A stretch of 64,000 nucleotides of DNA, taken from Candidatus Latescibacterota bacterium (GTDB lineage Bacteria; Latescibacterota; UBA2968; SICM01). The notes under the pieces are model-generated. The model had not been told where the DNA came from. It saw nothing but the letters and a program-made list of their open reading frames with translations, and did not search any database. The stretch covers positions 576,001 to 640,000 of the forward strand of contig CBDCJO010000001.1 in NCBI GenBank assembly GCA_965217865.1, in the 5' to 3' direction. How positions within the stretch are numbered: the first letter of the stretch is position 1; every line of letters begins with the position of its first letter. Below are positions 1-64,000 of this stretch, one piece after another. Made by a program: the position numbers and the translations under genes.

Positions 1-435
1 GGCCCATCTTCATAGATCCACCCGGAACCTCGGCCCGTAAGATCTACAACGTGAACGGTCCCTTCTTTCTCGTCGGACACGTGAAGTGCAAACCAGCTTT
101 CGTCACGTGACCAGGGGAATCGACCAAATCGGTGACCATTTGACTCGGGCAGGAGCGAGGATATTCTTTGACGTTGAAGATCAAATAAATGCACTTTCTT
201 AGGCTTGTTAAGCTCCTCCAGGTTTTGCCGATGAAATGCAATCAGGTCACCGGATGGGGACCAATTTGGAAACCTGTCCACACTGTCCTTCGATGCGGTC
301 AATCTATCAAGTTTGCCGCTATCCAATGTGAGGTGAAAAATGTCAGGTGGCCGTTTATTCAATTGCTCGGTACTGTGCTTTTCGTAGGCAGAAAACACGA
401 GGCTTGTGCCGTTTGGCGACCACTGGCTGAACCCC
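1..435 (-). pseudogene. TolB/PD40-like beta-propeller protein fragment (runs off window edge, 5' part missing)
   Basis: Manual minus-strand translation, not in the ORF track: FSQWSPNGTSLVF...PDIFHLTLDSGKLDRLT...PNWSPSGDLIAF...FPWSRDESWFA. Repeated WSPxG-type motifs; frame open to position 1. Confidence 0.7.
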
Positions 436-439
436 GCAG

Positions 440-825
440 GCGTCCGGTCGGGACGACGAAACCGGCTCGCTCGATGTCGATCAGGAGGTTCCGGAAGAAC
501 TGCTTTCACTCATGGCTGAGGCCGAGGACGATCCCGACTGGTTGGCGAAGCGTCACCTCGACAACAAGCTCCAAACGCCATACGACACGAGCCGCCTCGA
601 CATCCTCCTCAGGAACACCTACCGCCACGCCCACCTCTCTCTTGAAGAACAGGGCGTCAACATCCTCTACCTGGCCCTGGGAACGCTCAACTGGTATGAA
701 TCGAAGTCGAGCGACATCCAGCTGATGGCGCCCCTGGTTATGGTCCCGGTAGAGCTGTCGCGGGAAAGCGCACGGGCTCGCTTCAAGGTGCGTTGGACGG
801 GCGAGGAGATCGACGGGAACTCGGA
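440..825 (+). pseudogene. DUF4011-domain (large SF1 helicase) internal fragment
   Basis: ORF 512-892 contains LEEQGVNILYLALGTLNWYE...APLVMVPVELSR, typical of DUF4011; similarity stops at about 825. Confidence 0.8.
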
Positions 826-838
826 TACGGTCAACCGC

Positions 839-1387
839 CTACGGTATCGGCGAAGAATGCGTCTCGCCATCCCGGCCTCTTATCTCTCCTAATTGTTCGA
901 GTGCATCCCGGTGCAGCTTTCGCAAGTTCGAGGCTATCTCCGCGATTTTCCCCGTCGTCACGTGCACCTCAACGACGATGCTGTCCCTTCTGGGTGTCTG
1001 CTGCACCATCTCCCACGCTTCCCATCGGCCTCCATTTGTTAGCACTGCGTAACGGGCGCCGATTTCCGTTGCGTATCCAGACGCCTGCCTTCGATCCGTG
1101 TCCTTCGGCCCTGAATCTGGAGGCTTGGCCTCCACAACGGCAAGGAATGCACCTGTCGACGACACGAGAACGTAGTCCACCTTGTTCCCGTTGGCACGAT
1201 GCTCTAGCCGGACCCGCGCCGGGTCTTTGACGTCCCAACCCAATGCGTTCAACACCCCGTCGATAACCAGCGCCCTCGTCGCCGTCTCATTCCCGTGGAG
1301 GTACTCGTAATGCTCGGTCAGAACCTTCCGAGCTTCCTTGATGCTCTCCTCAAGCAGGGTCCCCTTGCCATCCTCCAGCTCAGCCAA
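839..1387 (-). CDS. Stand-alone HsdR N-terminal-like (PD-(D/E)xK) nuclease domain protein
   Basis: NETATRALVIDGVLNALGWD...VDYVL...VVEAK...YAVLTNGGRW; AGGGAG RBS upstream of TTG. Confidence 0.8.
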   Translation of the reverse strand: MAELEDGKGTLLEESIKEARKVLTEHYEYLHGNETATRALVIDGVLNALGWDVKDPARVRLEHRANGNKVDYVLVSSTGAFLAVVEAKPPDSGPKDTDRRQASGYATEIGARYAVLTNGGRWEAWEMVQQTPRRDSIVVEVHVTTGKIAEIASNLRKLHRDALEQLGEIRGRDGETHSSPIP

Positions 1388-1695
1388 TGCTCACTCCCTA
1401 ACCCTTCATGAAAGTATTTGAACTTGGATACCCCTTCCTTTGGAAGGGGAGAAGAAGTTTAGCTTGCCGAAGGCAAGCTAAAAGGGTGTCTTATCGTGTT
1501 CAGACCACTGAGACACAAATCGACTCAGGAGGCATACGATGGGACTCCGACGGACCAGTCACGCAGTCTATGATAGCCAGTATCCTCTGGTATGGGCACC
1601 GAAGTACCGGAAATGGATTCTGCGAGGTGACCTTCGAGCGTATGTGGGCAAGCTGTTTCATCGGATAGCAGAAGATTTTGGGGGTGGGAGTGGTT

Positions 1696-1726
1696 AATGC
1701 CCCGCCCTTTGGGCGGGGTGGTTTAC
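1696..1726. repeat. Hairpin resembling an IS200/IS605-family end; may act as terminator of the Ubl operon
   Basis: ccccgccc-ttt-gggcgggg followed by tggtttac, about 30 bp downstream of the DUF6527 stop. Confidence 0.5.
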
Positions 1727-1758
1727 TCGCACGCGCGTCCCTGTAGTCGCCCGACGGT

Positions 1759-2196
1759 CTACTTGCCACGACGTTCCCATGCCCGGCCCAAGGCCCGAAT
1801 ACTTTCCCAGATCGATCTCCATGAGCTAGGCTGGGTGTCTCTCCTGGGCACTTCGCCTGTTTCCGTTTGGTAGTAGCTGTTGCGTCTGGTCCAGGCCTTT
1901 TGCCGCACCAGCGCGATTTCAGCTTCCGAAAAGCCGCGCGCCCACCGGACGATTCCTTCATCGATCCAGTAGTGTGACCTGCACGAAAAACTCCAGTTCC
2001 CGATGGACGGCTCCAGGGAGATCGTTCTCCCGTCATAGGTGAGCCTCCACTCGACGGGGCCAAGAGGGGTCACCACCTCCTCCCCGCACCCGCACGCACA
2101 CCGGTGGACCACCGTGCCGAAACGCATCGACACATACAGAACACCGTCATCCAGCTGTTCCGGTATGTGATCCACGAATTCGTTGCGCAATCTCAT
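1759..2196 (-). CDS. DUF6527-family protein (peptidase-like component of Bub-type ubiquitination operons)
   Basis: HRCACGCGEEVVTPL...SLEPSIGNWSFSCRSHYWI signature; start overlaps the ThiF stop (ATGA). Confidence 0.85.
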   Translation of the reverse strand: MRLRNEFVDHIPEQLDDGVLYVSMRFGTVVHRCACGCGEEVVTPLGPVEWRLTYDGRTISLEPSIGNWSFSCRSHYWIDEGIVRWARGFSEAEIALVRQKAWTRRNSYYQTETGEVPRRDTQPSSWRSIWESIRALGRAWERRGK

Positions 2197-3383
2197 TGGC
2201 TATCGTCAGCCTGCCCCAGCATCCTGTTGCTCATGTGATTTCCGTCGATCGTGTAAGTGCTCCTGTCCTCTTTGCCAAGGTCCATGTAAAACCCCCGGTG
2301 CTTCTTCCACCGGATTACCGCGAGGGCCGCATTCAGCGCGTTCAGTTCCACGATCTGCACGTTCCTCTCGTACTCGCCGACGTCCCGCAATCCGCCCTCA
2401 CCGCGTCGTACCGCCGAGCTCTTCGGCGTCTCACAGAAGCTCGTTCTCACGACCCCTACCAGCTTGTCGTCCGTCTTCTCGATGCCCATTCCCACGTCGA
2501 CGAACGGCACTCCCATCCGGTCCAGTGTCGGCAGCAGCCACTGCCTAGTTTCGTTGTCGTCGACGGCGACAAACACGAAATCGAGGTCGCCAAGCACATT
2601 GACGTTATCGGCCTCCACATCGAATTCGTGCGCGACGACGCCGCTCCTTATCTTCGCGTACCGTTCGCTGTACAGTTGAGCCTTGGTCGGTCTCTTCTCG
2701 AGCTCCTCGGCTGTCGTCGGACCGGGCGCGCGGAACGCGTTGTGCTGCTCGAACCGGTCGCCGTCGAACAGATGGATCTCCGCGACGCGTGTCTTGCTGA
2801 CGTAATCCAGAATGTACGATCCCGTACCTCCGAGCCCGATTATGCCGATCCTGTCTCCGGACAGTCTCTCGTTCAACCGGGTTATCCCAGCGCGGCTCGA
2901 CGCAGTTTCCATGAACACGAAAGGGTCGTTCGGGTCTGCCGACAGCACCAGTTTCCCCGCGCAGGCTATCGCTCCGGGGTCTATTCGTTTTGCACACCGT
3001 CCAATCACCTGCGCGTAGTGCGTCAGCTTGTGATGGTAATCCTCGTACTTCCCCGCCACCGGCCTTGCCGAGAAGTAATGGTCGACCCATAGGCCTTCGG
3101 CGAGCTCTTGGCGTTGGCTGCTGTTCCGCAGAGCCTCGATCGGCGCACCGCGGTCGTCGCAGGGGTACTCGCCCGCAAAGTACATCGTGTGATCTGGCGG
3201 CGGCCCCGTTTCCGAACCGTCGACGGCTAGGGGACAGACGAGCTGACCGTACTTCACGGTTCGCTCGCTTGTAACGTACGGGACGCGATGCAGCACCAAA
3301 TGCCCGGAGCGGACCTCTATCTCGTAGCCGTCCTCGACGAGTCGCTTAAGGTCCTCCCTACGACTGATCAGTTCTTGTGACAT
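2193..3383 (-). CDS. ThiF/E1-family adenylyltransferase with N-terminal E2-like (DUF6791-type) domain
   Basis: GIIGLGGTGS nucleotide-binding loop, DGDRFEQHNAFR, FVFVAVD; N-terminal domain LVLHRVPYV...DHTMYFAGEYPC. Confidence 0.9.
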   Translation of the reverse strand: MSQELISRREDLKRLVEDGYEIEVRSGHLVLHRVPYVTSERTVKYGQLVCPLAVDGSETGPPPDHTMYFAGEYPCDDRGAPIEALRNSSQRQELAEGLWVDHYFSARPVAGKYEDYHHKLTHYAQVIGRCAKRIDPGAIACAGKLVLSADPNDPFVFMETASSRAGITRLNERLSGDRIGIIGLGGTGSYILDYVSKTRVAEIHLFDGDRFEQHNAFRAPGPTTAEELEKRPTKAQLYSERYAKIRSGVVAHEFDVEADNVNVLGDLDFVFVAVDDNETRQWLLPTLDRMGVPFVDVGMGIEKTDDKLVGVVRTSFCETPKSSAVRRGEGGLRDVGEYERNVQIVELNALNAALAVIRWKKHRGFYMDLGKEDRSTYTIDGNHMSNRMLGQADDSQ

Positions 3384-3630
3384 TGATAATCGTTCCGTCC
3401 CGCACCTTCAGCCTTTGCCCCTCGTCTAGCTCTCCTTCGGGTATTCGGCTGCCGGCCTCCCGGAACGTGATCGTGAACACGATCTGCGGGCCCCTGGCCG
3501 GATCGTCGAATGCAAGGTCCACTAGCTCGTCGAACGACAGTTCGTCACGCTCGACCTGCCTTTGCCGCCCATTGACCGTTATCAAGAACGTCTTGTCGTC
3601 CAATCGGTCTAGTTGGTTTTCCTTACTCAC
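3358..3630 (-). CDS. Multi-ubiquitin-domain (beta-grasp) ubiquitin-like protein
   Basis: FLITVNGRQRQV...LSFDELVDLAF...LKVRDGTIINVTRTDQS; AGGAGGAG RBS; overlaps the ThiF start. Confidence 0.85.
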   Translation of the reverse strand: MSKENQLDRLDDKTFLITVNGRQRQVERDELSFDELVDLAFDDPARGPQIVFTITFREAGSRIPEGELDEGQRLKVRDGTIINVTRTDQS

Positions 3631-3945
3631 GAGATTCTCCTCCTATGCTCAGTCGTGTCCTTAGAGATAGTTTGAAAACGTTCGATGCCTGGCTTCATAA
3701 AACTCACGACCTCGTCCGGCTCGACAAATTTTGTTTCTCCGCCACAGAATTTCTGGAAGAGTTTGTGTGTGTCCGGGGTCTTTCCCACCAGCGCGAGAAT
3801 CTTGATACCCGGAAGATCTGGCTTAGACACGCGTTTTCGCTATCGGTCGATGCCGGATAATGTAGATGTCCGAGGGCGGCTTCTCGACAGCAGGATTCTC
3901 TTTGGCGAATGCCCCAACGCCGAGTTCTTCGATGTTCGGTTCCAT
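3627..3945 (-). pseudogene. Second multi-ubiquitin Ubl gene, degraded
   Basis: ATG at 3945 behind a GAGGAGG RBS. IYIIR, frameshift, IDR*RKRVSKPDLPGIKILALVGKTP...PGIERFQTISKDTTE; matches the multi-ubiquitin consensus. Confidence 0.7.
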
Positions 3946-4117
3946 TAGATTAACCTCCTCCTAGTTGCCCAGGATCACAACTTAAGAGGGTGGCGTCCGA
4001 CAGACCAGAACACGAAGCCTTGGTCAGGTAGTACAGATTTCTGAGAATCTGAATCAAACATCGTACATCTCCTTTGAGAAAGGGCTGAAAGTTTGCGCTT
4101 TGTTTCCGAGACATTAA

Positions 4118-4188
4118 CCCTTATATTATAACCTACCGAATTATGGAGAAGAGCCCTAATAATATAACCCAATTAATTATATTGTCAA
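4118..4188 (-). promoter_or_regulatory. Sigma70-like promoter of the Ubl operon with two 16-bp direct repeats (candidate operators)
   Basis: Minus-strand TTGACA (4183-4188) with TATATT/TATTAT 16-18 bp downstream; cccttatattataacc (4118-4133) vs ccctaataatataacc (4154-4169), 14/16 identical. Confidence 0.6.
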
Positions 4189-4203
4189 GGGGAAAAATTG
4201 GCC

Positions 4204-4533
4204 ATGTCAGAATTTGGAGAGAGGCTGAGGAGAGCAAGGCAGAATAAGGGGATGCTGCAGGAAGACTTAGCACAGGCAATGGGGCTAACTCAGGCATCGA
4301 TTTCCCAGTTCGAGAAGGGACAAAGGACACCCACCCCGGAAAATATCCGTAAATTAGCTCAAATACTGGGGGTGAAGGAGGAGGACCTAGCAGGCAAAGA
4401 TAAGGGGAATTTCGAAAGGGCATTGTTAATGCGAAATATGCGAGATTTGTCCCCTGGATCTCTCAGTAGGATCAACGAGTATGTGGAGCTGATAAAGGAG
4501 AGTGAAAGAGCAAGAAGACGGAGAAAGAGATGA
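4204..4533 (+). CDS. XRE-family HTH transcriptional regulator (CapH-like)
   Basis: FGERLRRARQNKGMLQEDLAQAMGLTQASISQFEKGQRTP; divergent from the Ubl operon. Confidence 0.9.
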   Translation: MSEFGERLRRARQNKGMLQEDLAQAMGLTQASISQFEKGQRTPTPENIRKLAQILGVKEEDLAGKDKGNFERALLMRNMRDLSPGSLSRINEYVELIKESERARRRRKR

Positions 4534-5405
4534 TTTTGAGACGTACAATAGCGGCCTACGCCTCTCAGCTACGTGAAAACATGGGAATCGGTGAAAACGC
4601 CGCCATTGGACACCTCGTTCATCATATCAAAGAAGCGGGATATGAGTATCTTGAGGAATCCTTTGGTGATGAATTTTCAGGATTTTCGCAATCCCTTGGT
4701 GGAGGCAAGTATCTTATAGGATTCAATCGTGAGCACCTCTGGAGCATCAAATTTCAAAGATTCACTTTGTCTCACGAATTAGGGCACCTTACTATCCCGG
4801 AGCACCGCAGGATATTGGACAACACAGGCTTGCATCGGTCCAAGAGTGAGTTTCAATCCCAAGATCCGATTGAGCGGGAGGCGGATTACTTCGCCATATG
4901 CTTTCTGACTCCGAGGAAGTCCTTTCAAGATGCTATGAAACACAAGGAATACACAAAAGACACCATCTTTGGGCTCTCCGAAAAGTTTGGGATATCGGCC
5001 TATGCTACTATCCTTCGGTTCATAGAACTGACAGACCAGTCTTGCACTTTGATCGTGAGTAACAGCACTGGAATGATTGAATACGAAAGACGGTCCAACC
5101 GGATGAAGGAATCCTGCCAACAGAACTTTTTGGCTGGAAAGAAAATTAAGGAGACAACTCTTACTTTTGACTATATCAAGGGCCGGAAAGGGGAGAACAG
5201 CTGTACCGTCTCTCTTCGGGAATGGTTTGAGGATCTGCCTGAAGAGATTGAAATCGATGCGACCGAATCTGTAATCGACCTGGGATATAACAACAAGTAT
5301 CTGACCTTGTTGACTCCACATGTTACGGATGTGGACGAATATAGTAGGGACTGGGAATCACCAAGATCATTCCCAAAACACGGAGGTCGACCTAGTACCT
5401 ATTGA
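4530..5405 (+). CDS. ImmA/IrrE-family metallopeptidase (CapP-like)
   Basis: RFTLSHELGH (HExxH) and EREADYFAICFL; translationally coupled to the HTH gene; last codons come from the IS630 end. Confidence 0.9.
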   Translation: MILRRTIAAYASQLRENMGIGENAAIGHLVHHIKEAGYEYLEESFGDEFSGFSQSLGGGKYLIGFNREHLWSIKFQRFTLSHELGHLTIPEHRRILDNTGLHRSKSEFQSQDPIEREADYFAICFLTPRKSFQDAMKHKEYTKDTIFGLSEKFGISAYATILRFIELTDQSCTLIVSNSTGMIEYERRSNRMKESCQQNFLAGKKIKETTLTFDYIKGRKGENSCTVSLREWFEDLPEEIEIDATESVIDLGYNNKYLTLLTPHVTDVDEYSRDWESPRSFPKHGGRPSTY

Positions 5406-6616
5406 CATTTAAAACGAGCGTGCCGAATGTTTGTTATCTCCCCGATCCGTTCGCTGTGGGAGGAGGATCGGCATGCCCAACAGGAAGTACATCGTCCGTC
5501 CAAGTTGCGATGAGCGGAAGCACTTGCAGGATCTGGTAAGCAAAGGCCGGACACAGGCCTACCGGATCCGACACGCACACATTCTGATGAAGGCCGACGC
5601 GGATGGCCCTTGCTGGGGCGACGAAGCCATCGCCCAAGCGTTTTCGTGCCACAGACGCACCGCGGAAGGCATTCGCAAGCGCTTTGTGGTCCAAGGGCTC
5701 GACGCAGCCCTTGAGCGGAAGAAGCGGGAACGACCGCCCATCGAACCGATTCTGGACGGCGAAAAGGAAGCTCGCTTGATCGCCCTGGCCTGCAGCCAGC
5801 CGCCGAAAGGTCGTAGCCGCTGGACGCTGGAGTTGCTCGCTGACAAGCTGGTTGAACTCAACATCGTCGAGAGCATCTCCTATCGGACCGTGCAACGGGC
5901 GCTCAAAAAAACGAACTCAAGCCCCATCTGAAAACGTGCTGGGTGATTCCGCCCAGGGAAAACGCCGCATTCGTAGCTTGCATGGAGAATCTTCTGGATC
6001 TGTATCACCGGCCCTATGATCCGGAAAGGCCGCTTTTGGCCATGGACGAACACCCCGTGCAGTTGACCGGAGAGACACGCATCCCGGTCCCGGAAAAACC
6101 GGGGCATCCCCGACGTCACGACTATGAGTATGAGCGTAACGGCACAGCCGCGAATTTCTTGTTCCTCGAGCCCCTGACCGGACGTCGGAAGGTCCACGTC
6201 CGGGAACGCAGGACCGCCGTAGACTGGGCTTACGAGATCCAGGAACTGCTTGAGGTGGACTACCCGGATGCGCAAGTCGTGGTGCTGGTCTGCGACAACC
6301 TCAGCACTCACACCATCGCATCTCTCTACAAGGCCTTCCCACCCGAAAAGGCCCGTTCTCTAGCCAAACGCCTCGAATTGCACTACACGCCCAAGCACGG
6401 TAGCTGGCTCAATATCGCCGAGATCGAACTGAGCGTCCTTGCCAGACAATGCCTGCACAGCCGCATTCCTGACCTGCAGACCCTCACCAACGAAGTGGAG
6501 GCCTGGAAATGTGATCGAAACGAGAAACACAGAACCCTTGATTGGCAGTTCACGACCACCGACGCCCGCATCAAACTGAAGAAGCTATATCCCAAGTTTT
6601 AGGTGTCATGGTGTAC
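5395..6616 (+). mobile_element. IS630-family insertion sequence, full length
   Basis: Imperfect IRs ctagtacctattgaca / tgtcatggtgtactag in CTAG context (TA duplication); two ORFs joined at an A7 slippery run (5905-5911). Confidence 0.92.
5473..6602 (+). CDS. IS630 transposase (programmed frameshift; ORFs 5431-5931 and 5943-6602)
   Basis: HTH part RWTLELLADKLVEL; DDE part MDEHPVQL...DNLSTH...TPKHGSWLNIAEIE. Confidence 0.9.
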
Positions 6617-6783
6617 TAGGTAGAGGGAGGAACCCCGGACAGGCGATTTCACAAAGTCAGTCACTAAACACTTTCGGATTAGCAGATAAGGGCTTGAAGG
6701 TATGGGGGGTGTCGTTGGAAACCCGGCAATGATTGAGGTTTCAGAACACAGAGCACTTATAGAGGGGAGAGGTCATCGCGTAC

Positions 6784-7011
6784 TTGTTGCCTGATGTCAT
6801 CAATTCCGCAGGTCTGGCTCTTGATATTGTCGCCGTTATCCTTTTGTTTTTCTATGGCTTGCCGGCGGAAGTTAGGAAGGAACAGATGATGACCTGGGGC
6901 GAGGATGCTGAGCAGGTGAGGAAGTGGAACCGCAACAAGAAAATTTCCCGCTTGGCACTCGCTCTTCTTGTTTTCGGCTTTTTGCTTCAACTCGTTAGTA
7001 ACTGGATGTGA
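6784..7011 (+). CDS. Small two-TM membrane protein
   Basis: Two hydrophobic segments (GLALDIVAVILLFFYGL; LALALLVFGFLLQLV); GA-rich RBS upstream. Confidence 0.6.
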   Translation: MLPDVINSAGLALDIVAVILLFFYGLPAEVRKEQMMTWGEDAEQVRKWNRNKKISRLALALLVFGFLLQLVSNWM

Positions 7012-7053
7012 GACTTATGGGAATTGTATACATAAGTTAACCTCAATTCGCAA

Positions 7054-7620
7054 TTATTTTTCCTTTCGGTAAGGCCGCGTCCCACCGTTGGGAGAGCAAA
7101 GCGTTCTTATCACGATCTTCCAGACAATACGCATACGCTGCCGGGAGTACATCCGTACGTCATTCGCCAACCGTTCCGGCGACGACCGTGCGCGTTCCCA
7201 AACGTCCCGGATGTAAGCCAGCGCTTGGTTGCCCGTAGTCGTGTCCGGGAACTCGCGAGGAAAATCGGAGCGTTCCAACTCCGTCCGAAGCGATTCATTG
7301 ATGCAATCCAGCGGCACGATCCAACCGCCGAGGGAGCCTCGAAGACGCCCCCCGACCCGCTGGACGATCCGATCGAGCGGGACACGTCCGCTGTCGCTCG
7401 ACTGCACGGTGAGATTCTGTATTGCCTGTTCAAAATAATACCGGTCCTCGTCCGTTATTATCTGTTCGCGGCACTCGCGAAGAAGCTGTGCAAGATCCTC
7501 CGCATCGAGCCGGGAGCCCGACGCCAAGAGTCTACGGAGCGGAGTGGCTTCTGGAATCGCCGAGCCGAGAACCATCCCTTCCTGCTCAAGCACGGACAGG
7601 AGGTTAGATGACAGTTGCGC
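7054..7620 (-). pseudogene. Internal fragment of a large unknown protein
   Basis: Protein-like composition in ORF 7054-7695; no credible start, both ends abut unrelated sequence. Confidence 0.4.
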
Positions 7621-7782
7621 CACGGGCTCCGGGGACCGCTGTTCGAGAATGCGGTCGTGGTGGAGGTCCTCAAGCGTCGTTTCAATCGGGAGCACCGATC
7701 CAATCTGTCCTTTTTTCGCGACACCCGGGGGTTGGAGTGTGACCTCCTGTATGCGAACGGCGAGCGAGGGGAGGGTGCCTGA
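7621..7782 (+). pseudogene. DUF4143/AAA ATPase C-terminal fragment
   Basis: Manual translation: HGLRGPLFENAVVVEVLKRRFN...LSFFRDTRGLECDLL. Confidence 0.75.
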
Positions 7783-8270
7783 TGGACGTCTTCGCTTTCC
7801 GAGAAGAGCTTGTATCCGAATACGAACGCTTTTCTCGAAGCTTCACCAGAATCCGCGCGGCAGACATCCTCCAGGCCGTCGACGAGGCTTACGCGGGCGG
7901 CCGTTTTTGGCCCGCCCCGCTCATCCAGTTGAACCCGAACTTCGTGCCGGGAGGGTCCATCGACGACCTTGTGTCACACGGCACCCTCGACCCGGAATGC
8001 GGAAAGATCTTCCGGATCAAGAAACCAACCGACACCTTCGGCAAACAACTCGTACTGCACCAGCATCAGACCGAAGCCATCGACATCGCGCGGCGAGGCG
8101 AGAGCCATGTGCTGACGACGGGTACAGGTTCCGGCAAGTCGCTCAGTTATTTCATCCCCATCATCGACGACGTGTTGCGGCGCAAGAAGTCCGGTGACCC
8201 CTGTCCGGGCATCTCTGCAATCGTCGTGTATCCAATGAACCCTCTGTGCAACAGCCAACTCGACAGATCC
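7782..8270 (+). pseudogene. DEAD/DEAH (SF2) helicase N-terminal fragment of the defence-island type
   Basis: LHQHQTEAI (Q motif), TGTGSGKS (Walker A), VYPMNPLCNSQ (motif Ia); truncated right after. Confidence 0.85.
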
Positions 8271-8906
8271 ACTCGAAACCCTTGATCGAGCGCTGCTATC
8301 GCGAGTTCCTGCTCTGCACCGCGGCGCGCGCCAACTCGAGGCTTTCGCGGAGGTGCTCTCCGTGGTCGACGTCGACCAGTTCTACGGCATTGAGCTTGGT
8401 GAGTTCCCCACCCGCATCGCGGAAACAGCGATGTGGATGATGGACCACATCATGAACAACAGGCTCAGCCTGGAGTTCGGTCAGACCTATGCGCGCATCT
8501 CTCTGGAGAAGTCACCTCATATCGTCCATGGCGATGCGCTGGATACCGACTGGTCGGACTTGCTGCCGCCGGAGAAGTGTTCCTTCGTGTTTGGCAATCC
8601 ACCCTTTCGTTGGCGCGAAATATCAGTTGGCTGAACAACGCGCACAAGTGCGCCGCATCGCAGCATTGGGGAAGTCTGGCGGCACGCTGGACTATGTGAC
8701 CGCGTGGTTCATCAAGGCAGGTGGGTATCTCCGGAAAGGCCGCACGCGTATCGGTTTCGTCGCCACCAATTCGATCACTCAAGGCGAACAGGTTGGGCAA
8801 CTCTGGCCGATCCTGTTCGACCGTTGCAAGTTGGAGATCGCCTTCGCGCACCGCACCTTTGCCTGGGGATCGGACGCACGTGGCAAGGCACACGTGCATG
8901 TCGTGA
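8271..8906 (+). pseudogene. MmeI-like type IIL R-M DNA methyltransferase fragment, frameshifted
   Basis: QFYGIELGEFPTRIAETAMWMMDH, GNPPF, then +1 frame VGAKYQ...DYVTAWF...FVATNSITQGEQV...AHRTFAW. Confidence 0.85.
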
Positions 8907-9650
8907 AATGCCGGGTCAGCAAATTCTTATAGGCCGGCTCGACTTTCTCGCTGTTCTGAAATTCATGCCACTCCGCTACGACCTTGCCTTCCGGAAAGTC
9001 CATGAATCCAGGGGCTACACCCATCAGTATCTCCCAGGGCTACTTCTTCGGGTGTCGATCGAAGAACGGCAGGCAGTTCGCTTGGGGGGACATAAGGACG
9101 TCGGGCGTTGTCAGAGGCTGCGATGCTCGAACACCAAGCCGGCATTAAATAAATCACGGTAAAGCATAATAGAAACCGGAAGATACCTGGGAGATTCCCG
9201 GCATTCATCATCGGACTACGGCCTCCTTCCTCAGAACGGAACCGCTTGGCTGAGACACTAAAAAGATCCACGTGCCAACCCTCAGAGGAGGATAAAACTC
9301 TAATAAGATGCGATTATTCAGGTATCTCTCTGTTCCGGGACAGATAGTTCCACCGCTATCTCTTCCCCATACGCTCACTTTGTACCCGACCAGATCAATT
9401 CTCGTCGTGTCAATATGAGAAAACAACCTACATCCAGAGCCAGCCCAGCCATGAAATCGTACGCGCATGGTATCGGAGACCCTCAAGGGAGATGCAACCG
9501 TCAGGCTGTCAACATGGATTTGATAAAACCGACCATCAGGGTCCGGTTTATCCGAGTTAAAAGGGTTAAGGCCGCAGGACACCATCAGAAAGGTCAATGA
9601 GACAAGGACCAGGATTTTTCGTCGCATTACCGATGCTCCTTTCTCCCTCC
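8907..9650 (-). repeat. Duplicated cassette, copy 1 (homologue at 25098-25920)
   Basis: Long stretches near-identical to 25098-25920, same orientation. Confidence 0.9.
9208..9627 (-). CDS. Lipoprotein, paralog 1 (139 aa)
   Basis: MRRKILVLVSLTFLMVSC signal and lipobox; AAGGAG RBS; two conserved Cys (GSGC, CPG). Confidence 0.75.
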   Translation of the reverse strand: MRRKILVLVSLTFLMVSCGLNPFNSDKPDPDGRFYQIHVDSLTVASPLRVSDTMRVRFHGWAGSGCRLFSHIDTTRIDLVGYKVSVWGRDSGGTICPGTERYLNNRILLEFYPPLRVGTWIFLVSQPSGSVLRKEAVVR

Positions 9651-9662
9651 CTCGGGATGGGT

Positions 9663-9809
9663 GGGGAGATGCGGTGGTCCTCGACCAAGCGGACCTGCTA
9701 GACGAGTTCCAACCCGCTCCCCTCACCGAAGCAAGGGGAGATCCGGGAATAAGGGTCGAAACCTTTGAAATGTTACTGTTTCAATCCGCTCCCCTCACCG
9801 AAGCAAGGG
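9663..9809. CRISPR. CRISPR remnant A, left part (37-bp repeat GTTTCAATCCGCTCCCCTCACCGAAGCAAGGGGAGAT)
   Basis: Repeat tail ggggagat ending 9670, 35-bp spacer, repeat 9706-9742 (2 mismatches), 35-bp spacer, truncated repeat 9778-9809; internal CTCCCC/GGGGAG stem; GTTTCAAT end. Confidence 0.85.
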
Positions 9810-9819
9810 CCGCTTTCTA

Positions 9820-9927
9820 GTGCTCAACGCCTTGCGGCATCTGATAGGTAATCACCCGGCTCCAGGGCGCTCTCGATATCGGCCTGGGGAAGTGCTCAAC
9901 GCCTTGCGGCATCTGATAGGTAATCAC
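9820..9927. CRISPR. CRISPR remnant B (36-bp repeat GTGCTCAACGCCTTGCGGCATCTGATAGGTAATCAC, type I-B/Myxan-like repeat family)
   Basis: Two identical 36-bp repeats (9820-9855, 9892-9927) with one 36-bp spacer; GCC/GGC stem. Confidence 0.8.
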
Positions 9928-9929
9928 GG

Positions 9930-10870
9930 TTTTCTTTGCGGCCTTTCGAGCGCGTTGCGTGGGGTCAAGCGCCGTCAACCCGGTAGGCGCATCGAGTGGG
10001 TCAGTCGTACCAGCATCGCGATCCAGACAATGGACCTCAAGGACCGCCATTGGCCACGCGGCGGCCAGTGCAAACGCGAGGTAGTACGGCTCATTGAGGC
10101 GAACGACAAGCACGAACCCGAATCCGGTTGAATGCTGCTCGACTGGGTGGCCACTCGCTTCCTGCAAGGCTGCTGCAAGATGAGCAAGCGTCCTTTCCCG
10201 CGTTGTACTGTCAACATCTTGAGCGGAATTAAGAGCCGGTATCGAATCATCGGTTCCGATCCGGACTCGTTGCATAGGGACCTTCTCCCACGCGAAGAGT
10301 TCTTGGTCAGGTAACACTCTGCTCGCAAGGAGCGCTTGCCGGATAGGGCTTAATCCTGGAAGGATCTTAACCTGTAGTGGAAAAGGGCCGCTGTCTTCGC
10401 TTGAAAGGTCATAGATCCACGGGTGGATTCGGATGAGCGATTCGCCATGGCTATCTTCGAGGGTGACGATTATCTCGGACATCGCGGGAAACTGATTGCG
10501 GTCCGCAATGCTGACGATTCGCCGTTTGTCTCCACCGCTCGGCGAAGCCAACCCCAAGCGATGGTGAGAATGCCAGTCACCGAAATAGCGCAGTCCCCAA
10601 TCGGCTGCAAGCCTTTCACTGAGCCCTCTCAGATATTCAACGTCAAGCCGAAAGTGTGCGTGATCACGTTGCGCCTTCGGTCCAGCCTTCGTCGCAAGGT
10701 AGATTGTTGGCAGATCGTGCCACCGACCGAATAGATCCCCTCCCGTCTCGACACTCGACAGACCAAGCCGAAGCTTCAGATGCGATTGCGCACAGTTCAG
10801 ATTCCCACGTCACAAGGAAGCCTCGCGGGGTCTGGGGTTGTGAGCGCCGCTTTATCAGCCGGGTCAGGCG
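9930..10870 (-). pseudogene. JAB/MPN (Mov34/PAD-1) metallopeptidase-domain gene broken by a 7-bp duplication
   Basis: Removing one copy of ctcgaca-ctcgaca (10747-10760) joins ORF 10664-10900 to ORF 9817-10557 and gives VETGGDLFG...GDWHSHHRLGLASPSGGD. Confidence 0.85.
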
Positions 10871-10962
10871 CCGGAGCAAGGGGAGATTTCGGATGGCCAT
10901 ATCTGATAGGGTTGAGTATTTGAAAGTTTCAATCCGCTCCCCTCACCGAAGCAAGGGGAGAT
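10871..10962. CRISPR. CRISPR remnant A, right part
   Basis: Half repeat ccggagcaaggggagat (10871-10887), 38-bp spacer, full repeat 10926-10962. Confidence 0.8.
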
Positions 10963-11186
10963 TTCATCAGCCCCCAGCTGATCTGGGCGCACGTCCGGGA
11001 CACCGTCGCCGTCAGGGTCCCCAAGCTCCTCACCGTTGGTGGCCCCGTCTCCGTCGGAGTCCAGTATCTTTTGTCTGAGATCGCCCGAAAAAACGGGGGC
11101 AAGGTCGAAGCAAGATCCTGGTTGCCTGTAGGGTTGAGAAGGGATACATATTTTGGGATATCCCTGACCTCACAGGAGGAGTAAAG

Positions 11187-11522
11187 ATGGAGCAACTGTC
11201 CTCAAACAGTGACCCGGTCAAGAAGCGCAGGAGCTTGTCCCCGGAACAGAAGTATGAGATTTTCCTTGAAGCCAGCCGGGGAGATGTTCCCATTGCACAG
11301 GTGCTGCGGAAATGGGGCATTCATTCCTCGGATCTAAAGCGTATTCGTGAGTCGGTCAAGTCCGGGGCCCTCAAGGAGTTCAAGGGTCGCCGGAGCCGCA
11401 AGCCGATGGTATCGGCTGAGGAGGTGGAGCAGCTGCGCAAAGAGCGGGCACGCCTGGAGCAAACGATCATTGAGCAATCTGTGGAACTTTCCCTGCTAAA
11501 AAAAAGTGTGAATGGGATCTGA
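11187..11522 (+). CDS. IS3-family transposase OrfA (HTH)
   Basis: RRSLSPEQKYEIFLE...VLRKWGI HTH plus coiled coil. Confidence 0.88.
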   Translation: MEQLSSNSDPVKKRRSLSPEQKYEIFLEASRGDVPIAQVLRKWGIHSSDLKRIRESVKSGALKEFKGRRSRKPMVSAEEVEQLRKERARLEQTIIEQSVELSLLKKSVNGI

Positions 11523-11545
11523 CAGGCCCGATCAAGGGCCACCGG

Positions 11546-12577
11546 GTGCAAGCTGAGGTCAAACGCGAGATCCTCTTAATGGTCCATCGGGCCAAGGAGA
11601 AAGGGGTGAAACTCACCCGTTCTTGCGAGATCCTACAGCTTCCCCTCCAGCGGTATTGTGCCTGGAGCCGGCGAGATCGAGAAGAGAAGCTGGATGGGGT
11701 GTCGGACCCGCTTTTGGATGGGAAGCCCGGGCCCGCCCCTGATGAGGCCCCACACGGATTGCTGAGGGAGGAGAAAGAGCAAATCCCGGCCCTCTTAAGG
11801 GATGAGACCTATGCCGATCTGCCTCCCCATCAGCTGGCGGTGGTAGCCTCAGAGAAGGGGGTAGTGCAGGCCTCGGCCTCCAGCTTCTACCGACAGGCCA
11901 GGAAAGAACGTCTGGCACGCAGGAAACAGGTGAGGACGCCGGTCAAGCAGAGCAAGCCCCAGGTCAAACCTGAAGGTCCTAATCAGGTCTGGAGCTGGGA
12001 CCTGACCTACATCCCATTTTTCGGTTTGTTCCTGTATTTTACCGCCATTCTCGACGTGTATTCCAGGAAGATCGTAGGATGGAAGCTCTCCTTCAACGCG
12101 ACCGTGGAGCAGGTCAAACAGGCCTGGGATCAAGCCCTTGCCAACGAAGGACTGCTGGACCTGGACACTGGGCCCATAAGCTTGACAGCCCTCTCAGATC
12201 ACGGATCTCAGATGAAGGCCAAATCGATGGCCCAATTCTTCAAGGACCTGGGCATCTCGCAGCTGTTTGCCCGATATCAAACACCCACGGACAACGCCTG
12301 GATCGAAGCCTTTTTCCGGACATTCAAATACGACTGGCTGCGCTTCCAGGACATCTTCACATTCCATCAACTGGAAGGCCTGATTGATTCCTTCATTCAC
12401 AGCTACAACGCCGAACGCTATCACGGGGCAATACAGTATGTCACGCCTCTTCAGAGGCATAAAGGCCAGCATCAAAAGATTCTTCACCACCGACAAGGTC
12501 GAAAGGAGGAGGCTCGGCAGCGCCGCATAGAAATCAATCGGCAAAGAACATCCCAGACCATCCACAAGGCTGCCTGA
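11546..12577 (+). CDS. IS3-family transposase OrfB (rve integrase)
   Basis: PNQVWSWDLTY, LSDHGSQM, DNAWIEAFFRTFK (DDE). Confidence 0.92.
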   Translation: MQAEVKREILLMVHRAKEKGVKLTRSCEILQLPLQRYCAWSRRDREEKLDGVSDPLLDGKPGPAPDEAPHGLLREEKEQIPALLRDETYADLPPHQLAVVASEKGVVQASASSFYRQARKERLARRKQVRTPVKQSKPQVKPEGPNQVWSWDLTYIPFFGLFLYFTAILDVYSRKIVGWKLSFNATVEQVKQAWDQALANEGLLDLDTGPISLTALSDHGSQMKAKSMAQFFKDLGISQLFARYQTPTDNAWIEAFFRTFKYDWLRFQDIFTFHQLEGLIDSFIHSYNAERYHGAIQYVTPLQRHKGQHQKILHHRQGRKEEARQRRIEINRQRTSQTIHKAA

Positions 12578-13683
12578 ATCTTGCTTGGACCTTTATCTGC
12601 TTTTCTCTTGTTATCTCAGAATAGATACACCAGGGCGGCCAGACCGGCGTTCCAGTTGACCGTGGCCGACGCCCCCATGCCGTTCAGAAAACCGCTTTCG
12701 ACCACCGATCCGAAGATGTTGCGGGCTCCACCTCCGGCCGGGTTGACGTGGTAGTTGGCACAGCTGGAAACGCTGCCGTTCGGGATCTGAGAAGGACGGC
12801 CGGGCCTGGAAAAAGCGTCGGACGTGAGTGCCATGAACAGCAGCGCAAATGAAATTGGAACCAGACGTTTCATTTTGAACTCCCCGAAGTTACTTGTCAC
12901 GAGTAGGCGGGATCGATGGGCTGCGTACGGGCTGTCGCGAACGCATTTCGATCTCTGTCCGTTGTACCGGAGTGGATTTGGCGTGTGCGTCTGTTGGAAA
13001 TCCGTATTCGATCAAGGCCGCTTCCCCGGTTCGAACTTGGGCGGGAGATGACGCGATACCGGCCCGGCCTTCTTCAGCAGCCGTCTTCGACCAATCTCTC
13101 TTCAAGGGAAACCAGACAAACACGATAAACCATATATGAGAATTGGCGTATCCGGTCAACTCTTGAATCCCGTGTAGCCAATGAATCCGTTTCAAAGTCC
13201 GCTATGTGTTTCTGGGGCCGGTGCCCGGACCCATCGGGTCCGGCTTCCAGTGTGAATACGTACCGAAGAACGTTCCGAAACATCGATGCCTCTGGCCAAG
13301 GGTATGAAGAGCATATAACAAATCAGGGGAAAGGTCAAGTCCTAAGCGCCTGATCTTCGCCGACGACTTTGGAAAAAAGCCTTCCTTAAAGGAGATTCAA
13401 CCAATGGACCGCGAAATGCCTACTCTAACCTGTTCCGAAGTTCCCAACAATTTCGTCCAGGTCATAGGCTGTCACCTATCGACCTCTCGAGGATCGAAGG
13501 GGCCAACCAAGACATGGACGCCTGGAGGGTGCGGGAATCAGTCGACTTTTTGTCACTGGCCTCAGGTCGGCGTGACGGCGAAGCCGGGGCGATTTCTGGA
13601 GTTTTTGGAGATCCTGAAAAGGCCGGGGCGAAGCTCAATGTCTCGAATCTGGCCGTCATCCAACGGGCCGCGACCGCTTCTGA

Positions 13684-13738
13684 TCGCTTGGATCTGAAGC
13701 TTCCCTGGTTGACAGCTTCCGGCCAAACGGCTATATTA
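13684..13738 (+). promoter_or_regulatory. Repeated promoter-like cassette (second copy 16871-16925)
   Basis: TTGACA-17bp-TATATT (13709-13737); about 55-bp near-identical copy with TTGACG at 16871-16925. Confidence 0.55.
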
Positions 13739-13861
13739 CTGTATTCTGGAGGAGGGGGAGAGGGGATTCGATCGAAATTTGAGGAACAACCCCAGCAAAG
13801 TAGATTGCCCATGCACCGGAGCCCACGATGCGGTGCCAGGACGAGAAGCGGGATGCCGTGC

Positions 13862-13964
13862 GCAAGCTACGAATGCGGCGTTTTCCTTGGGCGGAATCAC
13901 CCAGCACGTTTTCAGATGGGGCTTGAGTTCGTTTTTTTGAGCGCCCGTTGCACGGTCCGATAGG
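13862..13964 (-). mobile_element. Internal IS630 fragment
   Basis: Reverse complement of 5879-5981, few mismatches, no IS ends. Confidence 0.9.
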
Positions 13965-13996
13965 CGCAGACCCCGGCCAGCCGAGCAACATCCTTC

Positions 13997-14666
13997 TCAA
14001 TGGTTTCGATTGTAGTAAATTATGGCCCCTTCGATCTCCTCGCGACCTACGGAAGGCCAATAGGGATCGACAATACAAAAGTCAGCATATGCCGATTGCC
14101 ATAGTAGAAAGTTGCTTATTCGATTGTCACCACCTGTTCGGATCACCAAATCCACATCGGGCAATCCCGCGGTGTACAGGTTTTCTGCAATCGTGTCCTC
14201 GGTAATCTGTTCTGGTGGAAATCCCTGGGCGGTTAGCTTCCTGACTACATCCAGAAGCTCGGCCTTACTCCCATAGTTGAAGACGAAATTCAAAATATTC
14301 GGGCCCGTTATCTTGGGTCAGTTTGACTGCATTATCGAGGACACGAAGGGTTGCGTTTGACAGATTTTGCCTGCTCCCACTGTGCACGATTCGGACGTTT
14401 TTTGAGTGCAGTTCCTCGGCGAATTTGGGTCCCAGGGTCCTGATGAAAAACATCAGTTTATCGACTTCATTCTCGGGTCGACTCCAATTCTCGCTTGACC
14501 ATCCGTAAACTGATACGACTTCAACACCAAGATCATAGCAAATATCGAGGACTTCCCGAATGTGTTCGAGGCCGGCTCTGTGTCCGTCACTTCGGGATAA
14601 TCCGCGTTCAGCGGCCCAACGGCCATTTCCGTCCATGATGAAACCGATGTGCTTTGGAGTTACCAC
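13997..14666 (-). pseudogene. uppS: Undecaprenyl/polyprenyl diphosphate synthase, frameshifted near 14290
   Basis: PKHIGFIMDGNGRWA...GHRAG...WSSENWSRP, then second frame NYGSKAEL...DLVIRTGGDNRISNFLLWQSAYA. Confidence 0.88.
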
Positions 14667-14721
14667 TTCAGACTCACTCAGTTGGAGGGGTCCAATGTCG
14701 GCAGACGAAACAAGGCGGGGC

Positions 14722-15219
14722 TCAGAGTGTGCGGAAATAATCGACGCCAGGAAGACTAATATTGAAACCTACTCTCTCATACGCTTTTCGAGCAGGCAGG
14801 TGCGAAGGATCTCCTCCTGTGCAGACTTTGACGTATTTTATCCCTTCGGTTCGCAAGCGTTGGAACACTTCCTCGTACATCATTTGAGCGATCCCTTGCC
14901 TTTGAAAATCAGGATGGACCGCGTTGTTTCCAATCTCCGCCATGCCTGGATGGGGTGCGTTAGGGTAGAAACTGACAAATCCTGCAATAACAGCACCGCT
15001 CTGTGCCACAAGGATAGTGCCTGGGGTATCTGGCTGGCAGGCCCTCAGAATCTGATCAGTCTTCCCTTTTTGCCAATCGGGATGCATTAAGGCAAACAAC
15101 TCTTCGCCTAGGATCTGCTTAAACGATGCGAAGATGGGTGCCCATGCCGAAAGAGCGATATCTACGAGGCGGTCACTGTCTTCTGAATGCAGTTCACGAA
15201 TCACTATATTCGGTTTCAT
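14722..15219 (-). CDS. GNAT-family N-acetyltransferase
   Basis: AVHPDFQRQGIA motif A; PARKAYERVGF motif B. Confidence 0.92.
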   Translation of the reverse strand: MKPNIVIRELHSEDSDRLVDIALSAWAPIFASFKQILGEELFALMHPDWQKGKTDQILRACQPDTPGTILVAQSGAVIAGFVSFYPNAPHPGMAEIGNNAVHPDFQRQGIAQMMYEEVFQRLRTEGIKYVKVCTGGDPSHLPARKAYERVGFNISLPGVDYFRTL

Positions 15220-15240
15220 CTTCTAAAACCAGACTTGCTA

Positions 15241-15792
15241 TTACGAGGCTGAATTCGCCTCTTGCTTTTTATAAGCCGTAATACCGTAGAGCAGGCCAAA
15301 CATCAAACCTGCAATGAGTCCCGCGCTTGTACCATAAAACAGCATCTTTGTACTGTAAGAAAAGAAAATCGAACTCAACAGCGTCCCAGCGACCGCTCCC
15401 CAGGTTGACTTCTCAATCCAGAAATCTGCTCTGCTGAATTGAATCGTATTCTGAGTAATCGTCCTTGCATACCGCGATAAAGAAACTAGAACCAAGCCTG
15501 AGACGAGAAGCTTGAGAAAGTGACTCCAATATAAGCTATTCCATTCTCCTGTCGTGTTGGTCCACTCAGGTAGTGACGTCGGCAAAGTGATATCAATATG
15601 ATCAAATGCGCTCTGGCTTACGTAACTGTAATGGATATCGTGCATCATCGCGAAGTCTCCGATCGTCAAAACTAAGAACAAAAAGCAACTCAACAGTGCC
15701 ACTTTTATCAGAATGCTGGGGTTACTCATATCGACATCTCCTTGTTGATGGTGTCCCTGAAGTAGAGGCAGCTCAGTTCCATGCGAGCTCAT
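15241..15792 (-). CDS. Membrane protein (about 4 TM); true start may be near 15729
   Basis: Several hydrophobic helices; overlaps the upstream gene. Confidence 0.55.
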   Translation of the reverse strand: MSSHGTELPLLQGHHQQGDVDMSNPSILIKVALLSCFLFLVLTIGDFAMMHDIHYSYVSQSAFDHIDITLPTSLPEWTNTTGEWNSLYWSHFLKLLVSGLVLVSLSRYARTITQNTIQFSRADFWIEKSTWGAVAGTLLSSIFFSYSTKMLFYGTSAGLIAGLMFGLLYGITAYKKQEANSAS

Positions 15793-16702
15793 CTAATAGG
15801 ACTTTTACTCTTTCTTCGCTTCCATGAATGAACAGGGGCCCTATAATTCCTCTCCCGTGCAATGCATATATGAGGGTGTCGATCTCAATCATCTGGTGTT
15901 CGGGAGTCTTGCACATTGGCCACTTCTCAAGAAATTCCTTAACTGGATCTGGGCTTCCAGTAAAAATATTCTGATTTTGGTACAACTGTCGCCATCTTTG
16001 CCAGGTGAATTCATGGTTACATTCGGTGCATCTAAGCCTTTCAATCCTTCTTTTAAGACGTTTGGTGTAGATAGACCATTTTTTCTCATAACCGCAATAA
16101 GGGCACCTGAACAAACCCGATATGTGGTTGCCCTGGTTTTTGCAGCTTGGGCACTGAAGTTCCCCGGAGGTTTGTGAAGCACTTTCCTGAGACCTGCTTA
16201 CGGTTTGTTTGGCAGTGGGGAGACGGTGGATTATTTTGCTACAGTGAGGGCAAGGTAGTCTGATGCGATTCTTTATTGAATGCCTGTATCGCTGCCAGGA
16301 CCATGTTTTGGTGCATTCCTGGCAGGAAAGAATACCCTGTTCGTGAGTCCAAACCAGGTGTGCGACGCATTCAAAGCACCTGGGCACCCTCCTCAGAGCT
16401 TCTCTGCACTCAAACCAGGATATGGGTAGGTTACACTCGGGGCATGCGAAAGTGGAGGGGCGTTCACTCTTTTGTTTTTGCTTCAGATTCCGATAAAACT
16501 GGGCTCGGTAGACAATCTCACCGCATTTGGGGCAAGGAACCTCGCCTGACACCGCGCGCACGACAGTCAGGACATCCTGACAGCGTGTATACAACCCCCA
16601 GCCGACTTCAAGCAAAAGCTCGTCGTCGTACACCCCTAACTTTGAAAGATTGTAGAGGCGACGAATCCGCCACCGTCTTACTCGAGGTGTCCATTCTTCC
16701 AT
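15773..16702 (-). CDS. Multi zinc-ribbon protein (8 CxxC motifs)
   Basis: CPKC, CPEC, CFEC, CQEC, CPHC, CPSC, CPYC, CTEC in a 309-aa basic ORF. Confidence 0.75.
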   Translation of the reverse strand: MEEWTPRVRRWRIRRLYNLSKLGVYDDELLLEVGWGLYTRCQDVLTVVRAVSGEVPCPKCGEIVYRAQFYRNLKQKQKSERPSTFACPECNLPISWFECREALRRVPRCFECVAHLVWTHEQGILSCQECTKTWSWQRYRHSIKNRIRLPCPHCSKIIHRLPTAKQTVSRSQESASQTSGELQCPSCKNQGNHISGLFRCPYCGYEKKWSIYTKRLKRRIERLRCTECNHEFTWQRWRQLYQNQNIFTGSPDPVKEFLEKWPMCKTPEHQMIEIDTLIYALHGRGIIGPLFIHGSEERVKVLLDELAWN

Positions 16703-16934
16703 AAAAAAGCAACTCGTCAGGAAATCTTGATGAGGTTTTTACACGGAAAAAAGTGGGGTGGGAGGATATAATCTGGGCCAATTTCGGCTTATCAAACGAC
16801 AATTTCCCCATTGGAAACGACCACCTGATTGTCCGCGAGCAGAGTTGCATGTGGAATTATGTAGTCCACGTCGCTCGGATCTGAAGCCTCCCTGGTTGAC
16901 GGCTTCCGGCCAAACGGCTATATTCTTCCAGGGC

Positions 16935-17212
16935 GTTACTGGAGTCGCTCACGGTCGAACGTCCAGGCTACGTCTGCCGCGAGGTTACCGTTGAACTCGC
17001 ATGGGTTCTGGAACGCGCCTACGGCTACTCCCGTGACCAGATCGCGACAATATTGGAAGAACTGGCGGCGACCGAGGGTCTCGTAGTCGAGGCAGCCGAC
17101 GATGTGGCCCGTGCGGCCTTCCGCTACCGCGCGGGCGGCGCAGGGTTTTTCGACCTGATGATCCTGGCCGCTGCCGAACGATCGGGAGCCTACCCCCTGT
17201 ACACCTTCGACG
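16935..17212 (+). pseudogene. PIN-domain (VapC) toxin fragment
   Basis: VCREVTVELAWVLERAYG...GAGFFDLMILAAAERSGAYPLYTFD; N-terminus missing. Confidence 0.8.
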
Positions 17213-17349
17213 GTCCCGGTGCGGCAGGATGTGATCGTGAAGAAGCTGCCCGATCCTCCGGTAGGTTCGCAGGGTCTCCTGCTCAACGGCCCGTTTTGCC
17301 CGGTCCATACCTTCCTGAAGCAGATGCAGGACCTCATTCCGCAGGTGGG

Positions 17350-17905
17350 CCGGGATGCTCCGTCTCGATTTCGCCGTAGGCTTCCTTCTCTGTCTTGGCT
17401 TTTTCCAACGCCTGGAGCTGATCTTCGGTCAGGATCAAATGCTCCTGGGCGGCTTGGGCTTCCAGGGCTTTGAGGCGTTTCTGAAACGTCTCCAGGTCAT
17501 GGCGTAACCATACACTCCGTACGCCGCCGGGTGAGATGAAGAGGCCTTCTTTCTTCAGCTCATTCGAAGTGCGCAGTTGCCCATAGGCTGGTTTGGCCAG
17601 GGCAAAGGCCACGACCGCTTCTTCGGTCTGCGGCTCCACGCGATTCTTGACCAGGGGCTTTTTACGACTCATCTCCTGCAGAGCCATCTCGCCGCCCTGG
17701 TCATACAGCTCTTTAAATCGATAAAAGCTGTCGCGGGAGTAGCCCATGACTTTGCAGGCCTGCGAGACGTTGCCCAACAACTCGGCCAGCTCCAGCAAAC
17801 CCACTTTGTTTTTGATGATCTTTTCGTCCGTCGTCATCTGACATCTCTCCTCATTAAAAGATACTACGTTGAAGATAAGTGTCAGATCAAATCTTGACTA
17901 TTTCA
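17350..17905 (-). mobile_element. IS481-family element, left end plus truncated transposase (ORF 17334-17837)
   Basis: [40 protein letters not shown]...GEIETEHPG; terminal sequence tgaaatagtcaagatttgatctgacac. Confidence 0.88.
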
Positions 17906-18128
17906 AAATGGGCCACTTTTAGGGTCCCGGTCACAGCGGTACTGAAGACAACAGACCCAGCCTGATATTGCTCGCGAGACTCCGGCTGATCTCGAACGCT
18001 ATTCAAGATAAGAGCACGTTCACCTTTGTCCTCGGATTTCATGAATGCTAAGTCAGCGAGGAATAATGAACCGCGGTCAGTAGAATCAACAGACACTACA
18101 TCTATCTCTTCTGTGTGTGAAAGAATCG

Positions 18129-18662
18129 CTAAAAGGATGCTGTTTCAATTTCTTCCATAGAAAAAAGCGCACACAGCTCTATTCCAGACTGAATTAGTTT
18201 CTCTCTACCCCCAGATTGTCGATCAATCACACATAACGCATGAATAACTTCAATCCCATCAAGTCTAAGTTTATTCACAGCATCTAGAATTGCGCCTCCG
18301 CTAGACACAACATCTTCAACTAATACCACCCTGCGATCGTTGAGATCCGGTCCTTCTGCATATTTGCAGGTACCGTACTTCTTGGCTTTCTTTCGAATAA
18401 ACGCTGCTGGAAGGCTCGTAACATGACTCAGTGCTGTGACTATGGGTATTCCACCCATTTCTAGACCCGCAAGTATTTCAGACCCATCCGGAATAAAGCT
18501 CGCCATTTCTACTGCGATCGACTCTAAGATTACCGGGTCAGACTCGAACAAATATTTGTCAAAGTAGGTGTCGGATATCGCGCCAGACCTTAGCTCAAAT
18601 CTTCCAGTTAATTTGGAGACCTGCCTTATTCTTGACGCTAGTTTTGCTTTTTCCCCAATCAT
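18129..18662 (-). CDS. pyrE: Orotate phosphoribosyltransferase
   Basis: GRFELRSG...YFDKY, GLEMGGIP, IRKKAKKYGT flexible loop, VLVEDVVSSGGA PRPP-binding motif. Confidence 0.85.
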   Translation of the reverse strand: MIGEKAKLASRIRQVSKLTGRFELRSGAISDTYFDKYLFESDPVILESIAVEMASFIPDGSEILAGLEMGGIPIVTALSHVTSLPAAFIRKKAKKYGTCKYAEGPDLNDRRVVLVEDVVSSGGAILDAVNKLRLDGIEVIHALCVIDRQSGGREKLIQSGIELCALFSMEEIETASF

Positions 18663-18719
18663 TATACAGCCTCCCAGTTAGTATCACTACCACTCAACGA
18701 AAGCTTAGATTGCAGTTCA

Positions 18720-19493
18720 TTACACAAAATTAACTTCTTGAGTCAACGAGTTGTAAACGAACAGGCTTTTTGTGTTTACGCACTGGTTGTTGAAATACTC
18801 CTCTGAACAACCTACGGTGAACAGCTCCAACTGATCCAAACTCAGCCCAACCTCACTAGCAAACTTCATAATCGTAGAGCCGGTACCTGTATAATCATCA
18901 ACAAACAATACGGTTTTGCTCCACAACATCGCGGGCTCAATGTCGTCGACCTCTTTATCCAAAACTAGCACGTTACGCAATTGTTCTTTCCCTATTGCAA
19001 CAGCGAGAGAAACCCCACCCATTGCACGTGTTGCAATGTAATCGAAGTCTCTCTTTTGCACCATCTGAACAATCTGAAGAAGAGAACGTATGTGCGTAAC
19101 ACTCGGTACTACATCTATATAACTAGGCCCCTCGCCTCCTCCCGAGTACTTATATACCCCTTTGTTAACTACAAGAAGCTGACCAAAATGCTTAAATTCT
19201 TGATCATCAACTTTCGTGTATTCAGGATGACTTGCCTCATAGTTGCTGATCAATTCCTGAGTGAAATCAGCACAAGCATACCCTTCCGCCTTTGCCTTCA
19301 ATCCGTGCATTTTTGGATGGTCCCGCAAGAACCCGATGTGTTTGTGTTCTTTGAGGCCTTGAAGAACGGCATGAATGAAGCCGACCACACCTTTATCTGA
19401 GGAAATACAGCCCACATTCCCAGGGTATGATTCATCTGTACGAACCAAATAAACTCCCTTTGCTAGCACATCCACCATTGAGCAACTCCCCAA
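18720..19493 (-). CDS. Phosphoribosyltransferase-domain protein, probably chimeric N-terminus
   Basis: C-terminal VLFVDDYTGTGSTI PRPP loop; first about 35 aa resemble an MBL-fold hydrolase start (GVYLV...GNVGCISSDKGVV). Confidence 0.55.
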   Translation of the reverse strand: MGSCSMVDVLAKGVYLVRTDESYPGNVGCISSDKGVVGFIHAVLQGLKEHKHIGFLRDHPKMHGLKAKAEGYACADFTQELISNYEASHPEYTKVDDQEFKHFGQLLVVNKGVYKYSGGGEGPSYIDVVPSVTHIRSLLQIVQMVQKRDFDYIATRAMGGVSLAVAIGKEQLRNVLVLDKEVDDIEPAMLWSKTVLFVDDYTGTGSTIMKFASEVGLSLDQLELFTVGCSEEYFNNQCVNTKSLFVYNSLTQEVNFV

Positions 19494-19666
19494 GCACCAT
19501 CAGATTTTTAGCATGATCTGCGGTCCATTGAAGTTCAATAAACCTTTCGGAGCCTTGAGTACTCATAATTTTCTCAAGTATTGCTGTGATTATTTCAAGG
19601 TCTACACGATACTCGACCCCCCACTTTGCGGGTGCGATCAAATTCGACAGCAGCCGTACTATTGCA

Positions 19667-20092
19667 CTAGTCCTAAAATAAGCGAATAGGCTTGTTGAGC
19701 GGTGTGTTATACAAGATTTCGGAGCATTTCAGACTTGTGACTTGGTGGAGATGATGTCTGGGCTGTTTTTGTGATTGTTTCGGCATGCGATTGTCTAATT
19801 AACTGAGTTTGCGGACGTGTTTTAGCCGGGGTGGACGGACTTGTCCCTGTGATGTTACGACGACAGGTGCTGACATGGCAGTCAGGCCGGTTTGAGCCAT
19901 CTGATTCTGTTCCAGGCCGGGAAGAAGTCAGTCATCCACCGGTTGTAGCCCAAGACACGATAGATGATCTGTCTTCCCCGGGTCACGATCTGGCAAGGGA
20001 TCCAGATCAGATTCTGGAGGAAGGCGCGAAACTCCATTCTCAGAAGTTGATCGCGACGCTCACGCTTTCGGATCATCAACGCGAACCAGGCT
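19667..20092 (-). mobile_element. IS1380 right-end fragment
   Basis: Reverse complement of 29928-30353, including the terminal IR. Confidence 0.92.
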
Positions 20093-20117
20093 CTTGCCCG
20101 ATGGGCTTTCTTCAGAC

Positions 20118-20303
20118 TCATCTCCGCTGCTGTTTTGCACCCACCTCGTCCATTTCCGACAGCCTGAAGCGCAACAACCGTCCCACCCGGCGAGCTGGAA
20201 AGCCTTTCGCGTCGACCCAGCGGTAAATGGACTCCTTGGTCACCTGTAGATGCGCGGCGACCTCAGCGATACTGACCCAGCCTTCTTCAGTTGCCATCTT
20301 CAC
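20118..20303 (-). CDS. Excisionase-like HTH DNA-binding protein
   Basis: WVSIAEVAAHLQVTKESIYRWV...PARRVGRLLRFRLSE. Confidence 0.8.
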   Translation of the reverse strand: MKMATEEGWVSIAEVAAHLQVTKESIYRWVDAKGFPARRVGRLLRFRLSEMDEVGAKQQRR

Positions 20304-20431
20304 CGGACTCCTGCTTGAAGAAAGCCCATTAGAGATAATAAAAATATATGAAAATTAGCTTCCGTAGGTCAATCGAAAACCTTGCCATGACCAGGATGAG
20401 CCGCTGCGGTGATGGAGGGGGGTGTTGGCCG

Positions 20432-20700
20432 CTACTCCGGCCAGCAGCCGGACACGATCCGGCGCCGTTTGATGTGAATCACCTCGACCGTGTAGACCCA
20501 GGCGAGCTCGCGGGCGCCGTTCACCGTGGCGGGCACCAGCACCCGCCGGTAGAGGCTGGAACCGCCCGGGCGGAAGCCCTCCAGGCGGTCGATGGCGAGC
20601 ATGCGGGATTCGGGGGTCGTCGAAGGAGAGCAGCTCCCCGTACACGGCGCCCCAAGCGCCCACTGTGGGCGTTTCACGCGCGGGTCCGGAGGGCCCCCCC
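20432..20700 (-). pseudogene. Gamma-glutamylcyclotransferase-like fragment
   Basis: VYGELLSFDDP / LAIDRLEGFRPGGSSLYRRVLVP...AWVY across a frameshift. Confidence 0.65.
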
Positions 20701-20719
20701 CCCATGGGCGGACAGACGC

Positions 20720-21185
20720 GCCTGTGTGGCCACGTCGGCGAGCGGGTCGGTAGGCGTGTAGTAGAAGTGGACGTTTGGGTGTTTCGGCAACCAGCGGTCG
20801 ATCTTGGGCTTGTGGGTGTTCAGGTTGTCCAGGATGACGTGAATTTCCTGATCCGGGTAAGTCCGCGATGAGTTCGTTCATAAAGCTCAGAAACTGCCGT
20901 CGTCTGCGTCGCTTGAAGTGACCGGTTTTGACCAGATCGGTCGCCACGTTCAGGGCGGCGAACAAGGTGGTCGTACCGTTGCGTTTATACTCGTGGTTGA
21001 AGCCCGTCAGGGCTTTGCCATTAGGGCAGTTTGAGCCATCCCTAGGCGCGTTCCAGCGCCTGGATTGCGGGCTTCTCGTCTACGCAGACAACGACGGCGT
21101 TCTCGGGCGGATCCAGATACAGGCCCACGATTGGCGGCGGCCTTTGGGACGAACTCGGGGTCCGTGCTGATACAAAAGCTCCGGC
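20720..21185 (-). mobile_element. Degenerate IS630-family transposase fragment (different element from 5395-6616)
   Basis: SFCISTDPEF...GLYLDPPENAVVVCVDEKP...HEYKRNGTTTLFAALNVAT...LDNLNTHK, with stops and frameshifts. Confidence 0.8.
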
Positions 21186-21606
21186 GTCTGGCCAGAGAGT
21201 CCAGAGCGCTGCACACTGCGGTCATGGCTCCTGGATAGTCGTTTTGGCCGTGCCGTTCGTAGGCAGTACGCAGCGACTGCCTGACTTCCTCGCCGAAATC
21301 ATCGGATGCCTCCTCGACCTGAAACTCAGATGGTCGCAGTTGTCCATCCAGGACGGTCCAGCCAAACCGTTGTGCGCATTCCAATACCTTGTCGCCGAGG
21401 TCTGGATTCATTTCCAAAAGGGCAGCGATGAGTTTCCGAATCGCCTCAGTGGGTTCGTTCGCCTTCTCGATCAGGTCGCCAACGGCATCGAGTAGTTCGC
21501 CCTTGGAAGCTCCCCCCCTCTCATGGATAGACCGCTGCTGCAGATGGGAAAGCTTCTCTACTGGGAGCCCGGACGTTGCGACAAGACCCTTGACAGCTCT
21601 TGGATG

Positions 21607-22445
21607 TCAACTCATTTTCAAGGCTTTCAACTGACGTGCAAGAAGACCTTTGCCACCAGGTTTCTGGAGAACGAGTAAATACAGATGAAAACCACCGTCG
21701 ATGGTCTCTCCTTCTTCGCAGACCCTTCGGTGCAACCCCAGCAGCTTGTCCGAGAAACGCTCAACAGAGAAATCGGGGATCTCCCATGGGATACACTTCA
21801 GATAGTATACAAGTGCGCCGACATCGGTGTACTGTGTGACCGGATAGACTTCGGCTGCATGTACTACTCCGAACCCCGCTTTCTCAGAGGCTGACCGCGC
21901 ACCACTTAGATTGCCAAGCTCATTTGGCTGCGGCAGCGGTACTCCAAGCAATTGATGGATCTCCAAGTTTGTCTTATTTCCCACCTGCTCCGTGATGAGC
22001 GCTCCACCAGGCTTCAGAACTCTATATTCCTCTACGAACGTGCACATCCCGTGACGGTTCAAGAGAAGATCGAACCTCTCATTTTCGAAAGGCAATTCAC
22101 CTGGATCTGACACCTCGTAGACTTCAACTCCGAGTGGTTCCAGGCGCTTCCGAGCCACAGGGATATTAGGTGGATAGCCCTCCGTCGCACATGCGTGTCC
22201 TTCGAACGCGCAGTTCTCCAGAATCTTTCCAAAACGCTCCCCGCCTCCTGTTTCCTGATCCAAAACGACACGACTTGCTCGCAGCGCGTCTGCTGCAATT
22301 GAGGCATAGTTCCAGAAGTCAAAACCAATGTTTAACCTTCGTCCTTTTATATAAGAAAAATCCCATCCCTCAAACGGCTGCTCGTATTCACTACGAAGCC
22401 AAGCCAGGATCTCCTCGTCCCTTCTTTCTTCGGCTTTATTCACTT
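21607..22445 (-). CDS. Class I SAM-dependent methyltransferase
   Basis: FEGWDFSY, VLDQETGGGE, ATEGYPPN, LPFENERFDLLLNRH, RVLKPGG; IS3 copy 2 sits in its 5' region. Start approximate. Confidence 0.85.
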
Positions 22446-22545
22446 TCACCTTTCCAATCGGTGCCAACGGCTCGAAATGTGGCTCTTGCTGATTGTATCT
22501 ATTCTGAGATAACAAGAGAAAAGTAGATAAAGGTCCAAGCAAGAT

Positions 22546-23577
22546 TCAGGCAGCCTTGTGGATGGTCTGGGATGTTCTTTGCCGATTGATTTCTATGCGG
22601 CGCTGCCGAGCCTCCTCCTTTCGACCTTGTCGGTGGTGAAGAATCTTTTGATGCTGGCCTTTATGCCTCTGAAGAGGCGTGACATACTGTATTGCCCCGT
22701 GATAGCGTTCGGCGTTGTAGCTGTGAATGAAGGAATCAATCAGGCCTTCCAGTTGATGGAATGTGAAGATGTCCTGGAAGCGCAGCCAGTCGTATTTGAA
22801 TGTCCGGAAAAAGGCTTCGATCCAGGCGTTGTCCGTGGGTGTTTGATATCGGGCAAACAGCTGCGAGATGCCCAGGTCCTTGAAGAATTGGGCCATCGAT
22901 TTGGCCTTCATCTGAGATCCGTGATCTGAGAGGGCTGTCAAGCTTATGGGCCCAGTGTCCAGGTCCAGCAGTCCTTCGTTGGCAAGGGCTTGATCCCAGG
23001 CCTGTTTGACCTGCTCCACGGTCGCGTTGAAGGAGAGCTTCCATCCTACGATCTTCCTGGAATACACGTCGAGAATGGCGGTAAAATACAGGAACAAACC
23101 GAAAAATGGGATGTAGGTCAGGTCCCAGCTCCAGACCTGATTAGGACCTTCAGGTTTGACCTGGGGCTTGCTCTGCTTGACCGGCGTCCTCACCTGTTTC
23201 CTGCGTGCCAGACGTTCTTTCCTGGCCTGTCGGTAGAAGCTGGAGGCCGAGGCCTGCACTACCCCCTTCTCTGAGGCTACCACCGCCAGCTGATGGGGAG
23301 GCAGATCGGCATAGGTCTCATCCCTTAAGAGGGCCGGGATTTGCTCTTTCTCCTCCCTCAGCAATCCGTGTGGGGCCTCATCAGGAGCGGGCCCGGGCTT
23401 CCCATCCAAAAGCGGGTCCGACACCCCATCCAGCTTCTCTTCTCGATCTCGCCGGCTCCAGGCACAATACCGCTGGAGGGGAAGCTGTAGGATCTCGCAA
23501 GAACGGGTGAGTTTCACCCCTTTCTCCTTGGCCCGATGGACCATTAAGAGGATCTCGCGTTTGACCTCAGCTTGCAC
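22546..23577 (-). CDS. IS3-family transposase OrfB
   Basis: Protein identical to 11546-12577. Confidence 0.92.
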   Translation of the reverse strand: MQAEVKREILLMVHRAKEKGVKLTRSCEILQLPLQRYCAWSRRDREEKLDGVSDPLLDGKPGPAPDEAPHGLLREEKEQIPALLRDETYADLPPHQLAVVASEKGVVQASASSFYRQARKERLARRKQVRTPVKQSKPQVKPEGPNQVWSWDLTYIPFFGLFLYFTAILDVYSRKIVGWKLSFNATVEQVKQAWDQALANEGLLDLDTGPISLTALSDHGSQMKAKSMAQFFKDLGISQLFARYQTPTDNAWIEAFFRTFKYDWLRFQDIFTFHQLEGLIDSFIHSYNAERYHGAIQYVTPLQRHKGQHQKILHHRQGRKEEARQRRIEINRQRTSQTIHKAA

Positions 23578-23600
23578 CCGGTGGCCCTTGATCGGGCCTG

Positions 23601-23936
23601 TCAGATCCCATTCACACTTTTTTTTAGCAGGGAAAGTTCCACAGATTGCTCAATGATCGTTTGCTCCAGGCGTGCCCGCTCTTTGCGCAGCTGCTCCACC
23701 TCCTCAGCCGATACCATCGGCTTGCGGCTCCGGCGACCCTTGAACTCCTTGAGGGCCCCGGACTTGACCGACTCACGAATACGCTTTAGATCCGAGGAAT
23801 GAATGCCCCATTTCCGCAGCACCTGTGCAATGGGAACATCTCCCCGGCTGGCTTCAAGGAAAATCTCATACTTCTGTTCCGGGGACAAGCTCCTGCGCTT
23901 CTTGACCGGGTCACTGTTTGAGGACAGTTGCTCCAT
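23601..23936 (-). CDS. IS3-family transposase OrfA
   Basis: Protein identical to 11187-11522. Confidence 0.88.
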   Translation of the reverse strand: MEQLSSNSDPVKKRRSLSPEQKYEIFLEASRGDVPIAQVLRKWGIHSSDLKRIRESVKSGALKEFKGRRSRKPMVSAEEVEQLRKERARLEQTIIEQSVELSLLKKSVNGI

Positions 23937-24299
23937 CTTTACTCCTCCTGTGAGGTCAGGGATATCCCAAAATATGTATCCCTTCTCAACCCTACAGGCA
24001 ACCAGGATCTTGCTTCGACCTTGCCCCCGTTTTTTCGGGCGATCTCAGACAAAAGATACTGATCACAAACCATGAGGCGAAGGTTATAACGGCCTCAATT
24101 CATTCAAGTGCTTGTTGCACAGCCCTCCGTACGACTCTCCTCTTGTCGTTAGCAACAGTCTATACTGCCGCCAGGGCGTCGGGGGTGCCGATTTTACCCA
24201 AGGCATACACCGCCTGAGCGCGCGGGCCCTTTCGGTCATCCTTCAGACTGGACGCAAGGAAAGGCACTGCTCTTTCCTCACGAAAAGCTGCAAAGGCGT

Positions 24300-24520
24300 G
24301 AGTGGCGATGGCGGAGAGAGACCGGTAGCGGCGTCCCTCGAACGCGAAGCCGTCATCGAGCACCTGGACCACGAGGTCGCGGCCCTGGAAGGCGCGCACC
24401 AGAAGCGTCCCCGGCAGGGGCAGCCACCGGTCCCGCGAGGGCGACAGGCGATCCGCTTGCGCAGGAACGCCTTGTGGTACGAGCGGGTCTCCTCCCCGAA
24501 GACCTTGATGTACTTCTCTC
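24300..24520 (-). pseudogene. DUF2924-domain fragment (partner of serine-recombinase elements), fused to a HEAT-repeat fragment at 24160-24300
   Basis: YIKVFGEETRSYHKAFLRKRIA / LPLPGTLLVRAFQGRDLVVQVLDDGFAFEGRRYRSLSAIA; then RAQAVYALGKIGTPDALAA. Confidence 0.75.
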
Positions 24521-24840
24521 CAAGGGGATGCTTGCCGGAGGAATTTCCGAAACGTCGAAACCGGCCGTCCGGATGCAACCAAGCTGTTAAATAAGGCCGA
24601 CTGAAAAAACAGAGAATCAGAGAATCCGGAGGAGGTATCTCTGCTCAGCGGGCGCACCCCCCACGGTTGCGCTCGAACATCTGAGGGAGCGCTTCGAAAC
24701 AGAGAACCGGCAGCGAGGGGAGGAGGTGGCCCAAGTGTTTGTGAATACGGCAGAAACGACAAGACCCCGAAGGGTTGCCCCACGGGGTCTTGCGTTAACG
24801 GACGACCGCCGAAGTTGGCGGATGGGAATATGGCTCCCCA
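24521..24840 (-). repeat. Conserved non-coding element-end sequence, homologous to 44047-44345
   Basis: Inverted diverged copy of the sequence following tRNA-Asn; begins with tRNA-like 3' end GGAGCCA. Confidence 0.85.
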
Positions 24841-25097
24841 TATGATCCTCTCCCCGGAACCATTCTCTGTTCATCAGTCGTAACTTGCTGTATTGAAAGG
24901 AGCTATCGCAATTACGCCCGCGCCGCAGACGCGGAAGACAGCGTCAAGACGACTTCCGCCCTTCAGGTCAAAACAGCCACTTCTCCGACATGGGATCAGG
25001 ATATCCGGGTCGTCGTTACCCACGCTGTTCAGAGGGAGAGGGGATTCGATCGAAAACAGGGTTAAAGTTCGGGAATGACTTGCTCAGGCGTTCGGGG

Positions 25098-25920
25098 GAA
25101 TGCCGGGTCAGCAAATTCTTATAGGCCGGCTCGACTTTCTCGCTGTTCTGAAATTCATGCCACTCCGCTAGGATCTTGCCTTCTGGAAAGTCCTTGAATC
25201 CAGGGGCTACACCCATCAGTATCTCCCTGGGCTACTTCTTCGGGTGTCGATTGAAGAACGGCAGGCACTTCGCTCGGGGGGACATAGGGACGTCGGGCGT
25301 TGTCAGAGGCAGCGATGTCCGAACACCATGCCAGCATGGAATAAAGCACGGCAAAGCATAATAGAAACCGGAAGACAACTGGGAGATTCCCGGCATTCAT
25401 CATCGGACTACGGCCTCCTTTCTCAGAACAGAACCGTCTGGCTGAGACACTAAAAAGATCCACGTACCAACCCTCAGAGGTGGATAAAACTCTAAGATGT
25501 GGTCCCGATTCCATTCAGGATTCAGGTATCTCACTATTCCGGGACATGGTCCTGCATGGAGATTGTGTTTTCCCCATAGGCTCACTTTGTACCCGACCAG
25601 ATCAATTCTCGTCGTGTCAATATGAGAAAACATCCCACATCCAGAGCCCTCCCCGCCATAAAATCGTACGTGCATGGTATCAGAGACCGCCAACGGGGAT
25701 GTAGTTTTCACCAGTAAGGTTCGGAATGTACCTCGTAGGGGATCAAAGACCCTCAAGGGGGATCCAACCGACACGCTGTCAACATGGATTTGATAAATCC
25801 GATAAGCAGGGTCCGGTTTATCCGAGTTAAAAGGGTTAAGGCCGCAGGACACCATCAGAAAGGTCAATGAGACAAGGACCGGGATTTTTCGTCGCATGAC
25901 CGATGCTCCTTTCCCCTCCC
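25098..25920 (-). repeat. Duplicated cassette, copy 2
   Basis: Homologous to 8907-9650. Confidence 0.9.
25400..25897 (-). CDS. Lipoprotein, paralog 2 (165 aa)
   Basis: Same signal peptide/lipobox and framework as 9208-9627, different loops. Confidence 0.75.
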   Translation of the reverse strand: MRRKIPVLVSLTFLMVSCGLNPFNSDKPDPAYRIYQIHVDSVSVGSPLRVFDPLRGTFRTLLVKTTSPLAVSDTMHVRFYGGEGSGCGMFSHIDTTRIDLVGYKVSLWGKHNLHAGPCPGIVRYLNPEWNRDHILEFYPPLRVGTWIFLVSQPDGSVLRKEAVVR

Positions 25921-25939
25921 TTTCATGGATATCTGAACC

Positions 25940-26985
25940 ATCCAAAACGCCGCCACGCCGGAAACACCCCTCTGCTGATTTTCTTAACGGCGGGCCGATT
26001 CAAGGCTAACTCTAACATCTGCCGCTTGAACTCTGGCGGATACGGCGGATGTGTCCTCGGCATCGTGGCATCCTCCTTTCTGCCAAGTAATAAGGTATCC
26101 ACGAAACCGGGTCAAGTCCAATCCAAAAAAAAGCCTCCGAGCTCCTGGGGATCCCCCTGAGCCAGCTCGACGAAGACGACAGCGGTTGATACAGGCCGCA
26201 GAGGAGCTCTCCCGCAAAGTTGGGGTGGCGCCTGCCTGTGATACGCTGTCGGTGTCTCGGGCAAGTCTGTATCGTTGGCGGCAGGCCCCCACCACACGGG
26301 TAAAGCGCAGGTCGCATCGGGCCCTGGCCCCTCCCGAACAGCAGGCTGTCTTGGATCTGTTGCACTGCGAACGGTTTATGGATAAAGCCCCTCCTCAGGT
26401 CTGGGCCGAGTTGCTGGATGAAGGCCTGTATTTCTGCTCACTCAGCACGATGTATCGCATCCTGAAGGCACACGAGGAAGTCCGGGAACGCCGAAACCAG
26501 CTCGGACATCCGAACCATCCAGCGCCTCGCCTGGTGGCAACGGCGCCTAACCAGGTGTGGTCTTGGGATATCACGAAGCTGCTGGGGCCTGTCAAGTGGA
26601 CGTTCTACTATCTCTACGTGCTCCTGGACATCTACAGCCGCTATGTCGTCGGCTGGATGGTCGCGCGCCTGGAAAAAGAGGCGCTGGCCAGGCGCCTCAT
26701 CGAGGAGAGTTGTAAAAAACAAGACGTTGTGCCGGGCCAATTGACCCTACACGCTGACCGGGGCGCTTCGATGACCAGCAAACCCGTGGCACTCCTGCTG
26801 GCCGATCTGGGGCTGACCAAATCGCACTCACGACCGCACGTGTCGAACGACAACCCCTACTCCGAGGCGCAGTTCAAGACCTTGAAGTATCGCCCGGACT
26901 TCCCGGAACGCTTCGGGGGGCTTGCACACGCCCGTTCATTTTGCCATGAGTTCTTCACCTGTTACAACACAGGGCATCGCCACTT
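25940..26985 (+). mobile_element. Degenerate IS3-family transposase (second IS3 type), truncated
   Basis: APNQVWSWDITKL...LHADRGASM...SNDNPYSEAQFKTLKY; similarity lost after YNTGHRH. Confidence 0.85.
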
Positions 26986-27049
26986 TCTGGTCTCTTTGAT
27001 GATGGGATCCGGCGTCACCATGCTCGAAGCTTCGGTGTAGTCCCGCAGG

Positions 27050-27745
27050 TTGCGTGGTACCGCGGTCCGTTCATGCCGCTGTTTCAGACCGACTTCCGCA
27101 ACGGCGTCGCAGCGCTCAACCGCTTGCTCAACCATGCCGCGCGCATCCGTGTGCGCACCCTGGCACGTCTCGGTCCGATGCACTTACCTCTCGAAGACGA
27201 CGCTGTTGGTTCATACCAGGCCGAACTTGAGATTTCTGGCGCGCGCCAAATCTACGTCGGCGATGACCACGTGTGGCTTTGGTACCGCGGAACAGGAGTC
27301 GGGCCATACCCATGCTTCAGTGCACTACAGGCGCTGGAGCGAGTGTGCGACCAACTGATCAAGAGCGACCTACCGTGGTTTCGATACTACTCAATGGCTG
27401 CGAGAGCCTCGCGATGGTCGGCCTCGTCGTCGGACTCCTCGTCCGGCATCTTGAGAGCGCAGGCCATCTACTGGACCCCTACCTAACTGAACCGGTGATC
27501 TGGCACCAAGAGTTCGGGCGAGTCGTAAAAGAAAGCGGCGGATTCGCGGCGGGCTCCGAAGAACTCGTGGCGCCAGAGCGCCGAAACTGGTCTCTACGCG
27601 AGGCAGCTAGGTTCATGGCCGTACGAGCCAATGCCGAACGCGCCGTGGAGCTACGCGCGCTCGGTGAGAACCTCGTTGCAAACGCGCGTCGCCACATCGA
27701 GTCGACACGCGACGACGAACCACAGGAAGCGGAGGCGACACTGCG
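27050..27745 (+). pseudogene. Internal fragment of a large STAND/Avs-like ATPase
   Basis: GDDHVWLWYRGTGVGPYPCFSALQALE, frameshift, GCESLAMVGLVVGLLVRH. Confidence 0.55.
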
Positions 27746-28351
27746 GTCGAGCATGCGTGCGATCAAAGTCCGGGTTTTCCCGGTGCCGGGGCCCGCCTCT
27801 ATCAGATGCGGACCAGACTCCGCTTCGGCTGCGACCCTTTGCGACGCATCCGGCGCAGGCACCTCGAGAGACGGCGTGGTGTAGACTTGCAATTCGGGTA
27901 CGAGAAGCGCCCGCGCAAGTTGCTGGTGCACCAATCCGATCTGAACACCAAGACGCTTCGCGATATCCGCCGCAGAGATTCCTTCTTCGGAAAACAATCG
28001 CCGTGCTTCACTGCTTGGCAGAAGGAACTCTCGCGCAAAGACATTGGCCTGGCATTCCCTGCGTTCGCGCGGCCCATAACCCTCTACTCGTTGAATGCCC
28101 AGCGGGATCCGTTCCTCGGGCATCGTAACGTCGATGTCGGATACGCTACAGGCGCCCGTTGTGCTGTCCAGAAAGTGATGACCGAACTCGTGCGCCTGGT
28201 AGAAGGCCGCTTCTTCCGCGCTGACGCCTTTCTTGTAGAAAATCCCAGACACCAATGAGTCGAGGACAGCTTCGGCTTCGCTCAAGACCGGATCGTCATC
28301 TGGAACGGGTTGACGCACGATGCCTGTTATTGCGGTCGCCCCGTCAAGCAA
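27745..28351 (-). pseudogene. ImmA/IrrE peptidase-UvrD helicase fusion fragment
   Basis: AHEFGH, ECQANVFAREFLLP, then DASQRVAA...AGPGTGKTRTL (Walker A); truncated. Confidence 0.8.
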
Positions 28352-28415
28352 CTCACGTGATCGGATTTGGAGATACTGTCAAGTTAAGTGTAATTGGGTG
28401 ATAATCCCCGGATGA

Positions 28416-28515
28416 CTAGTACTTAGCTGCGCAAGTTTATGCGTGCAAATCCGCCCTTAACATCCTGTTTTTGCAAGGAAATCAGATTACGAGAATTTCC
28501 GCAGGTTGGTACTAG
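28416..28515. mobile_element. 100-bp MITE-like element bounded by CTAG
   Basis: ctagtacttagctgcgcaagtt ... aatttccgcaggttggtactag imperfect terminal inverted repeats; shares its right CTAG with IS1380. Confidence 0.6.
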
Positions 28516-30353
28516 TCCCTATACAAGCGTGAATTTTTCTTGGTTTTAGTAGAAAAAAGTTGAAAATGCCCCAGTTTTCAGGCCTATAGTTGTAGTGTGA
28601 AAGACAAAAAGAGGCCATCAAAAGGGGCATTTCAGATGAGAGAATATAGGAAGATTCTTCGGAACAGGGAAGCACGAATTGTCCGTCGTTTGCGTCGGAA
28701 GCAGTGGTGCAGTCAGGTCAAGCCTATGATGTCTGGGGGAAACATCCACTACGAGATAAGTGGGAAGGCCGAGGCGATCACGTGTGGGGGGATCGGCGCG
28801 TTTCACCACATGGTCCGCAGGGTTGGGCTGGTGAAAGAGATTGACCGTCATCTTCATCTTTTGAAAGTGCATTTGCCCTGTCACGAATCAGACCACGTTC
28901 TGAACATCGCCTACAATGCGCTGGTTGGTGGTCAACGCCTTGAAGACATTGAGCTGCGCCGGCAGGATGCCACGTTCCTGAACGCTTTGGGCGCTCAGCG
29001 TCTCCCGGATCCGGCCACAGCAGGCGACTTTACACGTCGTTTCCGGCCATCGGATATCGAGACGTTGATGGATTGCATCAACCGGGTGCGCACCCGGATC
29101 TGGAAAAAGCGCGCCAGGGGCGAACTCAAAGAAGCCCTCATCGACATCGACGGCACCCTGGCCACCACCCTCGGAGAACGCAAGCAGGGCATGGCCCTGT
29201 CATACAACGGTATCTGGGGATACCATCCTCTCGTGGTCTCTCTGGCGAACACCAGGGAGGTGTTGTTTCTTGTGAATCGACCCGGCAATGTGCCCAGCCA
29301 CGACGGTGCCGTAAAGTGGATCGATCGCGCCATCGCGCTGGTCGCCCCTTTCGCCAAACGCATCTGCCTGCGCGGAGACACCGGCTTCTCACTCACCCGG
29401 CACTTCGATCGTTGGTCGGAAAAGGTCGACTTCGTCTTCGGCATGGATGCTTACCGGGGATTGGTCAAGATCGCCAAATCCCTGTCACAGAGCGATTGGG
29501 AGCCCTTTGAACGACAACCCAAATACCAGGTCAAAACCTCCCAGAGACAGAAACGCGAGAACGTGAAAGCCCGGATCATCCGGGAGCGCGGCTTCAAAAA
29601 CATCCGACTTGCCAGTGAACGTGTTGCCGGGGTTTCGTATCGTCCTGCTCGATGCAGGAAGACCTGTCGACTCGTGATCCTCGAAAAGAACCTGAGCGTC
29701 GAACGCGGCGAAAACGCCCTGTTCGATGACAAGCGCTGTTTCTTCTACATTACCACCCGAAAAGATCTTACGGCCGCGGAAATCGTGAGGCTGGCCAATC
29801 GACGGTGCGATCAGGAAAACGTGATTGAACAACTCAAGAACGGGGTCAACGCCATGCGGATGCCCGTCGACAACCTGATGAGCAACTGGGCTTACATGGT
29901 CATGACCGCCCTGGCGTGGAACCTCAAAGCCTGGTTCGCGTTGATGATCCGAAAGCGTGAGCGTCGCGATCAACTTCTGAGAATGGAGTTTCGCGCCTTC
30001 CTCCAGAATCTGATCTGGATCCCTTGCCAGATCGTGACCCGGGGAAGACAGATCATCTATCGTGTCTTGGGCTACAACCGGTGGATGACTGACTTCTTCC
30101 CGGCCTGGAACAGAATCAGATGGCTCAAACCGGCCTGACTGCCATGTCAGCACCTGTCGTCGTAACATCACAGGGACAAGTCCGTCCACCCCGGCTAAAA
30201 CACGTCCGCAAACTCAGTTAATTAGACAATCGCATGCCGAAACAATCACAAAAACAGCCCAGACATCATCTCCACCAAGTCACAAGTCTGAAATGCTCCG
30301 AAATCTTGTATAACACACCGCTCAACAAGCCTATTCGCTTATTTTAGGACTAG
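28512..30353 (+). mobile_element. IS1380-family insertion sequence, full length
   Basis: IRs ctagtccctatacaagcg / cgcttattttaggactag; single long transposase. Confidence 0.9.
28597..30138 (+). CDS. IS1380-family DDE transposase
   Basis: IDIDGT, GYHPL, LRGDTGF, RRCDQENVIEQLKNG. Confidence 0.9.
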   Translation: MKDKKRPSKGAFQMREYRKILRNREARIVRRLRRKQWCSQVKPMMSGGNIHYEISGKAEAITCGGIGAFHHMVRRVGLVKEIDRHLHLLKVHLPCHESDHVLNIAYNALVGGQRLEDIELRRQDATFLNALGAQRLPDPATAGDFTRRFRPSDIETLMDCINRVRTRIWKKRARGELKEALIDIDGTLATTLGERKQGMALSYNGIWGYHPLVVSLANTREVLFLVNRPGNVPSHDGAVKWIDRAIALVAPFAKRICLRGDTGFSLTRHFDRWSEKVDFVFGMDAYRGLVKIAKSLSQSDWEPFERQPKYQVKTSQRQKRENVKARIIRERGFKNIRLASERVAGVSYRPARCRKTCRLVILEKNLSVERGENALFDDKRCFFYITTRKDLTAAEIVRLANRRCDQENVIEQLKNGVNAMRMPVDNLMSNWAYMVMTALAWNLKAWFALMIRKRERRDQLLRMEFRAFLQNLIWIPCQIVTRGRQIIYRVLGYNRWMTDFFPAWNRIRWLKPA

Positions 30354-30650
30354 TGCAATTTTTCCCCTTGTATGAAAAAGGTTGTCCCGGTCGCCTTTTC
30401 GATTCCCGAGTCACGATCCACGGATTTTTGAGGCCGCGGGCCCTCCCAAAACGGGTCGATTCCGGACTGAGTCGAAGGTCATCGTTTCGCCCAAAAGCAA
30501 TGGTTCAGAACCTGATAATGACCTTTGACAATCCAATGTGTCAAGAATACACGCCTTCAAAAATTAAACATTGCATAAGTTGAGTATTAATATTACATTG
30601 AAATCTCCACAAGATTCGACCTTAAACTTAAATACCTATTATTAAAGGAG

Positions 30651-31385
30651 TTGTCGATGTCCAACGACCTGATTGGCCTAAAAAAACGAATCCACGCAGG
30701 CGAGAAGATCTACGGCGTGGGCATGCCCGCGAACATCAAACGGGACCGGTTCGATGCCATCCTGGATAAGGGTCCCTACGACTTTGTCAACGTCGACAGC
30801 CAGCATTCGCCTTTCAACGAGGAACGACTGGTCGAGTTCTGTGCTATGGCGGAAGAGCGCGACGTCTTCGTCCAGTTTCGGATCAAACATACCCGGCACG
30901 CGTACCTGATCGGCAACAACCTGGACCTGGGACCTTGCGGAATCGAAGTCCCCCAGACCGAGCTCGAATCGACCGCCGAGGAGGCGGTCCAGGCCTTCTA
31001 TTATCCGCCCGAAGGCGGTAGAAGCCTCGGGGGAGCGGCGCGTCGGGGAGCGAAAGAACGTCAAGACTGGTTCGAGTATATCGAGTGGTGGAACCGGTTT
31101 GGCGTGCTCTGGTTGCAAATCGAATCGATCGAATCCGCGACCCACGTGCGACAGCTCGCGAAGCAGGGAGTGGACTGCTTCTCATTCGGACCGGCCGACC
31201 TGTCCATAAACATGAGATCCCATCCCCAGCATCCATTTAAGAGCCTGGACGACTGCGTCAGTTACGTGGTCAGGGCCCTGGAGGGAACGACCGTGGCCGT
31301 CTGCTTCAGAAACTATAACCCGGACCTACGCGAGAAGTACGCCGACATGGGCGTAAGGGTTTTTCTTGAACTTCCTCAAGTCTGA
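30651..31385 (+). CDS. HpcH/HpaI aldolase-family protein
   Basis: DFVNVDSQHSP, YYPPEGGRSLG, LQIES, GVDCFSFGPADLS. Confidence 0.88.
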   Translation: MSMSNDLIGLKKRIHAGEKIYGVGMPANIKRDRFDAILDKGPYDFVNVDSQHSPFNEERLVEFCAMAEERDVFVQFRIKHTRHAYLIGNNLDLGPCGIEVPQTELESTAEEAVQAFYYPPEGGRSLGGAARRGAKERQDWFEYIEWWNRFGVLWLQIESIESATHVRQLAKQGVDCFSFGPADLSINMRSHPQHPFKSLDDCVSYVVRALEGTTVAVCFRNYNPDLREKYADMGVRVFLELPQV

Positions 31386-31415
31386 AAGGAAAGGATGGGG
31401 TGTGTAAGAGTTGCG

Positions 31416-32314
31416 ACCCAGGGCGATGCCCTGGGTTAAGGGACAACGCTCCGTTGCGCTGAAAGAAGGCCATGACTTTAGTCTCGGCTTTTCGATATGG
31501 AGATCTTCCTGGTTTTTTTGTGAAACCGAAGTTCTGTGAGACGATGCATCAGCGGGCCAACGGTCCGCGATCCGGATCAATACCACACATACCGTAGATG
31601 AATCAGGATGGTGGACAGGGATTGGGGGATGTGAAATTATCGCGGCCCTTCAGGCCGCATGACGCTATTTCTTCGCAGGACCCAGGGCGATGCCCTGGGT
31701 TGAGGAATAACGCGCTGTTGGCGCTGAAAGAAGGCCCTGACATTAATCTCAGCTTTTCGATATGGAGATTTTCCTGGTTTTTTTGTGAAACCGAAGTTCT
31801 GTGAGACGACGCATCAGCGGGCCAACGGTCCGCGATCCGGATCAATACCACACATACCGTTCATCGTAGGCCACTCGATACTGTCCCAAGAATGAATCAG
31901 GATGCGGGACAGGGATTAGGCGATGTGAAATTATCGCGGCCCTTCAGGCCGCATGACGCTATTTCTTCGCAGGACCCAGGGCGATGCCCTGGGTTGAGGA
32001 ATAACGCGCCGTTGGCGCTGAAAGAAGATCCTGACTTTAATCTCGACTTTTCGATATGGAGATCTTCCTGGTTTTTGTGAAACCGAAGTTCTGTGATGCG
32101 ACGCATCAGCGGGCCAACGGTCCGCGATCCGGATCAATACCACACATACCGTAGATGAACCAGGATGTGAGACAGAGATTGGGGGATGTGAAATTATCGC
32201 GGCCCTTCAGGCCGCACGACGCTATTTCTTCGCAGGACCCAGGGCGATGCCCTGGGTTAAGGGACAACGCGCCGTTGGCGCTGAAACAAGACCCTGACTT
32301 TAGTCTCGGCTTTT
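31416..32314. repeat. Tandem array of about 263-bp units (about 3.3 copies) with REP-like palindromes
   Basis: Unit starts atgaa(t/c)caggatg at 31598, 31892, 32155; acccagggcgatgccctgggt palindrome occurs four times. Confidence 0.9.
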
Positions 32315-33881
32315 ACTCTTTGAACTTCAGCATCCTCCCCGGCAATTCTTCTCCCAGGTTCTCCACGGCTTTGCCTTCCGACACGATCACAGTCCCGTTT
32401 ACCGCGACATACGGAATCCCTTCGGGAAACTGATGGGGGTCCTTGTAAGTCGCCCGGTCCGTCACGGTATCGGGATCGAACACCACGAGGTCCGCGAAGG
32501 CCCCCTCCCGGATCACCCCCCTGTCCTTCAGCCCGAATCGCTCTGCGGGATATCCGCTCAACCGCCTCACAGCATCCTCCAACGATAACAACTTGCGGTC
32601 CCTCACGAGCGGTCCCAGCAGCCGCGGCGCCGAACCGTAGACACGCGGGTGGACGAGGCCGTCCTCGAAAAAAACACCGTCGGAACCCATCATGAACTTC
32701 GGGTGGACGAGCATGGGATCGACGATGCGGTCATCCCCGTGGTGAAAGACCAGTAGCACCCCCAGTCTTTCGTCGATCAACAGATCGCACAGGGCGTCCG
32801 TCCTGTTCTTACCGGAACAATCCACGAACTCCTTCAGCGACATCCCCTGAATTCGGGCGTTCTGTTTGCTTCCCACCCAGGCGATAATTATCTGATCGTG
32901 AGGGGTGTGATGATCCGAAAGAACCTCGGAAACACGGCTCCGAACTCCTGGATCGGCCAGCTTCTTGAACGCAGCCAGGGGACCCTCGGTCCAGACCTCG
33001 TAAGGCATGAGGTAGTTGAGCATCGTCGAACCCGGGAGATAGGGATAGACGTCGAACGAGAAGTCCACCTCCCGGCATGCCACCCGGTCCACATAAGAGA
33101 GGATCTCGTCGGCCTCCTCTAGGGACCTCCCCTTCAGATGCGAGATGTGAACGGGCATCCCCGCCCGGCGTCCGATCTCCACGGCCTCCTCGAGCGCTTT
33201 CATCAATCCCTTCTTGTATCGCATATGTGTGACATACAGTCCATTCCAGGGGGCCATCGCCTCACAGACTTCGACGATTTCATCCGTCGAAGCGAAACAC
33301 TGCGCGATATAATCTATCCCGGTCGAAACCCCCACCGCCCCCTCCTCCATTCCCTTTCTAACCTCCTGCCGCATAACGTTCAACTGCACGTCATCCGGTG
33401 GCCCCCCACCCCATCCGTAGGCCAGGGACCGTACATTTGCGTACGGGATATGTGCGATCACATTCTGTACGTTGTGCCTGTCCAGAAGCGTCAGGTATTC
33501 GGAGATACTCCGCCAGCCCGTATAGTCGCTGAGTTGAAGACCATCCAGCGCGAGGAGATAGAGAAACCAGTGCGGGGCTGTGGCCGGAGACACCGGCGCA
33601 TACGAAATACCGTCCACCATCAGGACCTCGGTCGTGAATCCCTGGGACGTCTTACAGAGAAGGTTGGGAATCTTGAGCAGCCAGCCGTCTGAATGGTTGT
33701 GGACATCCACGAACCCCGGGGCAACCACCATTCCCCGGGCATCGATCGTGTTCTTCCCGTCGAGCGAATCGGAATCGCCCACCAGGACGATTCGTTCACC
33801 GCTAACTCCAACATCTGCCCGACGCCTTGGGGCACCTGTCCCGTCGATCACCGTGCCGTTTTTGATAATCAGATCGTACAA
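32313..33881 (-). CDS. N-acyl-D-amino-acid deacylase (D-aminoacylase, amidohydrolase family)
   Basis: YDLIIKNGTVIDGTG, APGFVDVHNHSD, HPRVYG, GAFADLVVFDP. Confidence 0.92.
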   Translation of the reverse strand: MYDLIIKNGTVIDGTGAPRRRADVGVSGERIVLVGDSDSLDGKNTIDARGMVVAPGFVDVHNHSDGWLLKIPNLLCKTSQGFTTEVLMVDGISYAPVSPATAPHWFLYLLALDGLQLSDYTGWRSISEYLTLLDRHNVQNVIAHIPYANVRSLAYGWGGGPPDDVQLNVMRQEVRKGMEEGAVGVSTGIDYIAQCFASTDEIVEVCEAMAPWNGLYVTHMRYKKGLMKALEEAVEIGRRAGMPVHISHLKGRSLEEADEILSYVDRVACREVDFSFDVYPYLPGSTMLNYLMPYEVWTEGPLAAFKKLADPGVRSRVSEVLSDHHTPHDQIIIAWVGSKQNARIQGMSLKEFVDCSGKNRTDALCDLLIDERLGVLLVFHHGDDRIVDPMLVHPKFMMGSDGVFFEDGLVHPRVYGSAPRLLGPLVRDRKLLSLEDAVRRLSGYPAERFGLKDRGVIREGAFADLVVFDPDTVTDRATYKDPHQFPEGIPYVAVNGTVIVSEGKAVENLGEELPGRMLKFKE

Positions 33882-33938
33882 AAAATCCTCTCTTTGATGG
33901 ATTTGGACTTATGCGAGATACGCTTCACGGCCTTTAAT

Positions 33939-34925
33939 TCATTCGATCTTCAAAAACGTCCCCCCTTGCCGCGCGGACTCCTGCGCGATCAGGCAGGCCT
34001 TGGATACCGCCAGAACGTCCCCCGTCGATATGAAATTCTCCTCTTCTCTTGAAATCGCCTCGATCATATCCTGTACGAACAGGTCGTCCCGGGACACGGG
34101 CATCTTTGGCTCATAGGTTCCCCGGTCGTCCGTCACGATCAGGAGATGATCCCCTGCATACGCCCGGAGGTGTGCGGATCCCCTTGTCCCCATGACGATC
34201 ACCCGGGAATCTCCAAATGAACGGGAGTCCTGAGGGGTCAGCCAGTCCGCCGTCAGCAAGGCCATTGCGCCGTTGCTCAGTTCGAACGACGCCTGGATGT
34301 GGTCAACCAACCGAGGCTCCAGGTGCTTCTTGCAGGTCTCCAGTGCGTGAACGCCAATATATTCCGCTCCCGTCAGCCATCTCACCTGGTCTACCCCGTG
34401 GCACGCCAGGTCGTGGAACGTCCCGGTGTAAGCCCCAGGGTCAAAGTACCAGTCCGGACGCCACGGACCCAGCTTGTGCGGATGGGTCGAGATCAAACTC
34501 ACGATCTCGCCGAGCACACCCTCGAGGATCGCGTCGCGCAGCGCCAAAAAAGGCGGATAGCTTCTGGATGTAAACCACATGGAGATCCGGATGTCCTCAG
34601 TCGCCTTCCGGATGCGCTCCCAGTCCTCCAGATTCCGACAGAGGGGCTTGTCGAGAAGCACATGAACCCCGGCCCTTCCGCACGCCGCCACCAGCGCAGC
34701 CTTCTCCCCGTGCGCGATACCCTCGAGGATCAGCTCCGGCCGGCCCTCCTCGAGCAGCTCATCTAGACTCTTATAGCGTGGGATCTTTCGATCCTTATTG
34801 TACTCATCGTATAGCGAATCATCCGCCTCAACGATCCCCACAACCTCCCCATCCTCCGCTTTTAAAGCCGACTGGAACATCCCGCCGATATGCCCGTAAT
34901 GCACGCCAACGACACCTATTCTCAT
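33939..34925 (-). CDS. Gfo/Idh/MocA-family oxidoreductase
   Basis: RIGVVG, GVHVLLDKP, DLACHGVD. Confidence 0.88.
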   Translation of the reverse strand: MRIGVVGVHYGHIGGMFQSALKAEDGEVVGIVEADDSLYDEYNKDRKIPRYKSLDELLEEGRPELILEGIAHGEKAALVAACGRAGVHVLLDKPLCRNLEDWERIRKATEDIRISMWFTSRSYPPFLALRDAILEGVLGEIVSLISTHPHKLGPWRPDWYFDPGAYTGTFHDLACHGVDQVRWLTGAEYIGVHALETCKKHLEPRLVDHIQASFELSNGAMALLTADWLTPQDSRSFGDSRVIVMGTRGSAHLRAYAGDHLLIVTDDRGTYEPKMPVSRDDLFVQDMIEAISREEENFISTGDVLAVSKACLIAQESARQGGTFLKIE

Positions 34926-35033
34926 TGCCCTTCCTCCTCAACCAGTTCATTGAATATTGAATATCGAGAAATTGAATATTAGGGACAACTCAGTTGCCTT
35001 TCTTGTACCCTTATGGATCACACGCTTCAATAT

Positions 35034-36215
35034 TCAATCTTCGATCTTCAATTTCACTTTCCCTCTCTTATCAATCGCAAAGACGCTGCGCATTTCTTCG
35101 AACTCAGGAATGCTCGATTTTCCTTTCAGAGCCATTTCCGCAAGAACCCTTCCCGTCAACGGCCCGAACTTGAAACCGTGCCCCGAAAACCCCGCGCCGA
35201 TCGAGATTCTTTGGTTCTCAGGATGCAGGTCGATGATGAAGTCCTCTGTCTCGGTATTCGTGTAAAGACATAATTCCGAATCCACGAACCGTTCGACCGG
35301 GGGAACGAAGGTGTCCTCCAGGAATCCTCTCAGACGGTCGATCTCTATGGTATCCACCTTATCCCCAACTTCGTCCGGATCGTCGTCACATTCCTTGATC
35401 ACGTGTCTGGCGACCTTGATTCCCTCCCTTCCAAACTCCGGAAGGCCGTAATACATCGTATTCCTACCGTACCCCAGATCAGCCCATACGGGAAACCGTC
35501 CCAACCGATAATCCTCCGGTTCCCCGGCCAGCTTAAAATACCCGACCGTTTGTCGAGCTACCCGGGTCCTCTGCTTCAGGAAAGGCACCAACCGGGAGGT
35601 CCATGCCCCAGCAGTGATCACAAGCCGTTCGGCGTCAAAAGATCCGCGATTCGTCTCCACACGAATGGGATCGCTTGCCGGATCCACGGAAAGGACCTGT
35701 GTCTCTTCGTGAACCTCTGTTCCGTATTGATGACACAGTCCCTGCAGGGCGGAGATCGTCTCACCCGCCGCGATCAGTCCCGAAGTACGATCGTGCAACA
35801 CACCCTCAACGTTCTCGAACCGGAACATGGGGAACCTACGACGGGCTTCGTCCACCTCGAGATATTCGACGGCCACATCCACCTGGGAAACCGCCCGGGC
35901 ATATTCTTCAAAAGATCCGTTGGGCGGACCATAAAAGCATCCCGGAGAGGGATGGATCAGCGTCCGGTCCGCGTCCCGTTCCAGCCTCGGCCATTCCTCG
36001 CCCTGGACCACCTTCAAAAGCCGGACATAGCCCGGATCTGGGTAGGCGCTCCTGGTGATCCGTGAGGTACCGTGCGAGCTGCCCCGGTCGTGTCCGATTC
36101 GAAACCGCTCGATGAGACCAATTCGCTTGCAGCCCAGCCGATGGAAGTGATAGACAGCCGACAGCCCGTTGATACCCCCCCCGATCACCAGCGCCTCGAA
36201 AACCGTTCCTCCCAT
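35034..36215 (-). CDS. solA: Monomeric sarcosine / N-methyl-L-tryptophan oxidase family flavoprotein
   Basis: IGGGINGLS, HDRGSSHGTSRITR, CLYT, GFSGHGFKFGP. Confidence 0.85.
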   Translation of the reverse strand: MGGTVFEALVIGGGINGLSAVYHFHRLGCKRIGLIERFRIGHDRGSSHGTSRITRSAYPDPGYVRLLKVVQGEEWPRLERDADRTLIHPSPGCFYGPPNGSFEEYARAVSQVDVAVEYLEVDEARRRFPMFRFENVEGVLHDRTSGLIAAGETISALQGLCHQYGTEVHEETQVLSVDPASDPIRVETNRGSFDAERLVITAGAWTSRLVPFLKQRTRVARQTVGYFKLAGEPEDYRLGRFPVWADLGYGRNTMYYGLPEFGREGIKVARHVIKECDDDPDEVGDKVDTIEIDRLRGFLEDTFVPPVERFVDSELCLYTNTETEDFIIDLHPENQRISIGAGFSGHGFKFGPLTGRVLAEMALKGKSSIPEFEEMRSVFAIDKRGKVKLKIED

Positions 36216-36376
36216 CCGCTCCTCCCTTCCAAGACGTCAAACGTGAAACGTCAAACAAAACCTCATCCGGCTACTGCTACTGCCTTTGCATTTTCGATCC
36301 CTAACTTCTGACCCTGACCCTTGACTTTTGCATTCTCGACTTTTGCATCTTTCAATTTGCTATTCCTTCTTGACAC

Positions 36377-36490
36377 CCCTCCCCCGGCCCCTCCCCGAAA
36401 CGGGGAGGGGTGGGCAATGTGGTTGGAATTTGTCTAAATTACAGGCATTAGCCCCCTTCCCGTTTCGGGAAGGGGGTTTGGGGGTTAGGT
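36377..36490. repeat. REP-like palindrome doublet (related copies at 38284-38395 and 42965-43020)
   Basis: cctccccgaaacggggagg and ccccttcccgtttcgggaagggg. Confidence 0.65.
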
Positions 36491-36540
36491 GTGACAACCC
36501 ATCGAATTTTTTCGTTCGTCAAAACTATCCTTTCACTCAC

Positions 36541-37254
36541 TCATGTCACCATCTCCTCCGTCAGATGGTCCACCCGATTCAGAAATCGCATCTCAATCTT
36601 TTCCGGCGTGAAGTCCACACGACTGATCGCAGTATTGTTCTGCGTGAATCGTATATAAGGGCCGCCGCGGGGCAAACCGAAAAGAACATCCATCAGACTG
36701 TTTCCGAATCCGCCGTGCGTGACCATGCCGATCCGCTCCTCAGAGTCCGCAAGCCCTTGAAGCTCATCCGCGACCCGTTGGGAACGAGCATACCAGGCGT
36801 CCTCCCCCTCACAGTCGCCGTCCCACCATCCGTTCTCCCGAATCCCGTCCGGAAGGACGAAATTCGGGAACCGCTCCTCGATCTCCTTGCGTCCCATACC
36901 CGGCAGCCCGACCGGGCCCCGTTCGTCCCCACGGTCCAGCCAAATCCCCCCGTGTTCGTGCACGTCGATCCAGACGTCGGGGGTGAGTCCCGTGGTGACC
37001 CGGATCGCCTCCGCCGTCTCGAACCCCCGAAGCATCGGACTCGCGTAGAGGCGTGTAAGCCGCAGCCCGCGCTCCCCGTCCCACGATCCGCACCGTGCCC
37101 AGTCCAGATCTTCCAACCGGCGGGCAACGAACTCAGCCTGTTGTCTGCCCAGGTCCGTCAGCGGAGGATCGCACACACGCTCTTTTCCATCTTCGACCGC
37201 ATTGTTATACGATTGGCCGTGACGGATGATGTAGAGTTCCAATGTTCTATCCAA
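36541..37254 (-). CDS. Histidine phosphatase (phosphoglycerate mutase family)
   Basis: YIIRHGQS, YASPMLR, MVTHGG. Confidence 0.92.
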   Translation of the reverse strand: MDRTLELYIIRHGQSYNNAVEDGKERVCDPPLTDLGRQQAEFVARRLEDLDWARCGSWDGERGLRLTRLYASPMLRGFETAEAIRVTTGLTPDVWIDVHEHGGIWLDRGDERGPVGLPGMGRKEIEERFPNFVLPDGIRENGWWDGDCEGEDAWYARSQRVADELQGLADSEERIGMVTHGGFGNSLMDVLFGLPRGGPYIRFTQNNTAISRVDFTPEKIEMRFLNRVDHLTEEMVT

Positions 37255-38250
37255 ACCTTTCTCGTAGACGCGCCGCCGCCGTGGCCTCGTTCTTCAACTT
37301 TTGGTACGCCTCATCCAGAGGGATCTCCGCCGCGCTTCCGGGGGCGAAACCGCAGTCCGGGTTGAGTGTGATGCGCTCCCGCGGGATGTACTTCATCGCC
37401 TCCTCGACCCGCCCCGCGATCTCCTCCGGCGTATCCACGTGCTCGCTCCGAACATCCACGCAGCCCACGCCGATCTCCTTATCCTCGGGCAGTTCCCTCA
37501 AGACTTCAAGATCCCCTGTGACCGGGATCGAAAACTCCATCACATACCCGTCCAGTTTTAGCCGTTGGAGAAACGGAATGATCGGTCCGTACCCCCCCTC
37601 CCCGATCCGGTTCAAAAGGTCGACGCATAGCCCGGCTTCCGTTTCCCAATCCTCATACTGGCTCCTCACCCTTTGATCCACGAAAAGACACAGATGGGGA
37701 TCGTCAAACTGAACCACGTCCGAACCCGCATCGCGTACGGCGATCAGCTCATCTCGCAGGACCGGAACCAGGGCCTCCATAAAACTTTCCCGGGTCGGAT
37801 AGACCCTGCGTGATTGTTCCGGATCCCACATTCGCTGACCAAGAAGGTAGGGTGAGGGCAGGCACACCTTGACCTTCCGGTCGGTATTCTGCTTCAGGAA
37901 CCGCACCTCTTCTGCTATGAAACCCTGATGTCGAACGCTCAGCGGCCTCACGACAGTGTGCCAGGACAGACCCTCCTGCAGGCTGCGCTCGAACCCGTCG
38001 CATATCTCGGCGATGACCCCGATGTACGATCGCCGCCGCCATTCGCCATCCGAGATAATATCCAGGCCGGCCGCCTCCTGAAGCCCGATCGCAAACCTGA
38101 CCGCCGTATCCATCCGTTTCTGGTAGACCTCTTGAGGAAGGGAATCCTGTTCCTCAAGGAGATCCCGGACAAACTGCGGCCGGGGCAGACTTCCGACCAC
38201 GGAAGCGGGAAACAGGTGTACCCGTGATTCGTGATCCGTGATCCGTCCAT
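37247..38250 (-). pseudogene. Cobalamin-independent methionine synthase II family protein, apparently damaged
   Basis: VGSLPRP, ISDGEWRR, VQFDDP, LNPDCGF; the HxC zinc-ligand segment is missing and the ATG at 38250 is out of frame. Confidence 0.7.
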
Positions 38251-38453
38251 TTTCGCTTTCAATTTTGGAATTCCATCTTAGGACCCCTCCCTCGGCCCCT
38301 CCCCTAAAGGAGAGGGGAGATCATACGTTTGAATTTTTGCGAAAATATAGGCGGCATCCCCCTTCCCTTTAGGGAAGGGGGCGCAGGGGGCTAGGTCTGA
38401 CACTTGATTGAATTCTGTATGTTCGTCACGAATACTCTAATCCGGATTGCCCT

Positions 38454-38586
38454 CGTAGGGGCACGGCATGCCGTGCCCCTACACCAATTTATCGGGCCAC
38501 CGGATTCTCGATTGGGGCGAGGCGATGCCTCGCCCAGTGATTCGTCCATATCCCATTGACGGGCGGACACACAGGTCCGCCCCTAC
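38454..38586. repeat. GTAG-type REP palindrome cluster
   Basis: gtaggggcacggcatgccgtgcccctac; ggggcgaggcgatgcctcgccc; gggcggac...gtccgcccctac. Confidence 0.75.
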
Positions 38587-38634
38587 ACACGACTTCTGGG
38601 CCTCCGACCCCTGACTTTGCCTTTCCTGCTACTG

Positions 38635-39384
38635 CTACTGCCACGATCTCATAGCTATTTCATAATCCTCCGTCGTATCCACCTCCATATAATCCCCGTG
38701 CGTATCCACCTTGTGCACCGGCACACCCTGTTCGATCATCTCCTGGATCATCTGGATGAAAAAAGCCTTCGCCACGGACTCAGCGCCCTGGAAGGAACGG
38801 CCGTCGTTCGCCCCCAGGACTCGTCCATAATGTTCCGTCAGCATCCTGGCACCCGCTGGGCTGAACATTGCAACGCCGATGAATTCTCCGTGGGCTTCTT
38901 CGGATTTGACATCCCTGCTGATGCGGGTCAGTCTATCCCCATCGGCCGTGACCTTCTCCGCATCCCCCTCGGGGTGCTGTGTGCGGATCTCGTAGCGCCT
39001 CCGCCAATCCGTATCCACGGCCAGCGTGACGTCGTGCGGACTGTCGACCAGATCCTGTATGATCCGGGGTCGAAAAAGGATATCTCCATAGGAGCATACG
39101 AACCCTTCTGAAAAATGCGACTCCGCGACAAAAAGAGAGGCAAGAATATTGTTCCGCTCCCATTCGGAATTGTGACAGAAAACCAGGGAGGGATACTCGG
39201 AGCGAACCTTTTCGATCTGATAACCGCCGATGAAAACTACCTCGCGGATACCCGCTGAATCGAATGCCTCCAGGGCCCAGTCCAGAATCCGCTTCCCTCC
39301 GATCTCCGCGAGACACTTCGGGGCATCCGTGGTGAGCGGCATCAGACGCTTCCCCCGTCCCGCACCGATGATGATGGCTTTCAA
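38635..39384 (-). CDS. Phosphocholine cytidylyltransferase-like nucleotidyltransferase
   Basis: KAIIIGAGRGKRL...PKCL, SYGDILF, EVDTTEDY; likely TTG start at 39384 behind CAGGAG. Confidence 0.88.
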   Translation of the reverse strand: MKAIIIGAGRGKRLMPLTTDAPKCLAEIGGKRILDWALEAFDSAGIREVVFIGGYQIEKVRSEYPSLVFCHNSEWERNNILASLFVAESHFSEGFVCSYGDILFRPRIIQDLVDSPHDVTLAVDTDWRRRYEIRTQHPEGDAEKVTADGDRLTRISRDVKSEEAHGEFIGVAMFSPAGARMLTEHYGRVLGANDGRSFQGAESVAKAFFIQMIQEMIEQGVPVHKVDTHGDYMEVDTTEDYEIAMRSWQ

Positions 39385-39560
39385 AATCCGGACTCCTGGG
39401 CAACTTTTACCTGAAATAACCCACATGCTCCACCGGTACCGCCCCATTTCAAACCGTCGCCCAATTTAAGGCCGGCCCATTTCTCTGTCAACGCAAATTC
39501 GGTCCGAAGGACCTCTTCGGGACCCAATAATGCCCCATCATGAACCCCTTTTCTCCCAAG

Positions 39561-39589
39561 TTGACAATAACCGTACCTGATAGTATATT
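39561..39589 (+). promoter_or_regulatory. Sigma70 promoter
   Basis: TTGACA-17bp-TATATT upstream of 39641. Confidence 0.65.
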
Positions 39590-39640
39590 TTCGATCTCAC
39601 AAAAAGGATAAATCATCGGAAACCATCAACTGGAGAGACT

Positions 39641-40669
39641 ATGTCAGGCGCAGACCAATTTACCATCGTCGGCGAAAACATCCACACCACACGGGCTTTG
39701 TCTAAAAAAGGAAAGAGAATCAAAATCCTGAAAGACGGCAGAGAGGGCATCCGCTTCAAGAATGCCGAAGGAAAAACCAGATTTCTCCGGGTTCCCCTGG
39801 AATATCGAAAAAAACAGGATTACGAGGAGGGACGGATCAAGCACGTACAGCTTGCGGTTCAGGCCGGGCTCTGGGGAGAAGGAGATGATCGGGAAAGAGG
39901 AATCGAATACATCCACAGTGAAGCCCGGCGTCAGGTGGCGGCCGGGGCGCATTTCCTCGACCTGAACGTGGACGAAGTCTCCTTGAAACCAGAAGAGCAG
40001 CAGGAGGCGATGCGCTGGCTCGTCCCCATCGTCCGGACCCATTCTCCGATACCTCCATCCATCGATTCTTCGAACCCGGAGACCATCGAAGTGGGCCTGA
40101 AGGCATACGACGGAGGGTCCGGCCGGCCTCTGCTCAACTCAGCAGCTCTGGAGCGGCCGGAGGTCCTCGATCTCGTCATGGAATTCGACTCCCGGGTGAT
40201 CATCACCGCGTCCGGAGAAAGCGGGATGCCCGATGACGAAGAAGAACGGATGTCGAATATCGGGGAGATGATGGGAATCGCCGAAACCAAAGGGATACCC
40301 AAGCGTGATATCTACATCGACGCCCTGGTCTTCCCGATCGCAGTCGATGCGCGTTTCGGAAATCACTACCTGGAGGCCGTGCGTCAATCCCGAAAATTTT
40401 TTGGGGACGAAGTCCACATCCTGGGAGGCCTGAGCAACGTGTCGTTCGGCATCCCGCAGCGCAAGCTCGTAAACGAAGTCTTTATCTCCCTTGCCGTGGA
40501 GGCCGGTGCGGACGGGGCTATCATGGATCCCCTTCAGAACCGCCTGGAGGAAGTGTTCAACCTCGATAAAAGCACGGAAGCCTACCGTTTTGCCCACGAG
40601 ATGTTGACAGGCAAGGACGATTTTTGTGAAAAGTACATCGAAGCCTGGCGGGCGGGGAAATTGGGATAA
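39641..40669 (+). CDS. Pterin-binding methyltetrahydrofolate:corrinoid methyltransferase-like protein
   Basis: IVGENIHTT, GAHFLDLNVD, SIDSS, LLNS, GGLSNVSFGIP, GAIMDP. Confidence 0.85.
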   Translation: MSGADQFTIVGENIHTTRALSKKGKRIKILKDGREGIRFKNAEGKTRFLRVPLEYRKKQDYEEGRIKHVQLAVQAGLWGEGDDRERGIEYIHSEARRQVAAGAHFLDLNVDEVSLKPEEQQEAMRWLVPIVRTHSPIPPSIDSSNPETIEVGLKAYDGGSGRPLLNSAALERPEVLDLVMEFDSRVIITASGESGMPDDEEERMSNIGEMMGIAETKGIPKRDIYIDALVFPIAVDARFGNHYLEAVRQSRKFFGDEVHILGGLSNVSFGIPQRKLVNEVFISLAVEAGADGAIMDPLQNRLEEVFNLDKSTEAYRFAHEMLTGKDDFCEKYIEAWRAGKLG

Positions 40670-40721
40670 AGCCGTCGTAGGTTGTTCGTGAATCGTCGCT
40701 CGTATTCGCGGAGGGTTCCCA

Positions 40722-41069
40722 ATGGCCAAAGTAAGAATCATGTACTGGAAAGAGATCCCCGCCCAGGTCAAGGCCGAAGACGATGACCGGGAGATATCGA
40801 TGCCCCTGCCCGATCGATTTCAGGAAGGCATCGACGAAATATCGATGTTCGACGGGAGCTATGAAGCCGACGTATACTTGGAATCCTGGGAATGGGGGCC
40901 AGAGATCGAAGTGGAGGGATCCGCGGAGGAGGCCGGACAGGCGACCGTTAAGAGAATCGAGAGTGGATTTCCCGAGGATTTTGTCAAGCGAATCCGGGCC
41001 TTGCATGGGGCCGAAAAGCGCGATCCGAAGCCCGGGGCCGTGGACCACTGGATGGACGAAAAACAGTGA
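40722..41069 (+). CDS. Virulence_fact-domain small protein (commonly near corrinoid methyltransferase genes)
   Basis: IMYWKEIPAQV...LPDRFQEGID...YLESW. Confidence 0.75.
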   Translation: MAKVRIMYWKEIPAQVKAEDDDREISMPLPDRFQEGIDEISMFDGSYEADVYLESWEWGPEIEVEGSAEEAGQATVKRIESGFPEDFVKRIRALHGAEKRDPKPGAVDHWMDEKQ

Positions 41070-41127
41070 CTGTTGGATTGCGGTTTTATTGCTTTTTCCA
41101 TTTCCAAGGCCCCGCGGCGTTTGAGCG

Positions 41128-41301
41128 TCCTTCGACTACGCTCAGGAGGTGCTCCTTCGACTGCGTCCCCCAAAAACCGGGGGACTCCGCTCAGGATGTA
41201 GTCGAAATGATCGATCAAGGAAATACCTTTGTGACGAATACCGCGAGCACCTGGATAATATCCTGAGCGGAGCGGCGGTTTTTGCCGCGTAGTCGAAGGA
41301 T
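41128..41301. repeat. REP-like inverted repeats
   Basis: tccttcgactacgctcagga ... tcctgagcggagc...gtagtcgaagga. Confidence 0.6.
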
Positions 41302-41317
41302 GACTCTCGACTCATAT

Positions 41318-41817
41318 CCGGAATTGACTTGTTTCCGGGAGGGCCCGCGGCCTCGCGGGCCGTATTCGGTTAACCGACGTCGGTAATGCCTCTCCCCTAA
41401 TCAAATCTATTCACCATTAAAATTCATCCAATTCGCCTTGAAAATCGCCAAACCCTTGACCACTTGGGATTCTGAAAATCCCTGACCTTATCGATTGGGA
41501 TGTTAGCGGACGCCGAGGCCGGCGTCCCCTCCATCTAATCCCGTCGCCTTTTCATATCACCAAATTCACCGGAATCGACCTGTTTCCGGGAGGGCCCGCG
41601 GCCTCGCGGGCCGTATTCGGTTAACCGACGCCGATAATGCCTCTCCCCTAATCAAATGGGTTCACCATTAAAATTCATCCAATTCGCCTTGAAAACCACC
41701 AAACCCTTGACCCCATGGGATTCTGAAAATCCCTGACCTTATCGATTGGGATGTTAGCGGACGCCGAGGCCGGCGTCCCTCCCATCTAAACCCGTCGCCT
41801 TTTCATATCACCAAATT
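41318..41817. repeat. Tandem duplication, 2 x 251 bp, with GC palindromes
   Basis: 41330 tgtttccgggagggcccgcggcctcgcgggcc... repeated at 41581. Confidence 0.9.
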
Positions 41818-41828
41818 ATCCCTGCCAC

Positions 41829-42839
41829 TTGAAATATGAGGAAATAATGCGCAACAAAATACTCCTTTCCCCCGTATTCAAAAACCCCCGATTCGACTCA
41901 GAGCATCGTCAAAAGGGCCTTGACGAACTCCAAGCACTCGCCGACCTGGAGCCATACGACACCGAATTGACTGGGGAGATGGCCAAGGGGGTCGTGGGGG
42001 TAATCGCCAACTCCGCTCTCATCCACCCCGAATTTTACGAAGAAGGGAAGGACCTCAGGATCATTGCCCGCTGGGGGGTCGGTTACGAAAAGGTCAACCT
42101 GGTCGTGGCCACGCAGCACGGAGTCATCGTTACCGTTTCTCCGGAACACATGGATACGGTCGCCGAATATGCCATCACCCAGTGGATGGCCACGATGAAG
42201 CGGGTATATACCCTGAACCGGATGTCACACAGCGGCGACTACTCCCTCATCCGGACCTATGAAGCACGGGGCTCATCCCTTGGACTTTACGGGTTCGGCC
42301 GGATCGGACAGGCCGTAGCTTCCCGGGCAAGGCCCCTCCTCGGGGATGAGGGCCGACTCCTCGTCTACGACATCCGTCCCGATATCAAGGAACTCGCAGC
42401 AAAATTCAATGCCGAAGCCGTGGACGATCCAACGACCCTCTTCAGAGAATGCGACACCGTCTCCCTTCACGTCGCCGGTGACGACACCATCGTCAACTAC
42501 GAACAACTCTGCGCCATGAAACCCCATGCCTCCCTGATCAATCCGTCGAGGGGGAACCTCGTTGATGACCAGGCCGTGAATCGGGCCGTCCGGGAGGACC
42601 GGATCTGCTATTACGTCGTGGACGATCCAGTGAACGGGCCGAGAGAGATACACCGGGACCATCCCCGCATCATCTGCACGAACCACAACGCCGGAATTAC
42701 CGACCAGTCCACGATCCGCCTGGACCGCCGGACCTTCGCCCAGGTCACGGACGCCATAAACGGTCGGGAACCCGCTCACATCCTGAATCGAGAAGTCCTG
42801 GAACACCCAAAGGTAAAGGCCAATCTTAAAAAACATTGA
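41829..42839 (+). CDS. D-isomer-specific 2-hydroxyacid dehydrogenase (SerA-like)
   Basis: IIARWGVGYE, GLYGFGRIG, LINPSRGNLVD, TNHNAG. Confidence 0.88.
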   Translation: MKYEEIMRNKILLSPVFKNPRFDSEHRQKGLDELQALADLEPYDTELTGEMAKGVVGVIANSALIHPEFYEEGKDLRIIARWGVGYEKVNLVVATQHGVIVTVSPEHMDTVAEYAITQWMATMKRVYTLNRMSHSGDYSLIRTYEARGSSLGLYGFGRIGQAVASRARPLLGDEGRLLVYDIRPDIKELAAKFNAEAVDDPTTLFRECDTVSLHVAGDDTIVNYEQLCAMKPHASLINPSRGNLVDDQAVNRAVREDRICYYVVDDPVNGPREIHRDHPRIICTNHNAGITDQSTIRLDRRTFAQVTDAINGREPAHILNREVLEHPKVKANLKKH

Positions 42840-43093
42840 ATATTGAAGATCGGAGAATTGAATATTTCAATCCCTGACCTCCTCCACTTACACCAATCTT
42901 TAATGCCCCTTTCAATCTTTAATTTTAAAGCTGGCATATGAAATTAGCCGGCCTTTTGGCTCCCTCACCCCGCCTCGCAAGGCTCGGCACCCCTCTCCCG
43001 TGTGCCGGGAGAGGGGAAGTGCGGTTGACTGTCTGCCTTTAGATTTGCAATTTCCTCCTTTGAGCTCCGACCCTATGACCTCTGGCCTCTGAT

Positions 43094-43888
43094 ATGACGC
43101 TTTTCCTTATCTTCCTCCTCTGCCTGGCCTCCTCCCCTGCCTACGGCAAAGAGATCACCATTAGCCTCCCTGGCGGCGCGACAATGGAGATGGTCTGGAT
43201 CGAACCCGGAACGTTCCGGATGGGGTCGCCGCCGTCCGAGCCGGAACGTCGCGAAAATGAAGGCCCGATGCACGAGAGGGTCATTTCGAAAGGATTTTTC
43301 CTGGGGAAGTATGAGGTGACACAGGCCCAGTGGATAAGCGTGATGGAGTGGCGTCCGTGGTTGGGAAAGGATAAAAAATACGTAGAGGAAAGTCCGCAAA
43401 TTCCTGCGGTCTGCATATCCTGGACCGACGCGCAACAGTTCATCGACAGGTTGAATGCCGCTGAGGGAAGGGATGTCTATCGGTTACCGATTGAGGCAGA
43501 GTGGGAGTACGCTTCCCGGGCAGGGACCACTACCCGATGGTCATTCGGGGAAAACGAAGGATTGCTCAAACAGCACACCTGGTATTTCACACCCCCCGAC
43601 CGTCCGGGCAAGGACCGTTCGCAGAAAGTCGGGATGAAGCGGCCGAACCCGTGGAAGTTGTATGACACACACGGAAACGTGTGGGAGTGGGTTCAGGACA
43701 AATATCATCCCTATTTCGCTCATAACCCGCCTGATTCCGCGGCCCCGGACTCGAACACCTACCGCGTTTTGCGAGGGGGCGCCTTCAGCACCCTCCCCCT
43801 TTCCACTCGATCCGCAAGCCGCTGCGGTTACGATCCGTCCGGCCGCATAAGCAGCGTAGGTTTTCGGATATTAAAGGAAGCCGAATAA
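43094..43888 (+). CDS. Secreted FGE-sulfatase (SUMF1 / C-lectin fold) domain protein
   Basis: Signal peptide; FRMGS, YEVTQAQW, RLPIEAEWEYASRAGT, GNVWEW, RVLRGG, GFR. Confidence 0.92.
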   Translation: MTLFLIFLLCLASSPAYGKEITISLPGGATMEMVWIEPGTFRMGSPPSEPERRENEGPMHERVISKGFFLGKYEVTQAQWISVMEWRPWLGKDKKYVEESPQIPAVCISWTDAQQFIDRLNAAEGRDVYRLPIEAEWEYASRAGTTTRWSFGENEGLLKQHTWYFTPPDRPGKDRSQKVGMKRPNPWKLYDTHGNVWEWVQDKYHPYFAHNPPDSAAPDSNTYRVLRGGAFSTLPLSTRSASRCGYDPSGRISSVGFRILKEAE

Positions 43889-43925
43889 GCCCATACCCTC
43901 TCCAACCTCACCCGGACTTCTCCCC

Positions 43926-43954
43926 TTGACTCTGATGAGCCAATGATTTATAAT
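43926..43954 (+). promoter_or_regulatory. Sigma70 promoter of tRNA-Asn
   Basis: TTGACT-17bp-TATAAT, 24 bp before the tRNA. Confidence 0.8.
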
Positions 43955-43977
43955 TTAACCCCTGAGATACTCGAGAT

Positions 43978-44053
43978 TCCGGCGTAGCTCAGTTGGCAGA
44001 GCAGGTGGCTGTTAACCACCGGGTCGCAGGTTCGAGTCCTGCCGCCGGAGCCA
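43978..44053 (+). tRNA. tRNA-Asn (anticodon GTT)
   Basis: 76 nt; acceptor stem TCCGGCG/CGCCGGA, D-arm AGCTCAGTTGGCAGAGC, anticodon arm GGTGG-CTGTTAA-CCACC, GGTTCGAGTCC T-arm, CCA end. Confidence 0.97.
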
Positions 44054-44345
44054 GATTCCAATCCGCCAACTTCGGCGGTCGTCCGTTAACGCAAGACCCC
44101 GTGGGGCAACCCCTTCGGGGTCTTGTCGTTTCTGTCGTATTCACAAACACTTGGGCCATCTCCGCCCCCTCTCTGCCGGTTCTCTGTCTCGAAGCGCTCC
44201 CCCCGGTGTTCGAGCGCAACCGTGGGGTTGCGTCCGTTGGGCAGAGATATCTCCTCCGGATTCTCTGATTCTCTGTTTTTCCCGTCGGCCTTATTTAACA
44301 GCCTGGTTCGACGTTTCGGAAGGTCCTCCGGTACGTATTCACTGG
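44054..44345 (+). repeat. Island-end non-coding sequence downstream of the tRNA (homologue at 24521-24830)
   Basis: Hairpins ccgcc-aacttc-ggcgg and aagacccc...ggggtctt; diverged copy elsewhere in the window. Confidence 0.8.
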
Positions 44346-45568
44346 AAGCCATCGTGGCATTAACCGATCCGCATCCTTTGGTTTGACGTGTCCTGTGTCT
44401 GACCGTAGCGAAGGTTGATTCAATCTGATTTGTGCTGCGCAGGTGGAGCCAGTGTATCGCCGGGAAATCGTAATAGGTGAAAAGCACATCCCTGTCCTTG
44501 GTCAGGCACTCGCAGGCCTTCGGATATCTGGCCTGGTAGAGTTCGCAGAATCGATCATAGGTCGTCAGGGCGTGTTTTCGGCTCGGTGATCGATACATTT
44601 CGTGGATCAGCCGCTTAGCTGTCGGGCTGAACAGATTTCGGGAGTTTGTCCAGCACGTTGGCAGTCTTATGGACCCAACATCGCTGGTGCTTTGTCCGGG
44701 GGTACTCCTCTTCCAATGCCGCCCAGAAGCCCAGAGAACCGTCTCCTACGGCCAGGGATGGGTCGATCGTCAAACCTCGTGCTTTGAGGTCCCGCAACAG
44801 GGTTTGCCAGGAGAGCTTGCTCTCGCGCTGACCGTCCTCGATAGCGATGACTTCCTTGCGAGCCTTCAGCTGTTGCACCGACCAGCACGAGCACACAGGG
44901 ACGATCCTTATCCAGGCGCACGTTGAAATAGATCCCGTCCGCCCACACATACACGTAGTGTTTTCCGGTCAGGTCGCGCTGCTTCCAGCTCTTATACTCA
45001 TCTTCCCAGATTTGCTTCAGCCTGGTGACATTAGTCGGTGATAAACCCGGTGCACCTTTACCGGGAATCGCCTCCAGGGCCTCAGAGAAGGAGGATGTCG
45101 AGACGCCTTTCAGATACAGCGTGGGGATCAGCGTGTCGATACTGGGAGAACGGCGGGCATATTTGGGCAGAATCGCACTTGTGAACCGTTGTCCTTCCCT
45201 GCGGTCGTTCACACGAGGTTGCTTTATCGGAATCTTGCCGATGCCGGTGGTCACTTCCCGCTGCTTGTGAGATCCATTTACGAACGACTTGGCGGTGGCC
45301 CTGTTCATCTGAAATGCTTTTGTAACAATTAACGTATTCAGACACCTCATGCTCTAATGCAGCCTGCAGCATTCTCCGGGCACCTCTCCGAAACAGGTTT
45401 TCCAGAGAGTCGATCGCTGCATCTTCGACTATGCATCCGACTTCTAATGAGGTATATTCTTCCATAGAGCGTGTCCTTTCTCCCTCGAATGAGGGCGTTT
45501 TGATATTTTGGGATATCAAAGGATACGCTCTTTAGTTTTTCTTATCCACAACTTTCAAATATATCTCC
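44345..45568 (-). mobile_element. IS256-family element, frameshifted and 3'-truncated
   Basis: ARRMLQAALEHEV, LYLKGVST, YVWADGIY, QRCWVHKTANVL, HLRSTNQIESTFATVR spread over several frames; left end gagatatatttgaaagttgtggata. Confidence 0.9.
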
Positions 45569-45699
45569 GAACTCGAAGCCGGGAGACGGGAGACTCGAAC
45601 CTGGGTAGGAACGTAGCCAGTGCGATGGAGGCACTCTGCATCAAAGTTCCGGTCTCCTGACTTCATCGGCGCCACTACGATCCGTGTCATACCCAACTC

Positions 45700-46130
45700 C
45701 TCCCGGCCCGCCTCGTCTTACCAAATCAAGCGCCCTGCCAACTCCACGCATCCGCCGGCCAGAAGCAATCCGGGCGAGGGCGGCAGGTGAGCAGGCTATC
45801 CGGTCCATTGGGCGAGAATCGCGTCCCGGCCTTACACGGCGCCAGGAAGCGCCCCACAGATGGCCGCGTTGGTGTCGGTGTCTCCGCCGCGCATGACCGT
45901 GTCCACCACGGCTTCCTCCAGGTTTCGCGCATAGGAAGGGCTGCCAAAGGGCGTTGCGGAACGCCGTCAGAACCTGGCCCTGTTGGTGGACGTAGTCGGC
46001 TGTAGGCGCGATGGCGGCGCCTTGGGGCACCGGGCAAGCTATCACCGTATTCCATATCTTCGGCCCAGCCTGCGATCTGCCGATAGAGGTCCGGCATCGC
46101 ACTCTGCACGAACGGCTTGGGCAATCATCT
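45700..46130 (-). pseudogene. ADP-ribosylglycohydrolase C-terminal fragment
   Basis: QQGQVLTAFRNALWQ, then other frame EEAVVDTVMRGGDTDTNAAICGAL. Confidence 0.75.
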
Positions 46131-46738
46131 CGACTCTGTTTCAAGGCGTCTCCACGTGCCTGCCAGGGCACGGGAAGAGCACGCCTGATCCCTTTGAAAA
46201 CAAATACTCATGTGCGAATGCGCGTCATACTTTCAAGGGGGGGACAAAAGTGAATTGCACTCCCATACCGGAAACCGCGAGGTTCTTGTTGCAAGCAAAA
46301 ATTCAGGAAAAAAACCATTGATCTCTTTAGATGAAATCTTGACGAATATCTTGCAAAATTGTATTATATACAACGTTTTGAAGGAGGATGGGTGGGATGA
46401 ACACTGAATTATTGTGGAAATCGAAAAGGAGGCCGGAAAAAACTTCGAAAAAGGGCTATTTTTGATGTCCGGAAGGACAAAATGGGGTGAAGGATTTTCC
46501 GGCTTCCGTGTGATTTTCCGGACAGAACCATCGGATCAGCCATGTTTTACGCTTCTGCGTATCCGGAACAAAATGGATGAAGTGGTGAACTTGAGGGTTC
46601 TCCGGCTGCCGTGTGATTTCCTGGAGTTCGAGCTCGGACATTCCAGAACTCCATTGCACGATGAAGGGGAAAAAACCGAATGTCAAAAAAACTCAATATG
46701 CTGATAAATATGGGATATGTACAAGGGAATAACACATC

Positions 46739-47590
46739 TTGAAAACGTCCAAACGCCACGAATCGATGATCGGTTTTTGTGCATTATGGCTCCGGACGGC
46801 ACTCGTCTCGGCTGTTATGGCGGCTGTCATTCCGGTCATGGCATTCGCGCAGGCGGGCCTGCCCACTATGTCGCCTGAAGATTTCTATTTGGTGACGGGA
46901 GTTGTTTTCGACTGGTCGGGAAAAACGCGATTCAAGGATAAGGATTGTTCGAGCGCCTCTCCGAATGCGCTTTATGGCTGCGGGACCGGCGTGGACGGCG
47001 CACCTTTGAGCTCGCTCGGCGATTTCGGACCAATGGCCGGTTTCAATCTCGGGGTTGGCTATGTCGTGGTGCCTGCCCTGCGGCTGGAGGCTGTGATTCA
47101 GTATCGTCCGGGCTTTTCATTCGAGGGTCGCGCCAATTTTGTGCAACCCAAGGCCACGGACAGGCAGGCGGTTTCGGCGAATTTGTCCTCCCTGTCCGGC
47201 ATGCTTGCCGCTTACCTGGACCTTGCCGAATCTGGCCTGCCCCGGCTCGGTCCCTTCAGCCCCTTTACCGGGGGTGGCGTCGGCCTGTCCCGCATCGGTA
47301 TTGATGAAACGCGGATGGCGTTCCTGAAGACGACGACCGTCGTTCCGCGCGGGACGACGGTTAATTTCGCCTGGATGCTGACCGCGGGAGTGTCGACATC
47401 GCTACGGAAGAGGATGATCCTTGGTCTTGCCTGGCGTTACACGGATTCCGGCATCGTCGAAACCGGCAAGACCAAGGGTCGGATTGTCTGGCGCGACGGA
47501 AGTCGCGACCCGCTGGAGATCGATCTTGCCGAAACCAGAGCGAATCTGTCGAGCCAGGGACTTCGGATATCCTTGCGCTACGTGTTCTGA
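46739..47590 (+). CDS. Outer-membrane beta-barrel (opacity/OmpA-like) protein
   Basis: Signal peptide, amphipathic strands (GVGY...LRLE, PFTGGGVGLS, NFAWMLTAGV), C-terminal LRYVF. Confidence 0.85.
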   Translation: MKTSKRHESMIGFCALWLRTALVSAVMAAVIPVMAFAQAGLPTMSPEDFYLVTGVVFDWSGKTRFKDKDCSSASPNALYGCGTGVDGAPLSSLGDFGPMAGFNLGVGYVVVPALRLEAVIQYRPGFSFEGRANFVQPKATDRQAVSANLSSLSGMLAAYLDLAESGLPRLGPFSPFTGGGVGLSRIGIDETRMAFLKTTTVVPRGTTVNFAWMLTAGVSTSLRKRMILGLAWRYTDSGIVETGKTKGRIVWRDGSRDPLEIDLAETRANLSSQGLRISLRYVF

Positions 47591-48202
47591 AGCCGTGGAG
47601 CTCACCCGCTAAACGTGAGCGTCATGGCAGTCGAATCTGACGCGACGCCGTTCAGGGTCATTCCAATCGCCATCGACACGCTCAGCGGAGACACGAACAC
47701 ATTGAACCGCACTAATAGAACCTCAGATATCAGGCGTTCCGGGGTCAAGGCCGGGGTCCGGGCCGTGCCGGACCATCGTGCCCCATATATAAGGGGGGGG
47801 TATGGGGCATAAATCGACGTTGATTTGTTACACCACTCATTTTTCTAGGTTGTTGTACCACCGCCGCTTACCTACTACTACCCGGCCAGACCGTGCCGAT
47901 ACAGAGGAAAAGGGAAGGACGGAAGCGACCCCCCCCTTTTTGCCGCTCTATCGGCAAACAGGGCGGGGGTTTGGGGCAGGGTTTGTTACAGGGTTTGAGG
48001 CATACCCTGCCCCCCCTTATGGGGGTCGCTTCCGTCCGATTTATCCCTGCGGGAAGGCACTCTATCCATCAGGAGGCTGGCATGGCCAGCGTGACGCATC
48101 ACCAGCGAGTGGATTCCTTTTGGGGATTCCACCTGGATCTGAAACCTATCGTATTTTAGGCCATATTGGCCACAACTGGTGCTAAAATCAACGGGGAGGC
48201 GC

Positions 48203-48394
48203 ATGCAAATCTTGAGCGCGAAAGAAGCAAAATACGGCTTCGGACGGCTGATCGACCTCGCCCGCGCCAAGCCCATCACGGTGGCCAAGCATGGGCGGCC
48301 AGTTGTAGTCGTGCTCTCGGTAGAGGAATACGAGCGGCTGAAAGACCTGGATACGCCTGAAACACCCCCGGTAGGGGAGGAAGAACGGAAGTGA
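48203..48394 (+). CDS. Phd/YefM-family antitoxin (orphan)
   Basis: MQILSAKEAKYGFGRLIDLARAKPITVAKHGRPVVVVLSVEEYERL; GGGGAGG RBS. Confidence 0.88.
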   Translation: MQILSAKEAKYGFGRLIDLARAKPITVAKHGRPVVVVLSVEEYERLKDLDTPETPPVGEEERK

Positions 48395-48424
48395 ACAACA
48401 ACGGAATGGAAGGCTGTTGACGGC

Positions 48425-48990
48425 ATGGACAAGCGGAGCCTCTCGGAACGCGACATCTGCACCAGGTTCATCACGCCCGCCTTGCGAAAGGCCGGATGGG
48501 ACGAGATGACGCAAATCCGCGAGGAAGTCAGTTTTACCAAGGGACCCATCATCGTGCGTGGCAAGCTGGTCAGCCGGGGCAAGGGCAAGCGTGCCGACTA
48601 CATCCTCTACTACAAATCCAATATCCCGATTGCCGTGATCGAGGCCAAGGACAACACCCACGCCATCGGCGACGGCCTGCAGCAGGCTCTCGACTACGCC
48701 ACCACGCTCAACATTCCTTTTGTTTTCTCTTCCAACGGCGACGGCTTTGTCTTTCACGACAGGACAGGAATGAATGCCCAAACGGAAGCGACCCTCGGCC
48801 TCGACGGTTTCCCGATCCCCAGCGATCTGTGGACCCGTTACCGGGCCTGGAAGGGCCTGACAGCGGAAGCTGAAGAAGTCTTCCTTCAGGACTATTTCGA
48901 CGACGCTAGCGGCAAGGCGCCACGCTACTATCAGGTCAACGCTATCAACGCTGCCATCGAAGCCATCGCCAAGGGGCGCGAACGTATCCA
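48425..48990 (+). pseudogene. hsdR: Type I restriction subunit R (EcoAI/EcoEI-like) N-terminal fragment
   Basis: LSERDICTRFITPAL, RADYILY...IAVIEAKDN, SSNGDGF, PRYYQVNAIN; breaks before Walker A. Confidence 0.9.
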
Positions 48991-51785
48991 CCGCGCGCGT
49001 AGTCCCGGAGGAGGATATGGGGAGGCGGACTCCCCGAAGCGAAGACTCTCTCGTACACACACGTTGCCAGAGTACCGACTGCGACAGGATCATGGCAGCG
49101 CATGGCGACCCCGTACGCCACGGCGTAGACGCGCTCGGCCACGTACGGATCGTCAACATCAGCGAACTGCCCAACGAGTCGGACGACAGCCGCCATGCGG
49201 TCTGTCAGAAGACTCACGAGAGCCGTCGTTGCGCGGTCACGCAAAAACCGATTCGAGGTGGTGAGCATCCACGAGAGCGCGACGGCGCACAGGTCAACGG
49301 CCTCGTCATCGATTGACGTGCTCGGGTTCAGCGAAGACGCCCAATCCACAAGCCTGTCGACGGCGCCCTGCGTACGATACGCGTGGTGAAGGTACACGCT
49401 CCACCGCGCGTCACGATCCGGCATCGCGTTTCTCCGAAGCAACCGATCGAGAAACTGCGCATTAAGCGGATGTCCAGGTAACGTAGCTACGGTGAGCAGC
49501 ACGTCGAGGGTGTCGCGCCAATCGTCCTCGCTTCGGCACAGCGTGTTCAGCGCTCGGCGCGTGTCCTCCGAGAAAGCTGAGTATGTGCGCCAGACGAGGC
49601 TCTGCCGGAACGCGTCCCCAAGTCCCCAACGATCGGCACAGGTTGGAGCGACAGAGATGAGTTCCTGTCCGGTCTGCTCGGGAATCTGGATGCATAGGGC
49701 CTCAAGAAGACCGGGCGAAACGCGGTGCTTATTGTCGCAGATGAACGCCAGACCTCCCACCGCCGCAAATGCAGAGGCGGGGTCGTTGACGTCCAGGTAT
49801 CTGCTCAGCAAGCTCCTGGCCACGAGGTGGTCGGCAAAGCGCTCGTATGCAATGAAGACTACCACCTCGGGAGTCGCGTCCTGCGATGGCACCACTTCCT
49901 CAACGAGGACACCTTCTGCGACCAGTCCCTGGTAGAGAGATCGCCCGAAGTCGCGTCCGGGAAGAAAACGGTTGACGACTTCTACTGCCTTCGCCAGGGT
50001 AAGCCAAGGATCGCCGGAGTCGAGGATCACCTCTGCAACAGCTTCTACGGCCTGTCGTACGAGCGGCGTCCGGGAATCGAAATCAAGACTCGACGCCAGC
50101 CGCTCGTTGACCGCCCTGAGATACAAGTCGAACACGGCTGTGATGCCTTGAAAGCCGCGAGGAAGGCGACGCGCCCCATTCGCATTGAGACCTTGGCACA
50201 ACGTCTTGAGAAACAGAGGGTTCTGGAACTCCGGCGCAAGAAGCGGCGTCGATGGAAGCTCTAGGCCGTAGTGAACGAAGAACGTCTTGGTGGCGTCGTA
50301 CTCATGCCCCTTGAATCCTGAGTGCGTCACGACGGTGGCACGGGAGTGTACGTCGGCGGGAAGGATGAACTTCTCGAAAGACGAGCGGACGGTGAGCACC
50401 ACGCCAATCCAGGGCGAGCTCTCCAAGGGTGCCAGAAAGGCACCGAGATGACTTGGCCAAATGTTCCGTCCGGCGCCCTCATTGATCGCGTCGATCATCA
50501 CCAGTGCTCGTGAGCCCGCGGCCTGCGCTACGGCTTCGAGCGCGCCGACGAACTCCTCTGCGGACAGACTGGACAGGTCCAACTGCTGCAGCACTTGGGA
50601 CCAAGGTACATCGTTGCTCACGAAGCGTTGGCCCATAAGCAACACCGTTGGTCGACCTGCAGAGACGCGCTGGCGTGCAAGGTCACATAGTAAATGAGTC
50701 TTCCCAGTGCCTGCTGCGCCTCGGAGGACCATCAAAGGGCTGTCCGCAATCTGATCCGCATGTACGAACGATTCCCGCGCCACTTCGAGCTCGGATATGA
50801 GATGCAGGAGCCGAATTCTGCGATCTCGAAACGGGTTACTCCTGTAGGAAGATCGGCGTTTCTTCTTGTCCTTCGCTTCTGGCTTGGCCTCCAACTCTCG
50901 TTCGCGTTGCTCCAGGAGTCGTGAGAGCTCCTCGCCTGCTTCTTCTGCAGCGTGGATTTGCCCCGATATGGCTCTGAACGGGAGCGGACCCGTTGCCTGC
51001 ACATCGATGGCGCCTATCGCGGTGAGGACCGCCTGAACCTTCGACGGCACGACGGCCAGCGCAGCATCAACAGTCGGGTCGGCCGCGCCCTCTGAATACT
51101 CGACCGCTCTCAATTTTCTTCGGATTCTCCGGCCACTAGCCTTCTCCCGGTCGAAGAAGCGATCGGTGCGTCCGAACGCTTCGAACTCCCACATGATGGG
51201 CAGGTCAACGCGGATCTCGGGGGTGTAACGAGGTCCTGCGGTCCGCAATGCCTCGTCGAGCCTTGCCGTAAACCATGCGGGATCGAAGCCTCGAACATCG
51301 AACCAGAATCGGACACGCCCGATATGTTCCGGTCGGGCTAAGCGTTCGAGCAGCTCATGGCTGCCCCAATAGATGAATTCGACCGTCATTCCGCGATCGG
51401 ATGCCCACCCACTCCACTTCGCGACGTGGTCATCCCAGCGCTCTTTCGCCGACTTTCGGCCCTCAATCCGCGCATCTGCTCGATCTACCGGCACGCAGAC
51501 GAAATAGCGGACTAGCTTTGGATGCTTCTCGAGTGCCGTCTTGATGCTGCCGTCGATCTGAGACCACTGCGAATCCCCAAGTCCGTCTATGTACTTGGAC
51601 TGCCAGACCCACTCGGCGCCGTCACTCAGGACTGCATAGCACTCAACTCCAGCGTCCGGAGTCCCTTTTCGCACGAACGTTGACCCGGAGGGCCTTTCCG
51701 CCCGGGCAAGCTGGGCGCACAGCTCCTCGAAGCCCTTGTCTCGTCCACCCTTCAGGGGCCTGATACTGTTCCAGTCAAGCGTCAT
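48945..51785 (-). pseudogene. avs2: AVAST type 2 (Avs2)-like nuclease-STAND NTPase, C-terminally truncated
   Basis: N-terminal FEELCAQL...DAGVEC...WQSKY nuclease, GAAGTGKT, MIDAINE, SNRFLRDRAT, DDPYVAER; ends at LLRDYARG where it collides with the hsdR fragment. Confidence 0.8.
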
Positions 51786-52020
51786 TCAGCTCATACCTCA
51801 GTGGTCCAAGAACATACTGCCTATGGATGTAGCATTCAGCCGCTTGGAGCTTCGCTACACGGCGCAGGAGCAAGTCCAGCACACCGCCGAATTGTGAAGA
51901 GCTTAGGCTGCGCGGCCGATGACGACTGCCGCGAGGCCGCCCGCCAGGAGCCTGACCGACGCCGCTGATCGAAAAAGTCCGTGCGCCGATAAGCCGCCTC
52001 GACCTCTTTTCGGACCTCGT

Positions 52021-52170
52021 CGCGGAAGGTATTCGCAAGCGCTTTGTGGTCCAAGGGCTCGACGCAGCCCTTGAGCGGAAGAAGCGAGAACGACCGCCCA
52101 TCGAACCGATTCTGGACGGCGAAAAGGAAGCTCGCTTGATGGCCATGGCCTGCAGCCAGCGGCCGAAAGG
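52021..52170 (+). mobile_element. Internal IS630 fragment
   Basis: Matches 5661-5810 with few mismatches; no IS ends. Confidence 0.9.
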
Positions 52171-52760
52171 ACGGATGGCACATTGATCTTCCGAAACGCG
52201 GGTGCGCTCTTCTTTGCCAAGAACGTGCGCCGCTTTTTTCCGCAGGCCTACATCACCTGCCTGCTGGCAAGGGGCACTGACAAGGTATACATCCTGGATC
52301 GCAAGGATTTCGACGGCGGGATCGTGGCCGACATCGAGGACGTCCTGCGTTTCGTCGAGCGCAATACTCGCACTGCGTATCGCATAGAGGGACTCAAGCG
52401 TGAGAATGTCCCGGAGTATCCGACCAACGCCCTGCGGGAGGCGATCACGAATGCGGTGATGCACCGCGATTGGTTTGTTGACGGGGCCAACGTCTTTGTC
52501 GAGATCTACGCCGACTGCATCGAGGTTGTGAGCCCGGGCAGCCTGCCTCGGGGCTTGTCGCTCGCCGATCTTGGGAGCAAGAGTGTTCGTCGGAACGCGT
52601 TGATCGCCGACCTGCTCTCGCATCGACTTCATAGAGAAGGCGGGCACCGGTATCCGGCGTATCCGGAACGAGACTCGCGCGCAGGGTTGCCCCGAGCCTG
52701 AATTCGAGGTCAACGGCTTCTTCACTGCCACCTTTTGGCCCAGCCCTGAGGTGCGGGCAA
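52171..52760 (+). pseudogene. AlbA/Schlafen-associated ATP-binding (HATPase-like) protein fragment
   Basis: EYPTNALREAITNAVMHRDW, IEVVSPGSLP, RRNALIADL; frameshifted before EKAGTG. Confidence 0.8.
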
Positions 52761-52936
52761 GGGCGCGAAGGCGAGCGCCCGTTCCAGTTCCGGATTCTGT
52801 AATTCGTCTTGTACTGACGGCTGACTCGGCTCGACTTCCCTGCGGCCAGGACGTGGCTCCTCCCATCTCCGTCTACTTCTTGGGCGAAGGGGGGGCCGGG
52901 GAGGCGGCGAAGGATAAGGTGCACATCTGCTGAATC

Positions 52937-54187
52937 TCAGCTTAGGCGAGAAAATCCAGGGAAAAAGAGCGTATCGGGAAATGCAATCCGATCGTCAGGC
53001 CGAAGACGATTCAGCTTTCTCGAGCGCACCTTGCCATCAGGGTTCAAGATTTCAATTTCCCTTTCCCGAAAGAGCTTAATGACTGTCAGGTCGAGATCCG
53101 AGAATCTAGCGGTTGTCCTGTTTGCAAACATATGCCGCATCGTCTCTACGGTGACCGGAGTTTCGGATGCCAAAGCGAACAGTTCACTTGGCATTGAGTT
53201 CAGAAGCTGAGCCTGCACCTCCTGGGCATCAAGCCCTGCAAAATGAAACAGAGGCAGTGTTTTGGAGTACAACGCTTCCCAGCCCAGCATCCCGAAATCG
53301 CCGGGACCATAGTGTTCGAATGTATTAGAGATATCCCAATGGCGCTGGATCATCACATCTCGCGCAGTGGGGTGTCTTGACAGGTGGAGGAACCACAAGG
53401 CACGTCGTGACCCTTGGGGTCGCACGAAGAAGGGCGTATCGTAGGTCGCGTGCGTTACGGCACGAATATGGTCACGCAACGTTCTCTGAACGAGGGCTCT
53501 TCCGCCATATCCATCTCTCTGCTCGACCAACTCGTGCATTCGTGATTCTGTCAATTCGAGCGGAGCAACTGCCTTGACTAGCAACGGTGTTTTCGCAAGG
53601 TGGTTCACGAGTGCGTCTGCGGCAAACGTAAGTATGACCTCCGCCGCCGGAAGTTCACGAAAAATCCGAGCAATGAGTTCCAGCTTCACCTGTGAAAATC
53701 CGGTCTGGTCAAGGAGAAATATCGAGCGGCCGGCCCGAGGCTGACGGCGGCGAATTTCCGCGATGATGTCGTCAATCGCTTCTTCGAACCGTTCGTTTCT
53801 AACGACGATCGATTCATCATCGACTCGGAACCCGCGTTCATTCAGAACTCTCCTGAGATGATCCACATGAGCGGATTCCTTGTCGACAAAGTAGTATTTG
53901 CAATCCAAATTTAGGGGCTTTGTGCGCTTCCGGTTCAGTCTGGTCTTTGCTGCTTTGGATTCCTCCAGCATGATCAGGGGCGTACCGGACACGATCTCAT
54001 CGTCGTCCCGGAACGTGCCTCCTCCGGCAAAGCCATCGACAAGATCGAGTTTGAATTCTTCGCGAAGAGGACTGACGTTCAGCCTGTCAAAATAGGCGCG
54101 AAGGTACTGCCGCAAAACGTCGAGCTTTGCCTTGCTGTGCGCCTCGATCGGAGGCGGCGATTCGTCAGGATACCACCTGAAATCCAT
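52937..54187 (-). CDS. tcmP: Three-Cys-motif partner protein TcmP (methyltransferase-like fold plus winged HTH)
   Basis: HSKAKLDVLRQYLRAY, LVDGFAGGG, FLLDQTGFS; overlaps the DUF5131 gene. Confidence 0.85.
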   Translation of the reverse strand: MDFRWYPDESPPPIEAHSKAKLDVLRQYLRAYFDRLNVSPLREEFKLDLVDGFAGGGTFRDDDEIVSGTPLIMLEESKAAKTRLNRKRTKPLNLDCKYYFVDKESAHVDHLRRVLNERGFRVDDESIVVRNERFEEAIDDIIAEIRRRQPRAGRSIFLLDQTGFSQVKLELIARIFRELPAAEVILTFAADALVNHLAKTPLLVKAVAPLELTESRMHELVEQRDGYGGRALVQRTLRDHIRAVTHATYDTPFFVRPQGSRRALWFLHLSRHPTARDVMIQRHWDISNTFEHYGPGDFGMLGWEALYSKTLPLFHFAGLDAQEVQAQLLNSMPSELFALASETPVTVETMRHMFANRTTARFSDLDLTVIKLFREREIEILNPDGKVRSRKLNRLRPDDRIAFPDTLFFPGFSRLS

Positions 54188-54926
54188 AATCTCTTGTCTC
54201 CATCAAGTAGAAGGGCATGGCGTTATGCTCGATGCCTTCGAGCATCCGTCCGCCCGATTTCGGCGTCCGGCCGCCCCATTGCTTGAAGAAGAACGCGACT
54301 CCTTCACGCTCGCATACATCCCTGATATTAAGCACCCAACTTCGTTCCATCGGGCGGGCCTTGGGGCCACTCTCGCCGCCGACGATGACCCACGAGATTC
54401 CTTTAAGGTTGAGATCTCGCACAGGCCCCAGCAAAGGTTCTATGGAAAGAAAACGAATCGGAACCGGAGCCTTTTGGAGGTGCCGAATTCTGCTGGTCGC
54501 TGTGTGATCTTCAACAGACACGCCGCACCAGATATGTCGCGGAGCGACAGCCTGACCGTATCTGCGTTCGAGGTAGTGCTTCATGAGCGCGCTTCGCTTC
54601 GTGAGCACCTGAAATATGTGCCGATCGGCCGCCTCCATTGTGTCGAAAACTCGATCGATCAACTCCGTCGATATCTCCTTATGGAAGAGGTCGCTCATCG
54701 AATTGACGAAGATCATTCGCGGGCGCTTCCATGAGAGCGGTTGGGAAAGCCGCTCCGGGTGCAACGTAAGGTCGAACCCCTTCTCGAATGGATGTCCGGG
54801 CACGCCGCGGAAGCGCTCGGCTAGGCGCTCGGCGTAACAGTTGTCACAACCGCGCGTGATCTTAGTGCAACCGGTTACTGGGTTCCAGGTTGCGTCGGTC
54901 CATTCGATGGCAGATTCTTTACTCAT
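54165..54926 (-). CDS. DUF5131 (phage Gp37/Gp68) radical-SAM-like protein
   Basis: IEWTDATWNPVTGCTKITRGCDNCYA (Cx6Cx2C), FVNSMSDLFH, LTKR, WVIVGGESG, FFFKQWGG. Confidence 0.92.
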   Translation of the reverse strand: MSKESAIEWTDATWNPVTGCTKITRGCDNCYAERLAERFRGVPGHPFEKGFDLTLHPERLSQPLSWKRPRMIFVNSMSDLFHKEISTELIDRVFDTMEAADRHIFQVLTKRSALMKHYLERRYGQAVAPRHIWCGVSVEDHTATSRIRHLQKAPVPIRFLSIEPLLGPVRDLNLKGISWVIVGGESGPKARPMERSWVLNIRDVCEREGVAFFFKQWGGRTPKSGGRMLEGIEHNAMPFYLMETRDYGFQVVS

Positions 54927-55079
54927 ACGAACAATCCGTGATCCAGTCTCGCTGTATCAGATCGCCGATGCTTACTGGTAGTTTATACCAGCGATCATGG
55001 CCTCAGCGATGAGGCAAGGCTGTAGGCGCCTCGGCCGTGCCGTGTGGTTGAAACCATGAACTGGGAGCAGATGCCACGC

Positions 55080-57704
55080 TCATATCTCAAACACCTTCAG
55101 CACCTCGTCGCCATAGTGGTTGATGACCTTCACGGCGAACTTGCCCGTTTCTGGCTTGTCGAACGCTCGGCTAACCGTGCTGTACAGACTGCTCCAGGCG
55201 GCTTCGTCGATCTCCGCCCGTAGCGCCCGTTTGAGATTGGCATACGGTTCTTTGGCCCCTGTGAAGTAGGCGTGGCGCACGAAGAAGCTCTCGCCGTTGT
55301 AATTACTGTCGATGAACCAGCAGGCGATGTCGTCGGTGGAAGCGTTGCGGATCTGACCGGTGGTCGGGTCGTACACGTCTACTCCCTTGATCCCGATCAC
55401 AATCTGCCCGTTCTTCTGCTTCTTGATCTCCACGTCCGGCTCGCCGAAGACCATGAACAGGTTGCCTGCGCCGGTCTTTTTGAGTAGTTCGTCGCCCATC
55501 GCCATGTCGGGGTTCATCTTGGTGGGAAGCACGGTCAGGCTGCCATAGCGTTTCACCTCTTCGGCAACATGCGGGTCGAAGGCGAAACCGCAGACAACAA
55601 GCATGTCAAAGCCTACTCCCTGCACCGCTTCCTTGGCGGCTTCCTTCACTTGTTGCGGGCCGACGGTGCCATGCTCGGGGCCGATGGAGACCGCGACACG
55701 GCGGCTCTTGGCGTCGGCGTCGGTATATTCGCCTGCTGCGTGCAGCCACGCTCCGGCGTAGGGATCGAGCCGGTCGAAGCTGAGCCGTTCGCTCTTGCGG
55801 GTATTCTGCACGCCCGCCTTCTTCAGGTTCTCCAGAATCATGGTGGAGAAGTCTTGCTGCTTGCGGCCTTCTTGCTCGCTGACCGTGCCATCCTGATTCT
55901 CGTCGGCCGTGGAGAGCACGCGATGCGGTGAAAGACTTTCCACCGAGAATGGCCCGCACACCCGCACGCACTTGTTGTCCTCGTAAGGTTGGTCGTAGAG
56001 CATTTCGGTCTCGGCATGGCGGGCGATGGCAGCATCGATCTGCTCGCGCGTCATGCCTTCCTTGATGTCCGGGTTGTTGGCGATCGATTTGAGCGTGATG
56101 TGCGGTACGCGCTTGTAGACGAAGCCCTTGCGGATGTCGTGCTCCGTCTTGTATTCGGGCGGCATCTTGCCAGTGAGGTCGGCCTCCTTCTTGATGCCTT
56201 TGGGGGAATCTGCCAGCAGGTAGTACGGGTACCTTGCTGCCATCAGGCGCGTGCGGGCCAGTGCCAGGGCGACGCGACTGGTGTCGCAGGTGATCCAACG
56301 TCGGCCCCACTGCTCGGCAACGTAGGCAGTCGTGCCGCTGCCACAGGTCGGATCGAGCACTAGGTCGCCGGGATCGGTGGTCATAAGGAGGCAGCGCTGA
56401 ATTGCCGTGGTACTTGTCTGAACGACGTAAATCTTCGGATCAGATCGACTTTGAACTCCACCAACATCCAGCCATACAGAATTCAGTGGATTGACAGGAA
56501 AATCGTCGATGAATCGCACATACCTAAGAAGGTTGCCCTCGGCGACAATGCGATTGCATTTCATGAGTTGAGTCATACCATCGGTAGTCGTCTTCCAATG
56601 CAATCCACCTGGACATTTGAAATCATGCCCGTTAAAAGTGATGACACCGCTGCCTGTCGCAGTTTCTCCAGCAGAAGTGATCTGGTCTGTACTGAAAAAT
56701 CGAGAGCCTGCGGGCACTAACGATGGGGTTGCTTTCTCTTCAGGTGTAAGTCGCCTGCGGGAACCATCAGCTAACTCCACGCTTTCATAACGGGCAGCCC
56801 TCGCTTCTCCCCGCTCCTTCTCGGAGTAGATCTGGCGATACTTCACACGCTCGCGGTCTTTTGCGTACCAAATGATGTAGTCACAGATTTGTCCGAGCAA
56901 CGTTGAGCCTCTGCCCGTCGTTGTCGCAAACGCTATCAAGCCTGCAAAGTTCTGACTTCCAAACACCTCATCCATCACGTTCCGCACCAGATGCACGTTC
57001 TCATCGCCAATCTGCACGAAGATGCTGCCCGTCTCGGTGAGTAAATCGCGGGCCACGACCAGTCGGTCGCGAAGGTAGGCCAGATAGGAGTGGATGCCAA
57101 GCTTCCAGGTGTCGCGGAAGGCGCGCACCTGTTCGGGCTGGCGAGTGGTGTCCTGTGCCTTGCCGTCTTTCACGTCGCGCTTGCGGGTGCTCACCTGCCA
57201 GTTGGAGCCGAACTTGATGCCGTAGGGCGGGTCGAGGTAGATGGCCTGCACCTTGCCCTTAAGCCCTTCCTTCTCGGCCAGTGAGGTCATCACCAGCAGC
57301 GAATCGCCCAGGATGAGTCGGTTGGACCAGTTCTGTTCGTGGTGGTAAAAGTCGATCTTCTGCGCGAAGTTAGCCGGGCCACCGTTGAAGTCAGCGAAGA
57401 GATTGGCCTGGTCGCCACCGGGCTGTTCGGTGCGAGGCAACGCGTCGATGATCGCCTGCGGGTGAATCTTCTCCTGGATGTAGACCGGCACCACGGGGAC
57501 GGTGAAATCTTCCCGGTCCTGTTCGTCCTTGCCCTTCCAGACCAGTTGCGGGTCGAGCGAGGGATCGCGCGGGTAGAGCATCGTCTTGGGTACCAGTTCT
57601 TCATCGGCCACAAAGTCGCGCAGTTCTTCGGTGGGAATGTTGGCGCGCTTGTCCTTGTGGCGGATGGATTCAACTTTCTTCTGGGTGTTCTTTTTCTTAG
57701 CCAT
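55080..57704 (-). CDS. Site-specific adenine DNA methyltransferase (type III Mod-like, beta class)
   Basis: YLDPPYGIKF (motif IV) before VLDPTCGSGTT (motif I); lower-GC variable TRD at about 56450-56950. Confidence 0.92.
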   Translation of the reverse strand: MAKKKNTQKKVESIRHKDKRANIPTEELRDFVADEELVPKTMLYPRDPSLDPQLVWKGKDEQDREDFTVPVVPVYIQEKIHPQAIIDALPRTEQPGGDQANLFADFNGGPANFAQKIDFYHHEQNWSNRLILGDSLLVMTSLAEKEGLKGKVQAIYLDPPYGIKFGSNWQVSTRKRDVKDGKAQDTTRQPEQVRAFRDTWKLGIHSYLAYLRDRLVVARDLLTETGSIFVQIGDENVHLVRNVMDEVFGSQNFAGLIAFATTTGRGSTLLGQICDYIIWYAKDRERVKYRQIYSEKERGEARAARYESVELADGSRRRLTPEEKATPSLVPAGSRFFSTDQITSAGETATGSGVITFNGHDFKCPGGLHWKTTTDGMTQLMKCNRIVAEGNLLRYVRFIDDFPVNPLNSVWLDVGGVQSRSDPKIYVVQTSTTAIQRCLLMTTDPGDLVLDPTCGSGTTAYVAEQWGRRWITCDTSRVALALARTRLMAARYPYYLLADSPKGIKKEADLTGKMPPEYKTEHDIRKGFVYKRVPHITLKSIANNPDIKEGMTREQIDAAIARHAETEMLYDQPYEDNKCVRVCGPFSVESLSPHRVLSTADENQDGTVSEQEGRKQQDFSTMILENLKKAGVQNTRKSERLSFDRLDPYAGAWLHAAGEYTDADAKSRRVAVSIGPEHGTVGPQQVKEAAKEAVQGVGFDMLVVCGFAFDPHVAEEVKRYGSLTVLPTKMNPDMAMGDELLKKTGAGNLFMVFGEPDVEIKKQKNGQIVIGIKGVDVYDPTTGQIRNASTDDIACWFIDSNYNGESFFVRHAYFTGAKEPYANLKRALRAEIDEAAWSSLYSTVSRAFDKPETGKFAVKVINHYGDEVLKVFEI

Positions 57705-60702
57705 GTGCGACTTCCTTTGTTGGCTCTACGTACAGCTGTTTCAGAAAGTCGCGGATGAGATTCTGTGCGTCCCACGGGTCGGCGACTTCGATAAACGCCC
57801 AGCGACCGAAACCGCCGTGATTGTTGATAGCCGGGACCCACAGCGTGCGCGCCGTGGCTATCTTGGCGGCCTTATCTTTGTTCTTTTCGCCGGTCACTTC
57901 GACGAGCAGGTTCAAGAGGTCATCCGAGCCGCGACCGTCGTCGATGCTAGCGATGAAGTCGGGAATGTAGTTCTTCTCCTCGCCGTTTAGCGTGTAGGGA
58001 ATGGCGAAGCTGAGGTTGTGATTTTTGACGTAGCGGACGACCTCGGGCATGTTTTCGAGGGCTTCGGCCATTTTCTGCTCCCACGAGTCGGTATCGGCGA
58101 CGACGTGGGAGATGTGACACTTGTCGTCGCGGGTCGCGAAGACCGGCCGCGTAGTATCGAAATCCACGTAGCGGGTGGAGCCGATAGTGTCATACGGGCG
58201 GAGGATGGGCTTGAGCGCGGCCGTGGCGGCCGTCGAGGCTACGATGGCCTTGTAAATACGGTCCGCTGCGTCGTGCGCGAACTCGATCAGCAGCAGCAGT
58301 TGCGGGAAGGTATTGTCCTTGAGCGTGACACGTTCATTGAGCCAGCGTTTGGCAATGCCGAGCAGTTGCGGGAAGAGCCATGGCTTGTCGTTCTCATCAT
58401 CGTCGCGGAAGTATTTTTCCAGCGTGAGCTTGGCCAACAGGAAGGCGACTTCGTTCGGCCGGCGGCGCTTGAGATCGTCGAGGGTGTGGATGCTGGATTC
58501 GCCGACAATGGGCGCGTTCTCGGTCTTGGTGGGGATGTCGGCAGTGGAAAGCGTGAGCTTGGATTCGTCGGTGAAGGTCGCGGTCAGTCGTTCACCTGCC
58601 ACGTCGTAACGGTAGCCGAGCAGCCGGGGAAAGGTGATCTCGCAGTCGATGCGGCTTTCCAGGGCGCGGACGCGGGTGGGCAGCGGTCCGGGCTTGGGGT
58701 CCGTGGTTGCGCCGCTGCAGGGGATGAAAGAAAACGGCACGCCATAAACTTCGGCGTATTCGGGGATGAGATGCCCCTTCTCGTTGGCGCCATAATGCAC
58801 GCGCCGCAGGGCACGCCCGACCACCTGTTCGCATAGCAATTGCGTTCCGAAGGCACGCACGCCCAGAACATGGGTGACGGTGTTGGCATCCCAGCCCTCG
58901 GTGAGCATGGAGACGCTGACCACGCACTTCACGTGTTCGCCGAGCTTGCCGGACTTGCCCACGGTGTTCATGACCTCACGGAGAAGATCTTCGTCAGTCA
59001 GGCTTTCCGCATCACGGCCGGGGAAGCGGGTGCGGTATTCGGCCTTGAATTCCTCGATTTCTGGGGCGGCGATCTTCTTGAAGGCACCGCTCATTGATTC
59101 CCCGGATTCGAGTTGCTGGCTATCTACCAGGACGCTGTTCGGACGGTGTAGCCAAGCTCCATTGCCGTCGTCGTTGCGGAAGATGGGTAGTTGCCCGGCC
59201 TGGGCGATGCTCTCTTCGCCGATCTGTCTTTCCCATCCGGCGATATAGTCGAACACCAGCTTGGAGACGCTGGTGTTGTTGCAGACGACGATGAACACCG
59301 GCGGCGCGATGCCTCGGGCGCGGGCTTCGGTGTTCTGCTCCCACAGGCGGTAATACTTCTCGTAGTTGCCGTAAAGACTGAGCAGCGCACCTTGCAGCTC
59401 GACAGGGAGCTTCGGGTCGCCCCCTACATCATTGGGTTTGCGGCCTTTTTTGGGTAGATGCTCGCGGATGCGGAGCCACAAGTCGCGGTAAGTGGGCTGC
59501 TCGCCCGTCATCGAGTCGTCAGCCACAGGCACGCGGGGCACTTTGACGACACCGGCCTCAATGGCGTCAATCAGCGAAAAATCCGAGACCACCCACGGGA
59601 AAAGCGTGCCTTCGGGATAGCCCGAACCGCGCAGAAAAAACGGCGTGGCCGAAAGATCGTAAATGGCCTTCACTCTGATTTTGGCCTTCACGGCCTCTAG
59701 GCCGGAAATCCAGACGCGAGCCGCTTGGTCGCGTTGTTTGGCTTCAACGCGATCATCGCCGATGAGTTTTTCATCCTCGCCGTCGGGTTTGCGGCGGTAG
59801 CAGTGATGCGCTTCGTCGTTGAGAACGATGATGTTTTTCTTGGCACCCAACTCGCGACAGACGCGGCGCACCATCTGGTTGGGAGTTTCGGTAAACGGGC
59901 TTGGCTGTCCATCGGCGAGAATCGACTTTGTGATCTTTCCGGCGGCGACCCTCTCGCGCAGTTGAAAGGCGTGGTAGTTGGTGATGAGGATTTTGGCCTG
60001 TCCGAGCTGGTCCGACAGTTGGGTCGGTACAATGTCACGCCGGCGGTAGTAGTTGTCCGGGTCGTTCGGCAACAGCACGCGTAGCCGGTCGCGGATGGTG
60101 ATGCCGGGCGTGACGATCAGGAAGGTGTCGGAAAAGCGGGCGTCCTGCGGGTTGGCGCGTTTGTTGAGAGTGTGCCAAGCGATGAGCATGGCCATGACGA
60201 CGGTTTTGCCTGAGCCGGTTGCCATCTTGAACGCCGTACGCGGCAGTCCGGGGTTCGATGTGTCGTTCGCCTCGCGTATCGCGTTCTCTATCCATGCATC
60301 CCCGTACTTCTTTGCCACCTCGGCAATGTAGATGGCGGTTTCAAGGGCTTCGTTCTGACAGAAGAATAGTTTCTTCTCGCGGTTGGGATCGGTCCAGTAG
60401 GCAATCAAACGTGCGGTAGTCGTCGTCACACCTACGTAGCCGCCCTTGCGCCACAATGCAACGCGGCGGCGGATGTCGTTGACAAGCTTGTTCTCTTCGA
60501 TGCGGTCTTGTGTCCACTCCGTGTCGAACTGAAGCTGTTGGGACCCCTTCTTCTTTGACTTTGCGATGGGGACGAAGCACGAACTGGTCCGGCGACCGTC
60601 GCCGATCTCGTCGGTGATGCCCTCGTCGCTAAACCTGAAATGGCGGGTCGGCTCGTCGAAAGGCGAGTTGATGATCGGGTTCTCGATGACAACTTGGTTC
60701 AT
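57697..60702 (-). CDS. Type III restriction Res-like helicase/endonuclease (BPTD_3080-type)
   Basis: IINSPFDEP, MATGSGKT, LNDEAHH, SATP, MLTEGWD, C-terminal YIPDFI...LVEVTG; overlaps the mod start. Confidence 0.9.
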   Translation of the reverse strand: MNQVVIENPIINSPFDEPTRHFRFSDEGITDEIGDGRRTSSCFVPIAKSKKKGSQQLQFDTEWTQDRIEENKLVNDIRRRVALWRKGGYVGVTTTTARLIAYWTDPNREKKLFFCQNEALETAIYIAEVAKKYGDAWIENAIREANDTSNPGLPRTAFKMATGSGKTVVMAMLIAWHTLNKRANPQDARFSDTFLIVTPGITIRDRLRVLLPNDPDNYYRRRDIVPTQLSDQLGQAKILITNYHAFQLRERVAAGKITKSILADGQPSPFTETPNQMVRRVCRELGAKKNIIVLNDEAHHCYRRKPDGEDEKLIGDDRVEAKQRDQAARVWISGLEAVKAKIRVKAIYDLSATPFFLRGSGYPEGTLFPWVVSDFSLIDAIEAGVVKVPRVPVADDSMTGEQPTYRDLWLRIREHLPKKGRKPNDVGGDPKLPVELQGALLSLYGNYEKYYRLWEQNTEARARGIAPPVFIVVCNNTSVSKLVFDYIAGWERQIGEESIAQAGQLPIFRNDDGNGAWLHRPNSVLVDSQQLESGESMSGAFKKIAAPEIEEFKAEYRTRFPGRDAESLTDEDLLREVMNTVGKSGKLGEHVKCVVSVSMLTEGWDANTVTHVLGVRAFGTQLLCEQVVGRALRRVHYGANEKGHLIPEYAEVYGVPFSFIPCSGATTDPKPGPLPTRVRALESRIDCEITFPRLLGYRYDVAGERLTATFTDESKLTLSTADIPTKTENAPIVGESSIHTLDDLKRRRPNEVAFLLAKLTLEKYFRDDDENDKPWLFPQLLGIAKRWLNERVTLKDNTFPQLLLLIEFAHDAADRIYKAIVASTAATAALKPILRPYDTIGSTRYVDFDTTRPVFATRDDKCHISHVVADTDSWEQKMAEALENMPEVVRYVKNHNLSFAIPYTLNGEEKNYIPDFIASIDDGRGSDDLLNLLVEVTGEKNKDKAAKIATARTLWVPAINNHGGFGRWAFIEVADPWDAQNLIRDFLKQLYVEPTKEVAHG

Positions 60703-61542
60703 ACTGGAACGCCCCCGGATCGCATAAAGCTCTCCCCCCTACTTCCCCCCCCTTAGCAACGGCCTTCTCGTCGCCTTCTTCGGTCGAACCTACTTTCCGT
60801 ATCGATACCGCGCCATAGCGTTCCTCCCCGCGATCTCCCCTCTGGCGTAGTGGGCTGAGCATCGCTGGAGACTGCCACCTGCCCACTTGCTGTGCTTCGA
60901 GGATCGATGCGCCGGACCTGATGAGGCTCTGGCGGATCCGACGCGTCGGCAGTACTCATTTGGGAACCTCCGCGAGCGTGTCACGCAAGGTGTTCTTCTC
61001 GAGCATCAGCCAAAGCGTAACAGACGGACAGGCCCGGATGGGGTGGCGTCTTCATCGGCATATCAGAGTCCTCCTCACTAGTGTCGTGTCCCGGAAATTC
61101 CTTCAATAATTTCTCGGATAGCGGTCTGTAAACCCTGAACGGAGCGAAGGATCTCTATGTCCCGAACTATCAGACAGTTGGTGCGTTCTTCGCTCGCTCT
61201 CGATCAAAATGACAGCCACCGCTACGTTTTTGGAGACTTTCTTTTGTAAGGAACTTCTGGGACACGACACTAGTGGTAATCGATCAAGTCCATTGTCGTA
61301 GGCATGCACCCCTCGAAGCGGAACACGATGCGTCAGTTGCCGGAACCAACCGACCAGTAACCGGCAATGATTACCCTTCAATGCAGCCGGAAGCCCGGCA
61401 GGGTCCGTGCTCATGGGCTCCGTTGCTTCGACAAGACGTGCCAGGGGCCGTTCGGCAGGCCCTCGCGACGAAGGCAAGTCATTGGGCCGAACGGAATATT
61501 CTCATGGAATCGAGCTGCCGGCCCAGCGCGCGGTGAGGCAGG

Positions 61543-62484
61543 TCAGTCCTGACGACGCGAGCTAGCCTCAAGTCGCTCAAACAAACGACCTATGGCCTGC
61601 TCGGCTAGGGCGTCGGAACTCAGTAGCGTGCCATTCGACTTCCAGCACCAGCCAAGTGCTTGAGACCGCTCGGGCTTGTAACGCACCTCGCTGATCACAG
61701 GAGGGTCCACAAGGTAGCGGCAGCGGCGATTCTCACCTGGGAGAATGATGTTGCCCTCCATCTGCTTGACCGAGAGAAACGAGTCTTCCAGCGAATACCT
61801 GACAACAAGCTGCACATATAATGAAGCCTGGGGCGAACGAATTCCGACTGCGCCATCTGCGGCCGCCCATTGCAGGCCAAGCCCTGGCGCTGCGCCAGCT
61901 GCTTCTGTGGTAAGAGCTAGCAAGGCCGTCACCAGCCTTTCACCCTCTGCCGTCACTTGTTCAACTCCGCACCGATCTCTCCTAAGCGCCTCGGTTTCTG
62001 CCGCAAACTGCTGAGCCTCAGCCGCCCTTCTGGCTTTCCCTGCGATCGTCTCCTTAGTGAAGACGCCACCGAGCTCTTTCACTCGCAGCTTGATTGCGCC
62101 GACCACTTGGTCGATTCCAAAATCCTCAAGATTGAATCTGATCTTTCGATCCGGCACCCATGGCGGCACCGTCGACGTTGAGTCGACCATGACGAACAAC
62201 AAAAAATCAGGCCCATCACTCAAAAACCTGTCTGTGATGGCCTCCGATTCAACGCGCGTCCATGGCGTGTCTCCCCAGCCGTCTCGGTACAAGACGACGA
62301 CGAGCCGCGCGGCATCGCGAAAGGTCTTCTTGAAGGTTACCAGCCCGTCCGTACCCGCGACCTCAGTTTGACGGCTAGTGAATTCGAAGACGCGAAGTCC
62401 TGATGCCAACAAATCTCTTAGATGTCGAGCGAGGCCGTCGTCTTTGGCAAGAAAAGAGATTGCGACGTCGTACTCGTAGTTCAC
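61543..62484 (-). CDS. TIR-domain protein with unknown C-terminal domain
   Basis: YEYDVAISF, LVVVLY, WTRVE (WxxxE catalytic Glu); GGAGGG RBS. Confidence 0.85.
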   Translation of the reverse strand: MNYEYDVAISFLAKDDGLARHLRDLLASGLRVFEFTSRQTEVAGTDGLVTFKKTFRDAARLVVVLYRDGWGDTPWTRVESEAITDRFLSDGPDFLLFVMVDSTSTVPPWVPDRKIRFNLEDFGIDQVVGAIKLRVKELGGVFTKETIAGKARRAAEAQQFAAETEALRRDRCGVEQVTAEGERLVTALLALTTEAAGAAPGLGLQWAAADGAVGIRSPQASLYVQLVVRYSLEDSFLSVKQMEGNIILPGENRRCRYLVDPPVISEVRYKPERSQALGWCWKSNGTLLSSDALAEQAIGRLFERLEASSRRQD

Positions 62485-62819
62485 TGGCTGACCCTCCGAG
62501 ATTTCATGACTTAGCCGTTCGGGGAACGGGCGCAGCCAAAACGGACGGGACCCGGGCCGGCTCCGGGGAGAATTGAGAGAGATTGGGGGGCAAGGTCAAC
62601 GAACAGGGGAGCACGAGGCACCGGGGAGTTTTTTCCTCCCTCTCTCCCTCCTCTCTCCCTCCTCTCTCCTCCTTCTTTCTCTCTTTTCTCCCCCCCGCGT
62701 TTGAAATAAAAGCCGGTCCTGGGCCGGATTCAGGCCCCTGTGCGGGCTTCCGCGAGAGGATGCGCCGCGACGCAGGTATTCTGCCGGCCGGTATGGAAGC
62801 CTGGAGATTGCTCGCCAGC

Positions 62820-63418
62820 TAGCGGCACAGGGCAATCCATATAGTCGCAGCCGCGTGGCTGATTCGATGCGCCGCCAGGGCCTGCGGTCGAAAGTGCGCC
62901 GGAAGTTCGTCGTGACCACCGATACAAAGCATAACCTGAAGGCCTCCCCGAACCTGCTGAATCGGGACTTCGACGTGGATTGCCCCAACAATGTGTGGTC
63001 CAGCGATATCACGTATTTGCGCAGCCGGGCGGGATGGCTGTTTCTGGTGGTATTCCTGGACCTGTTTTCCCGCCGTGTGGTCGGGTGGTGTGTGAGCACC
63101 TCATTGGGACACGAAACGGTGCTCAAGGCCCTCTCCCGCGCAGTATGGCAACGCAGGCCGGAACCTGGGCTGATGATCCACTCCGATCGGGGCATCCAGT
63201 ATTGCTGCGAAGGCTTCCGTGTAAAGCGCAGGTCGCATCGGGCCCTGGCCCCTCCCGAACAGCAGGCTGTCTTGGATCTGTTGCACTGCGAACGGTTTAT
63301 GGATAAAGCCCCTCCTCAGGTCTGGGCCGAGTTGCTGGATGAAGGCCTGTATTTCTGCTCACTCAGCACGATGTATCGCATCCTGAAGGCACACGAGGAA
63401 GTCCGGGAACGCCGAAAC
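62820..63418 (+). mobile_element. Chimeric IS3-family fragments
   Basis: 62820-63220: NLLNRDF...PNNVWSSDITY...IHSDRGIQY; 63221-63418 repeats 26300-26497. Confidence 0.88.
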
Positions 63419-64000
63419 ATCGCCCGCCGCTTGGGCCAGGGTCCAGGAGGCCGTGTCCCGTCCACTCGTCTCCCGGTTCTTTATCTCGTGTGCAATCACA
63501 GCCATGCCAATCCCTGCGCCGTCCCATGGGGGACACACCGAATATAGTGCACGGATATACATCTGTCAACCACAAGTCAGTTCGAGCCCATGCGAAACCG
63601 CCCGTTTCCATAGGGCGGTTTGGGTCGAGCACTGGCAGCCGGTTTGCGCTTTTGTTCTATGCAAACCGGATGACAGGCGCAGCCGTGGGCACTTTGTTAG
63701 GCGTCTGCATTGTTTTTGTAAAACTCCAAAGCCAAGCGGAGCCGATCATGGTGTCCCTTATTCTGGTGTTAGTTAGTTTGGAGCGAGTCAAATATCATAT
63801 CGTAAATCCAGCACCCCTTTTGGTAGGCCAGGCTCAGGAAATCTTTCGTATCCTTCACATCAGAGTGGGTAACTGACACCTCCAAAAGCAACGGCCCAGG
63901 AAAAGGCGTGCGCCGCAACTCCTCTGAAAGGGATATCCAATCGATGAACCCGCTGCCAGGAATGAGATGATCTACATGTTTCCGAATGCGGTCCGATAGG

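What the first reader, a model, noticed from the sequence alone, without database searches (positions are those of the whole stretch)
1759..5405. Bub-type bacterial ubiquitination operon with a divergent CapH/CapP-like switch, preserved in a decayed region
Seen: coupled Ubl (3358-3630), E2-like/ThiF (2193-3383) and DUF6527 (1759-2196) genes, with a divergent XRE-HTH and HExxH peptidase, all open while neighbours are fragments. The IS630 landed in the last codons of the peptidase and spared it. Known: Ubl + ThiF + DUF6527 operons are the recently described Bub pathways, proposed to be antiphage with unknown targets; HTH + IrrE-like peptidase pairs (CapH/CapP) give DNA-damage induction of CBASS. 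Inference: a damage-inducible protein-conjugation defence still under selection. The intact Ubl ends in TDQS rather than Gly, and no separate E2 gene is visible.
Basis: partly seen in the sequence, partly recalled or inferred. Interest (0 to 1): 0.72.

Follow-up and report, generated by a model that had tools for sequence, protein, structure and literature searches.

The report
Spliced-in Bub operon under borrowed switch
This is an intact copy of a known bacterial ubiquitin-like tagging operon (Type II Bub) that sits directly behind the broken first gene of a different Bub operon and has likely inherited that operon's predicted DNA-damage switch; its close relatives carry a fourth, nuclease-like gene that is cut off by an insertion here and whose role is untested.

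Summary
The genes are real and open. They form a Type II Bub operon: BubA (3358-3630), BubBD (2193-3383) and BubE (1759-2196), opposite a CapH/CapP-like pair. That pairing is published (168 of 544 Bub operons). All known catalytic residues are kept.

(1) The locus is a chimera: 3649-3945 is a broken Type I bubA, joined at 3649 to a cassette shared with several phyla. (2) A standalone HsdR-N nuclease-like gene (839-1387) follows bubE in 11 of 12 members of this clade; here an IS200/605 remnant separates it.

The IS630 sits about 20 codons past CapP's conserved end, so sparing it shows nothing about selection. Substitution counts support constraint on bubA/bubBD along this lineage, not on the nuclease. 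No Bub has been shown to stop phage. The scan noted a BubBD on other DNA before.

The parts
839..1387 (-). Standalone HsdR-N-like PD-(D/E)xK nuclease-like gene; fourth gene of this Bub clade. Here 182 aa (stop lost; closest relatives 165 aa) and separated from bubE
   Evidence: Pfam HSDR_N_2 30.8 bits, cut-off 25; D71, E86, K88, Y105 invariant in 66 sequences; directly behind bubE in 11 of 12 clade members
1410..1726 (.). 317-nt IS200/IS605 remnant inserted between bubE and the nuclease gene; holds a terminator-like hairpin at 1482-1458 (- strand)
   Evidence: Y1_Tnp fragment; absent from L011; contigs of runs X4 and X7 skip 1409-1727; 97.8% copies elsewhere in the genome; hairpin
1759..2196 (-). 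bubE, DUF6527 Ser-His protease (C33/C35/C37/C72, S64, H75 kept)
2193..3383 (-). bubBD, E2 (DUF6791)-E1 (ThiF) fusion; S105, R218, Y338 and H65 kept; R107 where most have Lys
3358..3630 (-). bubA, single beta-grasp Ubl ending in Ser; overlaps the bubBD start
3631..3649 (-). Ribosome-binding site of bubA and the junction (3649) between the incoming Type II cassette and the older locus
   Evidence: L011 and L012 align only up to 3649; Type I bubA genes align only from 3648-3649; contigs of X7, X8, X9 leave the window at 3646-3649
3649..3945 (-). Pseudogene of a Type I bubA: one extra base at 3853-3854, a TAG at 3842-3840 in the ancestral frame, cut where relatives have the conserved Gly codon; present frame gives 40 aa
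   Evidence: 76-78% nt to intact genes in G029, G100, G113; positions; lesions present in contigs of four studies
4118..4190 (.). Predicted leftward promoter (-35 at 4188, 11 of 12 consensus) and two 27-nt repeats (4118-4144, 4154-4180), candidate CapH operators
   Evidence: conserved in G018, G014, G104; binding untested
4204..4533 (+). capH-like XRE HTH repressor (alternative TTG start at 4198)
4530..5405 (+). capP-like Zn peptidase (H82-E83-x-x-H86, E115; no cysteine-switch Cys)
   Evidence: PDB 7t5t E 1.7e-8
5395..6616 (+). IS630, inserted at a TA in codon 289 of capP; supplies its last codons and stop
   Evidence: a contig of X7 leaves the window at 5394

Best explanation
The locus is an intact Type II Bub ubiquitin-like conjugation cassette joined at position 3649 to the broken first gene of a Type I Bub operon, so it likely now runs from that older operon's CapH/CapP-type promoter and is predicted to be induced by DNA damage. 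Shown here: gene content, junction, lesions, kept catalytic residues. Inferred from the E. coli and Citrobacter enzymes: BubBD adenylates the C-terminal Ser90 of BubA (R218), takes it as an oxyester on Tyr338, passes it to Ser105 of its E2 domain and on to unknown targets; BubE (Ser64-His75) removes it. Inferred from CBASS CapH/CapP: CapH binds the repeats over the leftward promoter, and ssDNA-activated CapP cleaves it. The mRNA would first pass the dead bubA remnant (40-aa product), then bubA-bubBD-bubE. The clade's fourth gene, a nuclease-like domain, is likely uncoupled in this copy by the IS200/605 remnant.
For: Families and fold. S105, H65, R218, Y338 are present in 120 of 120 close and 6 of 6 distant homologs. 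The matching E. coli residues S106, R219, Y342 are required and K108 is not. C-terminal Ser in 13 of 13 aligned Ubls and 5 of 5 plasmid Ubls. Junction seen from both sides in genomes and in contigs. GC is 56-60% in the cassette and 45-51% in remnant and regulators. The three closest capH/capP pairs front three other cargo operons. The Type I E2 has no hit in G000 and the Type I JAB-E1 only a 25% one. Window-branch changes in bubA+bubBD are 20 synonymous to 11 non-synonymous, p 3e-6. Promoter 11 of 12 and conserved.
Against: No expression, binding or cleavage data. The window branch includes time in earlier hosts, so it does not prove selection in this host. No genome with this capH/capP clade in front of an intact Type I Bub was found among 132 searched, so the ancestor is inferred. 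The promoter scan gave 5 sites against 2.3 +/- 1.5 by chance. About 190 untranslated bases precede bubA and could be polar. The nuclease gene shows no constraint on this branch (7:15, p 0.32), which could be the start of decay of the whole cassette. Bub has not been shown to protect against phage.
Confidence: 0.62

Rival explanations
1. The cassette is a recent, silent or neutral passenger. It is intact only because it arrived lately, and it is not usefully expressed from the borrowed promoter.
For: 95% nt identity to a copy in an Acidobacteriota MAG; surrounded by fragments and IS; the fourth gene is already interrupted and unconstrained; not found in the 2 same-family genomes, both fragmented.
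Against: The junction and both lesions are shared with a haplotype about 1% divergent (X7), in which capH/capP differ by 4 synonymous and 2 non-synonymous changes, p about 0.03 on 6 sites. Both lesions fall in the 0.3-kb remnant and none in 3.1 kb of the five genes (p 0.04 against capH/capP alone).
Confidence: 0.25
2. The operon is active but is a general stress-response or mobile-element-linked conjugation system, not antiphage; the HTH/peptidase pair may act like ImmR/ImmA.
For: No phage protection shown for any Bub; CapH/CapP are related to ImmR/ImmA and DdrO/IrrE (passages).
Against: The closest capH/capP pairs sit opposite TIR/caspase, E2-E1-JAB-patatin and E1-type operons; the pair is divergent to the operon as in CBASS; the neighbourhood holds restriction-type fragments.
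Confidence: 0.1
3. 3358-3945 was one two-domain BubA now broken by frameshifts, so the operon itself is decaying.
For: Two Multi_ubiq matches lie in tandem, and 38 of the published Bub Ubls have two domains.
Against: All 8 close relatives start a one-domain BubA at the same place with unrelated upstream DNA. The upstream piece matches Type I bubA genes that are followed by an E2, not a Ubl.
Confidence: 0.03

Closest known systems
Type II Bub (6E.2 / DUF6527) operon, E. coli ZDHYS365 (Ye et al., bioRxiv 10.1101/2024.11.21.623953)
   Same: BubA, E2-E1 fusion BubBD and BubE in the same order; Ser/Tyr/Arg catalytic set; Ubl ending in Ser; no JAB peptidase.
   Different: One-domain Ubl (E. coli has three); Arg for Lys beside the E2 serine (32 of 120 close homologs share it); fourth nuclease-like gene in this clade; Type I bubA remnant in front.
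CapH+CapP (Lau et al., bioRxiv 10.1101/2022.04.27.489752)
   Same: HTH plus HExxH peptidase, divergent from the cargo; already reported beside a 6e.2 operon and in 168 of 544 Bub operons.
   Different: No cysteine switch (absent from about two thirds of CBASS CapP); the Phe-Arg cleavage site of E. coli CapH is not present as such; last codons come from an IS630.
Type I Bub with separate Ubl and E2 (G029, G100, G113; also listed in the paper's Table S1)
   Same: The 3649-3945 remnant is 76-78% identical in DNA to their bubA.
   Different: Here it is frameshifted, has a stop, lacks the Gly, and its E2 and JAB-E1 partners were not found in the genome.
HsdR N-terminal nuclease domain of type I restriction enzymes (PF13588; PDB 3h1t)
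   Same: D...E-A-K...Q-x-x-x-Y motif.
   Different: Standalone 165-aa protein without helicase, placed behind bubE; activity untested.

Membership tests
Type II Bub | Ubl, E2-E1 fusion and DUF6527 in one operon, no JAB peptidase | tested here: met
   definition
Type II Bub | BubA has a beta-grasp fold | tested here: met
Type II Bub | E2 invariant Ser, adenylation Arg, crossover-loop Tyr | tested here: met
   S105, R218, Y338; mapped to E. coli S106, R219, Y342 by motif from Table S2, not by a computed alignment
Type II Bub | Lys and His accompanying the E2 serine | tested here: inconclusive
   H65 invariant (its match to the paper's His is my inference); Lys is Arg107 here and in 32 of 120; K108 mutation was tolerated in E. 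coli
Type II Bub | BubE C4 zinc site and Ser-His dyad | tested here: met
Type II Bub | ATP-dependent Ubl conjugation through oxyesters | not testable with these tools
   needs biochemistry
CapH+CapP | HTH and M78 peptidase upstream of and opposite to the cargo | tested here: met
CapH+CapP | HExxH plus third Glu ligand; full three-domain length | tested here: met
   H82, E83, H86, E115; PADLOC capP profile 31-240 of 242; the GAF fold itself was not modelled
CapH+CapP | Cysteine switch (optional, 134 of 408) | tested here: not met
   no Cys between H86 and E115; optional
CapH+CapP | ssDNA-stimulated cleavage of CapH and promoter binding | not testable with these tools
   candidate repeats only
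Type I Bub | Gly-terminated Ubl, E2 and JAB-E1 | tested here: not met
   only a broken bubA remains

The most novel reading that the evidence does not exclude
A four-gene Type II Bub variant that moves between phyla carries its own HsdR-N nuclease as the long-missing effector or substrate: BubA tagging switches the nuclease on or off, giving Bub a readable output. This window is a natural derivative in which the nuclease was cut off while the cassette captured a new damage switch.
Probability: 0.15. Interest if true: 0.7.

Novelty: new variant of a known kind. Interest (0 to 1): 0.33.

Why it matters
The core is ordinary: a published operon with a published regulator. Two extras have value. 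The junction is a base-level record of one Bub type replacing another behind a CapH/CapP promoter. And since Bub targets and phenotype are unknown, a clade that keeps a nuclease-like gene behind bubE across phyla offers a concrete candidate substrate or effector. The intact four-gene relatives (L011, L015, L067) are better test objects than this copy.

Tried and rejected
AlphaFold of the nuclease on 8 sequences failed (pLDDT 38.7) and was not used. Complex prediction of the nuclease with BubBD/BubA/BubE was not available, so binding is open. No RNA holder was listed for the stretch, which says nothing on expression. The metagenome scan with the nuclease alignment gave 1 locus; the viral scan with BubBD gave 2 distant loci without the nuclease. 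ESM Atlas only returned HSDR_N clusters. An assembly error as cause of the bubA lesions was rejected. R107 as a damaging change was rejected. The IS630 'sparing' argument was rejected. The 31 contig lengths shared by the top-120 lists are only indirect support for linkage. bubE could not be polarised on the window branch (indels in outgroups); its pairwise dN/dS to L011 is 0.42.
Full report
Observation. The five ORFs exist as stated. Pfam gives Multi_ubiq for 3358-3630, DUF6791 (residues 10-160) plus ThiF for 2193-3383, DUF6527 for 1759-2196, HTH_3 for 4198-4533 and Peptidase_M78 for 4530-5405, all over cut-off. PADLOC's best hits for the last two are capH and capP. The Ubl model (pLDDT 83) matches E. 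coli BubA 9cd2 at TM 0.73. Neighbours are fragments.

Identity. Ye et al. (10.1101/2024.11.21.623953; parts 1-5 of 6 read; supplement PDF part 1 of 2 and Table S1 part 1 of 7) define Type II Bub as BubA, an E2-E1 fusion BubBD and BubE, and count CapH+CapP beside 168 of 544 Bub operons. Lau et al. (10.1101/2022.04.27.489752; passages) had already shown the pair beside a 6e.2 operon. So the missing E2 is the fused DUF6791 domain. The E. coli BubA that conjugated in vitro ends in TDKS. Ser is last in 13 of 13 aligned Ubls and 5 of 5 plasmid Ubls. The preprint has no hit for 'C-terminal serine'. S105, H65, R218 and Y338 of BubBD occur in 120 of 120 close and 6 of 6 distant homologs. Position 107 is Arg here and in 32 of 120, Lys in 86, and the E. 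coli Lys was dispensable. BubE keeps its four Cys, S64 and H75. CapP keeps H82, E83, H86, E115 and has no cysteine switch.

The locus is a chimera. A second, weaker Multi_ubiq match lies at 3627-3830. With the DNA up to an ATG at 3945 it is 76-78% identical to intact bubA genes of G029, G100 and G113, found in 3 of 132 genomes searched. In G029 that gene is followed by Prok-E2_E, JAB-ThiF and DUF6527, that is, Type I Bub. The window copy has one extra base at 3853-3854, a TAG at 3842-3840, and ends where relatives have the conserved Gly codon. A genome scan found 11 BubBD loci, 8 at 76-96% identity, whose titles span Acidobacteriota, Pseudomonadota, Gemmatimonadota and Bacteroidota. I recall several of these lineages as sponge-associated; that was not tested. 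Their DNA matches stop at 3600-3649, the two closest at 3649. None of the 8 shows this capH/capP upstream, though L018 has only 0.5 kb of flank. Contigs from X7, X8 and X9 leave the window at 3646-3649, on both sides in X8 and X9. The lesions are not assembly errors: contigs of X1, X2, X3 and X4 match without difference, and X7 (11 differences in 1189 nt) and X9 match without gap, four studies in all, one of which may be the source. X1, X2 and X7 bridge the junction. GC is 56-60% in the cassette and 45-51% in remnant, capH and capP. The three closest capH/capP pairs (G018, G014, G104) front a ThiF-containing operon, a TIR/caspase operon and an E2-E1-JAB-patatin operon. The Type I E2 has no hit in G000. 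Whether the join came from a deletion between two adjacent operons or from recombination cannot be told, and the ancestral combination was not found.

A fourth gene. 839-1387 encodes an HsdR-N-like domain (Pfam HSDR_N_2 over cut-off; PDB 3h1t at E 0.001) with D71, E86, K88 and Y105 invariant in 66 aligned sequences. It follows bubE directly in 7 of the 8 close loci and in L046, G097 and G117. On a tree of 21 BubBD proteins, the 11 with this gene (window included) and one without form one clade (100/99); 0 of 9 outside have it. That is one gain and one loss, so it shows retention, not co-evolution. More distant homologs (33-41% identity) mostly lie in frames of about 300 aa or more, without Bub genes within 1.5 kb. 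In the window a 317-nt IS200/605 remnant with a terminator-like hairpin separates it from bubE, and it has lost its stop. I found no description of this gene or in scan notes. Table S1 has no column for accessory genes, and the journal versions were not read.

Selection. The IS630 (5395-6616) has near-identical copies elsewhere and sits in codon 289, about 20 residues past the end of the region conserved with relatives of 269-278 aa. A contig of X7 leaves the window at 5394, which fits an IS-free allele. Sparing is therefore uninformative. On the branch to the window, bubA+bubBD carry 20 synonymous and 11 non-synonymous changes (p 3e-6), the nuclease 7 and 15 (p 0.32; difference p 0.03); this branch includes earlier hosts. 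Between the two haplotypes, capH/capP (4204-4805) differ by 4 synonymous and 2 non-synonymous changes (p about 0.03). I assigned the 11 listed rows to that contig by inference; the 2 differences beyond 4805 were not shown. Both lesions fall in the remnant and none in the five genes. This is modest support.

Mechanism. Committed reading: CapH represses a leftward promoter (-35 at 4188, repeats at 4118-4144 and 4154-4180, conserved in three relatives). ssDNA-activated CapP cleaves it (inferred; 10.64898/2026.05.16.725639, part 1 of 3). BubBD then transfers BubA through Tyr338 and Ser105 to unknown targets, and BubE reverses this (inferred). Antiphage function is unproven: the defining paper found no protecting Bub, and PMC13373217 (passages) says the same in 2026. 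Gong et al. (10.1101/2024.11.21.623966; parts 1-2 of 5) report one-domain Ubls in 40% of Bub operons.

Verdict. A known system with a known regulator, patchy in the phylum (DUF6791 in 10 of 168 genomes). The additions are a sharp Type I-to-Type II swap and a clade-wide accessory nuclease-like gene. Interest 0.33.

Noticed in passing
G000:C2 near 183756, 2458121 and 3538921 (L025-L027): Three 99%-identical copies of a second, divergent Ubl-ThiF-DUF6527 operon (about 36-40% to BubBD, no DUF6791 hit; Ubl also ends in Ser), behind an IrrE-like peptidase and, in L027, an ECF-like sigma factor. One copy is rearranged.
   Followed up: partly
G000:C2:595292-596964: A homolog (48%) of the 490-aa ThiF-containing protein that lies opposite capH/capP in G018, with a neighbouring small gene.
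   Followed up: no
L035:4740-7689 (G018): Tandemly duplicated pair of a 76-aa protein ending in PTPVA and a 125-aa protein, neither with a Pfam hit, ahead of a ThiF protein; possibly another Ubl/E2 system with a non-Gly end.
   Followed up: partly
L046:1448-2928 and L022:6236-7755: A look-alike co-directional HTH plus peptidase module precedes a Type II Bub in L046 and a Type I Bub in L022, another sign of regulator-cargo shuffling; compared by eye only.
   Followed up: partly
P0094: A 512-aa BubBD-BubE fusion at 80% identity.
   Followed up: no
window 1410-1726: The 317-nt IS200/605 remnant has several 97.8% full-length copies, so it likely moves as a non-autonomous element.
   Followed up: partly
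G000:C2:3212804-3212884: A 27-codon scrap 85% identical to the start of the nuclease gene.
   Followed up: no

Follow-up and report, generated by a model that had tools for sequence, protein, structure and literature searches.

Gene block and its surroundings

Five intact genes, encoding a TIR protein, a Res-Mod pair, a DUF5131 protein and TcmP, lie in a row in a genome of Candidatus Latescibacterota (Table 1), and the question they raise is whether they form one defence system. The window, i.e., the whole stretch of DNA that was analysed, is 64,000 nucleotides long. We read the block not as one new system but as three separately mobile modules (Res-Mod, module 1; DUF5131-TcmP, module 2; TIR, module 3) that came to lie in a row by chance in a recombination-rich defence island, with a probability of roughly 0.82. 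The genes are intact, their family membership and motifs are clear, and the three modules are distributed separately.

As originally predicted, all five frames were open and co-oriented on the minus strand, with overlaps of 8 bp (res/mod) and 23 bp (DUF5131/tcmP); 153 bp separate the mod stop from the DUF5131 start. The gene identities also held, with profile matches for Res, Mod, DUF5131 and TcmP and a clear TIR fold in the structure model. The claim that nearly everything else in the region is broken was correct for the near flanks, where Avs2 ends at 946 aa (profiles, ~1,300–1,580), an HsdR N-terminal piece points head-on into Avs2 and the transposases are fragmented, but not for positions 32–44 kb of the window, which hold long ORFs of metabolic families. 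GC3 was 0.58, 0.66 and 0.61 in TcmP, DUF5131 and TIR, respectively, versus 0.73 and 0.76 in Mod and Res.

Table 1. Positions in the window of the five genes and of the non-coding and duplicated features
Feature	Positions	Strand	Description
TIR	61543-62484	-	313 aa, GTG start
Mosaic gap	60703-61542		840 bp, TIR stop to res start; holds a multicopy element and fragments of other loci
Res	57697-60702	-	1001 aa
Mod	55080-57704	-	874 aa
Cassette leader	54927-55039	-	common to relatives with other neighbours
DUF5131	54165-54926	-	253 aa
TcmP	52937-54187	-	416 aa
Duplicated segment	53317-54963	-	1,647 bp; DUF5131 and TcmP residues 1-290; 99.9% identical at G000:C2:338828-340474

The row could also be an assembly chimera of similar repeats, since short duplicated pieces abound in the genome, its contamination is estimated at 9.3%, and none of the contigs listed for four public runs extends across the entire block. 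We regard this as very improbable: the genome consists of two long contigs with no N, the five frames are open, and the four public runs hold at least half of the sampled words of the stretch. The modules would, moreover, remain separate even with wrong junctions.

Recurrence of the five-gene arrangement

The arrangement was searched for in 29 genome loci centred on TcmP and 78 metagenome loci centred on Res, the latter from the best 80 of 582 confirmed stretches; 48 of the 78 (best 80 of 582) hold at least 2 kb upstream. Neither the gene order of the window nor its TIR family was present in any TcmP-centred (0/29) or Res-centred locus (0/78, best 80 of 582), and DUF5131 or TcmP followed mod in none of the 37 Res-centred loci with at least 1 kb of sequence there (best 80 of 582). 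The Res/Mod family of the window occurred inside two of the 29 TcmP loci (L015 and L033), and in both it faces the pair head-on, unlike in the window; L028 contained only a short weak Mod-like match, 8 kb off. L028 and L126 carry TIR genes of a different family, accompanied by SLOG and ThsB-like partners, next to long-TcmP cassettes.

Among 168 genomes of the phylum, Res was present in 62, TcmP in 42 and both in 22 besides the genome of the window. The two were adjacent in one of these 22 (G018), where a TcmP start lies directly after res; the next nearest were 38.8 and 43.6 kb apart, and in four genomes they lay on different contigs. For TIR (0/78 and 0/29) and for the order seen in the window (0/37), the TcmP- and Res-centred loci (the latter the best 80 of 582) gave no co-occurrence beyond general defence-island clustering, the outcome named beforehand as refuting the five-gene system.

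The TIR-res gap proved to be a mosaic, a feature absent from the earlier description of the locus. An element of ~200 bp (61071-61279) has ~17 near-full copies elsewhere in the genome, and it sits inside a stretch whose two parts, 60944-61083 and 61268-61460, are contiguous at C2:629408-629734. Positions 61459-61770, including the 3' end of the TIR gene, recur at C2:1783158-1783463. With the multicopy element and foreign pieces between TIR and res and a cassette-specific leader after mod, an uninterrupted operon was not borne out.

The original prediction joined all five genes in one multilayer system, in which restriction-modification (R-M) comes first, DUF5131-TcmP contributes a second mark and TIR is the abortive back-up. 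It is favoured by five undamaged genes on one strand in a broken neighbourhood, by the short mod-DUF5131 gap and by the intact catalytic motifs. The distribution largely refutes it: the TIR family is missing from the 78 Res loci (best 80 of 582), the 29 TcmP loci and the 167 other genomes of the phylum, multicopy and foreign DNA separates TIR from res, the cassette is bounded separately and carries a leader of its own, and the order was not seen elsewhere in the loci searched. We therefore give this model hardly any credence.

Res-Mod pair

Module 1 is Type III-like in its layout, a linked Mod with motif IV before motif I and a Res with helicase and nuclease motifs. Res scored 1208 bits against NF046055 (BPTD_3080 family), above the equivalog cut-off of 800, and shows the SF2 helicase motifs Walker A (161), DEAH (296) and VI (626). 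Its C-terminal nuclease-like motif, PD...EVTG, is typical of that family; its match to REase_III of PADLOC was weak (E 9e-10). Mod, an N6/N4 DNA methyltransferase by family, matched MTase_III of PADLOC (E 1e-285), and its DPPY (158) precedes the SAM-binding motif (451). In 54 of the 78 related loci (best 80 of 582), res is followed by a Mod start, and most of the others end too soon.

Type III enzymes form Res2Mod2 or ResMod2 complexes that recognise an asymmetric site, methylate one strand and cleave DNA in an ATP-dependent manner, and their canonical gene order is mod then res. The pair resembles the EcoP15I type in its MTase_III match, intact helicase and methyltransferase motifs and overlapping genes, and differs in the order, here res then mod. 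Mod would methylate a base in the recognition site, most likely N6-adenine, and Res would cut unmethylated DNA, using ATP. No publication naming BPTD_3080 was found in the open literature.

The 3' end of mod contains 69 bp that are repeated 11 kb off. An integration scar was considered and dropped; the repeat is read as a remnant because the copies are 94% identical, a multicopy element adjoins and the downstream sequence differs.

TIR protein

The protein of module 3 comprises a TIR domain (residues 1-141, with W75-x3-E79), long helices (147-198) and a C-terminal fold (~171-308). The TIR_2 profile score of 24.3 bits was below the cut-off of 28; the fold was evident in the structure model (Z 15.3, rmsd 2.7, 133 aligned). 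The catalytic WxxxE motif is intact, as had been noted, and E79 is invariant in 69 TIR rows. The C-terminal fold was CyaY/frataxin-like in the model (Z 10.3, rmsd 3.0, 102 aligned). Atlas neighbours of the whole protein included clusters that combine TIR_2 with PF27176, and the best atlas matches of the C-terminal part were to PF27176 (TIRY4lF; 0.81), which we take as a lead only. A search for longer fusions of this part found none, which is weak evidence.

The TIR fold and the invariant Glu are shared with bacterial TIR NADase effectors (AbTir, SPARTA TIR-APAZ and Thoeris ThsB), from which the protein differs in its CyaY-like C-terminus and in that the block contains no ThsA, Argonaute, STING or SAVED partner. 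No protein of the block matched the ThsA or ThsB models, so it is not a Thoeris system (ThsB-type TIR with linked ThsA); only one of 69 family members matched any PADLOC model, and weakly (ThsB, E 8e-4). Three loci with TIR homologues contained no Res, Mod, DUF5131 or TcmP, and the plasmid search placed the TIR of the window on no plasmid. A sequence search of solved structures gave nothing useful for the TIR family, TcmP or DUF5131, and no publication connecting CyaY with TIR and phage was found in the open literature.

The predicted role is that of a lone one-gene NAD-cleaving sensor-effector, a reading to which we give slightly better than even odds: the CyaY-like domain would sense a trigger, the helices would oligomerise, and the TIR domain (E79) would cleave NAD+. 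We rejected a connection of the CyaY-like iron-chaperone fold with the putative DUF5131 Fe-S cluster, since the TIR and DUF5131 genes do not co-occur.

Boundary, leader and duplicate of the cassette

At the DNA level, the closest cassettes were those of L006 (91% identity, with different neighbours), L007 (83%) and L021 (76%), and homology to all three stops at 55005-55015, 65-75 bp beyond the mod stop, with a promoter-like stretch inside the shared part. The leader, a putative promoter, contains a promoter-like -10 hexamer (~54982-54987) within a 6-5-6 inverted repeat (54975-54991). Promoter and terminator scans of 52700-62900 gave no excess over shuffles (2 vs 3.1 and 9 vs 10.2, respectively), and the strict promoter scan did not list this site. 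The inverted repeat, considered as a possible SOS-type operator, was close in the leaders of 3 of 27 relatives and less so in a few others; the genome contains it in one exact copy and in five copies that differ at one position. Read-through into DUF5131-TcmP is possible, as the four downstream genes share one orientation and the scan gave no terminator-like site between mod and DUF5131.

The second copy of the cassette segment has unrelated flanks and no mod, and its TcmP is truncated and continues into unrelated coding sequence. A contig of run X17 covers 54730-55039 with one difference and carries 691 more upstream letters that were not placed on the window stretch. In the RNA libraries (X17 and X18), contigs cover res, mod, DUF5131 and tcmP in part and TIR hardly at all, mostly with many differences; contigs cannot show transcription or co-transcription.

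DUF5131 and TcmP proteins

Both proteins belong to the known TcmP/three-Cys-motif pair, from which we noted no essential difference: DUF5131 scored 315.7 bits against PF07505 (phage Gp37/Gp68; cut-off 28.9) and TcmP 190 bits against TIGR04474 (cut-off 53), and the genes are adjacent and overlap, with Cx6Cx2C present. That the two are habitual partners was confirmed, as they are adjacent in 28 of the 29 TcmP-centred loci. The pair is very widespread; all 7,999 scored DUF5131 candidates passed, and TcmP formed 1,555 clusters at 50% identity. The TcmP clade of the window (~55-92% TcmP identity) is spread over several phyla.

The three cysteines of DUF5131 (C20, C27 and C30), near the N-terminus, are invariant in 36 alignment rows, and the protein falls in Megacluster-5-2 of RadicalSAM.org, for which PMC9477430 gives the motif CX6CX2C and which also includes spore photoproduct lyase. 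TcmP, in its long form, has a class I methyltransferase fold over residues 1 to ~290 that is RlmJ/Trm1-like, with LPL1258, RlmJ and Trm1 tied as best matches (Z 14.8, 14.3 and 14.1; rmsd 3.2; 209-228 aligned). K21, D51, G55 and D160 (DQxG) are invariant, K21 and D160 in all 127 rows; D51 and G55 belong to motif I, and an acidic residue occupies position 102 in 126 of 127 rows. Motif IV lacks (D/N)PP(Y/F/W), with Q following D160 in 126 of 127 rows (DQYG 69, DQCG 20, DQTG 19), and TcmP was therefore not classed as RlmJ.

RlmJ is the 23S rRNA m6A2030 methyltransferase, and its catalysis needs K18 and D164 (PMC3814359). TcmP resembles it in fold (Z 14.3, rmsd 3.2, 214 aligned), in a conserved Lys of the first helix and in an Asp after strand 4, and differs in 10% identity, DQxG for DPPY, an additional C-terminal domain and the tie with Trm1. 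K21 and D160 may correspond to the RlmJ catalytic residues, judging from fold and position, and TcmP may still work as RlmJ does. The C-terminal domain (318-402; three helices and two strands) is wHTH-like by secondary-structure order alone. Prediction of a DUF5131-TcmP complex scored 0.00, which carries no weight for or against binding.

The pair itself is not undescribed, as it already corresponds to the PADLOC candidate models PDC-M30 and PDC-M41. DUF5131 matched PDC-M30B and PDC-M41B near full length (E 3e-102 and 2e-101, respectively), and TcmP matched the A components at best with E 1.6e-16 (profile positions 10-174 of 372). Common to both is a two-gene cassette in or beside R-M and BREX loci; different here are a divergent long TcmP with DQxG, matched only over its N-terminal half, and the order DUF5131 then tcmP. 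PDCs were discovered in and beside such loci; the main text of their source preprint (bioRxiv 10.1101/2024.01.29.577857) names M30 and M41 zero times. Ophion is a different system from DUF5131-TcmP (bioRxiv 10.1101/2025.09.30.679545). The open literature yielded no published activity for DUF5131, the three-Cys-motif protein or TcmP, and the open literature likewise yielded nothing on Gp37/Gp68 as a radical SAM protein or on RlmJ/TcmP in anti-phage defence.

Association of the cassette with R-M loci

The suspected modification of nucleic acid remains the likeliest chemistry of the pair, given the methyltransferase fold and the radical-SAM motif, and its tie to R-M loci is real. An R-M-type match lay within 4.2 kb of the cassette in 13 of 28 loci versus 5% of random sites, approximately ninefold, with loci that are not independent (three from one genome) and a random-site control from the genome of the window only. 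Type ISP genes (7/28 loci, plus L128 and L129), Eco57I-like, MmeI, BREX and Type III genes were among the neighbours.

A different subfamily, short-TcmP/DUF5131, occupies the slot between res and mod of this Res family in 7 of the 54 loci that were informative (6 distinct; best 80 of 582), as one of many cargoes. These entries are scattered over the Res tree, with seven changes forced by its starred branches; this Res-Mod family has therefore really recruited such pairs more than once, and selection could lie behind it. In the DUF5131 tree, the protein of the window groups with copies from genomes of several phyla, L006 being the nearest, and three starred branches lie between it and the res-mod-slot subfamily.

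These observations, with the variety of R-M partners and the chemistry suggested by fold and motif, favour viewing DUF5131-TcmP as a portable R-M add-on for a second mark or hypermodification, working on or next to the methyl mark of whatever DNA methyltransferase adjoins it, with the position after mod selected, the partner interchangeable and TIR unrelated. We find this distinctly unlikely. About half of the cassette loci have no R-M gene nearby, nor do the four annotated plasmid regions; Type ISP neighbours are head-on to the pair; the same res-mod slot holds GmrSD (5 loci), AAA ATPases, toxin-antitoxin, Fic and others or is empty (21/54, best 80 of 582); and independent defence genes are generally given to embedding in R-M loci (bioRxiv 10.1101/2024.01.29.577857). 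A bolder version, somewhat less doubtful in our estimate yet still unlikely, makes the pair a plug-in DNA hypermodification module, in which an RlmJ-like enzyme of altered catalytic motif and a Cx6Cx2C radical-SAM enzyme jointly produce a base mark new to cellular DNA, and which all R-M types recruit repeatedly because it adds to or guards the methyl mark; separately, TIR would be a sensor-effector of one gene, with TIR, coiled-coil and CyaY-fold parts, that PADLOC 2.0 lacks.

Under the preferred reading of three separate modules, the cassette would be transcribed from its own leader; it would collect around R-M genes as island cargo and would not be a subunit of this Res-Mod. TcmP would bind SAM and a base with its Lys/Asp pair, its C-terminal domain would hold DNA, and DUF5131 would use a [4Fe-4S] cluster on Cx6Cx2C to generate a 5'-deoxyadenosyl radical altering the base. 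Nucleic-acid chemistry together with a role against mobile DNA is, in our judgement, an approximately even chance.

Implications

As a five-gene system the block is without importance, being an example of defence-island cargo, and the TIR protein, whose C-terminal fold resembles CyaY, is a minor candidate of its own for a defence system of one gene. The point of interest is the chemistry of the very widespread DUF5131-TcmP pair. The locus offers a clean cassette boundary, a likely promoter of its own and candidate catalytic residues (K21, D160 and C20/C27/C30), so the pair would be easy to clone and test alone.

Organization of the block and its surroundings

Five undamaged, co-oriented genes had been predicted from the sequence, and all five ORFs were open and lay on the minus strand at the positions expected, with family searches backing their names. 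The res and mod genes overlapped by 8 bp and DUF5131 and tcmP by 23 bp, while gaps of 153 and 840 bp separated mod from DUF5131 and the TIR gene from res, respectively. The surroundings were as broken as predicted: Avs2 was cut short at 946 aa and met an EcoAI-type HsdR N-terminal fragment head-on near 48990, and pieces of transposase lay on both sides. At the start of the window, a DUF6791 + ThiF protein and an IrrE-like M78 peptidase suggest a further defence-type cluster, and a further restriction-modification (R-M) pair was located just outside the window in the same island.

Coordinates of the block and of other features (window positions unless a search locus, L, is named; L001–L003 are from this genome, G000, of which C2 is one long contig)
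Feature	Position	Strand	Remarks
TIR	61543-62484	minus	open ORF
Res	57697-60702	minus	open ORF; BPTD_3080 family, NF046055, 1208 bits (cut-off 800)
Mod	55080-57704	minus	open ORF; match to PADLOC MTase_III
DUF5131	54165-54926	minus	open ORF; PF07505
TcmP	52937-54187	minus	open ORF; TIGR04474, 190 bits (cut-off 53)
Avs2	48425-51785		AVAST type 2; range includes the join to the HsdR fragment
DUF6791 + ThiF protein, M78 peptidase	2193-3383 and 4530-5405
R-M pair	L002:7873-10349		XhoI-family endonuclease, Eco57I/TaqI-like methyltransferase
Multicopy element	61071-61279		non-coding
Short ORF	60981-61106		41 aa
Second Mod	L003:7506-10130 (G000:C2:302538-305105)		full-length, 41% identical
Apparent methyltransferase 3' end	L001:10500-10700 (G000:C2 about 340500-340700)	opposite	upstream of second DUF5131 copy
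Close TcmP relatives	L128:7822-9805, L129:7957-9940		TcmP 71-72% identical; given with its DUF5131 partner
Thoeris-like cluster	L028:12429-15158, L126:4237-6863		TIR_2, SLOG (LD_cluster2), ThsB-like TIR
HEPN gene	L127:2901-10138		LA2681-like; range includes the DUF5131 genes on either side

The model of the TIR protein (pLDDT 93.5) comprised a TIR fold (residues 1-141; Z 15.3), long helices, and a CyaY/frataxin-like domain (171-308) that matched 4jpd (Z 10.3, rmsd 3.0, 102 aligned) and two more structures of that fold (Z 9.5-9.6). The WxxxE motif was intact as predicted, E79 being invariant in the family. At least 79 full-length relatives shared this architecture, with almost no PADLOC matches among them, and PF27176 (TIRY4lF) was a weak atlas lead for the C-terminal domain. 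The likeliest reading of the model is a predicted one-gene sensor-effector NADase.

Conservation of the gene neighbourhood

The original prediction joined all five genes into a single defence system, which was not supported by the neighbourhood and genome searches. The window's TIR family, searched by profile, was found in none of 29 TcmP-centred loci (one genome per species), and in none of the 78 Res-centred loci obtained from the best 80 of 582 confirmed metagenomic stretches, 48 of which included at least 2 kb upstream of res. Nor did the gene order recur as that of a system: neither DUF5131 nor TcmP followed mod in any of the 37 Res-centred loci from those best 80 stretches with at least 1 kb there, and in the two TcmP-centred loci carrying the window's Res/Mod family (L015, and L033 in pieces), this family was head-on to the pair. 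Across 168 genomes of the phylum, Res was present in 62 and TcmP in 42. Both occurred in 22 other genomes and were adjacent in one (G018), where res was followed by the start of TcmP at a contig end; the next-nearest distances were 39 and 44 kb, and in four genomes they lay on different contigs. The TIR protein was found in none of the 167 other genomes of the phylum, and its family profile, run on 401 genomes of another phylum, matched three, at loci from which Res, Mod, DUF5131, and TcmP were all absent.

The space between res and mod differed from locus to locus. Among the 54 loci from the best 80 of 582 Res stretches in which the res end and mod start were present, TcmP followed by DUF5131 filled this slot in seven (six distinct); it was empty in 21, and elsewhere held GmrSD (5), AAA ATPases, toxin-antitoxin, Fic, RhuM, or other genes. 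In L044 and L082, a single member of the pair stood where the contig ended; in L066, DUF5131 was upstream. When 65 Res proteins, from loci covering at least 800 residues, were placed on a tree, the eight TcmP-bearing rows were scattered, with starred (marked) branches forcing seven changes. Given this scatter and the varied contents, the space between res and mod is a site for cargo, which the pair repeatedly enters or leaves. The window's pair differs from the slot pairs in its long TcmP (23-26% identical to the short slot TcmPs, five of which were 276-299 aa), its opposite gene order, and a DUF5131 that three starred branches divide from those in the slot. This genome also encodes a second full-length Mod of the family beside just a short Res fragment, and further broken Res copies at C2:141 kb and C2:389 kb.

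Association of DUF5131-TcmP with R-M genes

DUF5131 and TcmP proved to be the habitual partners predicted, with DUF5131 directly upstream of TcmP in 28 of the 29 TcmP-centred loci; the remaining locus was a weak partial match. Among scanned ORFs of at least 180 aa within 4.2 kb, R-M neighbours were Type ISP (7 loci), Eco57I-like (3, all in the same genome), MmeI, an N6 methyltransferase, and BREX-type genes. An R-M-type match lay within 4.2 kb of the pair in 13 of 28 loci, which were not independent, versus 5% of sites drawn at random from this genome (approximately ninefold; one set of nine R-M-type queries, self-hits removed). The pair's association with R-M is real but generic, extending over many R-M types. 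Type ISP genes were the commonest neighbour of the window's cassette clade.

A Type ISP gene of about 1,100 aa faced tcmP head-on in nine loci from several phyla (L007, L014, L018, L021, L023, L026, L030, L128, and L129), the two stops often being no more than 20 bp apart. In L128 and L129, close relatives of the window's TcmP were paired with a DUF5131 that was just 58% identical and in another clade, and partners appear to have been swapped. A Thoeris-like cluster, unrelated to the window's TIR, was found about 1-4 kb from long-TcmP cassettes in L028 and L126, and in L127 a HEPN gene separated two DUF5131 genes that lay 4 kb from each other and belonged to different clades.

Boundaries of the cassette

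The closest cassettes by DNA identity (L006, 91%; L007, 83%; L021, 76%) could be aligned between the tcmP stop and 55005-55015; beyond this point, which is 65-75 bp after the end of mod, they diverged. Their common leader includes a stretch that resembles a promoter, its -10-like hexamer lying within an inverted repeat, and that probably serves as one. A contig from a public sequencing run (X17) matched 54730-55039 with one difference, and its 691 further upstream letters did not align to the window; it reads as probably the same cassette beside another neighbour. On C2, a second copy of 53317-54963 (99.9% identical) was flanked by unrelated sequence; it lacked mod, and its TcmP was truncated. 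The apparent methyltransferase 3' end upstream of this copy was read by eye as presumably of MT-A70 type.

The TIR-res gap was a patchwork, in which an element about 200 bp long, MITE-like by size and spread, interrupted a stretch contiguous elsewhere in the genome. Some 17 near-full copies of this element (89-98% identical) occurred at other sites in the genome. The 3' end of the TIR gene was also copied elsewhere, and GC3 too set the modules apart. The short ORF in this gap presumably resembles the start of HigA-type antitoxins.

Predicted chemistry

The Res and Mod motifs were intact, and by family we take these proteins to be a predicted Type III-like methylase and ATP-dependent nuclease. 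The DUF5131-TcmP pair already has family entries (TIGR04474, PF07505) and figures among the PADLOC candidates; the window's DUF5131 matched PDC-M30B and PDC-M41B (about 1e-102), and its TcmP weakly matched the PDC-M30/PDC-M41 A components. The Cx6Cx2C motif was invariant in DUF5131, and such proteins are assigned to radical SAM Megacluster-5-2, which has this motif and shares its megacluster with spore photoproduct lyase (PMC9477430). The TcmP model (pLDDT 91) showed a methyltransferase fold followed by a domain of three helices and two strands, with tied matches (Z 14-15) to RlmJ, its homologue LPL1258, and Trm1. K21 and D160, invariant in 127 sequences, occupy positions like those of RlmJ K18 and D164, reported to be catalytic (PMC3814359), whereas motif IV is DQxG instead of DPPY. 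The likeliest function, at roughly even odds, is modification of a nucleic-acid base by the two enzymes together, for which we infer each chemical step. No biochemistry of the pair was found in the literature searched. A TcmP gene appears next to hna in a list of NolR-upregulated S. meliloti genes (PMC12445080). The 145 PDCs (PADLOC phage-defence candidates), called untested by their source, were found inside loci of BREX, DISARM, and Type I R-M systems (bioRxiv 10.1101/2024.01.29.577857). Without itself revealing the chemistry of DUF5131-TcmP, which is the main interest here, the locus aids in testing it.
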